DNA of 62,323 bases, filler included, from a bacterium (GTDB lineage Bacteria > UBA9089 > CG2-30-40-21 > SBAY01): NCBI GenBank assembly GCA_040757115.1. It is 11 parts of 11 records of this genome, joined end to end, with 100 filler letters (N's around TTAATTAATTAA, not from the genome) between each part and the next. Parts side by side here need not be neighbours in the genome. Positions count along the whole stretch, not along the records: positions 40,023 to 45,531 come from JBFLYA010000247.1; 10 more parts are not named here. One strand, written 5' to 3'. The position numbers were made by a program, and so were the translations under genes. Position 1 is the stretch's first letter; every line of letters begins with the position of its first letter. The notes under the pieces were generated by a model. That model searched no databases, was not told the origin of the DNA, and worked only from the letters and a program-made list of their open reading frames with translations. Shown one piece after another: positions 1 through 62,323 of the stretch.

Positions 1-120
1 CCACAATCAATTTCTACCTATTTCTATAAATTTCAATCTATTTCTATTATCTTATCTCCATATCACTCTTATCTCCTTATCCCCTTTCTTACACTTTTGA
101 TATATAGCCTGAACGGTTAC
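1..120. mobile_element. Right part of a dispersed miniature element ending in CCTGAACGGTTAC (GTAA-end family)
   Basis: Same sequence as 11584-11703. Its left part, starting GTAAGCGTTCA, is at 56589-56727 and overlaps 1-32 in sequence. Confidence 0.85.
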
Positions 121-246
121 AAAAAATGTAATCTGTTTAATCAATTATCCTTTTATTTCTAATTGCACAGGTCGAAAAAATTCGCTAATTCTGTAATGGC
201 TCAGTCATTCAGGGGTAAGTGCGGATTTCAGATTATTTTTTTATCT

Positions 247-3200
247 CTAACGAATAATCCCAAATTTCCCCTTCTTTATCTGTCCTTTATCATTTGTCAA
301 AACATAGATGTAAATCCCTGACGCAACCGGCTCGCCGGCTAAATTTCTGCATCGCCATTCACCATTAAAGTTTTCCTTCTCATAAACCAATTCCCCTACA
401 ATATTATAAATCCTAATCGTTGTATTCTCAGTTAATCCAGCAAAATGCACCTCACCCATTCTGGATGGATTCGGATATGGATGGGCATTAGCTAAAGTTG
501 TAGATAGTTGGTCAATTGTATCTGCCTGGATGTTAATTGAGATTTTATTTGAACTAAATTCAACCAGATTCCAGCTTCTATCTATAAACCTGGTATTTGG
601 TGTGAATGATAATAAAGTTGCTCCTTTTGCCTTCGCTTTGAAGGTAATGGTATTCGAAATAGTGGGGTTAAAGGTATCTTTCTTGAGCGAAATAGCGATG
701 TAGCATATCTTTCCATCCTTAACTCCATGAACAGTATACACACCATCAACCAACTGCTTTGATTTAAGTTGGTTGTCATCAGTATCTACTACTTCTAAAA
801 GTGTTGGGTCATAGGCAAGATAATAACCAAATATTCTAACTTTAGCCTGTGAATCTACCTTAATAGTTACTTTAAATGTCTCCCCTACTTTTAGAGTTTC
901 GTTTTCGGAAATAACCATTAATGAAATATTGCCTTGTTCTTGAGGATATTCTATTGGTGGAGCAGGTGATGGTGGTGGATTATTATGGTCGTAGTTATAT
1001 GCACAGATATCAATATCAATATCGTCTATTACTCCATCCCGGTTGCAGTCAGCGGCGGGATTATAAGAACCAAACATTGCCTCCACAATAATATCTATAT
1101 CATCCGTGCCGTCAAAGACACCATTTTGATTTGCATCACCGGTATATAAAGTTTTTGTGCCAATCTCCGTTACCTGTCCTGCAACTACAGTGAAATCAGG
1201 CCAATAGCGTCTTATTGCCCCAGGCGTAGTTGCCGTCGCCACATAAGTGGCTGGAGAAACACTGGGAAAATGAAATTGACCATTAGCCGTAGTCGTAGTT
1301 GTTCCAAAAGGAGCAGTAATGAGAATGCCATCATGATAAACCGAATATGAATATCCAAATGGTGGTTTAAAGATAATTGCCGCTCCTTTTACCTCTCCCT
1401 GACCAATAGTCACTGTCCCTGTGGCCATAGTGAAAAGAATAGGATTAGTTTCTGGGTCAGTAAGTTCCGTTTTACTTGTTCCGGTGCCCAATTCAAAAAA
1501 TACTGTGGTTGAACCATTTTGTAATGCCTTAAACTTAATTATGGCTAATGTACCGGTGCCATCTGCCGACTCTGTTAAAACTTTATATAATATTGTCCCA
1601 CTGCCATTATTTGCCATGTTATAATAATTATAGCCGCCGGCAGGGAATGAACCTTGCGTAATTTGAACTCCAGCCTTTGTCGGATTAGCATCCTGCACCT
1701 CTAAATATGCCGGGTCAAATCGGACATAAACCGATGCCCGCTTAAGGTTAAAGACATTTGCCAGCTGGATATTCAAATCAAATAATGCTCCATTGCTCAC
1801 GCCGAGGTTTGAAGGTTCTATTGAAAGTCTTGCGGTTGGTGCAGTGGCAAAGGCGGTAAATGTCGCCGGAGAATCCGTTAAATTCAATCCCGGTGTTTTT
1901 ACCAGTGAGGTATAAGTTCCTTGTTTATTTCCAAGAATTAGCATTGCTCTCGCCACACCATCTGCATCAGTTAGAGTAGGTGGCTCGTAAAAACGATATC
2001 CAGATGCACCACTGGGGACAGCGGTAATAGTAAATTCCACCGCAATGTTTCCAACACCATTATTGTATTGGTCTGTAACTGTAATCTTGAATGGATATGG
2101 TAACGATGAACCAGCCGCCGCTGATTGATTATTAGTCGTGGTATCCATAATGACTTTGGTGGCTGTACCAGGATTAATCGTAATCGTTGCCATCCCTTGA
2201 ACCGAGCTTGAGGTAACTTTTAATATCGTTGTTCTGGTAGCCAGATTATATGCCGTAAAAACGGTAGAGGTTCCAGTAGTCGGTGATATTTGACCAACTA
2301 ATCCAGAACTTAACTGCCAGGTGTAAGTGGCATCTAAAATAGGAGCATTAGAGGAATCATACGCCTGTGCCGAGAAAGTTGCTGTTCCCTGCAAGCCTAC
2401 CGCGACTGTTCCTGGTGTAATCGTTATATGATGAATACTACTTTCCCGAAATGCGTAAAGTTTATCATCATAAGAGGTTACATAAATCGTCGTCGAACCA
2501 CTCCCAATCGCTGGAGAAGAACGCACAACCTGACCTGTGGCATAACTCCATTTTAAATTAAGCACCGAGTCAAATGCATAAATCTTATTATCATCTGAGC
2601 CAATATACACCATTCCATTTCCACCAATTACGGGTGAGGAATAAATCGCACCACCCGTCGTGTAACTTCCTCTCAATGTACTTAAATCTGAACTCAGGGC
2701 ATAAATTTTACCATCTAAAGAGCCAACATACACCGTGCCATTTGTTCCAATCGCTGGAGAAGAATGAATATCATCATTAGCAGTAAAACTTCCGATTAAT
2801 GTGCTTAAATCAGAGTTAAAGGCATAAATCTTATTATCATTGCAACCAACATAGACTATCCCATTTTCAGCAATTGCTGGAGACGAATAAATCGCACCAC
2901 CCGTCGTGTAACTTCCTCTCAATGTGCTTAAATCTGAACTCAGGGCATAAATTTTACCATCTAAAGACCCAACATACACCGTGCCATCTGTCCCAATTGC
3001 GGGTGAAGATTGAATATCACCTGAGGTTGAGTAACTTCCAACCAATGTGTTATTTGGAGTTAAGGCATAAATCTTATCATCATTTGACCCAAAATAGATA
3101 TTGCCATTAGAACTAATCACCGGCGATGAATAAATAGGCCCACTGGTTTGATATTGCCATCTGAGAGTCCCATCTGAATTTATGGCATAAAGGTAACCTA

Positions 3201-5690
3201 TACTTGCCTCACCAACATATAGAACACCACTACTGTCAATAGCAGGAGAAGAATAAATAGGTCCAATCGCAGAATAAGGTGAAAGCCAATTAGCACTACC
3301 ATCAGATTTTATCGCATATAGTTTGCCAGCAGGTTCAATTGTTCCAAAATAAATAACCCCATTATGACCAATTGCCGGTGAGGAATAAATATCGACACCC
3401 GTATTATAAGTCCATTTACTAACGACCGAAATTGGGTCAGGATAAGAACTCACACCGGTATGAGACCGATTATATCGCCACATTGGCCACATATGGGTTA
3501 GTCCCGTAACTGTAATCGTTGCCCTTTGACTCACGGTGCCATAATTTGCGGTTAATGTCCCCTCACCTGCCTCCATACCCGCGGTAAATGTTGTTGTTCC
3601 ACCGACAATTGGAGAAATAGTGCCTATAGTTACTAACCAATTATAAGAAAGACCCGGAATATAATTACCATACTGGTCATAGCCTGATGCAGTAAAAATC
3701 TTAGTGTAGCTCAACTGAACCGTTGCAGTTGCAGGATTAATAACAATAGAAGTAAGCGTGCCCGGGGTAATAGTAATCGTCGCTATCGTCGTAATAGAGC
3801 CTGATGTTACGGCTAATGTCCCGGTCAATGCTCTGGTTCCTGCCGTAAAAGTTGTAACTGACCCTTCAACTGGTGAAACACTACCAATATTTGTTGTCCA
3901 GGTATATGTTATCCCGGTTACAGTCCCACCTAAAACATCATATCCCTGTGCCGTAAATGATATAGTCCCATTAACCGTTGTCGTGGCTGTTTGTGGTGTA
4001 ATAGTGATATGATGTAATCCACCGGTAGTTATCGTAATAGTTGCTTTAGCCGTAACAGTCCCTGAAATAACCGCTAAAGTCCCGGTAACAGGTTGAGTGC
4101 CTGCGGTAAATCTGGTTGATGAACCAATAGTTGGCGTAACACTTCCTATCGCCGTTGACCAGTTGTAACTTAAATCAGGAATTGCGTTTCCATACACATC
4201 ATATCCCTGGGCGGTAAATGTTATTGTGCCAGAAATCATAAGTGTTGCGGAGGAAGGAGTAATAACAATATAATTTAATGTCCCGACCCTAATAGTTATT
4301 GTTGCATAATTAATCACATTACCAAAACTTACGGCTAATGTGCCAACTACGGAATGAGTGCCTGCTGTAAATAGTGTTTGACTCCCTGTAGTTGGTGAAA
4401 TACTACCAATTAATGTCTGCCAGGTAAAGTCTAAATTCTCGATTAGATTATGTTGGTTATCATAGCCTTTAGCCGTAAATGTTCTTGTCCCTTCGATTCC
4501 CACAGTCGCCGTCGCTGGCTCGATTATAATATAGCTTAAAGTTCCTGCAACAATAGTAATAGTAGCAATATTGGTTATCGTGCCATAAGTAACCGTAAGT
4601 GTTGCGGTTTGAGTCGTTGTCCCGGCTGTAAATGTTGTTCTGGTGCCAGTAGTTGGTGTAATACTACCAATGACTACCGAGAAATTAAAAATAAGCCCTG
4701 CAATGCAATTATTGTACTCATCATACCCTTGAGCCGTAAATGTTCTTGAGCCACCTGTTGATACAGTTGCAGTTGCGGGTGTAATAAGAATAAAGGTTAT
4801 CGTGCCTGGAGTAATAGTAATCGTTGCCACACCCGTAATACCACTTGAGGTAAAAGTTAATGTCCCGGTAGTAGCATAAGTTCCAGCAGTAAATAATGTT
4901 TTGGTTCCGGTAGTTGGATGGACACTGCCAATTGCTGTTGCCCAGACAGAAGATAACTCTACAGGATTTCCATAGACATCATAGCCAGTTGCTGTAAATG
5001 TTGTTGTTCCTTGCACCGATAAACTTGCCGTTGATGGGTTGATAATAATACAGGTTAATGTGCCTGGGATAAGCGTAATAGTTGCGATTGCAGTGCAAGT
5101 GCCAAAATTAACCGTAAGTGTTCCGATTTCACTTCTTGTCCCAGCAGTAAAGAGTGTCTGAGTCCCTGAACTCGGAGCAACACTACCAATAAAAGTAGTC
5201 CAGTCAAATACCAGGCCAGAAATAAGATTATCATAACTATCATATCCTTGTGCTGTCCATGTCCGTGTGCCAGCCACCATAAGTGTTGCTGTAGATGGAG
5301 TGATAATGATATAATTTAGTGTCCCCGGAAGAATAGTAATCGTTGCGGACGAACTAATAGTGCCATAACTTGCCGTAAGACTGCCTATACCGGTTCTTGT
5401 GCCAGCGATGAATAAGGTTTCAATGCCGGTAGTATTAGAAACAGAACCAATGGTGAATGACCAGGTAAAAATCAGGTCTGGAATAGAGCTGTCAGAATCA
5501 TCATATCCAGTGGCAGTAAATGTGCGTGTGCCATCTACTATAAGTGTAGCGGCCGATGGAGTTATGACGATGTAACTAATCGTGCCTGACCTGACAGTAA
5601 TGGTAGCACAAGCAGTAATCGAACCATAGTAGGTAGTTAGACTACCTACACCGGTTGTTGTTCCAGCAGTAAAGAGTGACAATGTCCCTA
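247..5690 (-). CDS. Giant secreted/surface protein, 5' end cut by contig edge: Ig-like (Big_2-type) repeats, PQQ-like beta-propeller, cohesin-like, dockerin-like, second cohesin-like domain and a C-terminal YPNP..GIYIY sorting-like domain
   Basis: ~87-aa T-rich repeats (ITP..AT..FTAQGYD), SSPAIG.DG.VYVGS.D blades, paired Ca-binding motifs GDANQNGVFDGTD and ADCNRDGVIDDID, C-terminal YPNP...SGIYIY. Confidence 0.8.
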
Positions 5691-5790
5691 NNNNNNNNNN
5701 NNNNNNNNNNNNNNNNNNNNNNNNNNNNNNNNNNTTAATTAATTAANNNNNNNNNNNNNNNNNNNNNNNNNNNNNNNNNNNNNNNNNNNN
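5691..5790. other. Artificial contig linker (also 11480-11579, 17250-17349, 22951-23050, 28642-28741, 34301-34400, 39923-40022, 45532-45631, 51132-51231, 56728-56827)
   Basis: 100-bp N block with central TTAATTAATTAA (stop codons in all frames). Confidence 0.98.
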
Positions 5791-6103
5791 CCTCTTTGAA
5801 ATTTGATTTGTAATTTTGCATTTTGATATTTATATTTGATATTTAATATTTGATATTTGATATTTATTTGTTGTCTCCCTCAAATCCTATTTTGCAGAAC
5901 CCTATACACTATTTTAATCTTTATGCTAGATTAAGACACCACCCAATTTTCATCGTCATTTGTGCCCTGGAGGGGCATGAGCGTTTCTCCTTATCATTCT
6001 TATGTTATTATCATACCTTAGCCATACAGAATTTCTGAGATGGCTCATTTAGCTGAAATTGAAAATTAGAAATTAGGGAATTAAGATTTCGATTCTCTAA
6101 CTT

Positions 6104-6355
6104 TCATTTCACAACCTCAACTACTCGCCAGTGTTTAAGTTTTGATAAAGGTCTTGTTTCCATAATACTTACTTGCGAACCTACCTGGCAGATATTTTTT
6201 TCGTCATGGGCATAGAATTTACTTCTTCTTTTTATAACCTTTTTATAAAGTGGATGTTTAACGGCACTAACAACTGAGACGACAACGGTCTTGTCCATTT
6301 TATTACTAATTACTGTGCCAACTTTAACCTTTCTGGGTTTTCTTTGTTGTTCCAT
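6104..6355 (-). CDS. rpsQ: 30S ribosomal protein S17
   Basis: [26 protein letters not shown]; position in S10 operon. Confidence 0.97.
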
Positions 6356-6570
6356 TAATGTTTCTCCCTTATACCTAATTCGTATTCTCTCAAGAGTGTA
6401 TTTATTTTTGCGATTGAGCGTCTTAATGTCCGAATTTTTGAAGGATTTTCTAAATGTTTCATAGCAGAATGTGCTCGTAAATTTAGCACCTCACCAAAAA
6501 ATTTCTCTTTCTGGCTTTTTAACTCATCTAAATCCATTTCTTTTAAGTCTCTAAAATCTCTAAGTTTCAC
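6355..6570 (-). CDS. rpmC: 50S ribosomal protein L29
   Basis: [19 protein letters not shown]; between rplP and rpsQ. Confidence 0.92.
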
Positions 6571-6573
6571 TTA

Positions 6574-6987
6574 TTATTCTCCTTCTCTTGTTACGAATTT
6601 TGTTTTTATCGGTAACTTATGAGCAGTTAAAAGGAGTGCTTCGTGGGCTAATTCTTTTGTTACGCCGCCTAATTCATAAAGAATCCGTCCAGGTTTAACA
6701 ACAGCAACCCAATATTCAGGTGCTCCTTTACCTTTACCCATTCTTGTTTCAGCCGGTTTTTTGGTTACAGATTTATCCGGGAATATTCTAATCCACAATT
6801 TACCACCCCTTTTAATATGTCTGGAGATAGCAATTCTGCCGGCTTCGATTTGTCTATTGGTTATCCAACCACACTCTAATGCCTGTAAGCCATATTCTCC
6901 AAAGTTAAGTTGAGCGCCGGCGGTAGATATTCCCTTTCGTCTACCGCGATGTGTTTTTCGATATTTAACTCGTTTGGGCATCAACAT
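6574..6987 (-). CDS. rplP: 50S ribosomal protein L16
   Basis: [23 protein letters not shown]. Confidence 0.98.
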
Positions 6988-7675
6988 TGATTTCTTCCTC
7001 CATTAATTTCGCTCCTAATCCCATTAATCTTGCTTTTTCTCTCTCTTCCTCAGATAAAATCTCACCTTTAAATATCCACACCTTTATCCCAATTCGGCCA
7101 TAGGTAGTTACTGCTTCTGCGGTGGCATAATCGATTTCAGCTCTCAGGGTATGAAGTGGAACTCGTCCTTCCCGATACCACTCACTTCGAGCTATTTCTG
7201 CACCGCCAAGCCTACCACCACAGGTTACTTTAATTCCTTTAGCCCCATGGCGCAGCGCCGTTATAACTGCCTGTCTCATTGCCCTTCTAAAAGAGATTCT
7301 TTTTTCTATCTGGATAGCGATATTTTCTGCAACCACCTGAGCCTCTAATTCTGGTTCTTTAATCTCATTAATATCAATTTGAATCTGGAGGTTAGTCATT
7401 TTTAGAATTTCCTGGCGTAATTTTTCTACATCCTGTCCTCTGCGACCAATGACTATTCCCGGTCGAGCAGTATAAATGGTAATTCTCATTTTCTGCCCAA
7501 ATCGCTCAATAATGATTTTTGACACACCAGTTCTCTTCAATCTCTCTTTGATAAACTTTCGAATTTTCAAGTCTTCAATCAAATCATTTCTATAGGATTT
7601 TTTTGAAAACCAGCGTGATTCCCAATCATAGATATACTTTAACCTGAAACCTATTGGATGAACCTTTTGTCCCAA
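6965..7675 (-). CDS. rpsC: 30S ribosomal protein S3
   Basis: [22 protein letters not shown]. Confidence 0.98.
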
Positions 7676-7692
7676 ATTTTACTCTCCCTTTC

Positions 7693-7905
7693 TTATACTT
7701 TCATAAACTCAGGTAGCACTATCGCCCAATTTATTAATTGCACCAATAAAATTACCAGGGCAATCAATACAACTACCTTTAAAATAAACTTTATCATATC
7801 TTTCTTTTCTTTACCCTTCGAATACTCCCGATAATAACCAATTGTTTCATAGACCGTGAGAAGTGTGACTAAAGCCATTAACGCTACATAAACCCATAAT
7901 GTCAT
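7693..7905 (-). CDS. Small hypothetical protein with two predicted transmembrane segments, inserted between rplV and rpsC
   Basis: AGGAGG RBS, two hydrophobic segments separated by a basic loop, same strand as the operon. Confidence 0.7.
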   Translation of the reverse strand: MTLWVYVALMALVTLLTVYETIGYYREYSKGKEKKDMIKFILKVVVLIALVILLVQLINWAIVLPEFMKV

Positions 7906-7961
7906 TTTACATTACCTCCTTTTTTTTATTTCAGAAGTTACTGTCCTCTGACTTCTGAGAT

Positions 7962-8297
7962 TTAATATTCATCTACGACTATGGTGATATGGCTTGTTCT
8001 TTTACAAATTCGATAAGCCCTACCCATAGCGCGTGGTTGAATTCGTTTTAAAGTAGGTCCCTGGTCAACAAAGGCATTTTTGACATATAAATTACCTACC
8101 TGGACATTTATTCCTTTTTGTCTGGCATTAGCGATAGCTGAATGCAATATTTTTTGAACTATGCGGCAGGCTTTTTTAGTCGTAAATTTAAGCATATTAG
8201 TCGCCTGTTCCACTGGTTTACCCTGAATAAGGGTAGTTACCTGCCTTGCCTTTCTTGGTGAAATACGAATATATTTAGCCTTTGCTTTTGCTTCCAT
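7962..8297 (-). CDS. rplV: 50S ribosomal protein L22 (start revised to MEAKAK)
   Basis: ISPRKARQV, PRAMGRA..I.KRTSHITI; GGAG RBS before ATG at 8297. Confidence 0.97.
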   Translation of the reverse strand: MEAKAKAKYIRISPRKARQVTTLIQGKPVEQATNMLKFTTKKACRIVQKILHSAIANARQKGINVQVGNLYVKNAFVDQGPTLKRIQPRAMGRAYRICKRTSHITIVVDEY

Positions 8298-8367
8298 GAT
8301 ATTATCTCCATTGAAAGTAGTCCGTGCAGAGTGAAACTCGTTACTCTTCACTGTCTACTTTACTTCC

Positions 8368-8652
8368 TTATTTCAATGCTCGTGATTTTTCCGTATGAGT
8401 GCCGTGACTTCTAAATGTTCGGGTCAGAGCAAACTCTCCCAGTTTATGTCCAACCATATTTTCCGTGATATAGACCGGGATAAATTTTTTGCCATTATGA
8501 ATGGCTAATGTATATCCGACAAATTCTGGGGAAATAGTTGAGCGTCTTGCCCAAGTTTTGATTACCTTTTTTTCCCCTCCTTCATTCATCTTTTTAATCT
8601 TATCCATTAATTTAGTATCAATATAAGGTCCTTTTTTAATTGAGCGTCCCAT
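8368..8652 (-). CDS. rpsS: 30S ribosomal protein S19
   Basis: [17 protein letters not shown]. Confidence 0.98.
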
Positions 8653-8657
8653 CAGAT

Positions 8658-9482
8658 TTATTTGCTTCTCCTTTTAACAATAAATTTCTGGGTTCTTTTA
8701 TTTTGTCTTGTCCGATAACCTTTAGTTGGTTTCCCCCATGGACTCACCGGATGTCTTCCACCTGATGTTTTTCCTTCCCCGCCGCCGAGTGGGTGGTCAA
8801 CAGGATTCATCGTGACCCCGCGATTATGAGGTCTTTTACCCAGCAAGCGAGTTTTCCCTGCTTTACCCAGGTTAATATTTTCATGTTCTACATTTCCTAC
8901 CTGTCCGATAGTTGCCATACAATCCACATGGACTAATCGAACTTCACCCGAAGGAAGGGTAATATGTGCATAATTCCCTTCTTTAGCATTTAATTGGGCA
9001 GAAGAGCCTGCTCCCCGCACTATTTGTCCGCCTTTGCCTTTTCTTAATTCAATGTTATGGATAGTTGTTCCTGTGGGTATTGCTCGCAAGGGAAGTGCAT
9101 TTCCTGGTTTAATATCCACTTCTTCACCCGCACATACCGTTTCACCTACCTTTAATCCCATTGGAGCAAGGATATACCTTTTTTCTCCATCTAAATAATG
9201 AAGTAAGGCAATATGAGCAGAGCGATTTGGGTCATATTCAATTGCCGCCACCTTTGCCTCAATCCCAAATTTATTCCGTTTAAAGTCAATTATTCTATAG
9301 AATCGTTTATGGGCACCACCACAAAACCGAACAGTTATTCTGCCTTGATTATTGCGACCACCTGAACGCGGTTTAGATATAACTAATGACTTCTCGGGTG
9401 TTTTTTTTGTAATCTCATCAAATCCTACAACACTCATTCCTCGTCTGCCAGGGGAAGTAGGATTATATTGTTTAATTGCCAT
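8658..9482 (-). CDS. rplB: 50S ribosomal protein L2
   Basis: [21 protein letters not shown]. Confidence 0.99.
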
Positions 9483-9497
9483 AATTTTATCCCTCTT

Positions 9498-9782
9498 TTA
9501 TGCTTCGAATGCAGATATAAGCTCTCCCTCTTTTAGAGTTACCATTGCCTTTTTAAAATCAGCTCTTCTACCCAGTGCAAATCTAACCTTTTTTGGCTTA
9601 CCATATTGAATTAAGGTATTGACCTTCGTTACCTTTACGCCGAATATCTTTTCCACTGCTTTTTTAATCTCAATCTTATTAGCATTTATATCCACCTCAA
9701 AGAGATATTTATTATTCTCTCTCAAGATAGTTCCTTTTTCAGTAATAATAGGTCTTTTAATAATTTGATATGGACTAATCAT
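9498..9782 (-). CDS. rplW: 50S ribosomal protein L23
   Basis: RPIITEK, ANKIEIKKAVE, FKKAMVTL. Confidence 0.97.
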   Translation of the reverse strand: MISPYQIIKRPIITEKGTILRENNKYLFEVDINANKIEIKKAVEKIFGVKVTKVNTLIQYGKPKKVRFALGRRADFKKAMVTLKEGELISAFEA

Positions 9783-9837
9783 TGATGAACCTCGCTTTTA
9801 AACTATTTAACCCGTTACCCTTAATCTATCTTCTAAC

Positions 9838-10052
9838 GTAACCATTCACCATTCACAATTTCTTCCCTAAATTTCCTTAATAATGGTGAATGGTGAATTG
9901 TCAATTGTGAATTGTGAATTATCACTCTTCACGGTGTCAAGCAAACCTGGCCCAAGAGTTCGATGCACCGCTATAGCGCATCCAATGACTCTATTCGATA
10001 ATTCATCAAATTTCACTTCGTGCTCTCCGTACCCTTCGTGGTGAATAGTTAC
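9838..10052. mobile_element. 215-bp GTAA-end miniature element inserted in the 3' end of rplD
   Basis: Ends GTAACCATTCAC / GTGAATAGTTAC; perfect 8-bp direct repeat CTTCTAAC at 9830-9837 and 10053-10060. Confidence 0.9.
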
Positions 10053-10656
10053 CTTCTAACTTAGATAATGCCCTTTTTGTGAACAGGAGTTTTTCATGCA
10101 ACAGTATTTTATATGGATTCAAATTTGACGCTAAAATCATCTCAGTGCCTTTTAAATTACGGACAGATAAATAGAGATTTTTATCTGGCTGGTCTAAAAC
10201 AATCAACGGTTTTGTCAAATTTAAGGTTTTTAATATTTTTGCCATAATTGATGTTTTTGGTGCTTCTACCTTTAAGGAATCCACAACGACTATTTCATTA
10301 TTTATGGCTTTATCAATTAATGCTGAAATAAGTGCTTTCTGGTTAATTTTATCCGGGATTTTAATTTTAAAGCTATGTGGTTTAGGGCCAAAAACCACGC
10401 CGCCACCTTTCCAGATTGGGTTTCGACTACTCCCGACTCGTGCTCTTCCGGTGCCTTTTTGTCGCCATGGCTTTTTCCCACTTCCACTTACCTCACCACG
10501 ATGTTTAATACAGGCAGTTCCAAGTCGTTGATTAGCAAGGTATGCCTTTACCGAGTCATAAATACAACCATTGCTTATCTCTTGATTAAATATAGTTTTG
10601 GGAAGCTCGATTTGCTCTAAAATATCCCCTTTGATATTATATAAATTAACATCCAT
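10006..10656 (-). CDS. rplD: 50S ribosomal protein L4, with C-terminal tail encoded by the inserted element
   Basis: [30 protein letters not shown]. Confidence 0.97.
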
Positions 10657-10658
10657 TG

Positions 10659-11300
10659 TTATTTATTTCCTTTTTTGACTGCCTTTTTAATCGTTATTAG
10701 TCCTCCCCGGCGACCAGGGATAGCACCTTCAATTAACAATCTATTTTCTTTTTCATTTACCTTAATTATCTTAAGGTTTTGCATCGTTACTTGAGTTCCA
10801 CCCATTCGTCCTGGAAGGCCGTGTCCTTTATAAACTCTGGAAGGAAAAGAGCTCTGGCCAATAGAGCCTGGTGCACGATGAAACATTGACCCATGCGACT
10901 TCTTTCCACCTGTCCAACCATAGCGTTTAATCACACCACTAAATCCTTTTCCTTTGGATATTCCAGTTACATCAACATAATCGCCTGCTTTAAAAATATC
11001 AACTTTTAGCTCTTGACCTACCTGATAATTATCAATATCTGTAATTCTAAATTCTCGTAAATACCGTTTAACTTTAACTGCCGCATTTTCAAAGTGTCCA
11101 GCAACGGGTTTATTAATTTTACTCTGTTTTACATCCCCAAAACCTAATTGTAGGCTATCATATCCTTCTTTATCTCTGGTTTTTTTCTGGACAATAATAC
11201 ATGGCCCAACTTCAAGCACTGTTACTGGAATAACATCTCCACTATTAGCATTGAATACCTGGGACATCTTTATTTTTTTACCTATAAGTCCTGTGGACAT
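10659..11300 (-). CDS. rplC: 50S ribosomal protein L3
   Basis: SKGKGFSGVIKR, HRAPGSIG, GRMGG. Confidence 0.98.
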   Translation of the reverse strand: MSTGLIGKKIKMSQVFNANSGDVIPVTVLEVGPCIIVQKKTRDKEGYDSLQLGFGDVKQSKINKPVAGHFENAAVKVKRYLREFRITDIDNYQVGQELKVDIFKAGDYVDVTGISKGKGFSGVIKRYGWTGGKKSHGSMFHRAPGSIGQSSFPSRVYKGHGLPGRMGGTQVTMQNLKIIKVNEKENRLLIEGAIPGRRGGLITIKKAVKKGNK

Positions 11301-11579
11301 TATAATCCTCCATATTGGTAATTAGAACCTGTTTAGCGCGGTCAGAGAGCATAAATGAATGGTACTGACTTAGTGCGAAACCACTTCAAACACAACAAGT
11401 TGTGTAATACAAAATCAAAAATTAAATATTAAAATGCAAAATGACATATCAAATATCATATCAAAAATCAAAGAGCAAANNNNNNNNNNNNNNNNNNNNN
11501 NNNNNNNNNNNNNNNNNNNNNNNTTAATTAATTAANNNNNNNNNNNNNNNNNNNNNNNNNNNNNNNNNNNNNNNNNNNN

Positions 11580-11755
11580 TTTTCCACAATCAATTTCTAC
11601 CTATTTCTATAAATTTCAATCTATTTCTATTATCTTATCTCCATATCACTCTTATCTCCTTATCCCCTTTCTTACACTTTTGATATATAGCCTGAACGGT
11701 TACCTAATTTCTTTAATTCTCTGTGAACTCTATGCCTCTGTGGCTGAACGATTAC
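11580..11755. mobile_element. Two nested right ends of GTAA-end miniature elements
   Basis: 11584-11703 repeats 1-120; 11704-11755 resembles 25667-25718; both end in TGAACG(G/A)TTAC. Confidence 0.8.
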
Positions 11756-11790
11756 CTTACGGATTAATGAGATAAAAAGGAGTAATTAAA

Positions 11791-13857
11791 ATGGCTATAG
11801 CAAGAGCACAAACAGTTCCAAGATTAACCTGGATGCAGCAGGCAGATATATTAATCGCGATATTTATACTTTGTATCATCGTAATGCTGGTTATTCCACT
11901 ACCACCATTATTTATTGATTTATCCATCGCTATGAATTTAACCTTAGCCATTGTGGTTATTTTATCTGTGAGTTACTTATCTAAAGTTACTGATTTTTCT
12001 GTATTTCCATCTCTTTTATTGGTAACGACTGTGTATCGGTTAGCGATTGAAGTTTCTACCGCAAGACTTATTCTCAACGGACGGGGTGGAGAGGTAGGGA
12101 TTGTGCGGACATTTGGAACATTTGTCGTGGGCGGGAATTTAGTTGTTGGGATTGTGATATTTCTGATTTTAGTTATAATTCAACTTTTAGTGATTGTGCG
12201 AGGGACAATGCGGGTTTCAGAGGTAGCGGCAAGATTTACCTTAGATGCTATGCCAGGCAGACAGATGGCGATTGATGCGGATTTGAATGCGGGTTATATT
12301 ACGGAAAAAGAGGCGGCAGATAGACGAATGCAAATCCGTAAAGAAGCAGATTTCTACGGTGCAATGGATGGTGCGGCAAGATTTGTTCAGGGAGATGTTA
12401 TTGCTGGTGTGGTTATTGCCGCTATCAATATCATCGGTGGCTTAACGATTGGTGTTTTAATGCGTGGTGAACCATTAGCCGATGCATTCCACGATTATAC
12501 AACTTATACCGTTGGCTGTGCACTTTCGGCTCAAATACCAGCATTCCTCATCTCCGTGGCTACAGGTTTAATCGTGGCAAGGGCGGCTACTGAAGAAAAT
12601 TTAGGATTAGATGCGGTTAATCAATTAACCGCTCAACCCAGAGTGTTATGGATAGCCACCGGCTCTTTAATCTTCTTCTTACTTACGCCTTTACCTAAAA
12701 TTCCTTTGATTCTTGTTGCCACAACCATTGGCTCAATCGCTTATTTAATGAGTAAATCGTTGAAGGTAGAAGAAAAGAAAACAGTAGAGGAGAAAAAGAA
12801 AAAGGAGTTAGAATGGCTTAAAAAACCTGAAAGTGTCACCTCTTTACTGGCTATGGACCCAATGGAACTTGAGATTGGCTATGCACTCATCCCTCTTGTT
12901 GACCCGGAACAAGGTGGGGATTTATTAGATAGAGTGACTATGCTTCGCCGACAATCAGCCCTTGAATTAGGAATAGTTGTTCCGCCAATTAGAATTAGAG
13001 ATAATATTCAACTAAAACCAAATACTTATGTTATTAAAATAAGAGGATTTGAGATAGGTAAAGGCACTATAAAAATCGACCGGTATCTGGCAATGAATCC
13101 CGGAACAATAACTGAAGAAATAGAAGGCGAGACAACAATAGAACCCGCCTATGGTTCTCAGGCTATCTGGATTAAAGAAGAACAAAGAGAAGAGGCAGAG
13201 AAAATGGGCTATTCCATAATTGACCCTCCAACAATTATCTCAACTCATCTCCAGAAAATAATAAGACAAAACGCCCCGGATTTAGTTACCAGACAGGATG
13301 TTCAAAGTTTAATAGATACCCTCAAACAAAATCATCCAACAGTCGTTGCAGAATTAATCCCCAGCCAATTAAGTTTAGGTGAGGTTCAGAAGGTATTACA
13401 TAATCTTTTACGAGAGGGGATTTCAATTCGTGATTTATTAACTATTGCTGAGGTATTAGCGGATTGGGCACCAAAAACCAAAGATATTGGCTTTCTAACT
13501 GAACAGGTAAGGATGAGTCTGGCAAGACAGATTATTCGACAATATTCGAGAGATGGCATTTTATCCGCCATCACCTTACATCCAAAATTAGAGAATGAAA
13601 TGGCTGATAATCTTCAACAAACATCAGAAGGAGAACAAGTTATACTTGACCCAATCAGACTTCAGAAGATTATTCTGGCACTTCAGGAAGAGATAAAGAA
13701 AAATATTAAGGAAGACCCTGTTATTTTATGTTCTCCCAGAATAAGAAGGCATTTTAAAAATTTAATTATGAACTCAATCCCTCAAATAGGTGTTATATCA
13801 TATAATGAAATAACAAATGTCGAAGTAAAATCAGTGGGGATGGTGAGTGTATCATGA
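11791..13857 (+). CDS. flhA: Flagellar export apparatus protein FlhA
   Basis: FSVFPSLLL, RVSEVAARFTLDAMPG, EADFYGAMDGA; followed by flhF/flhG. Confidence 0.97.
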   Translation: MAIARAQTVPRLTWMQQADILIAIFILCIIVMLVIPLPPLFIDLSIAMNLTLAIVVILSVSYLSKVTDFSVFPSLLLVTTVYRLAIEVSTARLILNGRGGEVGIVRTFGTFVVGGNLVVGIVIFLILVIIQLLVIVRGTMRVSEVAARFTLDAMPGRQMAIDADLNAGYITEKEAADRRMQIRKEADFYGAMDGAARFVQGDVIAGVVIAAINIIGGLTIGVLMRGEPLADAFHDYTTYTVGCALSAQIPAFLISVATGLIVARAATEENLGLDAVNQLTAQPRVLWIATGSLIFFLLTPLPKIPLILVATTIGSIAYLMSKSLKVEEKKTVEEKKKKELEWLKKPESVTSLLAMDPMELEIGYALIPLVDPEQGGDLLDRVTMLRRQSALELGIVVPPIRIRDNIQLKPNTYVIKIRGFEIGKGTIKIDRYLAMNPGTITEEIEGETTIEPAYGSQAIWIKEEQREEAEKMGYSIIDPPTIISTHLQKIIRQNAPDLVTRQDVQSLIDTLKQNHPTVVAELIPSQLSLGEVQKVLHNLLREGISIRDLLTIAEVLADWAPKTKDIGFLTEQVRMSLARQIIRQYSRDGILSAITLHPKLENEMADNLQQTSEGEQVILDPIRLQKIILALQEEIKKNIKEDPVILCSPRIRRHFKNLIMNSIPQIGVISYNEITNVEVKSVGMVSVS

Positions 13858-15077
13858 TGAAATATAAAACTTATGAGGCATTAACTTTACAGCAAGCGAT
13901 ATTAAAAATGACGATTGACCTGGGAAAAGATGCGTTATTAGTCAGTCATCGAAATATACGCAAAGGTGGGGTATGGGGATTATTTGGGCAAAAAATGGTT
14001 GAGGTAACAGCGGCTGTGCCAATGAAATCTGTTCCTGTGCCACCAACTTTACCTAAAACATCTCAAATCATCACCTCGTCTGCTACCCCGCCCCCGGCAC
14101 AACGAGTCATCTATTCTACTCCAACTCCACCTCAACCTTCTATTTACTACCCATCTCCAAAACCATCACCTCCCCTAAAGGGAAAAGAGGTAGATACTAC
14201 TTCGGCTGTCCATAAAGAACTTCTGGAGATAAAGGCAAAAATGGAGAGTATGCTTGGCGAAGTCCGAGGCGGCAAAGGACCTACTTACAAATATCCAGGT
14301 AAATCAGGAGAGTTATACATCCGATTACTCCAGAATGAAGTGGATGAAACATTATCTGAAACATTAATTAAAAGAGTAATTGCTGAATCACCAGGACCCC
14401 TTTTAGAAGACGAATATTATATCGAAGAAAGACTCAGGAATCATATTAGTAGTCTGATTAAAATAGGTAGTCCTATTCAACTTGTTGATGGTAGCCCAAA
14501 GATAATCTGTTTAATCGGTCCAACAGGCATTGGTAAGACAACAACATTAGCTAAATTAGCCGCAGATTTTGCCTTTGAAAAGCGTAAAAAGGTAGCGATT
14601 ATAACCGTTGATACATACCGTATTGCGGCTGTCGAGCAACTCAAGGCTTATGCCGAGATATTAAATCTACCATTAGAGGTCGTATTTACGCCTTCTGAAT
14701 TTAAAACGGCTATTGATAAATCCTCTGAGTCTAATCTGATTTTGATTGATACCGCCGGCAGGTCTCAACGAAATTCTATGCAATTGGTTGAACTAAAAAG
14801 CTTTATTGATTCCGCAGGCTATCGCCTTGAGATTTTTCTACTATTAAGTGCCACAACCAAGGATAAAGAATTAATTGATATTGTTGATAATTTTAAAAAG
14901 GTCTCTTTTCATAAACTCATATTTACGAAATTGGATGAAACGGTTACCTTTGGTCCAATATTGAATCTTTCAACACAGATTCCACAAGGGATAGCTTATG
15001 TTACTACGGGACAGAATGTTCCTGAAGATATTGAAGAGGCTAATGCCAATAAATTGGCGAAATTGATTATACAGTAG
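13854..15077 (+). CDS. flhF: Flagellar SRP-like GTPase FlhF
   Basis: GPTGIGKTTTLAKLA, DTYRIAAVEQL, DTAGRS, TKLDET. Confidence 0.95.
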   Translation: MMKYKTYEALTLQQAILKMTIDLGKDALLVSHRNIRKGGVWGLFGQKMVEVTAAVPMKSVPVPPTLPKTSQIITSSATPPPAQRVIYSTPTPPQPSIYYPSPKPSPPLKGKEVDTTSAVHKELLEIKAKMESMLGEVRGGKGPTYKYPGKSGELYIRLLQNEVDETLSETLIKRVIAESPGPLLEDEYYIEERLRNHISSLIKIGSPIQLVDGSPKIICLIGPTGIGKTTTLAKLAADFAFEKRKKVAIITVDTYRIAAVEQLKAYAEILNLPLEVVFTPSEFKTAIDKSSESNLILIDTAGRSQRNSMQLVELKSFIDSAGYRLEIFLLLSATTKDKELIDIVDNFKKVSFHKLIFTKLDETVTFGPILNLSTQIPQGIAYVTTGQNVPEDIEEANANKLAKLIIQ

Positions 15078-15116
15078 GAGGCGAAGGGTCATTTCCTGCA
15101 CTCTACTTCTCAAGAG

Positions 15117-16022
15117 GTGAAATCAATGTTAGACCAGGCAGAAAATCTTAGACAACTGGTTAGACAAAGACAGATTGAAGAAGGGTTTATGTTGCCCGGC
15201 TGTAAGATAATAACCATAACAAGTGGTAAAGGAGGCGTTGGAAAAACTAATCTAACTGTAAATTTAGCCATCTCTTTTGCCTTAATGAATAAACGGGTCC
15301 TGATTTTAGATGCAGACCTGGGATTATCAAATGTAAATATTGTCATTGGTTTAGTGCCACCACCAAAATATAATCTATTTCATGTCATTAGCGGGCAAAA
15401 GGAGATTAAGGAGATTTTGGCTGATGGTCCCTGCGGCGTGAAGGTGATTACCGGGGCAGTTGGAGTTACCAGACTTTCCAATATTTCAGCCAGAAAACGC
15501 AAACAATTTATTGACAAATTAAGTAGTTTATTTGACTCATTTGATTTGATTTTAATTGATACCTCTGCGGGTATTTCACCAAATGTGCTATCATTTATCT
15601 TAGCCGCTAATGAGGTAGTGTTAATTACTACCCCTGAACCCACGGCTATTGCTGATGCTTACGGCGTAATAAAGGCAAGTTCATCTATGAACAATGATGT
15701 TAACCTGAAATTAGTGGTTAATAGAATAACAAATATTATGGAAGGGAAAAAGGTTGCTGACCGAATAGTAAATATCGCCGGTCAATTCTTAAATGTCAAG
15801 GTAGAAAATGTTGGGTATCTTTTAGATGACCCTGTGGTGGCAAGGGCAGTTAGGGAACAAGCACCGTTCTTCCTCGCTTATCCAAAATCAAAGGCAACAG
15901 ATTGTATTTATCACATCCGTAATAAACTGGCTAATATACCTGATGATTCACTTAAGTATGGCATTAAGGGGTTTTTCAAACGATTATTTAGTTCAAATGG
16001 AGATGAACATCTATGGGATTAA
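15117..16022 (+). CDS. flhG: MinD-like flagellar ATPase FlhG/FleN
   Basis: DQAENLR, SGKGGVGKT, DADLGL, TPEPTAIADAY. Confidence 0.92.
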   Translation: MKSMLDQAENLRQLVRQRQIEEGFMLPGCKIITITSGKGGVGKTNLTVNLAISFALMNKRVLILDADLGLSNVNIVIGLVPPPKYNLFHVISGQKEIKEILADGPCGVKVITGAVGVTRLSNISARKRKQFIDKLSSLFDSFDLILIDTSAGISPNVLSFILAANEVVLITTPEPTAIADAYGVIKASSSMNNDVNLKLVVNRITNIMEGKKVADRIVNIAGQFLNVKVENVGYLLDDPVVARAVREQAPFFLAYPKSKATDCIYHIRNKLANIPDDSLKYGIKGFFKRLFSSNGDEHLWD

Positions 16023-16393
16023 AGATGGGTTTTTCGGTTGCTTTAATTAGTTCTTTTATTAACGGAGTAGTTACTTATTTTAAATTTTATCAGTATATCT
16101 CCAATGCTGAATTAGTTCTATTGATATTCTTACGAGTCCTGATTACATTTATTATATTTTTTGGATTAACCATAGGGATTTATGTATTTCTACAAAAGGA
16201 AATACCACAAATATCTGGTAAAAAAGTGCGTCCAAAAAAACCAACAAAAATAGACTATGTCTTACCCTCTGTTTCTCCTGCTGGAGAGAAAATTACAAAA
16301 ACAGAGGAAAAAGAAACACAGTCAGAAGAAACAATAAAACAGGATGCAGAAGCATTGGCTATGGTAATAAAAACAATGATGGCGGAAGAATAA
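16013..16393 (+). CDS. Hypothetical membrane protein downstream of flhG
   Basis: Two hydrophobic segments; overlaps the end of flhG. Confidence 0.6.
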   Translation: MGLKMGFSVALISSFINGVVTYFKFYQYISNAELVLLIFLRVLITFIIFFGLTIGIYVFLQKEIPQISGKKVRPKKPTKIDYVLPSVSPAGEKITKTEEKETQSEETIKQDAEALAMVIKTMMAEE

Positions 16394-16394
16394 A

Positions 16395-16712
16395 CTGGTA
16401 ATTGGTAAGTGGTAATTGGTAACTGGTAATTGGTAATTGGTTAAATAGTTTCGTCCTGAGCTCAGCCGGTAATCCCTCAGTTATCAGTGGTAAAAACTAA
16501 ATAGAAATTTTCTCTCGCAAAGACGCAAAGTTCGCAAAGATTATAATTTATTCCTTTGCGTTCTTTGCGCCTTAGCGAGAAATTTAATCTTTATGCCTTT
16601 CTTCCACCAATAACTGACCGATTACCTCAGCCGAACGGTATTTAATTACCAGTTACCAATTACCAGTTACCAGAATCGAATTCCGTGCGTTATTTGTTCA
16701 ACACGACATTAG
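16395..16712. mobile_element. TGTCGTGTTGA-end MITE (left end lost) containing a nested GTAA-end element at 16469-16625
   Basis: Near-identical to ~54213-54473; inner element flanked by CTCAGCCG at 16461-16468 and 16626-16633; empty version at 23666-23855. Confidence 0.88.
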
Positions 16713-17020
16713 GACCTGGTTTTCTGGAGAGCATCTATCACAATGCCTTGAAGGTTGAGTTTGCAAGACAGAACATCATCTTTGAATCAGAAAAAGAAGT
16801 CAAGATATTCTATCAAGGTGTTGAGGTTGGGATTCATAGACTTGATCTTTTTGTTGAAGATGAGATTGTGGTAGAGATTAAAACTGTTGAGGAGATAAGT
16901 GGGAAGTATTATAATCAGGTTAGATCCTACCTTAGAGCAGTGGATAAAGAAATAGGGTTACTGGTAAATTTCGCAGACTCCGGGATTGATGTCCGAAGGG
17001 TGGAGCAAGAAAAAGTTTGA
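16709..17020 (+). pseudogene. GxxExxY protein, 5'-truncated by the MITE
   Basis: LGPGFLESIY..RLDLFVED..VEIK..GLLVNF; the N-terminal helix is replaced by the MITE end. Confidence 0.8.
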
Positions 17021-17137
17021 GCCATTTCTCCAATTCTCCCTTTTCCCCATTTCCCCTGAAAATAGGCTGAAGGCTGAAGGGTATAGGCTGAAGTTTTGAA
17101 CGCTGTTTCCTTCAGCCTTCAGCCTTTATTTTCATCG

Positions 17138-17249
17138 TCCTCGTATAATATATATTGTTGGTCATTTTGAATGCCACAATCCTAATTCCTTATTAAAGCC
17201 CCCAAGATTGGGGGGTGGGGGTTGAAAATAAAATTAAAAAATTAATTAT
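17138..17249. repeat. Dispersed ~112-bp repeat, inverted copy at 40106-40217
   Basis: Near-identical reverse complement; both copies lie near contig ends. Confidence 0.85.
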
Positions 17250-17382
17250 NNNNNNNNNNNNNNNNNNNNNNNNNNNNNNNNNNNNNNNNNNNNTTAATTA
17301 ATTAANNNNNNNNNNNNNNNNNNNNNNNNNNNNNNNNNNNNNNNNNNNNGTCAACTTCAACACTGGGAGGGAGGCAAAGGGC

Positions 17383-18219
17383 ATGAGAATCAAGCCGCTC
17401 TTTATAGAACAGATTGTCAAGAAAACATTATTTTTAGGCACTGCCTTAACGGTCTTAATTTTATTATTCATTATCTTCTATGTGCTCAAGAATGGGCTGG
17501 CAGTAATAGATTTAGAATTTCTTTTAAGTTCACCAAAAGAACTCGGCAGAGCTGGAGGAATATTCCCCTGCATTATAGGAACAATTATCCTTCCCGTAGT
17601 AGCAATTCTCATTGCCACGCCGCTTGGTGTTGGCACTGCCATCTATTTAACAGAATACACAAGAGAGAGTCGGTTGACAAAAATAATTAGATTTGGCACT
17701 GAATGTCTGGCTGGAGTGCCATCTATTATCTTTGGTTTATTTGGATTTGTTCTTTTTGTTGTTTATCTTGGTTTTGGTTGGTCAATTCTCTCTGGAGGAT
17801 TTACATTGGCTTTTATGATTCTGCCAACAATAATTCGCACTTCGGAGGAGGCAATTAAATCTGTGCCTTATGCCTATCGTGAGGTAAGTTTTTCACTTGG
17901 CGGAACCAAATGGCAAAGTATTACCAGAGTTGTGCTTCCTCAAGCATTACCCGGAATAGTTACCGGCATAATCTTAGGTATAGGTAGAAGTATCGGCGAG
18001 ACCGCCGCGGTAATATTTACGGCTGGTTCATCCTTACAAATCCCGGATTCTTTATTTGATTCAAGTAGAACGATGGCTGTCCATTTTTACATTTTGACCC
18101 GCGAGGGTATCTCTATGCAAAATGCCTACGGCACAGCCACTATCCTGATAATTGCTATTTTATTAATTAATCTCTTTGCCTACTGGTTGATGCACCGGTT
18201 TATGGCAAAGTTTTCCTGA
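17383..18219 (+). CDS. pstA: Phosphate ABC transporter permease PstA
   Basis: AIYLTEY, LAGVPSIIFGLFG, GRSIGETAA. Confidence 0.93.
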   Translation: MRIKPLFIEQIVKKTLFLGTALTVLILLFIIFYVLKNGLAVIDLEFLLSSPKELGRAGGIFPCIIGTIILPVVAILIATPLGVGTAIYLTEYTRESRLTKIIRFGTECLAGVPSIIFGLFGFVLFVVYLGFGWSILSGGFTLAFMILPTIIRTSEEAIKSVPYAYREVSFSLGGTKWQSITRVVLPQALPGIVTGIILGIGRSIGETAAVIFTAGSSLQIPDSLFDSSRTMAVHFYILTREGISMQNAYGTATILIIAILLINLFAYWLMHRFMAKFS

Positions 18220-18333
18220 TAGGGTTTAACAATAGGGCTTCACGAAATTATAAAGTAAGTAATCGGTTAAATGGTAATTGGTAACTAATTACCATTCACC
18301 AGTTACCAATTACCAAAAATATGGAGTGCAAAA

Positions 18334-19089
18334 TTGGAAGATAAAATTATCGTTAAAGACCTTAACCTTTACTTTGGCTCATTTTGTGCTCTGAAATCTA
18401 TTAATCTGGAGATTAGAGCGAATGAGATTTTAGCCATTATTGGGCCGGCAAAATCAGGAAAAACTACATTTTTACGCAGTTTAAATAGATTAAATGACTT
18501 AATTCATAATGTAAAAGTAGAAGGCGAGGTTCATCTTGATGGTAAAAATATTTACAAAGAGGATATTTCACTTAGCTGGCTTCGACGAAAGGTAGGAATG
18601 GTATTTGCCCTGCCGGTTCCACTTCCAGGAAGTATATTTGAAAATATTACCTACGGACCTAAACTGGCTGGTGTTACTTCTAAAGAGACACTTGCATATC
18701 TGGTCGAGAAGAGTCTAAATGCCGCATTTTTATGGGATGAGGTAAAAGATAGACTGCATACCTCTGCACTTAAACTCTCTGGTGGTCAACAACAGCGATT
18801 ATGTATTGCCCGCACATTAGCCTTAGAGCCTGAGGTAATTTTATTAGACGAGCCCTGCTCAGGACTTGACCCAATCTCTACCGCTAAAATAGAAGAGGCA
18901 CTCCATAAATTAAAAAAAGAATATACTATAGTTCTTGTAACAAACAATACAAAACAAGCGGCAAGGGTATCAGATAACACCGCATTCTTTTTAATGGGAA
19001 ATTTGGTAGAATATGGTTTAACAGACCATATTTTTACTGTCCCTCAGGATAAAAGGACCGAAGATTATATCTCCGGAAGGTTTGGATAA
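18334..19089 (+). CDS. pstB: Phosphate ABC transporter ATPase PstB paralogue 1 (atypical Walker A, Q-loop and H-loop)
   Basis: GPAKSGKT, LSGGQQQRLCIAR, DEPCSGLDP, TEDYISGRFG. Confidence 0.9.
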   Translation: MEDKIIVKDLNLYFGSFCALKSINLEIRANEILAIIGPAKSGKTTFLRSLNRLNDLIHNVKVEGEVHLDGKNIYKEDISLSWLRRKVGMVFALPVPLPGSIFENITYGPKLAGVTSKETLAYLVEKSLNAAFLWDEVKDRLHTSALKLSGGQQQRLCIARTLALEPEVILLDEPCSGLDPISTAKIEEALHKLKKEYTIVLVTNNTKQAARVSDNTAFFLMGNLVEYGLTDHIFTVPQDKRTEDYISGRFG

Positions 19090-19091
19090 AA

Positions 19092-19847
19092 ATGACAGAT
19101 AAAATTGAAATCACCAATCTATCATTTTATTATGGTAACTTTTTAGCATTAAAAAATGTCCAGATGAATATTAAAGAAAAGGCAGTTACGGCTTTAATCG
19201 GACCATCAGGCTGTGGGAAATCAACATTGCTTCGCACACTTAATCGAACAAATGAATTACTCGAAGGAACAAAGGTAGAGGGAAAGGTGCTAATTGACCA
19301 GCAGGATATTTATGCCCCTCAAACCGATATAATCCAATTGCGAAAAAAGGTAGGTATGGTTTTTCAACGGCCCAATTGTTTTCCGTTATCTATCTATGAT
19401 AATGTGGCTTACGGACCAAAGGTTCATGGCATCAAGAAAAAGGTTGAATTAGACAGAATAGTAGAGAAAAGCCTGATTGCCACATTGCTTTTTGATGAAT
19501 TAAAAGATAAATTAAAACAATCCGCATTAAGTCTATCGTTAGAACATCAACAACGACTATGTATCGCTCGTGTTCTGGCTTTAGGTTCGGAGATTATTTT
19601 ACTTGATGAGCCTTGCTCTGCCCTTGACCCAATTACTACCTTACGCATTGAAGAGCTATTAGCAGACCTCAAAAAGGATTACACGATTGTCATTGTTACT
19701 CATAACATGCAACAGGCGGCAAGGGTCTCAGATTATTCTGGTTATATGTTATTAGGGGAACTTGTTGAATTTGACCGAACATCTAAAATATTCACCAACC
19801 CGCAGGATAGACGAACCGAAGATTATATCACCGGAAGGTTTGGGTAA
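19092..19847 (+). CDS. pstB: Phosphate ABC transporter ATPase PstB paralogue 2 (degenerate signature motif)
   Basis: GPSGCGKST, LSLEHQQRL, VTHNMQQAARVSD. Confidence 0.9.
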   Translation: MTDKIEITNLSFYYGNFLALKNVQMNIKEKAVTALIGPSGCGKSTLLRTLNRTNELLEGTKVEGKVLIDQQDIYAPQTDIIQLRKKVGMVFQRPNCFPLSIYDNVAYGPKVHGIKKKVELDRIVEKSLIATLLFDELKDKLKQSALSLSLEHQQRLCIARVLALGSEIILLDEPCSALDPITTLRIEELLADLKKDYTIVIVTHNMQQAARVSDYSGYMLLGELVEFDRTSKIFTNPQDRRTEDYITGRFG

Positions 19848-19872
19848 ATAAATGGTAATTGGTAATTGGTAA

Positions 19873-20073
19873 GTAATAAGTCAGTTATTTGGGGGAATGA
19901 ACATTAACCTGCGGAGAACAAAGCAATGAAAATAGTAGGCAAGTAGGTAGTAGGTAAGTAGGAAAGGGATAAAGGATGTGCACGGTATTCCTCTTCTGGG
20001 GGCAATGTCTCCCCCTTTCCTACTCTCCTACTTCCTACTTTCAGGAGAATCCCCCATTTCACTGACCCATTAC
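19873..20073. mobile_element. 201-bp GTAA-end miniature element between pstB and phoU
   Basis: Ends GTAATAAGTCAGT / ACTGACCCATTAC; perfect ATTGGTAA duplication at 19865-19872 and 20074-20081; interior 19920-20024 recurs at 62214-62318. Confidence 0.85.
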
Positions 20074-20141
20074 ATTGGTAACTATTGTCACCAGTTACCG
20101 CTTACCAATTACCAATTACCAAAAGAAAGGAGGACACAAAA

Positions 20142-20810
20142 ATGGAAAGATTTTTTGATGAGGAATTAGAAGAATTGAAGGCGAAGCTACTTTATATGGC
20201 TGAGATAGCAGAAAAGATGATAGAATTGGCTATTCGTGGATTAATAGAACGGAATAAGGATTTAGCCTCGGGGGTGTTTAAGGCTGAGAAGGAAATAAAT
20301 ATACTTCATATTGAGGTGGATGAATTGTGCCTGCGGCTCATTGCCCTACGACAACCAACGGCTAAAGACTTGAGATTTATTACCGCCGCAATGAAGATAA
20401 ACAGCGAATTAGAACGAATTGGAGACCAATCTGTCAATATCTCAGAAAATACTGAGGTCTACTTAAATTATCCTGAAGTAAAACCATTAATTGATACCCC
20501 ACGCATGGCAGAGATTGCCAGACAAATGGTCAAAGATAGTCTATCTTCATTTGTAGATAAGGATGTAGAGTTAGCTCGCTCTGTCCTTCGACGCGATGAT
20601 GAAGTAGATGGCTTACGAGACCAGATATTTCGCGAGCTTTTAACTTATATGATGTCAGACCTGACGAAGATTCAACCAGCATTAGCCTTAATTCTTATTG
20701 CCCGAAATATCGAACGGATAGCCGACCACGCCACAAATATCAGCGAAGATGTAGTATTTATGGTTTTAGGCAAGGATATAAGACATCATATTGAAGAAGT
20801 GAGGGAATGA
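20142..20810 (+). CDS. phoU: Phosphate regulon protein PhoU (start revised)
   Basis: QPTAKDLR, ELERIGD, IERIADHATNI; AGGAGG RBS before ATG at 20142. Confidence 0.95.
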   Translation: MERFFDEELEELKAKLLYMAEIAEKMIELAIRGLIERNKDLASGVFKAEKEINILHIEVDELCLRLIALRQPTAKDLRFITAAMKINSELERIGDQSVNISENTEVYLNYPEVKPLIDTPRMAEIARQMVKDSLSSFVDKDVELARSVLRRDDEVDGLRDQIFRELLTYMMSDLTKIQPALALILIARNIERIADHATNISEDVVFMVLGKDIRHHIEEVRE

Positions 20811-20819
20811 TTGCAAACA

Positions 20820-22001
20820 TTAGAATTGCAGGGCACAAGATTTAATTCTTGAGATTACTTCTTTTAATCTTTGCTCATCAACCGTTAATGCGAATCGTAT
20901 GTAGCCCTCTCCATAATCTCCAAATCCCACACCCGGCGTAGTCACAATACCTGCTTTTTCAATAAGTTGAGTCGTGAGTTTTGTTGAGGTAAGATGATTT
21001 GGGGTGGATAGCCAGATGTAAAAAGTCGCTTTAGATTTTTTTACCTTCAAACCTAAACTATTCAAACCATCGCTTAAAACATCTCGTCGAGATTGATACA
21101 TTGTTCGCATCTGCTCTACACAATCCTGAGAAGATGTAAGTGCTTTAATTGCCGCATATTGCACTGCCTGAAATATCCCGGAGTCAATATTAGTCTTGAC
21201 TTTGAGGAGTCCCGAGAGCACCTTTTCATTTCCAACAGCAAATCCAATTCGCCAGCCCGTCATATTATAGGTTTTAGAAAGGGAATGAAATTCTATCCCA
21301 ACTTCTTTCGCACCATCTACCTCAAGGAAACTTACTGGCTTTATCCCATCAAAATAAATCTCAGAATATGCCGCATCATGACAGACAATAATGTTGTATT
21401 TATTGGCAAATTCTACGACTTGCTGGAAAAACTTTAGACTGCAAGTAGCCGAAGTAGGATTATTCGGGTAATTAAGAAAGAGTAACTTTGCTTGAGAAAG
21501 AATATTATCTGGTATTTCACTCAAATCAGGTAAAAAATCATTCTGTTCTCTTAATGGAAGTGAGTATGGCGTTGCCCCGGCTAATATCGTTGCAGATTGA
21601 TACACAGGATAGCCCGGGTCAGGAACTAAAACTACATCATTTGTCTCAACAAAGGCAAAAGGAATATGGGCAATTCCTTCTTTCGAGCCAATCAAAGGTA
21701 AAACTTCTTTTTCCGGGTCTAATTCTACGCCAAATCTATTTTTATACCAGTTAGCAATCGCGACTCTAAGTTCTAAAAGTCCATTATAAGAGGGATATTG
21801 ATGGTTTTTAGGGTCGTATGATGCCTGATTTAATGCCTCAATGATATGATTTGGTGTAGGCATATCCGGGTCTCCAATACTTACATCAATCAAATCTATC
21901 CCTTTTTTCCTTGCCTCTTGTTTCAACTCATCAATTTTAGCAAATAAATAGGGTGGTAATGCGGCTATTCGATTAGCCATTTCTATTTTAATCTTACTCA
22001 A
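20820..22001 (-). CDS. dapL: LL-diaminopimelate aminotransferase
   Basis: LPPYLFA, LNYPNNPT, HSLSKTYNMTGWRIG; next to dapB. Confidence 0.88.
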   Translation of the reverse strand: MSKIKIEMANRIAALPPYLFAKIDELKQEARKKGIDLIDVSIGDPDMPTPNHIIEALNQASYDPKNHQYPSYNGLLELRVAIANWYKNRFGVELDPEKEVLPLIGSKEGIAHIPFAFVETNDVVLVPDPGYPVYQSATILAGATPYSLPLREQNDFLPDLSEIPDNILSQAKLLFLNYPNNPTSATCSLKFFQQVVEFANKYNIIVCHDAAYSEIYFDGIKPVSFLEVDGAKEVGIEFHSLSKTYNMTGWRIGFAVGNEKVLSGLLKVKTNIDSGIFQAVQYAAIKALTSSQDCVEQMRTMYQSRRDVLSDGLNSLGLKVKKSKATFYIWLSTPNHLTSTKLTTQLIEKAGIVTTPGVGFGDYGEGYIRFALTVDEQRLKEVISRIKSCALQF

Positions 22002-22042
22002 TGTTATTCCTCCTCTACTTTCAAGGTTATAAATCGTAACTG

Positions 22043-22843
22043 TTATAAATTCAACACATCTTGCATATCATACAAACCTGGTGTTTTTTTTGCAACAAAT
22101 CTTGCGGCTTTAATTGCTCCATGAGCAAATGTTAGCCGTGAATGGGCACGGTGAATAAGTTCCAATCGTTCACCTTCACTACCAAAAATGACTGTATGTT
22201 CTCCAACAATATCCCCAGACCTAAGAGCAAATATACCAATTTCATCAGGTTTTCGCTCTCCTACCTGTCCCTGTCGGCTATAAACTGCAACTTGATTAAA
22301 ATCCCTATTTAGACTATTGGCAATTATCTTGCCTAACATTATTGCCGTGCCAGATGGGGCATCTTTTTTATGGTGATGATGTGCTTCAAGTATCTCTACT
22401 TCGTAATCATTCCCTAATACCTTTGCAATCTCACCGACTAACTTAAACAGAAGATTAACTCCAATACTCATATTTGGGGCAAAAACAATCGGGATAGAAA
22501 ATGATAGGTCATTTATGCAATCTGTTTGAGCCTTATCTAATCCCGTTGTTCCAATGACCATTGCCAGATTATTTGCCGCGGCTATTTCAAGATGCTCAAT
22601 CGTTGTTTTAGGATTAGTAAATTCAATCAAAACATCGCCTGATTTAATGATTTTTTCTAAACTATCGACAATAGGCACGGTTATTCTTTTATCTCCAATT
22701 CTTTCACCAATATCACAACCAATCGCCTCATGTCCTGAATGCTCAATTCCAGCAATCAATTCCATATCTTTTTGCTCAAATACTAACTTCGCAATCATAC
22801 TTCCCATCCTACCACAGACACCGCTGACAATTACTTTAATCAT
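22043..22843 (-). CDS. dapB: 4-hydroxy-tetrahydrodipicolinate reductase
   Basis: GRMG, GTTG, EAHHHHKKDAPSGTA. Confidence 0.96.
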   Translation of the reverse strand: MIKVIVSGVCGRMGSMIAKLVFEQKDMELIAGIEHSGHEAIGCDIGERIGDKRITVPIVDSLEKIIKSGDVLIEFTNPKTTIEHLEIAAANNLAMVIGTTGLDKAQTDCINDLSFSIPIVFAPNMSIGVNLLFKLVGEIAKVLGNDYEVEILEAHHHHKKDAPSGTAIMLGKIIANSLNRDFNQVAVYSRQGQVGERKPDEIGIFALRSGDIVGEHTVIFGSEGERLELIHRAHSRLTFAHGAIKAARFVAKKTPGLYDMQDVLNL

Positions 22844-22868
22844 TAATATTCCCTCCTTTTGAGTAATG

Positions 22869-22950
22869 GTAACCGTTCAGGGATATAGCCACAGAGTCAC
22901 AGAGAACACAGAGGGAATATATAACCACGAATGAACACGAATAATAAAAA
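22869..22950. mobile_element. Left end of a GTAA-end element at the contig edge
   Basis: GTAACCGTTCAG followed by sequence shared with ~25495-25550. Confidence 0.75.
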
Positions 22951-23050
22951 NNNNNNNNNNNNNNNNNNNNNNNNNNNNNNNNNNNNNNNNNNNNTTAATT
23001 AATTAANNNNNNNNNNNNNNNNNNNNNNNNNNNNNNNNNNNNNNNNNNNN

Positions 23051-23131
23051 TTCAAGCAGTCCTGGTCCAAGTTCCTTATGCACCGCAACCGCAACATCAA
23101 CTATGATTTTCCCGATTTCATTTTCATTCAT
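23051..23131 (-). CDS. GxxExxY protein, N-terminal part (cut by contig end)
   Basis: MNENEIGKIIVDVAVAVHKELGPGLLE. Confidence 0.8.
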
Positions 23132-23170
23132 CTTTGTGTCCTTTGCGTCTCTGTGTGATTATTTTTATTA

Positions 23171-23231
23171 GTCTAACCTTAGATTATACTGCCTATCGGC
23201 AGTTTTTATTTTACTGCATTATAAGTTAGGC
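23171..23231 (-). other. Putative attC-like site immediately upstream of the GxxExxY gene
   Basis: Minus strand GCCTAAC...GTTAGAC, 61 bp, central ACTGCC/GGCAGT dyad; degenerate second copy at ~23303-23360. Confidence 0.5.
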
Positions 23232-23238
23232 TAGTTAT

Positions 23239-23267
23239 AGAGTAGCATAAATAGAATATTCTGTCAA
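23239..23267 (-). promoter_or_regulatory. Sigma70-type promoter facing the attC-like site and GxxExxY gene
   Basis: TTGACA-17 bp-TACTCT with TG extension. Confidence 0.5.
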
Positions 23268-23665
23268 GAAAAATTTTAATATCAAAATTAGAAAATACTG
23301 AAAAATAACATCATGGTATTATACTGCCTATTAGCGGTTTTTATTTTACTGCATTATAAATTTTTTCGACCTGTGCAGGTTAGCTTTAAGATTATTATTC
23401 TTCCCTTACCTTAAAAATGTCCGAAGGGGAATAAGGAGATAAGGAAGGATTATAAATTCCCTGGATAATTGGGCAAAAGGTTATGGTTATGAAGTTGGTA
23501 TGGAAGCCTGCTCCCTGATTTTCATCAGAGCTTGCCCTGAATTCATTTCAGGGGCAGGCTCTGACAGGCTCAGGAGTTAGCTCAGGATGGTTATGCAAAA
23601 AGACTAACCCTGGCCTGGCGCCAGGACAGGCTTCATAACCCCTAAACCAAACCACCCTCCTAACC

Positions 23666-23855
23666 ATAGTGTCGTGTTGAGTAAGTTTTGCACGGGGTAT
23701 CATCATATTTCATAACCTGCAAACGGATAATTGGTAACTGGTAATTGGTTAAATAGTTTCGTCATGAGCTCAGCCGAACGGTATTTAATTACCAGTTACC
23801 AATCACCAGTTACCAGAATCAAATTTCGTGCGTTATTTGTTCAACACGACAATAG
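23666..23855. mobile_element. Complete ~190-bp MITE with TGTCGTGTTGA terminal inverted repeats and an NTAG-type target
   Basis: ATAG-TGTCGTGTTGA ... TCAACACGACA-ATAG; internal inverted heptamer arrays; single CTCAGCCG (empty site). Confidence 0.88.
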
Positions 23856-23859
23856 GTGT

Positions 23860-24852
23860 TTAGATTCTCAGTCCTTCAATCTCTACCTCATCTATTGGGC
23901 AGACATTTAGGATTTCCTCTTTATGTGAGTCCCAAATAACTCTGATTCCACTTTTGCCTTTATCATCCGAATATCTCGCACAGATAGCGGCGGCTTTTAA
24001 CAAGTTGTCTGGCTCAATTTGTCCCCGGCAGATGACAATAGGACCTTTATAATTGACAACCATAACCTGGACATCATCCTTACCCAATTCAAGAAGCCTT
24101 TCATTCTCCTCCTCATTTCTTCCAACAACTACCTTTAATTCTTCTGATAGTCTAAAATGTCTGCCAATCTTCAAAAACTCAATATCAATCAAGGTTGGAG
24201 CATCGGTATGAGTAAGTAAATCCTTCATCTTTTTTGCAAATTCTGGGTCTGTTAACAGACAGCCACCTGCGGGAGATGGATAATCATTTATCTGTAGCTC
24301 TTTTGCCAGCTGAATTTGAGGTTTTCTTGAACGACCAGAAATACTAAGGAGTTTTTCTCTATCTACCCAGCCTTTTTCTTCAGGTAAGGTTGGTTTGAGC
24401 AATTTTGCAGATAAAGGCCGCAATACCAATCCCTCAAGCCCACTTTCGCGGTCAATTATCTCCATTGCCCTTCGATATTGGGACATAGGTCTTTGCCCAA
24501 GGACCTCGCCAGTAACGATAAAGGATGCTTCTGATATGGTCATATATTCTTTTGCCTTTTTAAGCATTAGAATTCGGCAATCAATGCAGGGGTTTATATT
24601 TTTCCCGTAGCCATACTTAGGATTTTTAAGCATCTCCAGATATTCTTTGCCGAGTTCAAATACCTTTAATTTCATCCCACATTTCTCGGTTACGATTTCT
24701 GCAGAATGTGAATAGTCTTTAATTTGATTCCATCGCCAAAATGGGCTAATAAAGTTTATCGCCTCAACCTCTATTCCCATCTTGAGTATTATCTCTATGG
24801 CGATGGTGCTATCCAATCCCCCGGATAAGAGGGCTAATGCCTTATGTGTCAT
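23860..24852 (-). CDS. ThiI/MnmA-like PP-loop tRNA thiolation protein
   Basis: LLSGGLDS, NPCIDCR, TGEVLGQRPMSQ, PAGGCLLT. Confidence 0.8.
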   Translation of the reverse strand: MTHKALALLSGGLDSTIAIEIILKMGIEVEAINFISPFWRWNQIKDYSHSAEIVTEKCGMKLKVFELGKEYLEMLKNPKYGYGKNINPCIDCRILMLKKAKEYMTISEASFIVTGEVLGQRPMSQYRRAMEIIDRESGLEGLVLRPLSAKLLKPTLPEEKGWVDREKLLSISGRSRKPQIQLAKELQINDYPSPAGGCLLTDPEFAKKMKDLLTHTDAPTLIDIEFLKIGRHFRLSEELKVVVGRNEEENERLLELGKDDVQVMVVNYKGPIVICRGQIEPDNLLKAAAICARYSDDKGKSGIRVIWDSHKEEILNVCPIDEVEIEGLRI

Positions 24853-24988
24853 AAAACCTTCACGCTCCAATATTTCCCCTGAAAATAGCGAATTAGTGAA
24901 TTAGAGATTAGCGAATTATCTTGCGTCCGTGCTTTCGCAGACTCATGAGCGTTTTTCCTTTTCTTACACTACCTGATATGGTGAACGG

Positions 24989-25456
24989 TTACGAGTTGAT
25001 GAGGATAATCTTATCCCCGGCTTTAATCTTGCCGCCAGATATTACCTCGGCAAATATCCCTTCTTTTGGCATCACGCAATCGCCTGCTTGATAATAAATG
25101 GCACATCTATCATGACAGACTTTCCCGAGCTGACTTATTCTCAAAAGCACATCAGAGCCTATTTTAAGTTGGTTTCCTATTTTTAGCAAAAGTAAATCAA
25201 TTCCACTGGTAGTGATATTCTCTGCAAAATCTCCTGGACCGACCGCAAGCCCCATCTGTTTCATCTTTTCAATCGATTCAAGGGCTAATAGGCTTACCTG
25301 GCGATGGGATACCTCATTTTTAATATCAGGACTGATATTGGCATGCCCATCATCTTTGAGTCCACAATCCTTTATCAGTTGCCAGGCTTGACTAACGGGT
25401 TTTTTCCGTTCACCTTTGTTTTTACTGATATTAACTGAAACTACCTGACCAATCAT
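24989..25456 (-). CDS. MOSC domain protein
   Basis: HRQVSLL, GDFAENITT, GKVCHDRC, CVMPKEGIF. Confidence 0.9.
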   Translation of the reverse strand: MIGQVVSVNISKNKGERKKPVSQAWQLIKDCGLKDDGHANISPDIKNEVSHRQVSLLALESIEKMKQMGLAVGPGDFAENITTSGIDLLLLKIGNQLKIGSDVLLRISQLGKVCHDRCAIYYQAGDCVMPKEGIFAEVISGGKIKAGDKIILINS

Positions 25457-25494
25457 TAAATCCGCTCCATTTACAAATTAAATTCACCGATTAA

Positions 25495-25718
25495 TAGCCA
25501 CAGAGTCACAGAGAACACAGAGGGAATATATAACCACGAATGAACACAAATACAAAGAGATTTGGAGTGCGAGGCTGTAACCTCACTTCTGGCAAGCCAA
25601 AAGGCGAACCTAAAGGTTCGCACTACATTTATGGGATGTCAGAGGTTAATTCGTGTGCATTTCTGGCTAATTTCCTTAATTCTCTGTGAACTCTGTGCCT
25701 CTGTGGCTGAACGCTTAC
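25495..25718. mobile_element. GTAA-end element remnant (right end intact) containing a REP-like hairpin
   Basis: GCCACAGAG...CTCTGTGGCTGAACGCTTAC; internal GCGAACCTAAAGGTTCGC related to 45718-45770. Confidence 0.7.
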
Positions 25719-25727
25719 CAGTTTCTT

Positions 25728-26018
25728 TCAATCCACAATCCGCAACTCCTCAAACAGTCCTAACTTTACCAGTTCCTCAATAAGATACATCACATCTTTT
25801 TTAAGCAATGGCTCACCGCCAGTAATTCGCACCCGTCTAATGCCAAGTTGAGCCATCAAACCTGCCAGTCGGATTATCTCCTCGTATCTTAAAATCTCCT
25901 GATGACTCTTCTTACCTATCTCTTTCCATGATTGACAGTAGATACACTGTAAATTACACATATCCGTAATAGAAAGACGCAAGTAATTAATCTGACGATG
26001 GTAACTGTCTGTAAGCAT
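25728..26018 (-). pseudogene. moaA: Truncated GTP 3',8-cyclase MoaA (only ~92 N-terminal residues)
   Basis: DSYHRQINYLRLSITDMCNLQCIYC, RITGGEPL, then a stop next to repeat DNA. Confidence 0.85.
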
Positions 26019-26025
26019 AGGTAGT

Positions 26026-26538
26026 TCACCTTCTTATAAATTCTTCTTCCAGAAAATCAGCTATTTTTGAGTAATCACTCAGTTCAAAGCAGGGTATTTC
26101 AAGGTTAAAAGGACAGTCACTTACTACCGCCACGAGATTATCTTTTTCAGGATTACAGAGCAAACCAGTTTTTTTTACTATCTCCTGGCGAAAGACCTCA
26201 ATCTTCGGTTTATCCTCAAGTTTATAGCCTTCAGTTAAAATAAGGTCTAATTCAGAAAGATACATTCTGCTAATCTCATCGATACTACAGGGATTTTTCA
26301 ACTTACGGATGAGCATCAATTTATTCTGCCCGGCTAAAACAGTAGTTTGGGCACCAGCGAGTTGATAGCGATAGGTATCTTTCCCTTCACAGTCAACTTC
26401 CCCCTGTTTAATTATATGGCTGTGATGCTTAATTACGCCAATAGCGTAACCCCTTTTTCTTAATTCTGGCACCAGACTTTCAATTAAGGTTGTCTTACCA
26501 CTATTTTTTCTACCAACGATAGAGACTATTGGAATCAT
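26026..26538 (-). CDS. mobB: Molybdopterin-guanine dinucleotide biosynthesis protein MobB
   Basis: GRKNSGKTTL, VIKH, GKDT, DLILTEGYK. Confidence 0.92.
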   Translation of the reverse strand: MIPIVSIVGRKNSGKTTLIESLVPELRKRGYAIGVIKHHSHIIKQGEVDCEGKDTYRYQLAGAQTTVLAGQNKLMLIRKLKNPCSIDEISRMYLSELDLILTEGYKLEDKPKIEVFRQEIVKKTGLLCNPEKDNLVAVVSDCPFNLEIPCFELSDYSKIADFLEEEFIRR

Positions 26539-26547
26539 TGTGAAATA

Positions 26548-26576
26548 AGTATAATTGATTTTACTTTATTTGTCAA
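26548..26576 (-). promoter_or_regulatory. Sigma70-type promoter of mobB
   Basis: TTGACA-17 bp-TATACT, 9 nt before the ATG. Confidence 0.65.
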
Positions 26577-26580
26577 TAGA

Positions 26581-27321
26581 TTAAAGATATGAGTGCAAAC
26601 CGGAAACTAAGAAACTGACCCCAAGAAATGTGAAAAGGATAACAAGTAACCCGACTATGGCTAAATAGGAAAGAGTCTTTTTGCTTACTCCGATAAACCT
26701 CAGATGAAGGAATAAGGCATAGTATAGCCAGGTAATTAAGGCCCAGACCTCTTTTGGGTCCCAACCCCAGTATCTCCCCCAGGCAAAATATGCCCAGATA
26801 GCACCGGAGATGATGCCAAAAGTAAGCAACGGGAAGCCTAATTTAATTAAATAAATCGTTACCTCAGAAAATCTTTTCTCTTTATCCTTAAAAAGTGAGA
26901 CAATAGCAGAAATAGTCGCCAGACTAAAAAAGGCATAAGCCAGAAAACAACTACTGACATGAATATGTAGCCAGGGGCTTTGAAGGGCGGGCATAAGTGG
27001 TTTTGTCTGCCAGGTAAAGGTTAAACTGGTGATTATTCCAGCCGCGGATAAAAGTGTTGTCCAGACACCAAGATTAACCCATTGAAACCATTTAAGCCCA
27101 ACTAACCAGATTATGGGTATCAGCCAGCTTAAAAAAAGCAAAGATTCGTAGAGATTGGTAAATGGTGGATGACCTGTGTTAATGCTTAAAATAACCAACC
27201 CGAGTGTCTGGATAATAAGCCCTGCAGAGATAAGAATTATCCTACCTTTCTGCTTGAAATTAGGAATTACGGATAAAAGATAAACAATGACAACGACTCC
27301 AAATAAGATTTTATCTGGCAA
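26581..27321 (-). CDS. ccsA: Cytochrome c biogenesis system II protein CcsA/ResC
   Basis: WGRYWGWDPKE (WWD domain), GLHSY. Confidence 0.93.
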   Translation of the reverse strand: MPDKILFGVVVIVYLLSVIPNFKQKGRIILISAGLIIQTLGLVILSINTGHPPFTNLYESLLFLSWLIPIIWLVGLKWFQWVNLGVWTTLLSAAGIITSLTFTWQTKPLMPALQSPWLHIHVSSCFLAYAFFSLATISAIVSLFKDKEKRFSEVTIYLIKLGFPLLTFGIISGAIWAYFAWGRYWGWDPKEVWALITWLYYALFLHLRFIGVSKKTLSYLAIVGLLVILFTFLGVSFLVSGLHSYL

Positions 27322-28213
27322 AGTAAAACCTCCTTATCAGCCCCAAAAGGATAAGAAATGAACCCAGAATGGCTATCTTTGCTCCAGGGTCTTTAACCAC
27401 CTCAAGACTACTCCAATATTTCTCGACCACCATCTCTTCAAAGTCAAGATGAGATAATATTTTCCCTTGCCGATGATGAAAATCCTTGTGTTTGAGAAAT
27501 AACCATCCATTTTCTTTTAGCGTATCGTCTTTGTAAACGGCAATTTTCACGGCAGGGTTCTTAAATTCCGCAGACCTAGAAAATGTTCTACCATCACTGT
27601 CGATAGCAAAATCAGGCAAGAAATCAATCAGTTTAAAAGTGAGACCACTTTCTTCCTCAATAACCTCATCCCCTATTCCCTTAAAGACTATTTTTCCCCG
27701 CGGAGAAGCAATCTTTAAACGGACATCAGACAGTTCATAGCCTTGCTGGTAAAAGTTAAATCCGTTGAAGGAAAGAGGATGGTTAACCAAACTTTCCCCT
27801 TTTTTGACTAATTGGTTATTTAAAAATATAGAAATGGTGCTTTTAAATTCTCTTGGTGTTTGCCCATCATCATAAAACTTAAGGTCAAAGTCATCCAACC
27901 TTATTATCAAATTCGTCTCAGGTAGTCTCTGTTTTTCTCCTTCTCTTATCTCTATCACCTGGCGATAGCCAAAGAGAAGGGTAATTAATGCCCCAGTTAG
28001 AATTACCAGGAAACCTGAATGAATCAGCCAGGAAGTCAGGGAGACTTTTTTTCTCAAAATAAGACAGGTAAGGATAATTCCTGCGGCACAAACTAAAAGC
28101 AGGAGGAAAAATGGGGAGTGATAAAATTCCACATCATTCTTAAAACTACCAAAGATTAAGACACCAACGATAACACCACATAAAACCCCGCTTAGAAAAA
28201 ATATCTTTTTCAT
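27311..28213 (-). CDS. Cytochrome c biogenesis ResB/CcsB-like protein
   Basis: LIHSG, VNHPL..FYQ, VKDPG; overlaps ccsA. Confidence 0.85.
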   Translation of the reverse strand: MKKIFFLSGVLCGVIVGVLIFGSFKNDVEFYHSPFFLLLLVCAAGIILTCLILRKKVSLTSWLIHSGFLVILTGALITLLFGYRQVIEIREGEKQRLPETNLIIRLDDFDLKFYDDGQTPREFKSTISIFLNNQLVKKGESLVNHPLSFNGFNFYQQGYELSDVRLKIASPRGKIVFKGIGDEVIEEESGLTFKLIDFLPDFAIDSDGRTFSRSAEFKNPAVKIAVYKDDTLKENGWLFLKHKDFHHRQGKILSHLDFEEMVVEKYWSSLEVVKDPGAKIAILGSFLILLGLIRRFYFAR

Positions 28214-28226
28214 ATTTTTCTTAATT

Positions 28227-28255
28227 AAGATAGCATAATTACTCTAATTTGTCAA
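28227..28255 (-). promoter_or_regulatory. Sigma70-type promoter of resB-ccsA
   Basis: TTGACA-17 bp-TATCTT with TG extension. Confidence 0.6.
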
Positions 28256-28279
28256 GAGGCAGACCGAGAATTCCTGGTA

Positions 28280-28525
28280 TGGAGTGCGGCGGTATCTTGC
28301 TACCGCTTTCGGATAAGGCAAAAGCAATCTTTCGCACTCCAAAGGCTATTTTCAGAAGAAACGGACATGAGCCAAGGCTCACAAAGGGCAATGAAAATGG
28401 GAGAAGGACAACCCCCTAACCCCCTTTATTAAGGGGGAATTGCTGAGAGTTTCTTTCTTCCCGAATCCCGAGTCCCGAATCCCGATTTTCAGAAGAAACG
28501 CTCATGCCCCCACGGGACACAAAGT
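28280..28525. repeat. Cluster of short palindromic repeats separated by ATTTTCAGAAGAAACG..CATG-hairpin units
   Basis: Unit at 28348-28398, partial unit at 28485-28525, related inverted copy at 5946-5990. Confidence 0.6.
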
Positions 28526-28741
28526 CTTATGGTGAAATGTCAAGTAAAAAATTAAGTTTTTTTAAAAATATTTTTCTTGACTTATATCCCTAAAAAGGCA
28601 CAAAAATAGTATGTTCGGATACAAGTGAATTTTTTAAATATNNNNNNNNNNNNNNNNNNNNNNNNNNNNNNNNNNNNNNNNNNNNTTAATTAATTAANNN
28701 NNNNNNNNNNNNNNNNNNNNNNNNNNNNNNNNNNNNNNNNN

Positions 28742-29053
28742 TTTATCTGGAGGCCAGGCATAGCGTATCCGCTCTCTCTTAGGATTATAAAGTGCTAAAA
28801 ACGAATCTATCTCCTTTGCTACATCACTTACAGTTACCTTAAATAATCCTCGTTTAGGTATGTTTATCCTGTAATAATCTATATCTTGCTTTGGGGCAAT
28901 GTTATTACCCGTGATTACCTGACCTAATTCTATCTTCGTTGCCTGATTAAAACTGTCATTCGGCTCAAAGAGATCTTGGGCAAAAGTCTTTGTGGCAAAA
29001 ATACATGGGATAACTAATCCTACGAATACACTTAAAATCAAACTTTTTTTCAT
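28742..29053 (-). CDS. Secreted protein with PPC-like domain (partial, runs off contig)
   Basis: Signal peptide then DLFEPNDSFNQA...DIDYY. Confidence 0.7.
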
Positions 29054-29272
29054 TTTGTCTATTCCTCCTCGTATAATATAATATGAACACTCTCGGATAA
29101 ATTTGAGCGTTGATTTTATTAGCCTTCACACACCTCGAATTTTCCCTTCACCCCCAGTATTCCCCTCTTGAGAGGCTTATCGTTACCCACAAGTCCAAAT
29201 ATAGTTAATTGACAATTATCAATTAGCCATTATCAATTCACAATTAATATTTGATGTTAACAAAATTAACAA

Positions 29273-29484
29273 GTAACTATTCACCACGAAGAGCACGAAG
29301 GGCAGGGAGATGTTACAGAACAAATCTCTTTATGCCTTCTTTCAATCTTTCCACATTGAAATTTATCACTAGACCAACCTTGATATTTGCCAATTTCATA
29401 TATGTTAATATTTGAGCTTCATGAATTCGATAATTCATCAAATTTCACTTCGTGCTCTCCGTGCCTTTCGTGGTGAATAGTTAC
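29273..29484. mobile_element. GTAA-end miniature element (no target duplication visible)
   Basis: GTAACTATTCACCACGAA...TTCGTGGTGAATAGTTAC; right ~60 bp nearly identical to 9993-10052. Confidence 0.8.
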
Positions 29485-29499
29485 CTAATCGATAATTCA

Positions 29500-30498
29500 C
29501 TAATTCGCTAGTCTTACAACCCTATTTATTTCCTCTTCTGAAAGTTCTGTTATCTCAGCAATCATCTCCAATTTAAACCCTTTTTTATACATCGATTTAG
29601 CTGTTTCTATTGCCTTCCTATATTCGCCTTGTTGTAATCCTTGTTCTAATCCTTGTTGTAACCCTTGTTCTAATCCTTGTTGTAATCCTTGTTCTAATCC
29701 TTGTTGTAACCCTTGTTCTAATCCTTGTTGTAACCCTTGTTCTAATCCTTGTTGTAACCCTTGTTCTAATCCTTGTTCTAACCCTTTCTTTTCGGCATAA
29801 GAAATCGATGCCTTTTGAATATAGATGAAATCTTTCCTTTTATGCTGTATCTCTAATTCTTTAGCACTCAGACCTGCTTGATTGGCTATCTCAAATGCCT
29901 TCTTTATCTCTTTACTCATCCCCAGTGTTTTGGGTATGTAATTTAGCTTACCCGCATTTTTTATAAAATATATCCATTTATCCGTAATATCACTTAATTC
30001 ACTTTCTTCCTTCTTGAATTTTGGCAACTCAATGAAGATTAATTCAATATCTCCACTATATTCAACTAACTCCTCCTTCTCTATCAATCTGAAGTAACTG
30101 ATGACCTTTGTCCACTCACTAAACATCTCAAAATCAGTAATAGTGATAGCAATAATCGGGTTTAATAGATAAAATTCATCACCACATAAAAGTTGCGTAG
30201 AATATGCCTTCGCCGCATTGTAGAGAATCCTTTTTTCTAATCCTTCATAATTTAATATCTGCATCTCAATAATTACGCCACTACCATCTGATAATATTGC
30301 CTTGACATCAACATAGGTATCTTTCATCCCTTTAAGTAACGGTATCTGATATGGGTCAACTATGGTTAAATCTTCAATAATGCTTCCATCTTTGAATTTA
30401 ACCACGGAGTTTATAAAGTTTATAAGTATATCTTTTGATTGTTTACTTCCAAATACCTTTTTAAAGGCAAAGTCTGTTTTTACATCTAAAAACTGCAT
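29500..30498 (-). CDS. Rpn family PD-(D/E)XK nuclease
   Basis: DFAFKKVFG, DVKA, IIEMQ, FIELPKF, KWIYF; C-terminal IAEITELSEEEI. Confidence 0.9.
   Translation of the reverse strand: MQFLDVKTDFAFKKVFGSKQSKDILINFINSVVKFKDGSIIEDLTIVDPYQIPLLKGMKDTYVDVKAILSDGSGVIIEMQILNYEGLEKRILYNAAKAYSTQLLCGDEFYLLNPIIAITITDFEMFSEWTKVISYFRLIEKEELVEYSGDIELIFIELPKFKKEESELSDITDKWIYFIKNAGKLNYIPKTLGMSKEIKKAFEIANQAGLSAKELEIQHKRKDFIYIQKASISYAEKKGLEQGLEQGLQQGLEQGLQQGLEQGLQQGLEQGLQQGLEQGLQQGLEQGLQQGEYRKAIETAKSMYKKGFKLEMIAEITELSEEEINRVVRLAN
29629..29784 (-). repeat. 13 x 12-bp coding tandem repeat (GLEQ/GLQQ)
   Basis: Plus-strand units TTGTT(G/C)TAA(T/C)CC. Confidence 0.95.
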
Positions 30499-30538
30499 AT
30501 TTTTATTCCTCCTTGAATTCGTATTTCGTAATTTGTAG

Positions 30539-30890
30539 GTAACTATTCAGCCACAGATGGATACAGATGAAACACTGATTTTATTTTTTTATCCCTGCTA
30601 ATCCGCCTCGATCAGATTACTATTCGCCAACCATAACTCCTGTGTATTTTACTTTAATTGGGTATTCCAATTCTGGTGAATATTTCCAGGCTAATAATTC
30701 AATCTATTATGTTTTTTGATAAACTCTTTCCCAAAAAGCATAACCAAAATATTGTAGACTTCAAATGCACATCCTCAGTTCTTTTTTCATATTTTAAACT
30801 CATTCTATTTCATCCGTGTTAATCCGTGTCCATCAGTGGCTGAATAATTACATTTTTATATTCTTTGTGTCTTGGTGGCTGAATAGTTAC
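30539..30890. mobile_element. 352-bp GTAA-end element carrying a decayed GxxExxY gene
   Basis: GTAACTATTCAGCCAC / GTGGCTGAATAGTTAC; perfect ATTTGTAG duplication at 30531-30538 and 30891-30898. Confidence 0.9.
30615..30803 (-). pseudogene. Frameshifted GxxExxY remnant
   Basis: Fragments MSLKYEK, GCAFEVYNIL and ELEYPIKVKYTGVMVGE, interrupted by stops and frameshifts. Confidence 0.7.
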
Positions 30891-31255
30891 ATTTGTAGAA
30901 TGAATAACAAACAATGAACTGGACTTTCGTAAATTTTATGCTCCTATTGAGGCTATCTAAAGCTCTCTTTATCCTTATCAATCTGTTTATTTTGTTCAAA
31001 GATGGCAAAATTAGACTCAAAAGCCTGATGATTTTTTTGCAACTTATCCTTTGAAGTTGAGTTGATAAAAAATGTTTTACCTATTTTCTTCCCTTTGTGT
31101 CCTTTGCGTTACTACTTTGTGCCCTTTGCGATTTATCCTTTTTTAATCGCAAAGAACACAAAGAAATCAACCGCAAAGAACGCAAAGATTAAAGGCAAAA
31201 GAAATCATAAAAAATTCACGAAACACCAGTTTATACAAAACTTTGCTTGTATTTA

Positions 31256-32788
31256 CTAAAGTTTTTTTGAGGTCTTCATATTATTAAATATCTGTGAAGC
31301 AGTAAGAATATCCACTGCTCGTTGAAGTTGCGTGTCTAAAATCAGGTCATAAACAGGTTCCTTTTTTAACTCCTTTTTTCTGATTTCTATATCTATCTTT
31401 TTCTTAAGGAGCACTTCTTTTATTTTTATCCCATCTTTTTCTAAATTAGCCAGTAGTTCTTTCATATCATCTTCTGTATATGGATTATGTTCTTCAATAA
31501 ATTTTTTTACATACCCTTCTTTTTCTATCTTATTAAACATCTCTGCATCTTCCTTACTTAATTCATATTCTTCGGCAGTAATATCAGGAATGATTCCTTT
31601 ATCATGGATAGATTTACCTGAAGGTGTATAGTATTTAGCCGTAGTGAGGGCTATGCCGGAGTTATCTGCGAGTGAAATAACTGTTTGCACTGAGGCTTTT
31701 CCAAAACTTGGCAAACCAACGATAACTCCTCGTGGGGGAGCAACTCTTCTTTTAACAAGCCATTTTTCTGATTCTATCTCATTAATAGAAATATCCTCTT
31801 TATTCTCAAGCAATTTAGCCCATTTATCATATTCTACCTTATTAGTGATTAAAAATTTCTCATATTGTGGGTCTTGAATAGCTCCAGCAACAATTTCTGA
31901 ACCACTGGCACTCCCATGGTTAATTAAAACTACCATTGGATAATCACCATCCAGCCCTGAATCTGTTGCCTGATAATCTTGATTCATTTGTGGAATGCGA
32001 CCATTAATGGAAACAATCAATTTCTTATCGGATAAAAATTCATCCGTCACTGCCACGGCTGAATCTAATAACCCACCCGGATTATTTCTTAAATCTAAGA
32101 TTAAACTCTTCATATCCTTTTCTTTTAACTTTAAAAGGGCATTATGGAATTCATCTGGTGTCTTTTGATTAAAATTAGTTATCCGAATATAACCCATATC
32201 TTTCTTAATCATATCATATTTAACACTTTCGATTTTGATTATATCACGAATAATCGTAAATTTAAGCCATTCTTTTTCACCTTCCCTTTCAACGCTAATC
32301 GTAACTTCTGTTCCCTTAGGACCTCTTAATTTTCCAACCGCCTCAAATAAGGTAATATCTTTTGTTGTAACTCCATCAATCTCCATAATTTTATCACCTG
32401 CTTTAACGCCCGCCAGTGCCGCTGGTGTTTCCTCAATCGGTGAAATAACCGTTAATTGATTATCTTTAAGACCAATAACAATTCCTACTCCACCAAATTC
32501 ACCTTCTGTCTCCACTTTCATCTCTTTATATGATTCTGGGGTCATAAATCGTGTATGTGGGTCATTCAAACTTTTTAATAAGCCGCTAATGGCTCCATAG
32601 ATTAAATCCTTTGACTTAACTTTATCAATATCCACATATTGAGTCTGGACAATAGAGAGTGCCTGGGTAAAAAGCCGTATGTCATCATACATTTGTTGAT
32701 TTTTATCGGATGATGACCTGCTATCTCCGACTATTAGTCCTAAAAATGTTAGCCCAACAATTAACCACAATATTTTCTTACGAAACAT
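31256..32788 (-). CDS. S41 family carboxy-terminal processing protease
   Basis: DPHT, PDZ domain, DLRNNPGGLL, SASGSE, FGKASVQ, AKYYTPSG. Confidence 0.93.
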   Translation of the reverse strand: MFRKKILWLIVGLTFLGLIVGDSRSSSDKNQQMYDDIRLFTQALSIVQTQYVDIDKVKSKDLIYGAISGLLKSLNDPHTRFMTPESYKEMKVETEGEFGGVGIVIGLKDNQLTVISPIEETPAALAGVKAGDKIMEIDGVTTKDITLFEAVGKLRGPKGTEVTISVEREGEKEWLKFTIIRDIIKIESVKYDMIKKDMGYIRITNFNQKTPDEFHNALLKLKEKDMKSLILDLRNNPGGLLDSAVAVTDEFLSDKKLIVSINGRIPQMNQDYQATDSGLDGDYPMVVLINHGSASGSEIVAGAIQDPQYEKFLITNKVEYDKWAKLLENKEDISINEIESEKWLVKRRVAPPRGVIVGLPSFGKASVQTVISLADNSGIALTTAKYYTPSGKSIHDKGIIPDITAEEYELSKEDAEMFNKIEKEGYVKKFIEEHNPYTEDDMKELLANLEKDGIKIKEVLLKKKIDIEIRKKELKKEPVYDLILDTQLQRAVDILTASQIFNNMKTSKKL

Positions 32789-32848
32789 CTTATCCTCCTT
32801 ACAAAAAAACTCTCTTTATTTATATTATCGACAAAATATAACGATTTC

Positions 32849-32877
32849 ATTATACCCTATAATTATATTTATGTCAA
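32849..32877 (-). promoter_or_regulatory. Consensus sigma70 promoter of the S41 protease gene
   Basis: TTGACA-17 bp-TATAAT. Confidence 0.75.
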
Positions 32878-32898
32878 CAAAAAAAATTTTTTTCAAAC

Positions 32899-34113
32899 TT
32901 AATACCCCATTCTAAATGGTTCGACCCACACCTCATCTCCTTCTCTAATTTCATTTTGCTCTGGTAAAATCATCATCAAGCAATTAGCCACTAACATGGA
33001 AGAAAGTATCCCAGAACCTTGAGGACCGGTTGTGGTCACTTCCCAGCCATCTTTTCCTTGCGAAAGTATCCCCCTTAGAAATTCTGTTCGATTATCCTTT
33101 TTAGTCCTTTGAAATTTAGCCTTAGCTTTAAACTGGATAATTTTATCATAATCTTTATAACCAGCCATTTTCAAAAGGGCACATCGGACAAATTTAATAA
33201 AACTCACCATTACCGAAACAGGATTACCCGGCAAACCAAAGAAGTAACAATTACCAATCTTGCCAAATGAAACAGGTTTTCCTGGTTTTACATTCACCTG
33301 CCAGAATTCCAGATTACCCAATTCATTTACTACTTCTTTTACTAAATCATACTGGCCTACCGAAACACCACCAGAGGTAATGATAGCATCTGCTTTATTA
33401 CTTGCCTGGGCGAATTTCTTCTTTAAAACATCTTTATCATCTCTGATAATGCTTAGATCAATTATTTCTACCCCCAATTGTGTTAGTAATCCCATTAAAG
33501 TGTATCGATTGCTATCGTATTTTTTGCCTGATGGTCGTTTTTCTCCAGGCAGAAGGAGTTCATCGCCGGTGGAAGCAATGGCAACCGTTAATTTTCTAAA
33601 GGCATTTATAGTTGTATATCCCATTGCGGCTAACATCCCCATTTCTTGTGGTTTAATCCAGGTACCTTTGTCTAATATCAGGTTACCCTGTTTAATATCT
33701 TCACCTTGAAATCGGATATTAGCCCATTTTTTAGCGGCTTTTGGGGGAATAGTTACCCACTCACCTTCCTGACCTGTCACTTCTTGAATAACGACTGTAT
33801 CGGCTCCTTCAGGGAGGGTAGCACCTGTCATAATCCTAACTGCTTGTCCCTCTTCAATCTTTTTATCAAAATACCCTCCTGCGGGTAACTCACCAATTAC
33901 CTTTAATCTTGAGGGGGCTATTTCACTAATATCCTCGTATTGAATGGCATAACCATCCATTGCTGAATCATTATGAGATGGAATATCAAAAGGAGCGATT
34001 ATATCTACGGCAAGAATTCGATTTAATGATGCGACAATCTTAATTTCATCAGTTTCTTTAACCGTCACAACAGTTTCCAGTATTTTTGTTTTTGCCTCTT
34101 CAAATGAAATCAA
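32899..34113 (-). CDS. moeA: Molybdopterin molybdotransferase MoeA (start revised to TTG at 34113)
   Basis: SAMDGYA, STGDEL, TSGGVSVG, LPGNPVS; AAGGA RBS; the ORF-track start overlaps the -10 of a TTGACA-17-TATAAT promoter. Confidence 0.93.
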   Translation of the reverse strand: MISFEEAKTKILETVVTVKETDEIKIVASLNRILAVDIIAPFDIPSHNDSAMDGYAIQYEDISEIAPSRLKVIGELPAGGYFDKKIEEGQAVRIMTGATLPEGADTVVIQEVTGQEGEWVTIPPKAAKKWANIRFQGEDIKQGNLILDKGTWIKPQEMGMLAAMGYTTINAFRKLTVAIASTGDELLLPGEKRPSGKKYDSNRYTLMGLLTQLGVEIIDLSIIRDDKDVLKKKFAQASNKADAIITSGGVSVGQYDLVKEVVNELGNLEFWQVNVKPGKPVSFGKIGNCYFFGLPGNPVSVMVSFIKFVRCALLKMAGYKDYDKIIQFKAKAKFQRTKKDNRTEFLRGILSQGKDGWEVTTTGPQGSGILSSMLVANCLMMILPEQNEIREGDEVWVEPFRMGY

Positions 34114-34400
34114 TTTTAAATATCCTTTTGCAGGCAATTATATCAAAAACTTGAATCTATGTCAATTAAATTCTTGTAACTGCTGTGATTCAGACACTGG
34201 ACATCAACCATCAACCATCAACTATCAACTATCAACCATACTAATGTGAAGTTTTGGTTAATATTTACTATACTTATCGGCATTTCTAAGTAAAATTTTG
34301 NNNNNNNNNNNNNNNNNNNNNNNNNNNNNNNNNNNNNNNNNNNNTTAATTAATTAANNNNNNNNNNNNNNNNNNNNNNNNNNNNNNNNNNNNNNNNNNNN

Positions 34401-34546
34401 ATAGTTGATAGTTTATAGTTGATAGTTTATAGTTGAAGGACTATAGACTATAAACTATAAACCATAAACTATAAACCATAAACTATAAACTATACACCAT
34501 AAACTATAAACTATAAACCATAAACTATACACTATAAACTATAAAC
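34401..34546. repeat. Inverted arrays of the heptamer ACTATAA / TTATAGT
   Basis: More than a dozen tandem AC(T/C)ATA(A/C) units; related (C/T)ATCAAC array at 34201-34240. Confidence 0.9.
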
Positions 34547-34694
34547 GAGTTTTGCATTTTGCTTTGGAGGAAATTGATAAAAATAGAGGTTTTAAATACC
34601 CGCTTAAAAACTACAGTTTCATAGTTTTGCAGAACTATAGAAACAAGGAAACAAGGGAGGGTTTTATTAACTTTATTCTCCTGGAGGTAAATGA

Positions 34695-35942
34695 ATGCCT
34701 AAATTTGGAAAAAAAGAAGAAGGACTTTTTTGTTCTTTCTGTAGCAAAGGACAGACAGAAGTAAAGAGATTAATTGCCGGTCCAGGGGTTTATATCTGCG
34801 ATGAATGTGTCTTACTGTGTAATGAAATTATGGCTGAAGAGTGGTTTAATGATTACAAAGATACTCAAATAGGACTTTTACCACGGCCTAAAGAAATTAA
34901 GGCAATATTAGATGAATATGTTATTGGACAGGAAAGGGCAAAAAAGATACTTGCAGTCGCTGTTTATAACCATTATAAAAGGATAAATGTAAGTATTAGA
35001 AAATCCGATGTAGAATTAGAAAAAAGTAATATTGTCTTAATTGGTCCAACTGGTTCTGGAAAAACCCTCTTAGCTCAAACATTAGCCAGAATCCTTGATG
35101 TCCCATGTGCGATTGTCGATGCAACCGCATTAACTGAGGCAGGCTATGTGGGTGAAGATGTAGAAAATATACTTCTTCAACTTGTTCAAAATGCTAATTT
35201 TGACATAAAAAAGGCAGAAGCAGGAATAGTCTATATTGATGAAATAGATAAAATCGCTCGTAAAGGTGGAGATAATCCATCTATTACCCGTGATGTTTCT
35301 GGAGAAGGTGTTCAACAGGGATTACTTAAAATCCTGGAAGGAACAATTGCTAATGTTCCACCACAAGGAGGACGAAAGCATCCGCATCAGGAATATATTC
35401 GGCTGAATACGATGAATATCCTCTTCATTTGTGGCGGAGCTTTTGTTGGATTAGAAAAGGTAGTTGAAGAAAGAATCGGCAAAAAAGTAATGGGATTTGG
35501 TGGTGATATTCAAAGTAGAGAAAAAAAGAAAATAGGAGAACTGTTACAACAACTTATTCCAGAAGACCTGTTAAAATATGGACTTATACCTGAGTTCGTA
35601 GGCAGATTACCAGTTATTGCCTCATTAAGCAGTTTAGAAAAAACTGATTTAATGCGAATTCTCACTGAGCCTAAAAATGCCTTGACCAAACAATATAAGA
35701 AATTCTTTGAGCTGGAAGGGATAAGATTAAAATTTACGGATGATGCCATCGATTTAATTGCAGATATTGCCCTGACACGAGAGACAGGAGCAAGAGGATT
35801 ACGAGCAGTAATTGAAGAAACAATGCTTGATATTATGTATGAAATACCTTCCAAAAGCAATATTAAAGAATGTGTTGTTACCAGAGAAGTCGTGTTAAAT
35901 AAAATTGCTCCAACTTTAGTCCTGCATAAAGAAACCGCATAA
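34695..35942 (+). CDS. clpX: ATP-dependent Clp protease ATPase ClpX
   Basis: CSFC..CDEC zinc finger, [24 protein letters not shown]. Confidence 0.98.
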
Positions 35943-36034
35943 AGGATTATGCCTCGAAATCAGTGTGATTATCACAAACAATTTCCACCGGTGCAATTAG
36001 AAATAAAGGGATAATATTTTGGGAGGAATATCAC

Positions 36035-37759
36035 ATGCTTCATAAAATATATTTAGCCTTTTTATGGCATTTTCATCAACCAATGTATAAAAATATCATT
36101 AATACTCAAAAAGGGGCATATTTTATGCCATGGGTAAGAATGCACTCGATAAGAGATTATTTTAGTATGGCATATTTACTTAAAAAATATCCCAAAATAC
36201 ATCTTACCTATAATTTTGTTCCATCTTTATTATGGCAAATTGAGGATTATGTTAATAATTCAGCCACAGATAGAGAATTAGAATTATCATTAAAACCCGT
36301 TTCTAAATTATCTCAAGGAGAGAAGAATTATATTTTAATGCACTTTTTTGATGGAAATTATGAAACTCAAATTTATCCATATCCTCGATATAAAGAGTTA
36401 TTGCAAAAAAGACAATCTAAAAAAACCTTTACCGGGCAAGATTTGATTGATTTAAAGATGTGGTTTAATTTAAGTTGGTTTGGGGAAATATTTAAACAAG
36501 GCGAGGTAACACTCCCGGATTCAAATATTCTCCCGGTTAAAGATTTTATAGAAAAGGATAGTGGATTTAAAGAAGATGATATTACTCAAATAATAGATTT
36601 GCAGTATAAAATTATGCGTAATATCATTCCTATTTATAAAAATCTTCAGGAGAAAGGTCAGATTGAAGTTTCTACCAGCCCATTTTACCATCCAATTATT
36701 CCTTTGATTTATGATACAAATCAGGCAACTATTGATAAAGAGGGATTGACATTGCCACCACGCTTTTCAATGCCAGGGGATGCAAAGGCACAGATTGATT
36801 TAGCCGTTGAGTATTATTCTAAGATATTTGGTCAACCGCCACGAGGGATGTGGCCATCAGAAGGGGCTGTAAGTCAATCGACTATTCATCTATTTGCTCA
36901 GGCTAATCTCAACTGGATTGCTACGGACCAGGGGGTATTACAGAAATCCGGTAAATATGGCTACGAGGCTTATAAGCCAGATGTCCTATGTTCACCTTAC
37001 TTAGCCTTCGATGAAGAGAAAAATTCAGAGATAACCATTTTCTTCCGCGAAACTAAATTATCTAATGTTATAAGTTTTGATTATCAAAGATATAGAGATT
37101 ACAAACAGGCGGCTATGGAATTTATTAATTGGGTAAAGGGATTTGCCCATAACGAAGACCGAATTTTAACTGTTATCCTTGATGGAGAAAATCCCTGGGG
37201 ATATTATCGTAAGACGGGCGTAGAATTTCTTAATGCCCTTTATAAAAATTTATCTAAAGATAAAGAAATTATTACAGTTACATTTTCAGAATACATCACT
37301 GGTAATTCTGCTCGAGGTATTTTAGCCCATCCTAAAGAGACTCAAAAAAAGGTTTATGACCTATTTTGTGCCAGCTGGATAGACCAGGCCGGGTCTATGC
37401 CCGGAAATGACCTTGGCACCTGGATAGGTGATAAAGAAAAGAATAATGCCTGGAATTTACTCCGTTTGGTTAGGGAGGATTTAGACAAAAAGGGTATTAC
37501 CCCACAAAACTATCCACAGGTGTTTGAATCAATCTATGCGGCAGAAGGAAGCGATTGGTTCTGGTGGTATGGCACTGATTACTCAAGTGACCGTGATGAC
37601 CAGTTTGATACATTATTTAAAGACCATTTAAAAAATGCCTATTTGCGATTAGGATTGACATCAAGTCTCACCCAAAATTCTGTTAACATAACTTCAAATT
37701 TAGGTAACCCTTCAGATAGTAATTCACCGCAGAGACGCAGAGGAACGGAGAAGACATAG
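36035..37759 (+). CDS. Glycoside hydrolase family 57 (amylopullulanase-like); last ~18 aa are repeat-derived
   Basis: WHFHQP, HPIIPL, WPSEG, LDGENPW, AEGSDWFWW. Confidence 0.9.
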   Translation: MLHKIYLAFLWHFHQPMYKNIINTQKGAYFMPWVRMHSIRDYFSMAYLLKKYPKIHLTYNFVPSLLWQIEDYVNNSATDRELELSLKPVSKLSQGEKNYILMHFFDGNYETQIYPYPRYKELLQKRQSKKTFTGQDLIDLKMWFNLSWFGEIFKQGEVTLPDSNILPVKDFIEKDSGFKEDDITQIIDLQYKIMRNIIPIYKNLQEKGQIEVSTSPFYHPIIPLIYDTNQATIDKEGLTLPPRFSMPGDAKAQIDLAVEYYSKIFGQPPRGMWPSEGAVSQSTIHLFAQANLNWIATDQGVLQKSGKYGYEAYKPDVLCSPYLAFDEEKNSEITIFFRETKLSNVISFDYQRYRDYKQAAMEFINWVKGFAHNEDRILTVILDGENPWGYYRKTGVEFLNALYKNLSKDKEIITVTFSEYITGNSARGILAHPKETQKKVYDLFCASWIDQAGSMPGNDLGTWIGDKEKNNAWNLLRLVREDLDKKGITPQNYPQVFESIYAAEGSDWFWWYGTDYSSDRDDQFDTLFKDHLKNAYLRLGLTSSLTQNSVNITSNLGNPSDSNSPQRRRGTEKT

Positions 37760-37913
37760 AAATAAATCAGATAACAGAAAAGAGAGTAGAAAGGCACAAG
37801 GTTTTCTGACTACTGACTATTGACTACTGATTTAATGTTGCGCTACTCAAGAGCTTGCCCTGATGAAAATCAGGGATGTTATGCGTCTCTGCGTCTCTGC
37901 GGTAAACGGTGGC
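37704..37913. mobile_element. Degenerate GTAA-end element overlapping the GH57 stop
   Basis: GTAACCCTTCAG..ACCGCAGAGACGCAGAG / CTCTGCGTCTCTGCGGT inverted pair. Confidence 0.65.
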
Positions 37914-37924
37914 TAAAATTTCAG

Positions 37925-37953
37925 TTGCTTTTTTAAAAGATTAGATGTATAAT
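37925..37953 (+). promoter_or_regulatory. Sigma70 promoter of dapF (probably leaderless transcript)
   Basis: TTGCTT-17 bp-TATAAT, ATG 6 nt downstream. Confidence 0.6.
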
Positions 37954-37959
37954 AAAGTT

Positions 37960-38775
37960 ATGGTTGAAATCTGTTTTACTAAAATGGTTGCCAGTGGAAA
38001 TGACTTTATCGTGATAGATAATCGGGATGGGGTAATTGATGTTACCCCTGGTTTAGTCAGGAAGATATGTCAGCGTAAGTTTGGTATTGGTGCGAATGGT
38101 GTGCTTATTGTCGAGCGGTCAAAACTCGCTGATTTCAGAATGAGAATTATCAACTCCGATGGTTCTGAAGCTGAAATGTGTGGTAATGGGGGAAGATGTA
38201 TTGCCAGATTTGCTCAAATAAAAGAAATAGCTAAAAACAAAATGAAATTTGAAACATTAGCCGGGATAATTTTGGCTGAAGTAACAAACAACCGCGTAAA
38301 AGTTAAACTCACAGACCCACTAAATCTTTTCCTCAACAAAAAAATCCGCATAAAAGATAAAGAACTGACTGTGCACTGTTTAAATACAGGTGTGCCACAC
38401 GCTGTTTTAATCCTTGACGAAATAGAAAAGGTAGAGGTAGTAGAATCAGGTAAGCAGATTAGATGGCATCAGGATTTTGCGCCTGCCGGGACTAATGTCA
38501 ACTTTATTCAGGTAATCGATAACCAGACGATTAAAATAAGAACTTATGAGCGGGGCGTAGAGGATGAAACATTAGCCTGTGGCACTGGCTCAGCCGCCTC
38601 GGCTTGTATTTCCTCTATCTTAGAACTTGCAAAACCACCCGTAAAAATGATAACTAAAAGTGGTGAAATCCTTGAGATAGATTTTGAAAAGGATAAAGAG
38701 GTAATCACTAACCTTTATCTCACAGGCGATGTCCAGATTGTCTATGAAGGGGTAATAATGGAGGTAAAAACATAA
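37960..38775 (+). CDS. dapF: Diaminopimelate epimerase
   Basis: GNDF, EMCGNGGRC, ERGVEDETLACGTG. Confidence 0.96.
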   Translation: MVEICFTKMVASGNDFIVIDNRDGVIDVTPGLVRKICQRKFGIGANGVLIVERSKLADFRMRIINSDGSEAEMCGNGGRCIARFAQIKEIAKNKMKFETLAGIILAEVTNNRVKVKLTDPLNLFLNKKIRIKDKELTVHCLNTGVPHAVLILDEIEKVEVVESGKQIRWHQDFAPAGTNVNFIQVIDNQTIKIRTYERGVEDETLACGTGSAASACISSILELAKPPVKMITKSGEILEIDFEKDKEVITNLYLTGDVQIVYEGVIMEVKT

Positions 38776-39723
38776 ATGAAAAAAATAATCTTAGGAGTGG
38801 TATTAAGTATTTGTTCATTGCAAGCACAGGCACAGACTAAAACTGTGGTTTTAGTTAATGATGTCCCAATTACAGAGGCTAAATTAGTTCAGGCAATGAA
38901 ACCTTACGAGGCTGAAATTGCGGGCTCGCAAACGGTGTATCTTAAAATCCGTGAAAAGGTATTAGATGCCTTAATTGAGGAGGAATTGGTTATTCAAGAG
39001 GCAGAGGTAAGAAAAATTGAAATTCCCCGGGAGGAAATTGAACAGATTATCAATGTCATCAAAGGCAGATTCGAATCTGAGGAAAAGTTTAAATTAGCCG
39101 TTGAAACAGCAGGAATGAGTATGGAAGAATTTAATGAAAAGGTAAAAAGAGATTTACTTTTCCAGCGAATTAAGGATATAGAACTTAAAAAAAGGCTTAC
39201 CGTAACTCAAGAAGAAGTAGATAATTTCTGTAAAGATTATGGGAAAAAGGTTCATGCCCAACATATCCTCGTTAACACTGAAAAAGAAGCATTAGATATT
39301 CTTCAGAAGGCTCAGTCTGGTGCGGATTTTAGTCAATTGGCGGCGACATATTCTCTCTGTCCATCCCGGCAAATGGGTGGTGATTTAGGTTTTTTTGGTA
39401 AAGGACAAATGGTGCCAGAATTTGAACAAGCCGCTTTTTCAATGAATAAAGAAGGGCAATTAAGTGGTGTGGTTAAAACCCAATTTGGCTGCCATATCAT
39501 CAGATTTATTGCTAAAAAAGACCCCTCACCAGAAGAAATTACCTCAATCAAAACCGCACTTATGAACGAATTGTTTGGCAGAACATATTTTATTACGGGT
39601 AATGGATTAGATTTTGAAATAAAACGAAATTTAGAAGAGAGATTTATTGGTCAAAAGTTAGGAGTAGAATATATCATCTGGCTTTTTGAACTTAAAAATA
39701 AGGCAAAGATTGTGAAAATGTAA
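38776..39723 (+). CDS. SurA/PrsA-like parvulin peptidyl-prolyl isomerase
   Basis: Signal peptide, HILV, GGDLGFFGKGQMVPEFEQAAF. Confidence 0.9.
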   Translation: MKKIILGVVLSICSLQAQAQTKTVVLVNDVPITEAKLVQAMKPYEAEIAGSQTVYLKIREKVLDALIEEELVIQEAEVRKIEIPREEIEQIINVIKGRFESEEKFKLAVETAGMSMEEFNEKVKRDLLFQRIKDIELKKRLTVTQEEVDNFCKDYGKKVHAQHILVNTEKEALDILQKAQSGADFSQLAATYSLCPSRQMGGDLGFFGKGQMVPEFEQAAFSMNKEGQLSGVVKTQFGCHIIRFIAKKDPSPEEITSIKTALMNELFGRTYFITGNGLDFEIKRNLEERFIGQKLGVEYIIWLFELKNKAKIVKM

Positions 39724-40231
39724 CTATTCCGCCACTGATTATAGCACTTATTAATCGAAATTTGACATAGATATGGCTATGAAATTCCAAATCACAAATT
39801 CCAAATTCCATTTAGTGAATTAGTGAATTAAGCGAATTAGCGAATTAGTAAAATCTAATCTCTAATTCACTAATCTCTAATTCGCTTTTTGGTATGTGGA
39901 ATTTGGTGCTTATTTGAGATTTNNNNNNNNNNNNNNNNNNNNNNNNNNNNNNNNNNNNNNNNNNNNTTAATTAATTAANNNNNNNNNNNNNNNNNNNNNN
40001 NNNNNNNNNNNNNNNNNNNNNNGCAGAGCTGTCCACAACTTACCCACAATTGCTTGGATAACTCCTTTGGAGTTACCCACACTCTCCACATCACTACCAG
40101 TACTAATAATTAATTTTTTAATTTTATTTTCAACCCCCAACCCCCAATCTTGGGGGATTTAATAAGGAATTAAGATTGTGGCATTCAAAATGACCAACAA
40201 TATATATTATACGAGGAGGATAGAAGATAAA

Positions 40232-40516
40232 ATGTCTGATGAAATTAAAGAAACACCTCCAGAAGAAGGTAACTTTTTGGACCTTATTTCTATGTTATCT
40301 ACTTCTGGAATGATTCATTTGGGTGAAATAAAAGACCCAATTACTAATGAAAGCAAAGTGAACCTTGAAGGAACCAGATGGAGTATCGATATGTTGGGAA
40401 TATTAGAAAAAAAGACTAAAGGAAATTTAACTAATGAAGAAAGTGAGATATTAGTGAATGTTTTATATAATCTAAGAATGAAATATCTGGAAGCACTAAA
40501 GAAGAAAGAAGGTTAA
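40232..40516 (+). CDS. DUF1844-like protein (start revised)
   Basis: LGEIKDP, IDML.ILEKKTKGNLTNEE..L..LR; GAGGAGG RBS. Confidence 0.75.
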   Translation: MSDEIKETPPEEGNFLDLISMLSTSGMIHLGEIKDPITNESKVNLEGTRWSIDMLGILEKKTKGNLTNEESEILVNVLYNLRMKYLEALKKKEG

Positions 40517-40524
40517 GGATAAGG

Positions 40525-41676
40525 ATGAAATTTGAATTTATTGCCCCAGCAAAGATAATATTTGGCGAGGAAAGTAGTGCCACGGTTGGCATTGAAACGA
40601 AAAGATTTGGCAAAAAAGTATGTTTGATTACGGGTAAAACGGCGATGGCTAAAAGTGGTATTTTGAATAATGTGCGTAAGTCTTTAGAAGATGCAGGATT
40701 AGAAGTAATTCTCTTTGATAAAGTGACACCTGAACCGACTATACAAATGGTTGATGAAGGATTATCATTAGTTAAAAGAATCAAATGTGAAGTGGTCATT
40801 GGACTAGGAGGCGGAAGTTCCTTAGATGTGGCTAAGGCAGTAGCAGGTTTAGCCAATGATGGTGGTGATTGTGCTGAATATCAAGAAGGTAGAAAAATAC
40901 AAAAAGAAGGATTACCATTTATTGCTATACCAACTACGGCTGGAACAGGTGCAGAAGCAACTTATAACGCAGTTATTATTAATGAAGAAAAAAAGGTTAA
41001 ACAAAGCATTCGAGATTATTCGTTAATGGCAAAGGTAGCGATTGTTGACCCCACATTAACTTTTACACTTTCTTCAAATATGACGACTATTTGTGGGATG
41101 GATACCTTAGTTCATCTTATAGAAGGTTATGTTTCAAATGGGGCTAATCTTTTAACAGATTCATTAGCTCTTCAAGGGATTAAATTAGTCAGTGCAAGTT
41201 TAAAAAAGGTAGTTTTCGATGGTCAGGATAAAAAGGCAAGAACAGATATGTCTTTAGCCTCATTGCTTGGTGGGTTGGTATTAGCCAATGCTGGTTTGGG
41301 GGCTGTCCATGGATTAGCCGCTTCTTTAGGACCGTTATACAATCTCCCACATGGCCTGGCCTGTGCGGTTTTACTCCCTTATGTTATGGAGTATAATTTA
41401 GAAGCCGCTATTCCAAAGTTTGCCCAAATTGCTTATCTTCTGGATAAACAAACCACGACTCTTTCAACCGAAGGAGCGGCTTTTGAATCCGTAGTTTTAA
41501 TCGAAGAATTTATCTCAAGTCTAAAATTACCTTTTAGTTTAAGCAGTCTTGGTGTTCAAGAACAGGATTTACCAATTATCGTTCAAGGGGTCTCTTCTTC
41601 TTTAAAATATAACCCACGAGAGGCGAATTTTAAAGATTTGCTTAATATCCTTAAAAACGCTCTGGTTGGAGAATGA
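40525..41676 (+). CDS. Iron-containing alcohol dehydrogenase
   Basis: GGGSSLDVAK, PTTAGTGAE, DTLVHLIEGY, HGLA, HG. Confidence 0.93.
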   Translation: MKFEFIAPAKIIFGEESSATVGIETKRFGKKVCLITGKTAMAKSGILNNVRKSLEDAGLEVILFDKVTPEPTIQMVDEGLSLVKRIKCEVVIGLGGGSSLDVAKAVAGLANDGGDCAEYQEGRKIQKEGLPFIAIPTTAGTGAEATYNAVIINEEKKVKQSIRDYSLMAKVAIVDPTLTFTLSSNMTTICGMDTLVHLIEGYVSNGANLLTDSLALQGIKLVSASLKKVVFDGQDKKARTDMSLASLLGGLVLANAGLGAVHGLAASLGPLYNLPHGLACAVLLPYVMEYNLEAAIPKFAQIAYLLDKQTTTLSTEGAAFESVVLIEEFISSLKLPFSLSSLGVQEQDLPIIVQGVSSSLKYNPREANFKDLLNILKNALVGE

Positions 41677-41868
41677 TAGACAAAATTAGAAATTGAAAAA
41701 AGGTAACCTTTAGCCATCTGAGGGTGTAAATAAGGGAAAATGGAAAAAACCGGGAAAAAGAGAAAAAAATAGGTGATGATTAAGATGTCCGTTTGGTCGA
41801 AGGAATAACAAAAGATATAATGCTGTGTTTTATCCGTGTTAATCTGTGGCTGAATAAAATAATAATTA

Positions 41869-41927
41869 GGCTAACAAGTCGTTAGAGCGGACGTGCTAAC
41901 GCACGCCGCTGAACTCTGTCGTTAGCA
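41869..41927 (+). other. attC site (59 bp)
   Basis: GGCTAAC...GTTAGCA with internal AGCGG.CGTGC / GCACG.CCGCT dyad. Confidence 0.85.
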
Positions 41928-41949
41928 ATAAAATAAAAGGAAATTCCGA

Positions 41950-42210
41950 CTGCCTATTATATCCAGATTTTTCGGTATAGTAATACGGATGTTCTACGAT
42001 GAGCATAGTCCTCCTCACTTACATGCTGAGTACCAAGGGAGCAAGGCAGTTTTTGATTTTGAGGGTAATATTGCAAAGGGAAGTTTAGGTTCCAGGACAG
42101 CGACCAAGCTTGTCAGAGAATGGATAGATTTACATCTTGGTGAGATTGAAAAAGATTGGCAGCTGGCAAGTGAAGGAAAAGAAATAAGAAAGATTGCACC
42201 ATTGGATTGA
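41950..42210 (+). CDS. DUF4160 protein, putative toxin-antitoxin component; probable CTG start
   Basis: (M)PIISRFFGIVIRMFYDEHSPPHLHAEY...KIAPL. Confidence 0.85.
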   Translation: MPIISRFFGIVIRMFYDEHSPPHLHAEYQGSKAVFDFEGNIAKGSLGSRTATKLVREWIDLHLGEIEKDWQLASEGKEIRKIAPLD

Positions 42211-42228
42211 GGGAGGCGAGATATAAAT

Positions 42229-42471
42229 ATGTGGAATATGAACGAGGTTCAAGAAATTAAATACAATAGAGATTATATCTATCATATTGTATTTGACGAT
42301 GGGAAAAGGGGCAATGTTGATTTTTCCGAATATATTGCTAAAGGCCCTGTGTTTAAGCCGTTGCGAGATTTAGCATTTTTCAGAAAAGCCATAATTGATG
42401 GGGGGACAATAGCATGGCCGAATGGTGCCGATATTGCGCCAGAAACATTATATGATAAAATAAATTGCTAA
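42229..42471 (+). CDS. DUF2442 protein, putative partner of DUF4160
   Basis: [28 protein letters not shown]; stop codon overlaps the attC R'' box. Confidence 0.88.
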
Positions 42472-42597
42472 CAAATCGTTGCATCGGACGGCAGGGACTA
42501 TGCCGCTTGTCAGAGTTTTGCGGGTTATCAAGGTTTTATCTTGCTAACAAAGGTTGGTGGTAATTTTCCTCGCCGCCGCTGAACTTTAGCGTTAGAC
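42466..42597 (+). other. attC site (132 bp)
   Basis: TGCTAAC..TTGCATCGGACGGC ... GCCGCCGCTGAA..GTTAGAC. Confidence 0.85.
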
Positions 42598-42659
42598 TTC
42601 AGTTGAGTAAATAGTTACGAAGAAAGTAAGTAGGGTAGGGGGAGCAAGGAGAATAATGA

Positions 42660-43205
42660 ATGATGAAATATAAATTAATAGGAATTTTACTCATAATCTT
42701 TGGCTATATATCTCCTTCAGGAGCGCAAGACTATAGCTCACTGGGAAAATCTGTCTATTCCTCGAAATTTTATGGGAGTAAATATTCACAAGGGAAAAAG
42801 AAAACTACACCTTTAAAATCAATAGAACAAAGCAGTGGGTTATTATATGAGCGTGGGACATCTACTTTAAGAGGTGGAACTCACACCCCCACAGGATTAT
42901 TATTATATAAATATGCTAAAAAAACTGAACCTGTTCCCTATGTGCCTATTTCGAAAGTAGCAACTTCTACCCTGACTTATACGACAACTGATTATGCAAC
43001 CGCAGAAAGATTGAAAGTTGAAGAACCTATGTTTAGTCCCTGGTTAGGGCAATCGATTTATAAAAAACTATCTGAACAAGATAAAGATGATACCCCTGCA
43101 TATTATTCCCCAACAGAAAGAAAAAATGATTATTACCAGCAATATTACTCTAATATTTTTTATAAGGGGAAAAATCCACCTGATAAAAAAGGTAGTGTTA
43201 AATAA
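42660..43205 (+). CDS. Hypothetical secreted protein
   Basis: AGGAG RBS, signal-peptide-like N-terminus. Confidence 0.6.
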   Translation: MMKYKLIGILLIIFGYISPSGAQDYSSLGKSVYSSKFYGSKYSQGKKKTTPLKSIEQSSGLLYERGTSTLRGGTHTPTGLLLYKYAKKTEPVPYVPISKVATSTLTYTTTDYATAERLKVEEPMFSPWLGQSIYKKLSEQDKDDTPAYYSPTERKNDYYQQYYSNIFYKGKNPPDKKGSVK

Positions 43206-43513
43206 AACATAGAAACCGCATTAATCTTGTAACTATTTAGCCATCTGGAGAATGAAAATAAAGGGATTCGGGACTCGGGATTCGGGACTCGGGAATAAAA
43301 GAATTCCTTAACCCCTAAATCCGAACCCCGAGTCCAATTTTCAGGGGAAAGGAAGTTTCACGCAAAGAACGCAAAGGGAAATAAGGGAAATAGATAGGTA
43401 GGAGATAGAAGGTAGGAGGTAAGGAGATAGGCGTGAGGAGTGATGTTTTCTTTACTTTCTACTTTCTACTCTCTACTTTCTACTTCCTATTTTCAGGCGA
43501 AAGGAGATAAACA

Positions 43514-45301
43514 ATGCAACAATATCGAACGAACCTATTAATTTGTGCGGGCACTGGTTGTGTTGCCAGTGGTTCATTAAAGGTAAAAGCATCATTAGAA
43601 GAAGAACTTAAAAAACATAATCTGCAGGATGAAATTGGAATAGTTTTAACCGGGTGTAATGGTTTCTGTGCTCAGGGACCATTAATGGTTGTTTATCCAG
43701 AAGGTATATTTTATCAAGGACTTAAACCAGAAAATATACCATTTTTAGTTGTAGAACATTTCTTGAAAGGGCGACCTGTTAAGGACTTAATGTACACACC
43801 TCCAGCAGAAAAAGAACCTGTTCCGGCAATGAGAGATATTCCATTTTTTAGCCGTCAGATATTACGGGCTTTACGGAACCGTGGTTTGATTGATGCCGAG
43901 AAGATTGATGAATATATTGCCCGCGATGGGTATCTGGGTGCATCTAAAGCATTACTTGAAATGACCCCGGAAGAAATAATCCAGGAAATAAAAGATTCTG
44001 GGTTACGAGGTCGAGGTGGTGCTGGTTTCCCAACCGGGTTAAAATGGGAATTTTGCTCTAAGGCGAAAGGGGATATTAAGTATATTTTATGTAACGGAGA
44101 TGAAGGAGACCCAGGGGCATTTATGGATAGGTCTATATTAGAAGCTGACCCACATGCGGTTTTAGAAGGAATGATTATTGGAGCAAAGGCAATTGGTGCT
44201 CATAAAGGCTATATCTATGTTCGAGCAGAATATCCATTAGCCGTGAAACGACTTGAGATTGCTATTGAACAGGCAACTGACTATGGACTTTTAGGAAAAG
44301 ATATCTTAGGTTCAGGGTTTGATTTCGAAATAGAGATTTATCAAGGGGCAGGGGCATTTGTTTGTGGTGAAGAGACCGCATTAATGACATCAATTGAAGG
44401 AAAAAGAGGAATGCCGCGACCAAGACCTCCATTTCCGGCTCATAAAGGACTCTGGCAAAAACCATCGGTATTAAATAATGTAGAGACATTTGCCAATGTT
44501 CCCCAGATTATTCTTAATGGAGGAAGTTGGTATGCCAGTCTTGGCACTGAAAAGAGTAAAGGAACTAAAGTATTTGCTTTAACGGGTGCAATAAACAATA
44601 TCGGTTTAATAGAAGTTCCAATGGGTATCCCATTACGCCAGATTATCTATGATATTGGAGGTGGCATAAAGAATAGGCGTAAATTTAAGGCAGTCCAGAT
44701 GGGTGGTCCTTCGGGTGGTTGTATTCCAGAAAGTCTTTTAGATATCCCGGTTGACTATGAATCTATTACCCAGACTGGTGCAATTATGGGTTCTGGTGGA
44801 ATGGTTGTTATGGATGAAACAACCTGTATGGTTGGAATTGCTAAATTTTTCTTAGAATTCACTCAAGATGAGTCTTGTGGTAAATGTATTCCCTGTCGAG
44901 TAGGAACAAAGGTAATGCTTGATAAATTAGAAGAAATTACCTCAGGACAGGGAAAAGAAGGTGATATTGAATTATTAGAAGAATTAGCAGAAGATATTAA
45001 AAATACATCTTTATGTGGGCTGGGACAAACAGCACCTAATCCCGTATTAACGACCATTAAATATTTCCGGAGCGAGTATGAAGCACATATTAAAGAAAAA
45101 TATTGTCCCGCTCATTCTTGCTTGCCTTTATTGAAGTTCGAGGTAATTCCTGAGTTGTGTAAAATGTGTGGTCAATGTGCCAAAAGTTGTCCTGTAAGTG
45201 CTATTACCTGGGAAAAGAAACAAGTAGCAAAGATAGATAAAGAGAAATGCATTCGATGTAAAACCTGTATTACCAGCTGTCGCTTTATGGCGATTGAATA
45301 A
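43514..45301 (+). CDS. NADH-binding flavoprotein subunit (HndC/HydB/NuoF-like) of a bifurcating-type oxidoreductase
   Basis: N-terminal thioredoxin-like 2Fe-2S, GRGGAGFPTG, NGDEGDPG, CGKCIPCR..C, C-terminal 2x[4Fe-4S]. Confidence 0.9.
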   Translation: MQQYRTNLLICAGTGCVASGSLKVKASLEEELKKHNLQDEIGIVLTGCNGFCAQGPLMVVYPEGIFYQGLKPENIPFLVVEHFLKGRPVKDLMYTPPAEKEPVPAMRDIPFFSRQILRALRNRGLIDAEKIDEYIARDGYLGASKALLEMTPEEIIQEIKDSGLRGRGGAGFPTGLKWEFCSKAKGDIKYILCNGDEGDPGAFMDRSILEADPHAVLEGMIIGAKAIGAHKGYIYVRAEYPLAVKRLEIAIEQATDYGLLGKDILGSGFDFEIEIYQGAGAFVCGEETALMTSIEGKRGMPRPRPPFPAHKGLWQKPSVLNNVETFANVPQIILNGGSWYASLGTEKSKGTKVFALTGAINNIGLIEVPMGIPLRQIIYDIGGGIKNRRKFKAVQMGGPSGGCIPESLLDIPVDYESITQTGAIMGSGGMVVMDETTCMVGIAKFFLEFTQDESCGKCIPCRVGTKVMLDKLEEITSGQGKEGDIELLEELAEDIKNTSLCGLGQTAPNPVLTTIKYFRSEYEAHIKEKYCPAHSCLPLLKFEVIPELCKMCGQCAKSCPVSAITWEKKQVAKIDKEKCIRCKTCITSCRFMAIE

Positions 45302-45856
45302 AATAAACATAGCCGTTCACCGCACAGACGCAGAGAAAAAAATTAAAATCTATTCACCAGAGACAGAAATTTCCTTTTTTTGTGCATTTCGGGTCTTTCG
45401 TTGTTTATAGCGGTTATTAACTGGAAGTTTACATAGGATAATACCCATAAATAAGGCATGAGAATAATCGTTCCGTTAGGAACATAATATCGGTAGGAAT
45501 AGATAGACAAATCAATCAGTTCCGTAGGAACNNNNNNNNNNNNNNNNNNNNNNNNNNNNNNNNNNNNNNNNNNNNTTAATTAATTAANNNNNNNNNNNNN
45601 NNNNNNNNNNNNNNNNNNNNNNNNNNNNNNNGATTTGTAATTTTACATTTTGATGTTTGATTTTTAATTTATTTTATGGTATTCCAGAAAAGTGGAAGTT
45701 AATTTTGCAAAAACCATTAGGTTCGCTTTCCTGCTTGCCAGAAGCGAGGCTAAAGCCTTGCACTACAAATTTTCCACCTGTGCGGTTAGATTGACCTTCC
45801 TCACATCTTTAAAACCACGAAAGACACGAAGGGCACGAAGAATTATAAAGCAAATC

Positions 45857-46065
45857 GTAACTATTCAGCCGCAGATGGACACGGATGAAACACGGAAAAT
45901 TCGTGAATCGTGTCCGGTATCCGTGTCCGTAATTAGGCTAAAGGGTTTTTCTCCTGTTGTCCTCTGCCCTCTGCCTTCTGCCCTCTGCCTTCTGCCCTCT
46001 GCCCTCTGCCTTCTGCCCTCTGTCCTCTGCTATTTATCCGTGTTAATCCGTGGCTGAATAGTTAC
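45857..46065. mobile_element. GTAA-end element containing a TCTGCC(C/T) heptamer array
   Basis: GTAACTATTCAGCC / GGCTGAATAGTTAC; supplies the stop codon of the TPR gene. Confidence 0.8.
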
Positions 46066-48567
46066 ACCTCTCTTAAAATCTCCTCAATGGTCTTGCGGAA
46101 TTCCATTGGCTGTCGCTCAATTAACTCGCTTTTCCTGGTATAAAGATACTCAATCGCTTTTCCCATCGGATAAAGCACATCAAGCAGGCTTTGGGATGCC
46201 TTCTCCTGACATAACTGAAATAGACGATAGGCATCTTCGTATCTCTTTACCTTAAGAATCCCCTTAAATATATTGGTGAAGTCTTGACCAAATTCCTCTA
46301 TATCCTCTTCCTTAAACCTTGCTAGACCAAAAATAATTGCCTCTTTGTAGGCTGCGATTGCCTTGGTGTAATCTTCCATCTTACGGTAAGCAATGCCCAT
46401 ATTATACCAGGCGTTATAATAATCAGGCTTTATCTTGATTGCCTTCTGGTAGCATGAGATTGCCCTGGTGTAGTCTTTCATCTCAAAGTAAGCATTGCCC
46501 ATATTATACCAGGCTTCATCATTATCAGGCTTTAGCTTGATTGCCTCCTGGTAACAGGAGATTGCCTGGGTATAGTCTTTCATCTCATCGTAAGCATTGC
46601 CCATATTATTCCAGGCTTTATCCTTATCAGGCTTTATCTTGATTGCCTTCTGGTAGCATGCGATTGCCCTGGTGTAGTCTTTCATCTGACGGTAAGCAAT
46701 GCCCATATTATACCAAGCTTCATCATTATCAGGCTTTAGCTTGATTGCCTCCGGGTAGCATGAGATTGCCCTGGTGTAGTCTTTCATCTCATCATAAGCA
46801 ATGCCCATATTATACCAGGCGGCATCAAAATCAGGCTTTAGCTTGATTGCCTCCTGGTAACAGGAGATTGCGTGGGTGTAGTCTTTCATCTCAAAGTAAG
46901 CATTGCCCATATTATACCAGGCTTCATACCTATCAGGCTTTAGCTTGATTGCCTCCTGGTAGCATGAGATTGCCTGGGTGTAGTCTTTCATCTCANNNNN
47001 NNNNNNNNNNNNNNNNNNNNNNNNNNNNNNNNNNNNNNNNNNNNNNNNNNNNNNNNNNNNNNNNNNNNNNNNNNNNNNNNNNNNNNNNNNNNNNNTTGAT
47101 TGCCTCCTGGTAGCATGAGATTGCCTGGGTGTAGTCTTTCATCTCAACAAATATATATCCCTTGGAAAACCATATCGAAGCGGTAGTCTCTAAAGAAACC
47201 CTTACATCTTGCATAATTTCATCAAGTATCTCAAGGCATGAGGTAAATTCCCTGGCGTCTATCTTTTCCCAGACCTCATCTATCTTTTCTGTATATTTTT
47301 CATCTATTCTGGCTAATCCTTCTAATGCCTCCTTGAGATAGGTTATTTTTTCTTCCCTCTCTGGTAGAGAAGCCATTCTTTCTGTGCGGATAATTTCTGT
47401 CTTTAATTCCTCTTTGGTGAACCATATTTGCAGGAAGATAATGAGAAATTGAATCCTTTGTTCGGACCTTCCACCAGTTCTCATCTGATACCAGACCCGA
47501 AATATCTGCTCGCTCAATTCATATCCAGTAAGGTTCTTTGTTCGGGTAAATTTAATTGGGGTTAAATAGCCATCATCCATTAAGCGAGAAATTTGAGCGG
47601 TCACCGTATTTATCAAAAGCCCGGTCTTCTGGCTAATCTCTTTTGGGCTTAAAATAAGAGAGTCTTTGGCAATAGCATCGATGATGACCTGTTGTTGTGG
47701 AGAGAGTCTATGAATCTTCTCTAAGAAGTATTGGGATTGTTCATCAAGGATAGATTTCAGGTAAGTGATAATATCCTTTAATTCACCAGGGATAATGAAT
47801 TGATAGAGGATAAGCAACAATCTTGGATTGCCACCAGTAAGCTGGTATAATGCCTTTAGACGGGAAGAGAGTATTGCTTGTGGGAATTTATTTAATACAT
47901 CATCTTTCCCATCAAGCCTGAATCTTAAATAGAGAAGCCTTTCAAATTCATCCTCTTTAAGCTCGGTGATTTCCTCTATCTTAAAGAATCGATAAAAAGG
48001 TTCTTTTTCGTCTCTGATTTCTTTAAATAGGCTAATTGCGCCGCCATAGATAAGCAGATATGGGTCATTCATCAGGATATCCCGCAGCCTGCGGACTTCT
48101 ATTGTTTTAAACCTTGAGAGGATAAGGTTAAAATTATCAACCAGAATCAGCACATTTTTGTTTTTTCTTTTCAAATAGTCTATAAGGAAGGCATAAGATG
48201 TGGTATAATCATCCTTTGGAAAATCCTTTGCCAGGCTACTATCTTCCCGAGAAAGCTCCTCTAATATTCTTGCAAAGAATGTTTTTAAATCGGTAATCCC
48301 AAATTCCTCTTCAGCAAATTGGACAGGAATCCAGAAAGAAGAAATCTCTGGGCAATCCTTGACTTTAAAATAGACCATGGATAAAAGGTGGGTTTTACCC
48401 ATACCTCGGGGAGCCTTCAGGAGAATATGCTGATGATGGGGCTTATCCCTTTCCTTTTTTAGTCTGGTGATCAGGCTTTCAAAGAGTGCCTTTCTGCCCA
48501 CAAAGGTTTCAAAAAGCTCCTCTTTGGTCATCTGTTGTGGATTGTATTTATAAAGCACCTTTTCCAT
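46062..48567 (-). CDS. STAND-like P-loop ATPase, winged helix and TPR array (one gene split by the 100-N gap at 46996-47095)
   Basis: APRGMGKT, ILVDNF, TGGNPR, PKEISQKTG..VTAQISRL; the same MKDYTQAISCYQEAI repeat lies on both sides of the gap. Confidence 0.85.
46380..47146 (-). repeat. Near-identical 102-bp TPR-coding tandem repeats; copy number unresolved
   Basis: At least 6 units; the assembly gap lies within the array. Confidence 0.92.
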
Positions 48568-48571
48568 AATT

Positions 48572-50047
48572 CTAACCTAAATACCTTGAATGCCGAAGCC
48601 ACCAATCACGGATGAGATTGCTGGTGAACATATAATTTCCTTCTGCCTTTTTAATATAGAATTCATCCTCTAAATATGCCATCAGTTTATCAAAATCATC
48701 CGCAGGTGCCACGGGACAGCTTTCTTTAAAAATCCCCTTAATCTCACTCTCGTTCCTTTGCCCCCTGGTTAATTCTTCAAAAATAGCCTTAATACCAGGG
48801 AAAGGTTGATAGAATTCACTAACCCTATAACTCATCAGACGCTCATAATAATGCCTGAAGTAGGTCTTAGATTCTATCCCTAATAACCTTTCTTGATAAA
48901 CCTGTTCAATCCCTTCAACAGTCAGGTGCTTATTTTCCCTGATTATCCCCTTTTCTATCTCAAAGACAAATAACTGGATAAAATAGGGGATGGGTGCACC
49001 AACCAGGTGTCCTATCTTCTTGACAAATCCCTCCTCTGGTTTTATCCCTATTCTGCTCAGTAAAATCTGGGTAAGTTCATAGCCATCATTATCGGATAAA
49101 GGTAGTAATTGCTCTTTTTTAAAGAGTGAGTAAAAACCATCTTTATCTTCATACTCAATCTCATCAATGAGTCGGTGAATAAGGATAGAACCCGTAAGGA
49201 TGAACCTTGTTTGATTTGGAATAGAGAGAGTCTCTTTAAGGACGGACAGGAATTTATGAGCCTCGGTTTTGTTTTTAATAAGATTCTCAAGCATCCCGGA
49301 AAATTCATCAAACAAAAACAGGATTTTTTCTTTTAAACCGCTATAAAATTCCAACCACACCCTTTCCCAGCTATCCTTAATGGATTCTTTAAAGGTTTGT
49401 TTTTCATTATTTATCTCCTGTTCTGTCTTATGGTCAAATGCCCGCATTATCCAACGCCGATAGCCCATTATCACCTCCGCGGTAAATGATTGTCCATCCG
49501 AGATGCCCTCTAAATCAATGAGCAGGGGAAGGAAATCCTCTCTGGGATAATCTAAGAGCTGGTAAAGTAGGCTTGTCTTACCAAACCTTCTGGGTGCAAC
49601 CAGAATAATATGGTCTGTGTTTAATACCTGCCAAAGCTGGTTGATAAAATCTTCCTGATTAAAAAAGTCCATACCCCGGGCAATGACACCCAGGGAAAAA
49701 TCAGGCAGGTAATCTTTCTCTCCCTGTTTTATCTTCAAAACTACCTCTTTAAATAGCCTTTTATTGAATCTGGCATCTTTGTCATAAAAGAGTTCAATGG
49801 GAAATATTGCCGGTTCTGGCAAGGCGAATTTGCCTTCTAATCTCTCAAGGTCAAAGATGGATAATAATTCAACCTCGTTATCCGGGAAGCCCTCTTCTAC
49901 CATCTTATACATCTCAAAGACTATGTCTTTATGTTGGATATTGGTTTTAGAAAAATCAGTAATTTCAATAAAAAGGTTTTGGATAACATTTCCCTCTTTA
50001 TCCTGAATACCAAATAGGACACCCTCTTTCTTCATCTTAATCACCAT
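48572..50047 (-). CDS. P-loop ATPase (archaeal-ATPase/STAND-like) with a ~110-aa uncharacterised N-terminal domain
   Basis: DFFNQE, APRRFGKTSLL, FLFDEF, FILTGS, PYFIQL, LIRDWW. Confidence 0.85.
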   Translation of the reverse strand: MVIKMKKEGVLFGIQDKEGNVIQNLFIEITDFSKTNIQHKDIVFEMYKMVEEGFPDNEVELLSIFDLERLEGKFALPEPAIFPIELFYDKDARFNKRLFKEVVLKIKQGEKDYLPDFSLGVIARGMDFFNQEDFINQLWQVLNTDHIILVAPRRFGKTSLLYQLLDYPREDFLPLLIDLEGISDGQSFTAEVIMGYRRWIMRAFDHKTEQEINNEKQTFKESIKDSWERVWLEFYSGLKEKILFLFDEFSGMLENLIKNKTEAHKFLSVLKETLSIPNQTRFILTGSILIHRLIDEIEYEDKDGFYSLFKKEQLLPLSDNDGYELTQILLSRIGIKPEEGFVKKIGHLVGAPIPYFIQLFVFEIEKGIIRENKHLTVEGIEQVYQERLLGIESKTYFRHYYERLMSYRVSEFYQPFPGIKAIFEELTRGQRNESEIKGIFKESCPVAPADDFDKLMAYLEDEFYIKKAEGNYMFTSNLIRDWWLRHSRYLG

Positions 50048-50706
50048 TCCTCCTCCTTAATTTCTCTCTGAAGAATATCAAAGAACTCATCTGCGACATA
50101 CAAAAGTTCACTCATAGCATTCATCTTAATCTTACCTACAGGAGAGACTTTTCTTTTCTCTCTTTCAGGTTCATATATCAGGTAATGGTCTTTCTTATCC
50201 CATGCCCAGGCAAGCATAGTCATTATCTGAATCTCTATCTTTGGGCATTCAGGCTTTTCTTTGCTTTTAAAGACAAGGTAGTATGCCCTTATCCCTTTTA
50301 CTTTTGTAGGTTTTTTCATCCTCTTTTCATAGATTGTGTCTTTTTTCTCTACAATTTCAAATCGTTGGGCAATTTTCTCACTCTCTTTCAACCTTTGATT
50401 AATCTTTTTGGCATCAGAGAGGTAATTGCATATTATTCTATCTCTGAATATATCTGGAAACTCACAAAAGGGATTTTCTATGGTATATTTGCTCCTTTTT
50501 ATCTTGTCTATAATGCTTGTTGGACTTTTAATTTGCATTTGGGGTGTATCCTTATTCTCTATTTTTGCTACGAAGCGGTTGACTTTCAATCCCTTTTCTA
50601 TTTCTTTAATCTCTTCTTCAATAAGTTCAATAATCTCCTTAAGGACAGGTGCATAGAGGAATATAATCTCTGCTCGTTTTTTCTTCACTATTTCTTCAAG
50701 AGACAT
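50041..50706 (-). CDS. Divergent RelA/SpoT-domain (small alarmone synthetase-like) nucleotidyltransferase
   Basis: IKSPTSIIDK, PDIFRDRIIC..SD, EIQIMT..AW...DH.LIY; start revised to ATG at 50706. Confidence 0.75.
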   Translation of the reverse strand: MSLEEIVKKKRAEIIFLYAPVLKEIIELIEEEIKEIEKGLKVNRFVAKIENKDTPQMQIKSPTSIIDKIKRSKYTIENPFCEFPDIFRDRIICNYLSDAKKINQRLKESEKIAQRFEIVEKKDTIYEKRMKKPTKVKGIRAYYLVFKSKEKPECPKIEIQIMTMLAWAWDKKDHYLIYEPEREKRKVSPVGKIKMNAMSELLYVADEFFDILQREIKEEEW

Positions 50707-50762
50707 ATTTTTATCTTTCCTTGATATACGACAAATTTGTTGCACAACATTTTTGTTGTATA

Positions 50763-50791
50763 ATTATAATAAATAAATTTTAAGTTGTCAA
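50763..50791 (-). promoter_or_regulatory. Consensus sigma70 promoter of the RelA-like/ATPase/TPR operon
   Basis: TTGACA-17 bp-TATAAT. Confidence 0.75.
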
Positions 50792-50810
50792 GTCATTTTT
50801 GCCATTTTTT

Positions 50811-51003
50811 GTAACCGTTCACCGTAGAGACACAGAGACGCAGAGAAAAACACACCCCTAACCCCTCTCAAGAGGGGAAAATCTATGGACGATACGCAGA
50901 AATTGGCTTGTCTGTTGAACATTCGGCAAGCAGGTCATAAGTATTTCAATAGCTGCACCAATAATCTTCTCTGTTCCTCTGCGTCTCTGCGGTAAAGGAC
51001 TAC
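50811..51003. mobile_element. GTAA-end element with a short GxxExxY fragment
   Basis: GTAACCGTTCACCG / CGGTAAAGGACTAC; minus strand 50942-50974 reads TEKIIGAAIEI. Confidence 0.7.
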
Positions 51004-51005
51004 CT

Positions 51006-51131
51006 TGTTAATGGCAAACCAAAATTGACCCACTTTTGGCAATGGAAATTGACCCACCCATGTAAAAAAATCAGATCAAAAATGAACAAATTTGGCAATG
51101 AGAATTGACCCACCCCCGGATATAAAGATTG
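51006..51131. mobile_element. IS21-family terminal region (cut by contig end)
   Basis: Starts TGT; three GGCAA....AATTGACCCAC repeats, typical of the multi-repeat ends of IS21 elements. Confidence 0.75.
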
Positions 51132-51275
51132 NNNNNNNNNNNNNNNNNNNNNNNNNNNNNNNNNNNNNNNNNNNNTTAATTAATTAANNNNNNNNNNNNN
51201 NNNNNNNNNNNNNNNNNNNNNNNNNNNNNNNTTAAATAAATTATCAAAGAGCAGATTATGTTAACAAGATTTATC

Positions 51276-51848
51276 TCAATTTTTAGTTTTTTTAAATTTA
51301 GTTATATCTTGCTGGGGGATAGTCTGTCTTTTTTTACTTGACATTATACCGCACATCTCTACTATCACATAAATAATAAGTGCTCGAAACTGCCAGTTTT
51401 TTCTTCTATCCTTAATTACTTTTATTAATGTTGGTACGCCTGCTTTACCAATATTTACTAACTCCATTAACAATCTGCGAATATCATCTCCTTTTGGTAT
51501 ATCGCTTTTTTTAATTTCCTCCATACTTTTAAAATCTTCCAGCCTAAAGAGAGGAAACATCTCTATTCTCTTAACAACTTCTAATACCTTTTTTTCTATT
51601 TGCTTCTTCTGTCTTTTAGAAAGCTTAGGTTCACTCTGGTTAATTTCTTTCTTTAGTTGTATTTTAGCCTCTGCTTTTTGTTCTCTACTCTTATCTATTA
51701 GCTCCAAGCCCGTAGTTTTTTCTTCTTTGTTCTTCTTAGCAACTTCTTGCTCTTTGCTCTGCTGTCCACAACCAAGAAATATGCAGACCAACAGTATCAA
51801 TAATCCACTAAAGACTAAATACAACCGCTTACTGATTACTAATTCCAT
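51276..51848 (-). CDS. Putative lipoprotein with a HEAT-like segment
   Basis: Hydrophobic leader ending IFLGC; TTGACT-17-TATAAT promoter 9 nt before ATG at 51848. Confidence 0.55.
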   Translation of the reverse strand: MELVISKRLYLVFSGLLILLVCIFLGCGQQSKEQEVAKKNKEEKTTGLELIDKSREQKAEAKIQLKKEINQSEPKLSKRQKKQIEKKVLEVVKRIEMFPLFRLEDFKSMEEIKKSDIPKGDDIRRLLMELVNIGKAGVPTLIKVIKDRRKNWQFRALIIYVIVEMCGIMSSKKRQTIPQQDITKFKKTKN

Positions 51849-51920
51849 GATATTACCATTATACTCTTTTATTTTAGACAAGTCAACAAAAAAATTTCCC
51901 TTTTTCCCATTTTTCCTTAC

Positions 51921-52070
51921 TTACACTGTTTCTAAAACCTCATCAGGCACAAAAAAAGCTGTCCTTAAATCTTCAGCATAACTAATAGAACCAACTACAC
52001 TACCACCATTTACCAGGATAGTATTATCATTAATCGTCTCCTTATTCATCTCTTCTGAGAAGGTAATGCG
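51921..52070 (-). pseudogene. Fragment of an Ig-like (Big_5/SbsA-type) domain gene
   Basis: Reads RITFSEEMNKETINDNTILV..V.GSISY, with a frameshift; cut at a REP-like repeat. Confidence 0.4.
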
Positions 52071-52071
52071 C

Positions 52072-52164
52072 GGGGAACTATTGGGGTCGGAACTATTGGG
52101 GTCAGACCGTGAATGTTGAATGTAAAAGGGAACTGCTTTCTACATTCAAGGTCTGACCCTAATC
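52072..52164. repeat. REP-like ATTGGGGTCAGACC / GGTCTGACCCTAAT hairpin; related motifs at 53571-53590 and 53628-53641
   Basis: Inverted and direct copies visible. Confidence 0.7.
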
Positions 52165-52251
52165 CTACTACAAAAACAGGAATATATTTTTATTGGATAT
52201 GTCTTGTTTAAGTTCATTCCAGTGTTGAAAAAAATATTTCATACGTTCTCT

Positions 52252-53289
52252 CTATCTGGTCTTCTCCTGTTCATAATTTATTGCCCGAATAGGATAAGGA
52301 ATAACAATTCCTTCTTGGGCATAGCGCTCATGGAGCTTTTTGATGAATTCATGCTTTATTAAATAATTATCCACAAATTCCTTAGCCCGCAGAATTACGG
52401 TAAAATTAATGCTGGAATCACCAAAGGTATGATATCTGATAAATGGCTCAAAACTGGCTACTCCCCCCAGAACACCTTTCATTACCTCACGCGCTACCTC
52501 AATGGTAACCTCTTCCACTTTCTTTAGGTCACTGTTATAGTGAACTCCAACCTGAACTAAAACCGCCAACTCTTTATCAGGTAGATAATAATTTGTGATC
52601 ACGGCCTGGGAGAGTTTGTTATTCGGAATAAGCACCACATTATTGGGCAACATTCGGACTTTGGTAACGCGCCATCCGATATCCTCTACATAACCCTCCT
52701 CGCCTGTATCAATCTTGATAAAATCGCCTACCCGAATATTCCTTGATGCGGAGACATAAAATCCCGCGAACAGATTGGAGAGTGTATCCTGCAGGGCCAA
52801 TGCCACCGTCAGCCCGCCAACGCCCAATGCCGCCAGGATAGGCGCTATGGATATCCCGAGGCTGTTTAACGCAATGAGAATTCCGATTGTTAAAATAATT
52901 ATCCTTGATATGTTCTGTGTCAGGCCAACAGGAAGGGCTACCTCAACCTTTTTTGAATAATGTTTAATGAGTCGGGTAGTTATGTTGACAAGGGCTATAG
53001 TTACTGACATAATACCCAGCAGAAGCAGAATCTTCCTCGTAACAAAAACCTCTTCATCAGACAGTTTTGAAAACTCAAGCGCCAGATATACGGCGAGCAT
53101 AAGACACCATATAACACATGGGCATCTTATCGCGCCAATGATAATATTGTCCACCTCACTCTTGGTCCCCTTGGCCCAGGCCGAAAGGCGCCTGAATATG
53201 ACCTGCCTGGCTATATATCCTAAGGTCAATGTAACCACAAACACCGCCAAAGGCATGATGGTCATAAATAAATTTTCCATCCTGAACAT
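52252..53289 (-). CDS. MscS family mechanosensitive channel
   Basis: LGVGGLTVALALQDTLSNLFAG, GDFI, G.VEDIGWR.T, IPN, GIVIPYP. Confidence 0.93.
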   Translation of the reverse strand: MFRMENLFMTIMPLAVFVVTLTLGYIARQVIFRRLSAWAKGTKSEVDNIIIGAIRCPCVIWCLMLAVYLALEFSKLSDEEVFVTRKILLLLGIMSVTIALVNITTRLIKHYSKKVEVALPVGLTQNISRIIILTIGILIALNSLGISIAPILAALGVGGLTVALALQDTLSNLFAGFYVSASRNIRVGDFIKIDTGEEGYVEDIGWRVTKVRMLPNNVVLIPNNKLSQAVITNYYLPDKELAVLVQVGVHYNSDLKKVEEVTIEVAREVMKGVLGGVASFEPFIRYHTFGDSSINFTVILRAKEFVDNYLIKHEFIKKLHERYAQEGIVIPYPIRAINYEQEKTR

Positions 53290-53293
53290 CCTT

Positions 53294-53572
53294 TTATGTT
53301 TTCTTCAGCGCCGTCAGTTCAGTTATAATATTCCCTGCCCAGCGGTAAATATTATTTTCAGCAATAGCCTTCCTCATATTATTCATCCGTTTCTTCTTCT
53401 CATTTACCGGCATTTCCAAAGTAAGTTTTATCGCCTCAGCAAATTCCTCAATGGTATAAGGGTTGAATTGGATAGCATCGGTTAATTCTCTTGCTGCACC
53501 GGTAAATTGGCTTAAGATAAACACACCCAATAAATCTTTTTTTGCCTCTACATATTCTTTGGCAACAAGGAG
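53294..53572 (-). pseudogene. otsA: C-terminal fragment of trehalose-6-phosphate synthase (GT20)
   Basis: LVAKEYV..GVFILSQFTGAAREL..A...NPY; 5' part absent. Confidence 0.8.
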
Positions 53573-53701
53573 TATTGGGGTCAAACCTTGAAGAATTTAG
53601 AATATTATCTACTTTCTTTTTAAAAAGAGTATTGGGGTCGAGATTAAAGTCTCATCATTGCGTCATTTTCTTTCATACTTCTATTTGACAATACCATTTT
53701 C

Positions 53702-53777
<76 letters not shown>

Positions 53778-53917
53778 CCTAAATAGTCAGTAGTGCTCTG
53801 TCGCTGATAATTTGATTAGCAGGGAAAGTAAGCATAAAATAATCACAAACAAAATGCTTGTGTTACTCTATTCATTAATTGATTAGCAATGGAACATTAG
53901 ACTAATGATTTTTCTTC

Positions 53918-53996
53918 TGGTCGGGGCGACTGGATTTGAACCAGCGACCTCATGGTCCCAAACCATGCGCGCTAAACCAAACTGCGCTACGCCCCG
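53918..53996 (-). tRNA. tRNA-Pro(UGG)
   Basis: CGGGGCG acceptor stem, CATGG-TT TGG GA-CCATG, TTCAA, encoded CCA. Confidence 0.96.
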
Positions 53997-54151
53997 AGTA
54001 TCAAAAAACAGTAACCGTTCAGGTAATCCTTTACCGCAGAGACGCAGAGAAACAGAGAGGAAAATATCTTTTTTTGTAACCGTTCAGCCGTGTCCATCAG
54101 ATGGGACAATATTAACTCAAAACTCAAATGTCAAAACTCAAAACCTTAAAA

Positions 54152-54473
54152 CTAGTGTCGTGTTGAATAAGTTTTGCACGGGGCATCATCAGGTTTCGTA
54201 ACCTGCAAACGGATAATTGGTAACTGGTAATTGGTAATTGGTTAAATAGTTTCGTCCTGAGCTCAGCCGGTAATCCTTCAGTTATCAGTGGTAAAAACTA
54301 AATAGAAATTTTCTCTCGCAAAGACGCAAAGTTCGCAAAGATTATAATTTATTCCTTTGCGTTCTTTGCGCCTTAGCGAGAAATTTAATCTTTATGCCTT
54401 TCTCCCACCAATAACTGACCGATTACCTCAGCCGAACGGTATTTAATTACCAGTTACCAATTACCAGTTACCA
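54152..54473. mobile_element. TGTCGTGTTGA-end MITE (right end lost) with a nested GTAA-end element at 54270-54426
   Basis: CTAG-TGTCGTGTTGA start; CTCAGCCG duplication at 54262-54269 and 54427-54434; further GTAA ends at 54011, 54023 and 54076. Confidence 0.88.
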
Positions 54474-54474
54474 A

Positions 54475-54564
54475 TGCTCCCGTATCAACCTTAGCATCAA
54501 GCTCTATCGCAGGTTTATCTTTTAAAGGATTCCTGAGTTTAATTGTGGTCTAGCCTATGCCCAT
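54475..54564 (-). pseudogene. Clan AA aspartic protease remnant
   Basis: MGIG*TTIKLRNPLKDKPAIELDAKVDTGA; internal stop, cut by the MITE. Confidence 0.6.
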
Positions 54565-54619
54565 TTTAATACCCCTTTATTATATTTTATCACAATATTT
54601 GTTTTTGGTCAACTAATTT

Positions 54620-56521
54620 TTATTTTAAATTAAAATTAAGCCAAAATTCTGTATCTTTACTATGTCGGACAGAAAATTTAGCATTCCAACAATGTCCGTC
54701 TTTTTCAAGAATCAATCCGCTTTCTTTTATTCTACGGTCTTTGAGGTCATAATACATCTGGAGTCGAATATGAGTTTTTGGTGAGATGTTAAAACTAACA
54801 TAATTAGACACATCTAAAATATCCTTATTTTCTACAGAATGCTCCCTGTAGAAAAATACACTTCCTCCATATTGCCACTTATCCCTTGCTAAATCAAAGT
54901 AACTCTCAACTTCCTCTATTTGAGATGATTTGAAACTATAGGTAGTTTTTAAGGAACCTGCAAGATTATTTTTTAAGGCAAAGTGGACATCAGCAATTAA
55001 TGGAAATAAACGTATTTTATTGATTTTTAAAGGTTCATCTTTGTGTTTGCGAAGGTCAAATCCTGCTCCAATTTCTCCCCGTATCTTTCTATTCATCCAC
55101 AGGTATAATGTCCCGGTTAGTGCATTTGTTTTTACTCCATAATATTCGTCTGTCTTAAACTTTTTTGTTAAATTATGATTTAGATTCAGTTCTGAGTATC
55201 CTCCGATTTTATTTCTTAAATTTAAACCCAGATTTAACTCTCCGGTTGCTTTTTCCTCTTCTTTAACTATTCCTGTAAGTCCAAATTTAGGGGAGAAAAC
55301 TACCCTGTCTGATAAGAAATTTGCCTTTTTTAAAAAATTAACACCAACAATTCCTTTAAGATAGTGTGTGTTGGTCATTGAACCAGATTGATTTGCTACT
55401 TCAACATTTAAATTCGAATACCAATTATTTCTTTTGATTGATTTGGTCTGCAGAGTCAATTCAGGCAAAAGAGTCGTCTCTTTTTTAAAATCATTAAATT
55501 CCCTTGCCCAGCACTCTATTTCCTCACCGACTAATCTAATGGTATAATCTGGATAGGTTTTAGTCACGGTGAGGTAGTTTTTTAATTCCCATGTTCCCGC
55601 ACTACATCTTCCTTCGATAGGATAGTCGCGGGTGACATTTTTATCGCTTAGAGATTGTAGATAAAGAATTCCGGTTATATCTTTAAATCTTTGAAGGTGT
55701 TTTGCATCTATCTCCCATCGTTTTGTATCTTTAACATCATCGGGCTTTTTCCGCTCGTGAATATAATAGAGATAAGTTTTTCCTTGCGAAATGCTATCTT
55801 TCCAATATTTATGTTCTATCCCATTCCCAAACCCCTGGTCTTCAAGGAAACTTAAGTGTAATGACCCAATAGACTTTGAAGTAAAGGCATAATCGTAAGT
55901 CACTCCTACGGAATTCCCTTTTTCTTCACTTTTCCCGGTCTTCATAATTATTTTGCCCTTTCTTTCTTTCAAAGACATAGAGTAAAAAGGGAGATAAAAT
56001 AATGGCACCTTTCCTACTTTAAAAACAATCCTTTTTGCTATTATTTTTTCCTTTGGGTGAACGATAATTTTACCAGCCTTCAGGCAATAATGAGGTCGAG
56101 GTAAATCACAGGTAGTTAGAGAGGCATCCCTTAAAGTAATAGTTCCGGTTTCAAACAAGGCGTCAGAACCTCTACAATAATAAGGTTTTATAAAAATATA
56201 TGGTTCTTTCATTTTACCTTGTTTTGTCTTCAAATTATAGTTTGCCTCGTTACTCTCAAATTTTTCTCCTTTCTCGCCTCTCAAAACTACTTTACCTCTG
56301 GCTAAAAGTTCATCTTTGGTCAGATTCAATTGCATCCAATCTGCCTCTAACCCCATTTCATCAGAATTTAACTTTACGCTACCCCACAGCGTAACTATCT
56401 CTTCACTGCCTATCTTTAGATACTCGGCATGGTCTGCATGCTCAAGGGTTACCGTTCCCTGGGCAGACAAATTTATACCTGGTATTATCAATAAACTAAA
56501 AGATAAAAGTAGTCTTTTCAT
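54620..56521 (-). CDS. lptD: LptD-like outer-membrane LPS assembly protein
   Basis: Signal peptide, OstA-like N-domain, TTCDLPRPHY, KVPLFYLP, beta-strand-rich C-terminus with HCW. Confidence 0.7.
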   Translation of the reverse strand: MKRLLLSFSLLIIPGINLSAQGTVTLEHADHAEYLKIGSEEIVTLWGSVKLNSDEMGLEADWMQLNLTKDELLARGKVVLRGEKGEKFESNEANYNLKTKQGKMKEPYIFIKPYYCRGSDALFETGTITLRDASLTTCDLPRPHYCLKAGKIIVHPKEKIIAKRIVFKVGKVPLFYLPFYSMSLKERKGKIIMKTGKSEEKGNSVGVTYDYAFTSKSIGSLHLSFLEDQGFGNGIEHKYWKDSISQGKTYLYYIHERKKPDDVKDTKRWEIDAKHLQRFKDITGILYLQSLSDKNVTRDYPIEGRCSAGTWELKNYLTVTKTYPDYTIRLVGEEIECWAREFNDFKKETTLLPELTLQTKSIKRNNWYSNLNVEVANQSGSMTNTHYLKGIVGVNFLKKANFLSDRVVFSPKFGLTGIVKEEEKATGELNLGLNLRNKIGGYSELNLNHNLTKKFKTDEYYGVKTNALTGTLYLWMNRKIRGEIGAGFDLRKHKDEPLKINKIRLFPLIADVHFALKNNLAGSLKTTYSFKSSQIEEVESYFDLARDKWQYGGSVFFYREHSVENKDILDVSNYVSFNISPKTHIRLQMYYDLKDRRIKESGLILEKDGHCWNAKFSVRHSKDTEFWLNFNLK

Positions 56522-56588
56522 ATCACCTTCAACTAACTGTTTTTAAGCCTTTTTAAACACCGAAAAACGCGAAAAACACGAAAAAAAG

Positions 56589-56727
56589 GTAAGCGTTCAA
56601 GTGGTGTAACAAAAGGAGATGTGGAGATTAAGGAGATAGGGAGATATTATTAAAAAAATTGAAATTAATAGAAATTTATGGAAATTTGTTGTTTTCCACA
56701 ATCAATTTCTACCTATTTCTATAAATT
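56589..56727. mobile_element. Left part of the element whose right part is at 1-120 and 11584-11703
   Basis: Starts GTAAGCGTTCA; ends in CCACAATCAATTTCTACCTATTTCTATAAATT. Confidence 0.8.
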
Positions 56728-56827
56728 NNNNNNNNNNNNNNNNNNNNNNNNNNNNNNNNNNNNNNNNNNNNTTAATTAATTAANNNNNNNNNNNNNNNNN
56801 NNNNNNNNNNNNNNNNNNNNNNNNNNN

Positions 56828-59800
56828 ATAATTAATACAGGTAAATTTAAGCAAGACATGGAAGTAGTTAGTTTTATTGAGGGGTTTAACTTTAGCACTA
56901 CCACCTTGCTTTCTTTATTACCATCACAAAAAGGAAATCTTAGCCTTAGCGCACTTATTCCAGCAAGTTTAACTGCTGGGTATCATTACGGTAGTGTCTG
57001 CGTCCAGATTGGTAGTTCTTCTAAATATAAGCAATTTAGTTTTTATATCCCGCAGGCAAAATTAGAAGTTAAACTTAATGATAAAAGTTATCAGCCTGGG
57101 GAAAAGGTAAATATTTATGTAAAGAATATCGGCGGTGTAGCGGATAGTTGGGATTATACTATAAGATTATTTGATACAATAGGAAATGAGGTTTATACAG
57201 GTGAAGGAAGTATAGATAATTTATTTCCAGCAGATGATGAGAGGGTAATAGGATTTGATATTCCAGAAGGACTAATAACCGGAGATTATATAATAAGTTT
57301 AATTACCACTGCTCAACTTATACAGTTAAGAGAATATTTTGATAGATATATCAGGATAGAAGGGATAGACGCAGATATGAGTATATGGACTACTCAGAAG
57401 ACATACTCTATTAATGAGCAAATTAATGTAAATGTAAAGATAGATAATAAAAATAAGGCGATTGAAGATGCTAAGTTGAGCCTGAAAGTAAGAAATAATT
57501 ATCCTGGCTGGCAGACTTTTACTGCATTGAAAAGAATTTATGATATTAAAGTTGATGGTAATTATGTCTGGTTTACAACTGATTTGATTGTGAAAAGATA
57601 TAATAAGGTAGATAATAAGTGGGATGATTATAATAAGATACAAGATGCTAATACAATAGCAGTAGATGGGAGGTATATTTGGTTTGGAACATGGGATGGT
57701 GTATCACGATATGATAAGGAAACCGATAGTTGGACAACTTTTAATGAAGAAAATAGTGGGTTAGTGAGTAATTATATTCATTCAATAGCAGTAGATGGAA
57801 AATATATTTGGTTTGGAACATGGTATAGTGGTGTATCACGATATGATAAGGAAACCGGTAGTTGGACAACTTTTAATGCAGGAAATAGTGAGTTAGTGAG
57901 TAATGAGATTAGGACAATAGCAGTAGATGGGAGGTATATTTGGTTTGGGGCATGGGGTGTATCACGATATGATAAGGAAACCGGTAGTTGGATAACTTTT
58001 AATAAAGAAAATAGTGGGTTAGTGAGTAATAATATTAGTTCAATAGCAGTAGATGAGAAGTATATTTGGTTTGGAACAGAGTATGATGGTGTATCACGAT
58101 ATGATAAGGAAACTGGTAGTTGGACAACTTTTAATGCAGGAAATAGTGAGTTAGTGAGTAATGAGATTAGGACAATAGCAGTAGATGGGAGGTATATTTG
58201 GTTTGGGGCATGGGGTGTATCACGATATGATAAGGAAACCGGTAGTTGGACAACTTTTACCCAACAAAATAGTGGGTTAGTGAGTAATAATATTAGTTCA
58301 ATAGCACTAGATGAGAAATATATTTGGTTTGGAACAGACTATGCTGGTGTATCACGGTATGATAAAGAAGGTTATAATTGGATAGATTTTACCCAACAAA
58401 ATAGTGGGTTAGTGAGTAATGACATTTGGTCAATAGCAGTAGATGATAAATATATTTGGTTTGGAACAGACTATGATGGTGTATCACGATATGATAAGGA
58501 AACCGGTAGTTGGACAACTTTTACCGAACAAAATAGTGGGTTAGTGCGTAATGATATTCATTCAATAACAGTAGATGGAAAATATATTTGGTTTGGAACA
58601 TGGGATGGTGTATCACGATATGATAAGGAAACCGGTAGTTGGACAACTTTTAATAAAAATAGTGGGTTAGAGAGTAATGACATTTGGTCAATAGCCGTAG
58701 ATGGAAAATATATTTGGATTGGAACATGTGAGGGTGGTGTATCACGATATGATAAGGAAACCGGTAGTTGGACAACTTTTACTAAACAAAATAGTGGGTT
58801 ACAGACTAATTGTATCAGGACAATAGCCGTAGATGGAAAATATATTTGGATTGGAACATGGGATAATGATGTATCACGATATGATAAGGAAACCGGTAGT
58901 TGGACAACTTTTACCTCATACAATAGTGGGTTAGTGGGTTATAAGATTAGGTCAATAGCAGTAGATGGAAAATATATTTGGATTGGAACAAGGTATGGTC
59001 TATCACGATATGATAAGGAAACCGGTAGCTGGACAACTTTTACCCAACATAGTATTATGTCAATAGCAGTAGATGGAAAATATATTTGGATTGGGACATG
59101 GCTGGGTGTATTACGGTATGATAAGGAAACCAGTAGTTGGACAACTTTTACCCCAGAAAATAGTGAGTTAGTGAGTAATTATATTAACTCAATAGCAGTA
59201 GATGGAGAATATATTTGGTTTGGAACAGAGTATGGTGTATCACGATATACTCCAGGCGGGGATGTGATTTATGAAAAAGAGTATGAGATAACCTGTTTAG
59301 AAGCAAATATTAGTCAGAAAGTAATAAATATTGGTACTTTAAGTAGTGTAGGTAAGCTATATATTGAAGGAGTAATTACCTCAAATAAAAATCAGAAAAT
59401 AGCTATAGATATGAATTCATTCTATATATTTAAGTCAAATTTATACCTAACATTTGATACGGATAAAAAGGTGTATAAACCTGATGAGTTGATTACTATA
59501 TCCGGAACTTTAACAAATAAAGGAGAGAATATAGAAGCAGGTGACTTAGAGTTAAAGGTAAAAGATGGAGATGTAATATTCAGGACGCCAATTAATCTTG
59601 GCTCTAACAGTAGTTATAGTTTCATTGCTACTACTACGGCTAATTCATCTTTTGTCTTAGAATGTATGATAAACGATGTGAAGGTGATAGATTATATCCT
59701 GGTAGAAGAGACAAAAGTTAATATAGAGATAATTACAAAACAGGCATTAGGAAGAGGAACAAATACACTAATCATAAGCTTAAAGAATATAAGTCAAGTT

Positions 59801-62146
59801 GATGTAGTTATTAATCATTGGTCATTAGCTATTAGTGATATGCATAAGGAGTTTGCAACAATTACTATTCCAGCATTAGAATCAAAGGTAATTGAGGTTA
59901 ATTACCAGTTACCAATCACCAGTTACCAAGCAGACTATGCTACAATTACCTTAGTTTTATCAGGAAATGTAAGCGGGACTTATACNNNNNNNNNNNNNNN
60001 NNNNNNNNNNNNNNNNNNNNNNNNNNNNNNNNNNNNNNNNNNNNNNNNNNNNNNNNNNNNNNNNNNNNNNNNNNNNNNNNNNNNNACTTCTGTAAATCTT
60101 GATGCAGGTAAAGGTGCAACATATACGATTAAAATTCCAAATCTCAAATTCCAAATTCCAAACAAATCTCAAATTCCAAACTCCAAATCCCAAATTACCC
60201 AATTACCCAGTTACTCAATTACCCAATCTCCCTTACCTGGAACTTATACTGCTAAGGCTGTAATTTTGTATGATGGAAATGAGATAGATAAGGAAGAGAT
60301 GGTATTTAGTTTAGAACCGAATTTTGAGATTCTGGATGTTAGTCATCTTGAATTAACAGTTGGTAAAGAAGGGACGATTACCGTTGTAGTTAAGAATATT
60401 GGGAGTGCTATGGGTGAGGCAAAGGTAAAGGTAAAATTGTTGGATTTGCTGGATGAGGAACAGGTGATATGGTTAGACCCAGAAGAGATGGGGACTTTAA
60501 ACTTCAGGTTAGCTGTTCCATCAGATTTTGAGAATGGAACTTATACAGGAGTGAGCAGTGAACAGTGGTCAATGAGCAGTAAAGAGTTTTCAGTAAAGAT
60601 AGTTGGGATAAAGATAGATGTAGAAGCAGAACTGGATAAAGAATGTTATGAAGAAGGGGAATTGGCTACTTTTACATTAAAGGTAACTAATCTAAGTGAT
60701 GTTTCTCTGGGAACATTGAATTTATCAGCTAAAGTAAAATTTAACGATTATGCAGGAAGCCAAACATTCCAAATTTCTGAGTTTTCACTTCTTAGTTTTA
60801 ACTTGCCGATTCATCATACTGGTCAAAAACTCCAATTTGGTATTTATTCAGGGAATGAGCGAGCCATCTGGTTGGATGCCATTTATGTTCGACCCAAAGG
60901 AACAATTACGGTAATTTCGGACAAGCAAATTTACCATCAAGGAGAAACTGCCAGCTTAACAATTATCTCACAGGAAGCCGGGACAGTGAGTTTGATTACA
61001 CCAGGCGAGCCTGCAAGTTGGACAATTGTATTTAGTGAAGCAGGTAGTCAAACATTTGCCTTCAATCTACCTGCACAAATGTTATCAGGGACATATTATT
61101 TGTATTATGTTCAGGAAAATTCCAAATCACAAATTCCCAATTACCCAATTCCCCAATTCCCCAATTACTCTCTACTTCCTATCGATGTGCGAGGGATAGA
61201 GGCAGTCATAAAAGGGGCAAGTTTGGATAAAGCAGGGTATTCGGTTAATGAAGGATTTAAGGTTAAGATAAGTGTAGATGTGAGTGAAGGATTTGAAGGG
61301 ATGATAAAGGCATGGATAAATGAAGGAGATAATTGGACTAAGGTATATGAGAAAGATGAGACATTTGAAAAAGGAAGGCAGGTCTATGAAATAGTAAGTA
61401 CTACAACTACATCCAATAGGCAAACATTAATCTATGGTATATATTTAGGCACACATACCTTAGTTACATCAGGAAGGAAGGGAATAAGTATCTACAACAT
61501 TACGGAAGAAATGGGTAAGATTATAGAGAAGGAGTGGCTAATGGTAGAAATAATGCCATCTGGCCTAAGTAAAAACGCCTTGTTTGATTTCTTTAAGGTA
61601 ACACAATATCCATTACCACCAGCAGGGATACAGCCAATAAAGGTATTAGAGTTTATTATTTATGATAAGGATGTAGAGATAAAAAAAGATATAAAGGTAA
61701 CATATTTTTATGGACAGGAGGGATTAGGATATGATATAATAAAAGATAGTTTAAAGGCATATTATATAAAGGAAGGTAAGTGGGAAGAAGTCAGCAGGCA
61801 GGAATTGGATAGAGTAAATAATAAGTTAATATTTTATTTACCACATTTATCATTAGTCGGGATAGGTGCAAAGGTAAGCAAACCATTAGGTGAATTAAAG
61901 GTCTATCCCAACCCGGCAAGGGAGCAAGTAACTTTTGGTGATAGCCTCCCGGGTCAAATAAAGGTAAGGATATTTAATATAGTCGGTGAAGAGGTATATG
62001 AATATGAGGGAGTAAGTAGTAGTGGTAAGTGGATTTGGAAGCTCCAGAATAAAGATAATGAGAAAGTAGCCGGTGGGATTTATATTTATGTGATTAGTAG
62101 TTCTGAAGGAGATAAGAAGGTAGGAAAGATAGGAGTGGTGAGGTAA
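56828..62146 (+). CDS. Giant surface protein, 5'-partial, with a 100-N gap at 59986-60085: Ig-like domains, 14 beta-propeller blades and a C-terminal YPNP..GIYIY sorting-like domain
   Basis: 14 VDG.YIW repeats; C-terminal KVYPNP...GGIYIY..GKIGVVR. Confidence 0.8.
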   Translation: MINTGKFKQDMEVVSFIEGFNFSTTTLLSLLPSQKGNLSLSALIPASLTAGYHYGSVCVQIGSSSKYKQFSFYIPQAKLEVKLNDKSYQPGEKVNIYVKNIGGVADSWDYTIRLFDTIGNEVYTGEGSIDNLFPADDERVIGFDIPEGLITGDYIISLITTAQLIQLREYFDRYIRIEGIDADMSIWTTQKTYSINEQINVNVKIDNKNKAIEDAKLSLKVRNNYPGWQTFTALKRIYDIKVDGNYVWFTTDLIVKRYNKVDNKWDDYNKIQDANTIAVDGRYIWFGTWDGVSRYDKETDSWTTFNEENSGLVSNYIHSIAVDGKYIWFGTWYSGVSRYDKETGSWTTFNAGNSELVSNEIRTIAVDGRYIWFGAWGVSRYDKETGSWITFNKENSGLVSNNISSIAVDEKYIWFGTEYDGVSRYDKETGSWTTFNAGNSELVSNEIRTIAVDGRYIWFGAWGVSRYDKETGSWTTFTQQNSGLVSNNISSIALDEKYIWFGTDYAGVSRYDKEGYNWIDFTQQNSGLVSNDIWSIAVDDKYIWFGTDYDGVSRYDKETGSWTTFTEQNSGLVRNDIHSITVDGKYIWFGTWDGVSRYDKETGSWTTFNKNSGLESNDIWSIAVDGKYIWIGTCEGGVSRYDKETGSWTTFTKQNSGLQTNCIRTIAVDGKYIWIGTWDNDVSRYDKETGSWTTFTSYNSGLVGYKIRSIAVDGKYIWIGTRYGLSRYDKETGSWTTFTQHSIMSIAVDGKYIWIGTWLGVLRYDKETSSWTTFTPENSELVSNYINSIAVDGEYIWFGTEYGVSRYTPGGDVIYEKEYEITCLEANISQKVINIGTLSSVGKLYIEGVITSNKNQKIAIDMNSFYIFKSNLYLTFDTDKKVYKPDELITISGTLTNKGENIEAGDLELKVKDGDVIFRTPINLGSNSSYSFIATTTANSSFVLECMINDVKVIDYILVEETKVNIEIITKQALGRGTNTLIISLKNISQVDVVINHWSLAISDMHKEFATITIPALESKVIEVNYQLPITSYQADYATITLVLSGNVSGTYXXXXXXXXXXXXXXXXXXXXXXXXXXXXXXXXXXTSVNLDAGKGATYTIKIPNLKFQIPNKSQIPNSKSQITQLPSYSITQSPLPGTYTAKAVILYDGNEIDKEEMVFSLEPNFEILDVSHLELTVGKEGTITVVVKNIGSAMGEAKVKVKLLDLLDEEQVIWLDPEEMGTLNFRLAVPSDFENGTYTGVSSEQWSMSSKEFSVKIVGIKIDVEAELDKECYEEGELATFTLKVTNLSDVSLGTLNLSAKVKFNDYAGSQTFQISEFSLLSFNLPIHHTGQKLQFGIYSGNERAIWLDAIYVRPKGTITVISDKQIYHQGETASLTIISQEAGTVSLITPGEPASWTIVFSEAGSQTFAFNLPAQMLSGTYYLYYVQENSKSQIPNYPIPQFPNYSLLPIDVRGIEAVIKGASLDKAGYSVNEGFKVKISVDVSEGFEGMIKAWINEGDNWTKVYEKDETFEKGRQVYEIVSTTTTSNRQTLIYGIYLGTHTLVTSGRKGISIYNITEEMGKIIEKEWLMVEIMPSGLSKNALFDFFKVTQYPLPPAGIQPIKVLEFIIYDKDVEIKKDIKVTYFYGQEGLGYDIIKDSLKAYYIKEGKWEEVSRQELDRVNNKLIFYLPHLSLVGIGAKVSKPLGELKVYPNPAREQVTFGDSLPGQIKVRIFNIVGEEVYEYEGVSSSGKWIWKLQNKDNEKVAGGIYIYVISSSEGDKKVGKIGVVR
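57650..59250 (+). repeat. About 13 near-identical ~130-bp beta-propeller-coding repeats
   Basis: Recurring GGTGTATCACGATATGATAAGGAAACCGGTAGTTGGACAACTTTT. Confidence 0.93.
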
Positions 62147-62213
62147 GAGAGTTGGAAAGAGAGAAGTGGTTATGGTTTTAATGCAAAGAGCAAGAGGTAA
62201 AAATCAAAGAGAG

Positions 62214-62323
62214 AAAGCAATGAAAATAGTAGGCAAGTAGGTAGTAGGTAAGTAGGAAAGGGATAAAGGATGTGCACGGTATTCCTCTTCTGGGGGCAAT
62301 GTCTCCCCCTTTCCTACTTTCCT
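62214..62323. repeat. Copy of the interior of the 19873-20073 element
   Basis: Matches 19920-20024. Confidence 0.9.

Follow-up and report, generated by a model that had tools for sequence, protein, structure and literature searches.

Integrase-less clusters of attC sites are common, and whether they arise through loss of the integrase, through transposon-mediated rearrangement or through IntI insertion at genome sites is debated. One such cluster, containing a predicted toxin-antitoxin pair, lies between two housekeeping genes in the genome of an uncultured groundwater Candidatus Desantisbacteria (G000). By which of these routes could it have come there?

The window, that is, the whole stretch of DNA analysed (62,323 nucleotides), is made up of contigs of about 5.5 kb from a 462-contig draft genome, with spacers of N between them. 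The block under study is on contig C165 (window positions 40023–45531, about 5.5 kb), with 1.7 kb of contig sequence on its left side and 2.9 kb on its right. Comparisons were made with 25 related genomes of the phylum, G001 being the sister species. The segment at 41703–42618 is a transposase-less IS66-type MITE that has a slice of an integron array, with the toxin-antitoxin pair, inside it (Table 1).

Table 1. Features of the block and its two flanking genes; all positions are those of the window.
Feature	Position	Strand	Evidence or remark
Iron-containing alcohol dehydrogenase (ADH) gene, housekeeping, left flank	40525..41676	+	Pfam Fe-ADH 9.6e-53, ADH_Fe_C 1.1e-46
Left target-site duplication copy, 8 bp	41695..41702	+	GAAAAAAG; 7/8 against 42619–42626
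MITE-A left arm	41703..41803	+	starts GTAACCTTTAGCC, ends GAAGG (41799–41803); similarity to C202
3' remnant of ORF-less "cassette X"	41799..41868	+	right half of "MITE-B", a small hairpin repeat, and the 7 nt that precede attC1
attC1, short type, 59 nt	41869..41927	+	R'' GGCTAAC, R' GTTAGCA; R1 35 bits
Complete gene cassette	41922..42591	+	from TTAGCA after the G/TT of attC1 to the G of attC2 R'
DUF4160 (DhiT-type toxin) gene	41950..42210	+	Pfam 4.2e-15
DUF2442 (DhiA-type antitoxin) gene, intact	42229..42471	+	Pfam 1.4e-16; GGGAGG 12 nt upstream
attC2, long type, 132 nt	42466..42597	+	R'' TGCTAAC, R' GTTAGAC; R1 110.9 bits
MITE-A right terminal inverted repeat	42596..42618	+	ACTTCAGTTGAGTAAATAGTTAC; fused to attC2 R' in GTTAGACT; MITE consensus GTTACACT
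Right target-site duplication copy	42619..42626	+	GAAGAAAG; direct reading
181-aa protein gene, right flank	42660..43205	+	signal-peptide-like N-terminus; no Pfam family

Genomic setting

The first-pass annotation of this DNA had placed the cassette in housekeeping DNA. This was borne out, as the two flanking genes adjoin each other in four other genera (G002–G005), where a homologue of the 181-aa gene directly follows the ADH gene; this adjacency is the ancestral state. The genome is rich in integron DNA. A search with TIGR02249 gave 16 matches. There are one intact intI and several broken ones, and the intact gene (368.6 bits against a cut-off of 265) faces an array on C322. The covariance model R1, described below, found at least 135 attC sites in G000 at E ≤ 0.001, a lower bound that comes from 150 scored candidates. 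As far as a literature search shows, this rich system of integron and MITE interplay in Candidatus Desantisbacteria is undescribed: no paper joining "Desantisbacteria" and "integron" was found.

None of the 16 intI matches is on C165. The earlier statement that the contig lacks an integrase is therefore correct for C165, but it says little, as the contig is only 5.5 kb long and intI is present elsewhere in the genome. Without intI on the contig the locus does not qualify as a complete integron, in which intI, attI and a promoter stand beside the array. Its two close attC sites with no nearby integrase do place it among the CALINs, as far as a contig of 5.5 kb can show. The nested arrangement is a single instance, one among 138 attC sites in G000 and the one real case in 25 genomes.

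The attC sites

The training set of R1 consisted of 19 attC sites, all from G000 contigs other than C165, and compensatory changes occur in 6 of the 27 pairs of the model. Both proposed attC sites passed it and can be regarded as real. R1 matched attC2 at 42464–42598 on the plus strand (110.9 bits, E 1.9e-29) and attC1 at 41867–41928 on the plus strand over the full model span (35 bits, E 1.3e-7); on both strands of the 62,323-base window, these two alone were found at E ≤ 1. The R''/R' and L''/L' boxes are paired across the full model in each site. Held-out nhmmer profiles agreed, with E 1.4e-30 for attC2 against 59 unique array sites and E 1.3e-17 for attC1 against 4 seeds. The bottom strand of attC1 folds into a single bulged hairpin (−17.3 kcal/mol, z −4.59; none of 200 shuffles was as good). 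For attC2, free-energy folding of the 138-nt strand misses the canonical stem (z −2.07), which the covariance alignment does give, so that the bottom-strand hairpin is obtained by direct folding for attC1 and through the model only for attC2.

The two sites are members of the attC families of G000 itself. Full-length alignment of attC2 was obtained with 76 array sites, and attC1 has relatives on C109, C181, C249 and C423, the last of them located just past broken pieces of intI. At the gathering thresholds of Rfam, two tRNAs but no attC family were returned. A regular-expression scan for attC pairs gave 7 matches against 14 in its reversed control and was dropped as poorly designed. R1 had no match at 33 loci of DUF4160 homologues from other phyla, nor at the locus of the related genome G006; since R1 is lineage-specific, these results are uninformative on the cassette status of those loci. 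At two other solo attC loci of G000, no IntI signature was readable from empty-site alleles in G001: the flanks of the one on C57 are missing from G001, and the flank of the one on C408 enters attC-like sequence in G001 too.

The toxin-antitoxin cassette

The complementarity expected of a recombined cassette was confirmed by direct reading, TGCTAAC (42466–42472) being the exact complement of GTTAGCA (41921–41927); thus the cassette start TTAGCA (41922–41927) is complementary to its own R'' TGCTAA (42466–42471). A homologous cassette in G006 (74% nucleotide identity) follows a different attC and has an identical start, TTAGCAATA, and an identical R'' TGCTAAC; the cassette boundaries are conserved there.

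The Pfam matches to DUF4160 and DUF2442 upheld the reading of the two genes as a toxin-antitoxin-like pair. The genes stand on the same strand, toxin gene first and with an 18-nt gap, as in one operon, and the stop codon of the DUF2442 gene falls within attC2 R''. Against the G006 copies, a dN/dS of 0.07 for the DUF4160 gene and a pN/pS of 0.19 for the DUF2442 gene indicate strong purifying selection. The DUF4160 gene has CTG at the start-codon position of its homologues, where 77 of 80 have ATG, GTG or TTG at aligned position 1. Its first ATG is at 41989, and a reading that starts before that ATG matches profile positions 1–65. Given the CTG, the predicted toxin is probably attenuated; the antitoxin gene is intact.

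The cassette leaves no space for its own promoter, nothing resembling a terminator stands between it and the ADH gene, and it is probably transcribed by read-through from the latter. A sigma-70 scan of 41600–42700 gave no plus-strand promoter. By eye, a TATAAT is found at 41817–41822, with TTGGTC (3/6) 17 nt upstream, the two spanning the joint between MITE-A and MITE-B; the pair was below threshold in the scan and was given no weight. No parent copy of the cassette was found in the G000 assembly, in which its closest paralogue has 46% protein identity.

The surrounding MITE

At its outer ends the block reads GAAAAAAG followed by GTAAC (41695–41707) and GTTAC followed by GAAGAAAG (42614–42626). 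GTAAC ends with a duplication agreeing at seven of eight positions had been reported in the first-pass annotation, and they proved to belong to a real MITE family that makes 8-bp duplications. The left end is 85% identical to a copy on C202 over 105 nt (E 1e-11), with more copies on C115, C143 and other contigs; the right end is 96% and 93% identical to those on C202 and C115 (E 1e-5). The ends are thus not minimal, as had been assumed, the left arm being about 100 bp of a MITE. A perfect 8-bp duplication, GAAAAAGG, flanks the C202 copy. When 29 right ends were examined, 14 copies had both ends, and 9 of these 14 have a duplication of at least 7/8. By chance, a match of at least 7/8 at the same spacing occurred in 298 of 399,265 random genome pairs (7.5e-4). 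Of the 25 genomes of the phylum, 15 contain the right-repeat motif, G000 having 7 occurrences of it, compared with 7 matches of the reversed control across all 25.

IS66 elements make an 8-bp target duplication (ISfinder). Published IS66 inverted repeats start with GTAAGCG, and some IS66 elements are known to carry passenger genes (PMC12888890). The IS66-like nature of the ends was supported not only by the duplications in the family but also by the relative G024 (C211), in which the right inverted repeat comes about 30 nt after the C-terminus of an IS66 DDE transposase (PF03050). In G000 itself, ends of the GTAAGCGTTCAGG type flank a broken IS66 DDE gene on C198. The block has the features of an IS66-type MITE: GTAA ends common to IS66 DDE elements, the 8-bp duplication, dispersed copies and no transposase, the only ORFs inside it being the two cassette genes. 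No intact IS66 DDE gene was found in G000, only broken or partial ones, and the element is probably immobile now. On C123, an IS66-type MITE end, GTAACCGTTCA, is located 90 nt after an attC; such MITEs land in cassettes.

The array slice and its inner joints

The left part of the slice, 41799–41861, is 97% identical over 63 nt (E 7e-25) to positions 4471–4533 of C20. That segment is within an array cassette, and on the same contig there are six attC sites of the long type as well as a fragment of intI. The 39-mer at 41823–41861 is a high-copy repeat that is exact in C20. Judged by this alignment, the slice begins in the middle of a cassette and not at a whole-cassette boundary. The left inner joint has a 5-nt microhomology, GAAGG. 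At the right inner joint the microhomology is 3 nt, ACT in GTTAsACT, within a 7/8 match of the array sequence GTTAGACT to the MITE sequence GTTACACT.

GTTAGAC is the commonest R' among the array attC sites (31/111), and none of 29 other sampled MITE copies has G at that position, so that the right joint is placed 3' of the IntI cut point. Both inner joints thus read as microhomology joints inside the MITE, neither of them a transposase cut or a canonical IntI cut at G/TT. The next cassette, which was thought to be cut after about 20 bp, contributes only about 6 nt (TTAGAC), and the remainder of the roughly 21 bases is the right repeat of the MITE. The proposal that the ends had excised a slice of an array and moved it stood as far as the content is concerned, which is indeed an array slice. 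The joints, being microhomology within the MITE, give no sign of excision or movement. The parent array that was to be looked for elsewhere in the genome was not found in the assembly, and no second copy of the MITE with its slice was found in G000 or the 25 related genomes.

The same site in relatives

The ADH side is 98% identical to G001 as far as 41703. Homology with G001 stops at 41703/41704 and at about 42607–42612. At the same site the sister species carries a different IS66-type element; on its left side GAAAAAAG is followed by GTAAGCG and on its right side GTTAC by one C and GAAGAAAG, which means that the same imperfect 8-mers surround it. Its insert spans two contigs with the middle unseen, where cassettes could be present; R1 found none in the assembled parts. 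Since in G001 this exact point, with these 8-mers around it, holds another IS66-type element, the site seems to have been occupied before the slice arrived, and capture into an already resident MITE is favoured over delivery of the MITE and slice as a unit.

The flanks of G000 and G001 are 98% identical, but their IS66-type ends diverge far more strongly; for a single ancestral insertion, an unexplained replacement in one lineage or both would therefore have to be assumed. Other small repeats have landed in the ADH spacer of G002, G004 and G005. As the spacer is a landing place for such repeats, the insertions in G000 and G001 may have been independent. Exact-pattern scans of metagenome contigs with the left and right flanks returned 0 records.

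Competing explanations

The Logan contigs, from what is likely the source run, break at the exact repeats 41823–41861 and about 42515–42554, and contiguity across these two is that of the original assembler. Together with the exact 39-mer in C20, these breaks would fit a misjoin at the 39-nt repeat or within attC2, the cassette being really in an array elsewhere or the array here being far larger. Such a chimera is nevertheless highly improbable. The exact repeats, at only about 40 nt, are easily covered by single short reads; the two halves of attC2 are linked by an A-T compensatory pair that is private to this site (GGCAGGG/CCTCGCC); and the depths of the three Logan pieces are similar (295, 311 and 260). 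Moreover, one single Logan contig runs from the ADH gene through the MITE-A/MITE-B joint (41300–41852) and another from the 3' half of attC2 through the inverted repeat to the 181-aa gene (42532–43000), so that array DNA would still be inside the MITE even with alternative pairing. No Logan contig joins the ADH gene to the 181-aa gene without the block. One Logan "joint" from 41739 to 42591, with a shorter side of 30 nt and an unknown middle, was considered as an excision product and was taken instead as another MITE-A copy. If the assembly is accepted, IntI could have inserted the cassettes at a secondary site of the attG type, through recombination of attC2 of a two-cassette circle with GTTACAC in the right repeat of a resident MITE, followed by deletion of the MITE centre and of the 5' part of the first cassette. 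The right joint does fall on the attC2 R' box, where the MITE consensus is GTTACAC, an intact intI is available in the genome, and insertion by IntI at GWT genome sites has been demonstrated experimentally and proposed as a source of small CALINs (10.1101/2022.09.11.507474). However, exchange at G/TT predicts TTACAC, and the observed sequence is the TTAGAC of the arrays; the left boundary is in mid-cassette at the GAAGG microhomology, with no G/TT or GWT cut, so that a second, unrelated event would be needed. Insertion by IntI is accordingly judged unlikely. A broader idea is that the IS66-type MITEs of this phylum serve as landing pads for cassettes, by IntI or by hairpin-stalled template switching, as the inner-repeat box GTTACACT mimics an attC R' core with the commonest cassette start, GTTAGACT; this we consider quite unlikely.

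Delivery as a unit deserves more attention, although we regard it as doubtful. The slice would have been captured between IS66-type ends within the array, either as a pack-MITE or by trimming of two MITE copies, and an IS66 transposase acting in trans would have moved the unit to the ADH spacer, with the 8-bp duplication as a result. Intact outer ends with a 7/8 duplication agree with this, and so does the missing parent copy, if the slice was moved and not copied. MITEs of this type do land in cassettes, as on C123, IS66 elements with passenger genes exist (PMC12888890), and MITE-integron-MITE units with duplications are known (PMC3575428). But more events are required (a MITE into the array, two internal joints and a transposition), only 23–29 nt of the right repeat are left, the left-hand repeat is one base short of the family consensus, and the IS66 DDE genes found in G000 are only broken or partial. 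The lack of a second copy in G000 and in the 25 related genomes also counts against it, and delivery after the species split would leave the different element of G001 between the same imperfect 8-mers unexplained.

Proposed origin

The anatomy of the block, the family membership of each part and the position of both inner joints inside the MITE are established. The explanation we prefer, to which we give about an even chance, is that the middle of a MITE was replaced by an array slice through microhomology-mediated recombination, most likely after the MITE had landed. A non-autonomous IS66-family MITE would have transposed into the spacer between the ADH gene and the secreted-protein gene, generating the 8-bp target duplication. 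A slice of 800 bp from a chromosomal integron array would then have taken the place of its middle; this slice comprises the terminal 70 nt of a cassette without an ORF, attC1, the DhiT/DhiA-type cassette, attC2 and about the first 6 nt of the next cassette. Its entry, most likely later than the landing, would have been by illegitimate or template-switch recombination at microhomologies, with no transposase excision and no clean IntI exchange at G/TT. The outcome is a two-attC cluster without an integrase. As no parent copy is in the assembly, copying from the genome's own arrays would have left no trace there, although the arrays are poorly assembled. This weighs against the preferred explanation, as do the points on the G001 site made above, the position of the right joint on the attC2 R' box, for which a mechanism blind to attC relies solely on the 7/8 match, and the fact that there is a single instance.

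Relation to known systems

A CALIN is an attC cluster without an integron integrase, a category of IntegronFinder. Clusters of two cassettes are given as the commonest size class of CALINs (1362 of 2961), and an origin through array rearrangement by transposable elements has already been proposed (10.1101/2022.09.11.507474). Here, too, two attC sites about 540 nt apart have no intI nearby. In contrast to a CALIN in general, this cluster is between both inverted repeats of one MITE and starts in mid-cassette, and its breakpoints can therefore be read base by base; it belongs to the genome of an uncultured member of the Desantisbacteria in which there are at least 135 attC sites. The SALIN or attG type is similar in having a cassette outside an integron in an IntI-encoding genome, with the right joint at an R'-like GTT box. 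The present locus differs from what is described for that type (10.1101/2022.09.11.507474) by two attC sites instead of one, by a left boundary in a shortened cassette rather than at a cassette boundary, and by a right joint 3' of G/TT, with GTTAGAC and not the GTTACAC of the MITE.

The MITE-integron-MITE arrangement, or Integron Mobilization Unit, of Acinetobacter is likewise integron DNA set between non-autonomous elements that have inverted repeats, with a target-site duplication. As reported in PMC3575428, two complete MITEs surround a whole class 1 integron with intI, whereas here a single IS66-type MITE encloses an integrase-less slice, with one left arm of about 100 bp, one right repeat of 23–29 nt, no inner ends and no intI. 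The tIS66 elements, such as ISPa75 with fosZ, share the GTAA(G/C)C ends and passenger DNA inside but are described as keeping tnpA, tnpB and the DDE gene (PMC12888890); the present element lacks a transposase and carries a passenger that comes from an integron. By domains and gene order, the cassette resembles DhiT/DhiA of Dickeya dadantii 3937, a DUF4160/DUF2442 pair with the toxin gene first. The Dickeya genes are reported to overlap by 3 nt (PMC8198452), while those described here are 18 nt apart and the predicted toxin gene has CTG at the start position.

As a single instance, the locus changes no concept; it combines two known kinds, the CALIN and the IS66 element with a passenger. If the landing-pad idea were true, integron recombination would be coupled to IS66 transposition, transposable cassette carriers would spread array slices to housekeeping loci, and this locus would be the first caught example. 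Every breakpoint of one cluster can be read here, which provides a concrete case for scoring the three routes by which integrase-less attC clusters may originate, and a two-attC CALIN need not come from IntI alone.

Genomic Setting and the Cassette

The source genome (G000, Candidatus Desantisbacteria) is a draft of 462 contigs, 4.3 Mb and 37% G+C, and the contigs of the window are about 5.5 kb each. Window 5691–5790 and all other contig junctions consist of a 12-nt linker with 44 N on either side; the linker is palindromic (it matches itself on both strands), and the whole is an artificial spacer, not biology. On contig C165 the block follows a DUF1844 gene and then an iron alcohol dehydrogenase (ADH) gene; after it come a gene for a secreted-looking 181-aa protein without a Pfam family and, last, one for a NuoF-like hydrogenase subunit. 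Two more short dispersed repeats lie between the last two genes; the 115-nt one is 95–97% identical to at least five other places in the genome and to several in the sister species G001 and in the related G003.

Features of the block and its surroundings (window coordinates)
Feature	Position	Strand	Match
Contig C165	40023–45531		
Block	41703–42618		
MITE-A, left	41695–41797		85% to C202
MITE-B, right half	41799–41861		97% identity (63 nt) to C20:4471–4533
attC1 (short type)	41869–41927		
Model R1, attC1	41867–41928	+	35 bits; full model span, variable loop deleted
First toxin ATG	41989		
attC2 (long type)	42466–42597		
Model R1, attC2	42464–42598	+	110.9 bits
MITE-A, right	42596–42621		96% to C202, 93% to C115
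Short dispersed repeat	43263–43295		
Short dispersed repeat	43388–43502		

The first-pass annotation described the block as an integron toxin-antitoxin cassette between GTAA ends, and this observation is confirmed. The two genes belong to the Pfam families DUF4160 and DUF2442; with the toxin first, the pair corresponds to DhiT/DhiA, which functions as a type II toxin-antitoxin module in Dickeya dadantii (PMC8198452). Among named relatives, the one closest to the toxin gene comes from a Candidatus Desantisbacteria MAG. The TTAGCA that starts the cassette is complementary to TGCTAA in its own R'', in keeping with the cassette rule. The same cassette was found at 74% nucleotide identity in G006, a genome of the same order, with the start TTAGCAATA and the R'' TGCTAAC unchanged and a different attC upstream, in a row of small two-gene units whose products look toxin-antitoxin-like by eye. 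Judged from these comparisons, the cassette is a real mobile unit. Both genes are under strong purifying selection relative to the G006 copy, as indicated by a dN/dS of 0.07 for the toxin and a pN/pS of 0.19 for the antitoxin (dS saturated).

At the start position the toxin gene reads CTG; 77 of 80 homologues begin there with ATG (65), GTG (11) or TTG (1). A start at the first ATG would drop 13 conserved residues. No other base was seen at this position in the Logan contigs of the likely source run, which hide rare variants. Three more DUF4160 genes are present in the genome, on the attC-bearing contigs C461, C36 and C311; the nearer of two paralogues recovered by tblastn has only 46% protein identity, and a parent copy of the cassette is absent from the assembly.

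The attC Sites

An Rfam search at the locus gave no attC match. The attC tests were therefore held-out comparisons, with training sites taken from contigs other than C165. By BLAST and nhmmer, attC2 is a full-length member of a family of about 132 nt, aligning over its whole extent with 76 other sites, and it scores E = 1.4e-30 against a profile built from 59 unique sites outside C165; this profile has 140 matches on 46 contigs. A covariance model, R1, was built on an alignment of 19 sites, none from C165. The structure that RNAalifold returned for these is that of a textbook attC, in which R'' and R' pair over 5 bp, the L''/L' stem is bulged and the unpaired spacers are of unequal length; it has 27 pairs, with compensatory changes in six of them. 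Across the whole window at E ≤ 1, R1 has exactly two matches. attC1 also scores E = 1.3e-17 against a separate short-type profile (four seeds), and its bottom strand folds by free energy into a single bulged hairpin (z = −4.6). The canonical stem was not seen in the free-energy fold of attC2, whose support comes from the R1 alignment and from a private A–T compensatory pair linking its two halves. Both are real attC sites.

The Framing Element

The aligned copies of MITE-A, the element framing the block, form one family, with a compact form of about 110–190 bp, imperfect inverted repeats of about 33 nt and GTAAC/GTTAC ends. IS66 elements make 8-bp duplications, and the copy on C202 has a perfect one, GAAAAAGG. 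Fifteen of the phylum's 25 genomes carry the right-end motif; a reversed control gave seven matches over all 25. A recognisable left end lies within 1.5 kb of 14 of the 29 right ends examined in relatives, and in nine of these 14 two-ended copies the flanking 8-mers match at 7/8 or better (chance rate 298/399,265). In the related G024 this right repeat is found about 30 nt past the C-terminus of an IS66 DDE transposase, and a broken IS66 DDE gene on C198 is flanked by GTAAGCGTTCAGG-type ends. These family copies, duplications and neighbours bear out the earlier reading of IS66-like GTAA ends with a 7/8 duplication. A published IS66 repeat starts with GTAAGCG, and passenger genes have been described in IS66 members (PMC12888890).

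An abundant IS66-type repeat ending in ...TATATAGCCTGAACGGTTAC occupies window 1–125 and most contig ends of the genome (for example C158, C160, C155 and C10); the first 40 bases of C158 are found at about 150 places. Since many contigs start or stop in this repeat, it is a main cause of the fragmented assembly.

The Interior Slice and Its Joints

The left MITE-A arm extends to about 41800, where its homology overlaps in GAAGG with that of MITE-B, a tiny, very abundant hairpin repeat whose right half is matched within an array cassette on C20. Because the two homologies overlap there, the slice starts mid-cassette. The MITE-B stretch at 41823–41861 (...TATCCGTGTTAATCTGTGGCTGAATAA) has more than 100 BLAST matches in the genome, frequently paired in inverted orientation with a spacing of about 200 bp, and its summed contig depth is 17,660 versus about 295 in the flanks.

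At the right joint, the attC2 R' GTTAGAC is followed directly by the MITE-A right repeat (ACTTCAGTTGAGTAAATAGTTAC; family consensus GTTACACTTCAC). GTTAGAC is the commonest R' in the arrays (31/111) and G at the fifth position occurs in none of 29 other MITE-A copies. What is left of the next cassette is therefore TTAGAC, about 6 nt rather than the roughly 20 bp first proposed. The junction itself falls within ACT, on the 3' side of the IntI cut point, and its partners match at 7/8. The inner boundaries are not transposase joints, as the repeat tips face outward, nor are they clean IntI exchanges. At both of them the joint is of the microhomology type and lies within MITE-A. The proposal that an IS66-like element cut a slice from an integron array and moved it is partly upheld: the IS66-type ends and the array slice stand, but the inner joints are not transposase cuts.

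The Site in Related Genomes

In four genomes of other genera in the family (G002–G005), the 181-aa homologue comes immediately after the ADH gene, with spacers of 5 to about 300 bp in which no attC was found. This adjacency makes the block an insertion relative to the ancestral order of the family; the spacers are too diverged for a base-level empty site. Different small palindromic or inverted-repeat elements occupy the spacer at L012 (G002), L013 (G004) and L014 (G005), and miniature repeats appear to insert there preferentially.

In the sister species (same genus, 98% identity), homology ends at 41703/41704 and restarts at about 42607–42612, matching the block boundaries of the first-pass annotation. 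There the site holds another IS66-type element (GTAAGCGTTCAGG... / ...GGTGAACAGTTAC), whose contents differ; it is divided between two contigs and bounded by the same GAAAAAAG and (C)GAAGAAAG. Besides unrelated passenger DNA that carries a small ORF and a promoter-like site, this composite (C428, L010, and C110, L021) contains a complete MITE (about 560 bp) and, at its right end, a gene that points inward; its middle is unassembled.

An imperfect 8-mer pair common to both species would be hard to obtain from two independent insertions, which suggests that an IS66-type element was present before the species split and that its interior has turned over since. Mainly because of this shared pair, capture of the slice in place, within the resident element, is favoured. 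The element repeats of the two species differ far more than the flanks, which a shared ancestral insertion leaves unexplained. That C165 is an assembly chimera is very improbable. The likely source run yields Logan contigs for 41300–41852, 41832–42554 and 42532–43000 at depths of 295, 311 and 260, interrupted at two exact repeats, each about 40 nt long; the links over both repeats rest on the original assembler, and the private compensatory pair gives added support to the one inside attC2. The MITE-A/MITE-B joint and the attC2/right-repeat joint each lie within a single Logan contig.

Integron Content and Relation to Known Systems

The earlier remark that no integrase is on this contig is true of C165 but uninformative, since intI genes and integron material occur across the genome. 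One intact intI, on C322, scores 368.6 bits (TIGR02249 curated cut-off 265) and is divergent from an attC array; a second match over the cut-off, on C223, is broken by a stop codon, and shorter pieces lie on C423, C22, C18, C251, C62 and C20, so that several decayed copies are represented. R1 gives at least 135 attC sites at E ≤ 0.001 from 150 scored candidates, a lower bound. The complement is very large for a 4.3-Mb uncultured genome (examples are C322:13643–24086, C223, C22, C461, C456 and C36), and none of the papers searched names both 'Desantisbacteria' and 'integron'. On C423 (207–1449), two intI pieces adjoin (model positions 1–164 and 160–315), with a short-type attC less than 120 nt beyond on the opposite strand, an unusual orientation for an integron platform. 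A cassette of about 322 bp that lacks an ORF and ends in the long attC occurs at C57:22820–23140 (minus strand) and many times on array contigs, with a BLAST cover depth of 26 to 120 along it and 55 matches in the sister species. A solo copy in otherwise unique DNA of a 32-kb contig may be an insertion of one attC site away from the arrays.

Of 138 attC sites in the source genome, that of the block is alone in having an IS66-type right end no more than 120 nt downstream. Across 25 genomes, the pattern "L' box, R' box, 8–38 nt, repeat tip" gave the block as the only real fusion, two matches in the sister species being coincidental, and no attC was found in other MITE-A copies. The fusion is an isolated case rather than a route shown to recur. 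The block falls under the working definition of CALIN, for which proposed origins include transposon-mediated array rearrangement and IntI insertion at genomic sites (attG, GWT) (10.1101/2022.09.11.507474); MITE-integron-MITE units and IMU are also known (PMC3575428). What is new is the arrangement, an integrase-less mid-cassette slice in place of the interior of a single IS66-type MITE in a candidate phylum, and that the microhomology joints of the slice can be read.

Follow-up and report, generated by a model that had tools for sequence, protein, structure and literature searches.

A conserved three-gene cassette of an SAS-fold enzyme and two ATPases as a candidate split NLR/STAND-like conflict system

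The window analysed here, a stretch of 62,323 nucleotides of bacterial DNA, contains a rare, conserved and self-contained three-gene cassette encoding a RelA/SpoT homologue (gene A), an ATPase with an additional amino-terminal domain (gene B) and an NTPase–winged-helix–TPR protein (gene C). In our assessment there is an even chance that this trio constitutes a split NLR/STAND-like conflict system, probably anti-phage and of the abortive-infection type, with C as the sensor, B as the helper and adaptor and A as the effector. The idea of alarmone-synthetase or RelA effectors on STAND NTPases is already known, the sections of the two sources cited here cataloguing them only as rare fused domains (PMC7159879; bioRxiv 10.1101/2022.07.19.500537). 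The first-pass annotation did not recognise the combination as a named system, in line with our searches: no PADLOC 2.0 model matched the trio, the best scores being those of Avs5 for the NTPases (13.9 bits, E 0.0025) and of PDC-S01 for B (E 0.006), and a literature search found no description of it.

All three open reading frames lie on the minus strand (Table 1) and are preceded by a sigma-70 promoter that was the only one among 26 promoter-like matches in 45300–51400 to reach 12/12. The nearest genome (G001) has the same promoter sequence and, directly 5′ of the −35 hexamer, different DNA. The stop codon of A overlaps the first ATG of B (ATGGTGA) and the ATG of C lies 4 nt from the B stop. 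The perfect promoter and the tight coupling of the three genes noted in the first-pass annotation are both confirmed. The blocks at 45533–45632 and 51131–51230 (N...TTAATTAATTAA...N) look like contig-joining linkers; the trio would thus occupy its own contig of ~5.5 kb (45633–51130), the protein record stating 5500 for the longest contig, and the window outside these blocks would be unreliable as genomic context. A run of 100 N (46997–47096) splits C within its TPR array; C is one gene, and owing to this gap its length is given as at least 799 aa.

Miniature elements and an IS21 end had been proposed to flank the genes, and both were recovered. The MITE-like element upstream of the promoter carries end motifs at 50817–50837 and 50977–50997 (six copies in the window against zero expected) as well as a 16-nt inverted repeat (94% complementary), and it is missing from this position in G001. 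A second MITE-like element with terminal inverted repeats abuts the stop codon of C. The 24-nt repeat at the contig end (51035–51058 and 51091–51114) recurs in G001 just beyond the IstA C-terminus and IstB_IS21 genes, ~70 bp past the latter (E 2e-84), supporting its assignment as an IS21 end.

Table 1 Features of the three-gene locus, in coordinates of the window.
Feature	Position	Strand	Basis
Sigma-70-type promoter, TTGACA-17-TATAAT	50763..50791	-	12/12 match; same in G001
Gene A, 221-aa RelA/SpoT homologue, SAS fold	50041..50706 (alternative GTG start 50745)	-	PF04607, fold
Gene B, whole ORF	48572..50035 (or 50047)	-	ORF and domain matches
B amino-terminal domain, ~112 aa, predicted docking site for A	49700..50035	-	Model, profile, co-fold
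B core, Arch-ATPase/ORC-like NTPase, helical lid and carboxy-terminal winged helix	48572..49699	-	Motifs, model, Foldseek
Gene C, whole ORF	46062..48567	-	ORF and domain matches; interrupted by assembly gap
C amino-terminal part, NTPase, winged helix (HTH_24) and helical linker	47182..48567	-	Pfam, motifs
C TPR array, 34-aa units, 102-bp period	46316..47181	-	TPR_1, tandem repeat; gap 46997–47096
C carboxy-terminal helical cap beyond the TPRs	46062..46315	-	G001 identity, tblastn
MITE-like element directly upstream of the promoter	50811..50997	.	End motifs, inverted repeat
Second MITE-like element, abutting the C stop codon	45857..46065	.	33-nt inverted repeat arms, 85% complementary
IS21-family terminal repeats, contig end	51035..51114	.	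24-nt motif, two copies

Among 15 A-containing metagenome and MAG contigs surveyed, A, B and C occurred in the same order and on the same strand in all eight with at least 1.5 kb downstream of A; three contigs with 0.2–1 kb of downstream sequence all showed the start of B, and the four lacking a match to B had at most 341 bp each. The trio was also present in G001, G021 and G023, three other genomes of the phylum, so that the genes grouped by the first-pass annotation proved to be a conserved unit, and another genome of the phylum (G019) contained a decayed copy. Of the 24 genomes of the phylum, six contained A-like genes; the figures were one of five for the same family and two of six for one genus. 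The flanking genes differed at every locus, and no fourth conserved gene accompanied the trio at any locus examined. This patchy distribution and these variable flanks, together with the MITEs and the IS21 end found here, indicate an accessory, mobile-like behaviour. Searches of viral contigs and phage records turned up no relatives of A or B, and a phage-linked context is therefore absent.

The defence-island context of the trio is weak. Strong defence-type neighbours were present at three of the nine loci having flanks, namely a type IV REase (E 1e-87) together with a DRT-like fragment at L006, PDC-S05 at L001, and PDC-S01 and PDC-S27 (PF01637 + DUF234) genes beside the trio at L029. The other six had housekeeping neighbours only (tRNA synthetase, MnmA, PriA, IlvD, RuvB, secretion ATPases); the neighbours at L002 and L017 were checked with Pfam only. 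Plasmid-borne B/C pairs without A had QatD, DUF262 and WYL genes nearby. With MalT/AfsR-type STAND regulators as a model, the trio could alternatively be a housekeeping-type stress or signalling module, in which the TPR-NTPase pair would sense an endogenous metabolite or protein state and control a dedicated alarmone synthetase adjusting the cell's own physiology. We consider this unlikely: the location of most loci among housekeeping genes agrees with it, as does the fact that the full trio was not found associated with phages or plasmids, whereas the patchy occurrence, variable even inside one genus and including a decayed copy, the variable flanks and the adjoining MITE/IS elements do not.

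The designation of A as a RelA/SpoT-like enzyme was well founded, as the protein has a genuine small-alarmone-synthetase (SAS) fold with conserved catalytic residues. It matched PF04607 (RelA_SpoT) with 34.3 bits (cutoff 27), its family profile gave E 5e-15 to 1e-13 against RelP/RelQ structures, and its AF2 model (pLDDT 88.7) gave RelP/RelQ as best Foldseek matches (TM 0.65–0.79). Translation most likely starts at ATG 50706 rather than at GTG 50745, since two 1-nt indels in G001 between both codons disrupt the GTG frame. Residues D85, R88, R90, E158, Q160, T163, H174 and Y178 are invariant, and A retains the Mg/donor-site residues. Sharing its full-length fold with the RelP/RelQ enzymes, which are non-toxic, A would suit a housekeeping role; against this stands the replacement, throughout the family, of four residues that (p)ppGpp synthetases typically have at the acceptor site. 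At the acceptor-position Tyr of the SAS GYRSxH motif, which in the toxSAS FaRel2 is the base-coordinating G-loop residue Y128 (PMC11782079), the A family has Ile, Val or Glu. The family pI ranges from 5.3 to 9.5, so that a basic character is not conserved and an RNA target gains no support.

Rather than acting as an effector, A might generate a nucleotide second messenger read by the ATPases or by a receptor-effector encoded elsewhere. The sections cited here of Kaur et al. 2020 (PMC7159879), which count the RelA nucleotidyltransferase domain as one of the 'nucleotide-generating' domains in NTPase conflict systems, and of Kibby et al. (bioRxiv 10.1101/2022.07.19.500537), where alarmone synthetases appear in the class 'nucleotide-signal-generating/degrading enzymes', point in this direction. 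We nevertheless regard it as improbable: a fourth gene conserved alongside the trio was seen at none of the loci, and searches of B, C and 20 longer C homologues brought up neither a nuclease or pore domain nor any other effector domain. None of these 20 carried PF04607.

Gene B encodes a P-loop ATPase (PF09820, 26.5 bits; cutoff 26.1) with the Walker A motif APRRFGKTS and the Walker B motif DEF, of which Walker A and D243-E244 are invariant among 21 sequences. Its model (pLDDT 86.9) resembled PAB2304 (2qen) and SSO1545 (2fna) best in Foldseek, followed by ORC/Cdc6 and plant NLR NB-ARC structures. The extra amino-terminal domain of ~110 aa described earlier was recovered as ~112–125 residues beyond relatives of ~405 aa, modelled as a β-β-α-β-β-α fold (residues 5–103) followed by a low-confidence linker. 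Its profile matched 28 proteins among 1.84 billion representatives, 26 of them at the amino terminus (16 of B length, 10 shorter), while the remaining two look like repeat noise; judged by these matches, the domain is private to this B subfamily. The first Met is separated from Walker A by 147–172 residues in 10 A-linked loci and by 36–38 residues in two A-less plasmid loci, and tblastn together with ORF coordinates gave the same pattern in four further A-linked and two further A-less loci. The domain thus tracks A, being present with it and missing from the A-less plasmid B/C pairs.

Co-folding of A with the B amino-terminal domain, as suggested in the first-pass annotation, resulted in an ipSAE of 0.66, compared with 0.11 for the best of three controls. 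Among solved complexes, 58 of 80 attained this mark, as did 2 of 110 mismatched pairs; these counts are only roughly valid here, as the self-built alignments were shallow (16 and 9 rows). The runs shared at least 94% of contacts with a partner pLDDT of at least 78, and the predicted interface places A residues 9–24 and 53–56 against B residues 28–43 and 56–65. Located at the amino-terminal helix of A and leaving the active site uncovered, the modelled contact favours tethering and does not demonstrate inhibition.

This predicted binding would also fit a TA-like addiction module, a distinctly unlikely reading in which a toxic SAS would be constantly neutralised by the B amino-terminal domain as a fused antitoxin and the ATPases would regulate stability or turnover with no pathogen sensing. 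The overlapping, translationally coupled architecture agrees with it, as does the lack of any other antitoxin-like ORF: none next to A was conserved among the ORFs of this and related loci. TA-pair behaviour is seen in many abortive-infection systems, and to this extent an addiction module overlaps with the split NLR/STAND-like system. Jimmy et al. 2020, in the part cited, took TA-like SAS arrangements of two and three genes as indicating toxicity (PMC7229694). The toxSAS antitoxins described in the cited parts of PMC7229694 and PMC11782079 are small proteins or domains, unlike the partners here, which reach ~490 and at least 799 aa and show conserved NTPase motifs as well as a repeat array of sensor type, and the uncovered active site in the model likewise argues against neutralisation.

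For C, Pfam matches comprised HTH_24, ORC-CDC6-like, AAA_22, AAA_16 and ATPase_2. Walker A (G55/G57/K58), a degenerate Walker B ([D/E]-N145) and a TGGNPR motif are invariant in eight homologues; with Walker A intact and the catalytic glutamate missing, C would act as a nucleotide-bound switch. The array holds at least eight TPR units (TPR_1, E 6e-78; seven stretches distally and one unit before the gap) and is a tandem repeat of 6.5 copies with 86% matches; the G001 copy contains two units only. The helical cap shares 90% identity with G001 and gave weak tblastn matches at L007 and L032, and some C homologues matched the TPR-S 'sensor' model. Of the proposed STAND-TPR sensor, the NTPase–winged-helix–TPR logic is supported, but the Avs-like part is not: B and C, whose homologues include PF01637 matches, have their nearest relatives in the Arch-ATPase (PF01637)/ORC-Cdc6 grade and not in named Avs clades. 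Winged helices on both ATPases could suit a housekeeping regulator, yet they are placed as in the NBD-lid-winged-helix module of ORC/Cdc6 and NLR NB-ARC.

The reading as a split NLR/STAND-like system is based on the conserved cassette and its mobile-like behaviour, the SAS fold of A, the B amino-terminal domain tracking A, the A/B co-fold, the NBD-lid-winged-helix architecture with TPRs, the three loci with defence neighbours and the lack of an antitoxin-like ORF. Counted against it were the six housekeeping contexts, the lack of viral relatives and of a PADLOC model, the pI spread of A, the interface off the active site, the shallow co-fold alignments and B-core homologues without a C-like neighbour, as on a Methylomonas plasmid. 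Mechanistically, the TPR array of C would bind a trigger, and trigger-bound C would nucleate B/C oligomerisation. B, a catalytically competent paralogous NTPase without sensor repeats, would hold A via the amino-terminal helix of the latter, and the oligomer would cluster or release A. As a putative pyrophosphokinase with an intact donor/catalytic site and an acceptor site unlike that of (p)ppGpp synthetases, A would then pyrophosphorylate its acceptor, which could be a nucleotide or the 3′ end of an RNA, and bring growth to a halt.

In comparison with known systems, the trio shares with Avs/NLR-related STAND proteins a carboxy-terminal TPR sensor, a central NTPase with winged helix and an enzymatic effector, but spreads these over three polypeptides with two paralogous NTPases. 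Whereas the catalogued alarmone-synthetase effectors of STAND proteins are fused, A is free and apparently recruited through the private adaptor domain of the sensor-less B. In contrast to Avs, the NTPases are Arch-ATPase/ORC-like, match no PADLOC Avs/NACHT model and include a sensor with a [D/E]-N Walker B. An SAS-fold enzyme, a tightly coupled operon and a predicted protein partner are common to toxSAS TA systems and the fused TA defence protein CapRel(SJ46), with the CapRel structure 7ztb matching A at E 1e-5 (profile) and 4e-7 (Foldseek); A is nearer to RelP/RelQ by both, and its partners are an NTPase and a TPR-NTPase instead of a small antitoxin or pseudo-zinc-finger domain. PDC-S27 and PDC-S01, single-gene PADLOC candidates, have neither an SAS partner nor the amino-terminal domain, and B and C score below their models; the best structural matches of B are Arch-ATPases (PF01637, with or without DUF234). 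In sensor–helper NLR pairs, such as NAIP–NLRC4 in mammals and sensor NLR–NRC helper in plants, an NTPase with sensing repeats has no effector link and the amino-terminal domain of a sensor-less paralogue engages the executor. C and B would resemble these two partners, respectively, although the NTPase clade differs and the executor would be an SAS-like enzyme and not CARD/caspase or a membrane pore.

The A–B–C arrangement, in which the gene of a RelA/SpoT homologue with the small alarmone synthetase (SAS) fold (A) is followed by the genes of an NTPase with an additional amino-terminal domain of about 112 residues (B) and of an NTPase–winged-helix–TPR protein (C), proved to be conserved well beyond the window. 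A word-seeded search of a 5.8-billion-protein collection delineated an A family of 16 protein clusters, and scans with the family alignment yielded 2 MAG and 13 metagenome contigs. All eight contigs with at least 1.5 kb of sequence downstream of A (L001, L002, L003, L004, L006, L007, L011 and L012) encode B, followed by C, on the strand of A as judged by tblastn, where L003 contains only the first 37 residues of C before the contig ends and A and B of L007 are truncated. The start of B was likewise seen in each of the three contigs with 0.2–1 kb downstream of A (L009, L010, L014), and L005, L008, L013 and L015, with at most 341 bp there, showed no B match. The survey of trio conservation suggested in the first-pass annotation gave the same gene order wherever the sequence sufficed, the five genomes with the complete trio including two of these contigs.

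Six of the 24 genomes surveyed from the phylum contain A-like genes, including one of five in the same family and two of six in one genus. The complete trio is found in G001, G004, G006, G021 and G023, G004 and G006 being the sources of the two MAG contigs of the family scan. Strong B matches (E ≤ 6e-28) are confined to the six A-bearing genomes, and six other genomes match B over the ATPase core only (E 1e-17 or weaker). The names attached to family members indicate a minimum of three lineages, namely candidate division WOR-3, MAGs of Desulfobacterales type and a Desantisbacteria MAG. The public title of L001 (G004:C177) reads Marinifilum sp., and the genome was assigned to the order that includes G001 and the Desantisbacteria MAG; the Marinifilum label may be wrong. 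In G019 we observed a decayed system (L032), where fragments of A, including a TAA stop, and of B lie beside an apparently intact C-like gene encoding 921 aa. The flanking genes differ at every trio locus.

Within the window, the three ORFs occupy the minus strand of 46062-50791, and the trio promoter was the only one of 26 promoter-like matches between 45300 and 51400 to reach the full score. As start of A we took the ATG at 50706, because in G001, the nearest genome compared and our proxy (proteins 93–96% identical), two single-base indels between the listed GTG and this ATG disrupt the frame read from the GTG, leaving an ORF that begins at the ATG. The first ATG of B and the stop codon of A overlap in ATGGTGA, another ATG located 5 nt past the A stop is the start used in the G001 protein record, and 4 nt separate the B stop from the ATG of C. 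The N run inside C lacks a linker and represents a gap in its TPR array, whose arbitrary length causes the two halves of this single gene to be read in different frames. The two outer N blocks carry TTAATTAATTAA centrally and resemble contig-joining linkers with stops in six frames. As they are 5498 bp apart and the A protein record gives 5500 for the longest contig, we infer that the trio sits on its own short contig and that adjacency across the linker blocks is untrustworthy; the window as a whole seems to be assembled from concatenated contigs. Repeats were found at both ends of this contig, as expected, and the 24-nt repeat recurs in G001 just beyond the carboxy terminus of IstA and an IstB_IS21 gene. 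The initial description of the locus was accurate in all its parts, comprising ORFs, promoter, MITE-like elements and IS21-end repeats.

Positions of the features discussed, counted along the window unless a contig is named
Feature	Coordinates	Strand	Remarks
Promoter (TTGACA, 17 nt, TATAAT)	50791..50763	minus	sigma-70-type, 12/12
Gene A	50706..50041	minus	221 aa; listed ORF begins at GTG 50745
Gene C	48567..46062	minus	interrupted by exactly 100 N at 46997-47096, inside the TPR array
MITE-like element	50811-50997		directly upstream of the promoter
MITE-like element	45857-46065		abuts the C stop
Heptamer CCTCTGC	45961-46030		ten tandem copies, inside the MITE-like element downstream of C
24-nt repeat	51035-51114		two copies
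MITE end motif GTTCACCGYASAGACRCAGAG	37722-37907, 45315, 50817-50997, 54029
Linker-bearing N blocks	45533-45632 and 51131-51230
A/B junction	50041-50047
MITE-like insert of L017 (G001:C390)	~13630-13850		about 210 bp; ends GTAAGCGTTCAGCC.../...GAACGGTTAC
Gene cluster of L029 (G021:C45)	8384-13333
A-like match of L031 (G006:C293)	5999-6427		188-aa frame
Decayed system of L032 (G019:C178)	~5944-9315

The MITE end motif GTTCACCGYASAGACRCAGAG is present in at least six copies in the window, with none expected, and two pairs are spaced about 160–185 bp apart, as in complete elements. In G001 a MITE-like insert lies exactly between A and B, adding about 17 codons to the A frame and uncoupling the two genes, an insert that is absent from the A/B junction of the window.

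We analyzed the A protein by profile and structure comparison. A matches PF04607 (RelA_SpoT) with 34.3 bits (gathering score 27, E 3e-8), and precomputed annotation lists this domain in all 16 family members. The profile of the 16-member family retrieved RelP/YwaC (E 5e-15) and RelQ/YjbM (E 1e-13) over nearly the full length and, more weakly, CapRel (E 1e-5). Consistently ranked were the structural matches of the AlphaFold model (pLDDT 88.7), with RelP and RelQ first in Foldseek (E ~2e-9; TM 0.65–0.71 by query and 0.73–0.79 by target length) and CapRel at E 4e-7, so that model and search together indicate a full-length SAS fold. Residues D85, R88, R90, E158, Q160, T163, W169, H174 and Y178 are invariant across the family, and the first-motif lysines K60 and K68 are conserved to 90% or more. 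D85, R88 and R90 align to DIAGVRI, and E158, Q160 and T163 to EIQIRT of RelP/RelQ; A therefore carries the catalytic and donor-site motifs (the Asp of DxxxxR, ExQxxT and the K/S/K of the first motif).

Four acceptor-site positions of RelP/RelQ are replaced throughout the A family. The Tyr of GYRSxH corresponds to I139 (I/V/E in the family) and its His to the variable Y143, the Arg of EIQIRT to M162 (M/Q), and the Lys of HxxYK to E179. The His, Arg and Lys positions are presumably involved in binding the guanine nucleotide. For the G-loop Tyr of GYRSxH, the accessible text of a study on FaRel2 describes a base-coordinating role (PMC11782079). Judged from these alignments, we read A as an enzyme with an intact pyrophosphate-donor and catalytic site and a rebuilt acceptor site. 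A deviates from a canonical (p)ppGpp-synthesizing SAS in these acceptor residues and in its score against the GTP diphosphokinase equivalog NF053588 (YjbM), which at 31.3 bits is well short of the cutoff of 320; the NCBIfam search gave no match near any cutoff. Plasmid matches to A were only distant (25–29% identity), and the isoelectric point varies across the family and is uninformative. A weak A-like match (L031, E 1e-11) was also seen in G006, a genome that has the full trio as well; B and C queries found no match in its 8,368-bp contig, and it could be either an ordinary SAS or a relative standing alone.

In the NTPase core of B, Walker A (APRRFGKTS) and Walker B (D243–E244) do not vary among 21 sequences. 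The model of B (pLDDT 86.9) consists of an α/β N-domain (residues 5–103), a low-confidence linker, the NTPase with a helical lid and a carboxy-terminal winged helix. The closest Foldseek matches were the archaeal Arch-ATPases PAB2304 (2qen, E 3e-9) and SSO1545 (2fna, E 5e-9), followed by ORC/Cdc6 and the NB-ARC modules of plant NLRs, placing B in the NBD–lid–winged-helix fold of the Arch-ATPase (PF01637)/ORC-Cdc6-like AAA+ grade; ATPase matches swamped the fold search with the whole model.

The extra amino-terminal domain of about 110 residues that had been noticed on the first ATPase is indeed present, and it is limited to the A-linked B subfamily. By length, 17 of 69 B homologues comprise 447–515 residues and mostly align from the N-domain on, 39 comprise 357–418 residues and cover about 75% of the query without its first ~115 residues, and the remaining 13 are weaker matches. 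Between the first Met and Walker A there are 147–172 residues in ten A-linked loci, compared with 36–38 in two A-less plasmid loci. By tblastn and ORF coordinates the extension is present at the A-linked loci L010, L014, L029 and L030 and lacking at the A-less loci L020 and L033. An N-domain profile matched 28 proteins among 1.84 billion representatives: 16 that are as long as B and matched at the amino terminus, ten short ones (91–281 aa), also matched amino-terminally and possibly fragments at contig ends, and two with several matching stretches resembling repeat noise. Relatives outside the B subfamily were found neither in Pfam, PADLOC and the ESM Atlas (best score 0.77, under the meaningful level) nor in this 1.84-billion-protein representative library.

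Co-folding of the RelA-like protein with the N-domain, one of the checks proposed initially, gave an ipSAE of 0.66 (0.65–0.69 in three runs), whereas the best of three controls reached 0.11. The alignments contained 16 rows for A and 9 for the N-domain. In calibration, 58 of 80 solved complexes came up to this mark, as did 2 of 110 mismatched pairs, counts that hold only roughly here because analysis-specific alignments were used. At least 94% of the contacts agree between runs and the pLDDT of the partner is at least 78; memorization of a solved complex is an unlikely source of the high score, since these searches found no N-domain relative outside the B subfamily. The predicted interface joins residues 9–24, a long amino-terminal helix, and 53–56 of A to residues 28–43 and 56–65 of B. 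This prediction supports binding of A to the N-domain, and the position of the interface, which does not cover the active site of A, suggests that B may tether A. The amino-terminal helices of FaRel2 anchor tRNA, as stated in the accessible text of PMC11782079, so B might, speculatively, occlude a substrate-docking surface of A.

The operon also has the layout of toxSAS-type modules, as A overlaps or abuts B, B and C are tightly spaced and the order is conserved, and could be taken for a pure toxin–antitoxin (TA)-like module, with the N-domain of B as a fused antitoxin. We consider this quite unlikely. A small conserved antitoxin-like ORF was not found next to A, and the predicted contact between A and the N-domain, through which B might neutralize A, leaves the active site uncovered. 

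In C the NTPase (AAA_16/ATPase_2/ORC-CDC6-like) is followed by a winged helix (HTH_24) and TPRs, the combination in one protein of NTPase, winged helix and carboxy-terminal repeat sensor that characterizes Avs/STAND-NLR proteins. Walker A (G55, G57, K58) and a TGGNPR motif are invariant in eight sequences. Walker B reads hhhh[D/E]-N with an invariant N145 in the same number of sequences, so that the usual second acidic residue is missing. PF01637 scored above its cutoff of 33.2 in the C homologues of L001 (48.9 bits) and L002 (49.8 bits); the window's C is below the cutoff and its B was not among the matches listed. The TPR units correspond to a 102-bp tandem repeat (86% alike), and C of G001 (613 aa) has only two of them, through either real variation or assembly collapse. 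C begins directly at the NTPase and thus lacks the fused effector of Avs/STAND sensors. Likewise, among the ~8000 candidates sharing most words that were scored, none of the 20 longer C homologues carries PF04607 or another recognizable effector domain and none of the 69 B homologues has the length of an A+B fusion.

From these data we infer both the mechanism and the function of the trio. Tentatively, and with more doubt than confidence, we propose a sensor–helper NLR-like pair. The hydrolysis-deficient TPR sensor NTPase C would nucleate the sensor-less helper NTPase B, the private adaptor domain of B would recruit the free SAS-fold enzyme A, and A, through its rebuilt acceptor pocket, would pyrophosphorylate something other than GDP or GTP, yielding a new toxic nucleotide or modifying a new macromolecular target. 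If true, this would be a prokaryotic counterpart of the NAIP–NLRC4 or plant sensor/NRC logic with new effector chemistry, a naturally split NLR-like machine with sensing, oligomerization/adaptation and execution on separate proteins. Trigger binding by the TPRs, hetero-oligomerization between an active NTPase and a degenerate one, and effector recruitment by a small adaptor domain would become separable steps. The RelA/SpoT superfamily would gain a regulatory mode in which a SAS-fold enzyme is controlled by NTPases, not by small antitoxins or ribosomes, and possibly a new acceptor specificity.

As far as their accessible text goes, two earlier studies, on NTPase conflict systems and bacterial NACHT proteins, count RelA/alarmone-synthetase domains among the rarer effector or 'nucleotide-generating' domains found there (PMC7159879; bioRxiv 10.1101/2022.07.19.500537). 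RelA, alarmone and ppGpp are absent from the main text of the 2026 STAND survey (PMC13581612), whose supplementary tables may list the clade, as are RelA or alarmone enzymes from the searchable text of the DefensePredictor study (PMC13092281). NLR/STAND logic and the idea of a SAS effector are thus already known, and the trio looks like a variant of these. It differs from the known systems in being split over three proteins, in its paired Arch-ATPase-grade NTPases, one with a degenerate Walker B, and in its private adaptor domain and atypical acceptor site.

We consider a role in defence or conflict an even call. In its favour are the accessory, patchy, decaying and cassette-like behaviour of the trio, its MITE/IS surroundings, the NLR-like architecture and an operon of TA-like layout that includes a SAS-fold enzyme. 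Of nine loci with flanks, three have strong defence-type neighbours, namely a type IV methyl-directed REase (E 1e-87) and a DRT-like fragment at L006, PDC-S05 at L001, and PDC-S01 (E 1.5e-111) and PDC-S27 (E 6e-45) at L029. Against it, L002, L004, L007, L011, L017 and L032 have housekeeping neighbours (L002 and L017 by Pfam only), no A or B relatives were found in IMG/VR viral contigs and no relatives of the B core in phage records. A stress-signalling module, which we regard as rather unlikely, would still represent a previously undescribed wiring of alarmone-type chemistry. The defence system originally envisaged, in which TPR sensing triggers the paired ATPases to release or activate a nucleotide-modifying effector, is partly supported by the conserved cassette, the SAS fold of A, the NLR-like architecture of C and the A–B co-fold; a curated defence model does not back it. 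PADLOC 2.0 returned only noise-level matches for the trio and its homologues (Cas3, E 0.004; Avs5, E 0.0025; mad8, ~1e-4 to 1e-5), the best being Avs5 for B (13.9 bits, E 0.0025) and mad8 for C (E 7e-4). No PADLOC 2.0 model was matched and no description of the trio or operon was found in the literature, supplementary tables of which may contain the clade; the first-pass annotation had likewise not recognized the combination as a named system.

B-core homologues without the N-domain are encoded on plasmids, with an overlapping C-like gene directly after. Clostridium estertheticum pCF003-70 (L020) pairs the B core with a 943-aa TPR protein, Moraxella osloensis pNP7-2 (L019) with a 699-aa C-like protein that matches a NACHT model and shares 30% identity with C of the window across 397 residues, and a Segatella copri plasmid (L018) with a 298-aa C-like protein. 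The pairing is not universal, as a B core on a Methylomonas plasmid has no C-like neighbour. The existence of such pairs without N-domain or SAS gene argues that the NTPase pair is the older core, and from these sequence comparisons the SAS-like gene and the adaptor domain of B seem to have been acquired together in one branch. The plasmid pairs are neighboured by QatD, DUF262, WYL, DUF3800 and GIY-YIG genes and reached no PADLOC model. Lacking a SAS gene, L018, L019 and L020 possibly represent an unnamed two-gene system in cultivable bacteria, and the Moraxella, Clostridium and Segatella plasmids provide tractable entry points.

At L029 the trio lies within a small cluster of NTPase/TPR genes. 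The PDC-S27 gene, encoding an Arch-ATPase with DUF234, is located just upstream of the trio, with two MalT-like TPR proteins and a 485-aa protein without Pfam match encoded on its flanks, and the PDC-S01 ATPase follows downstream of the trio.
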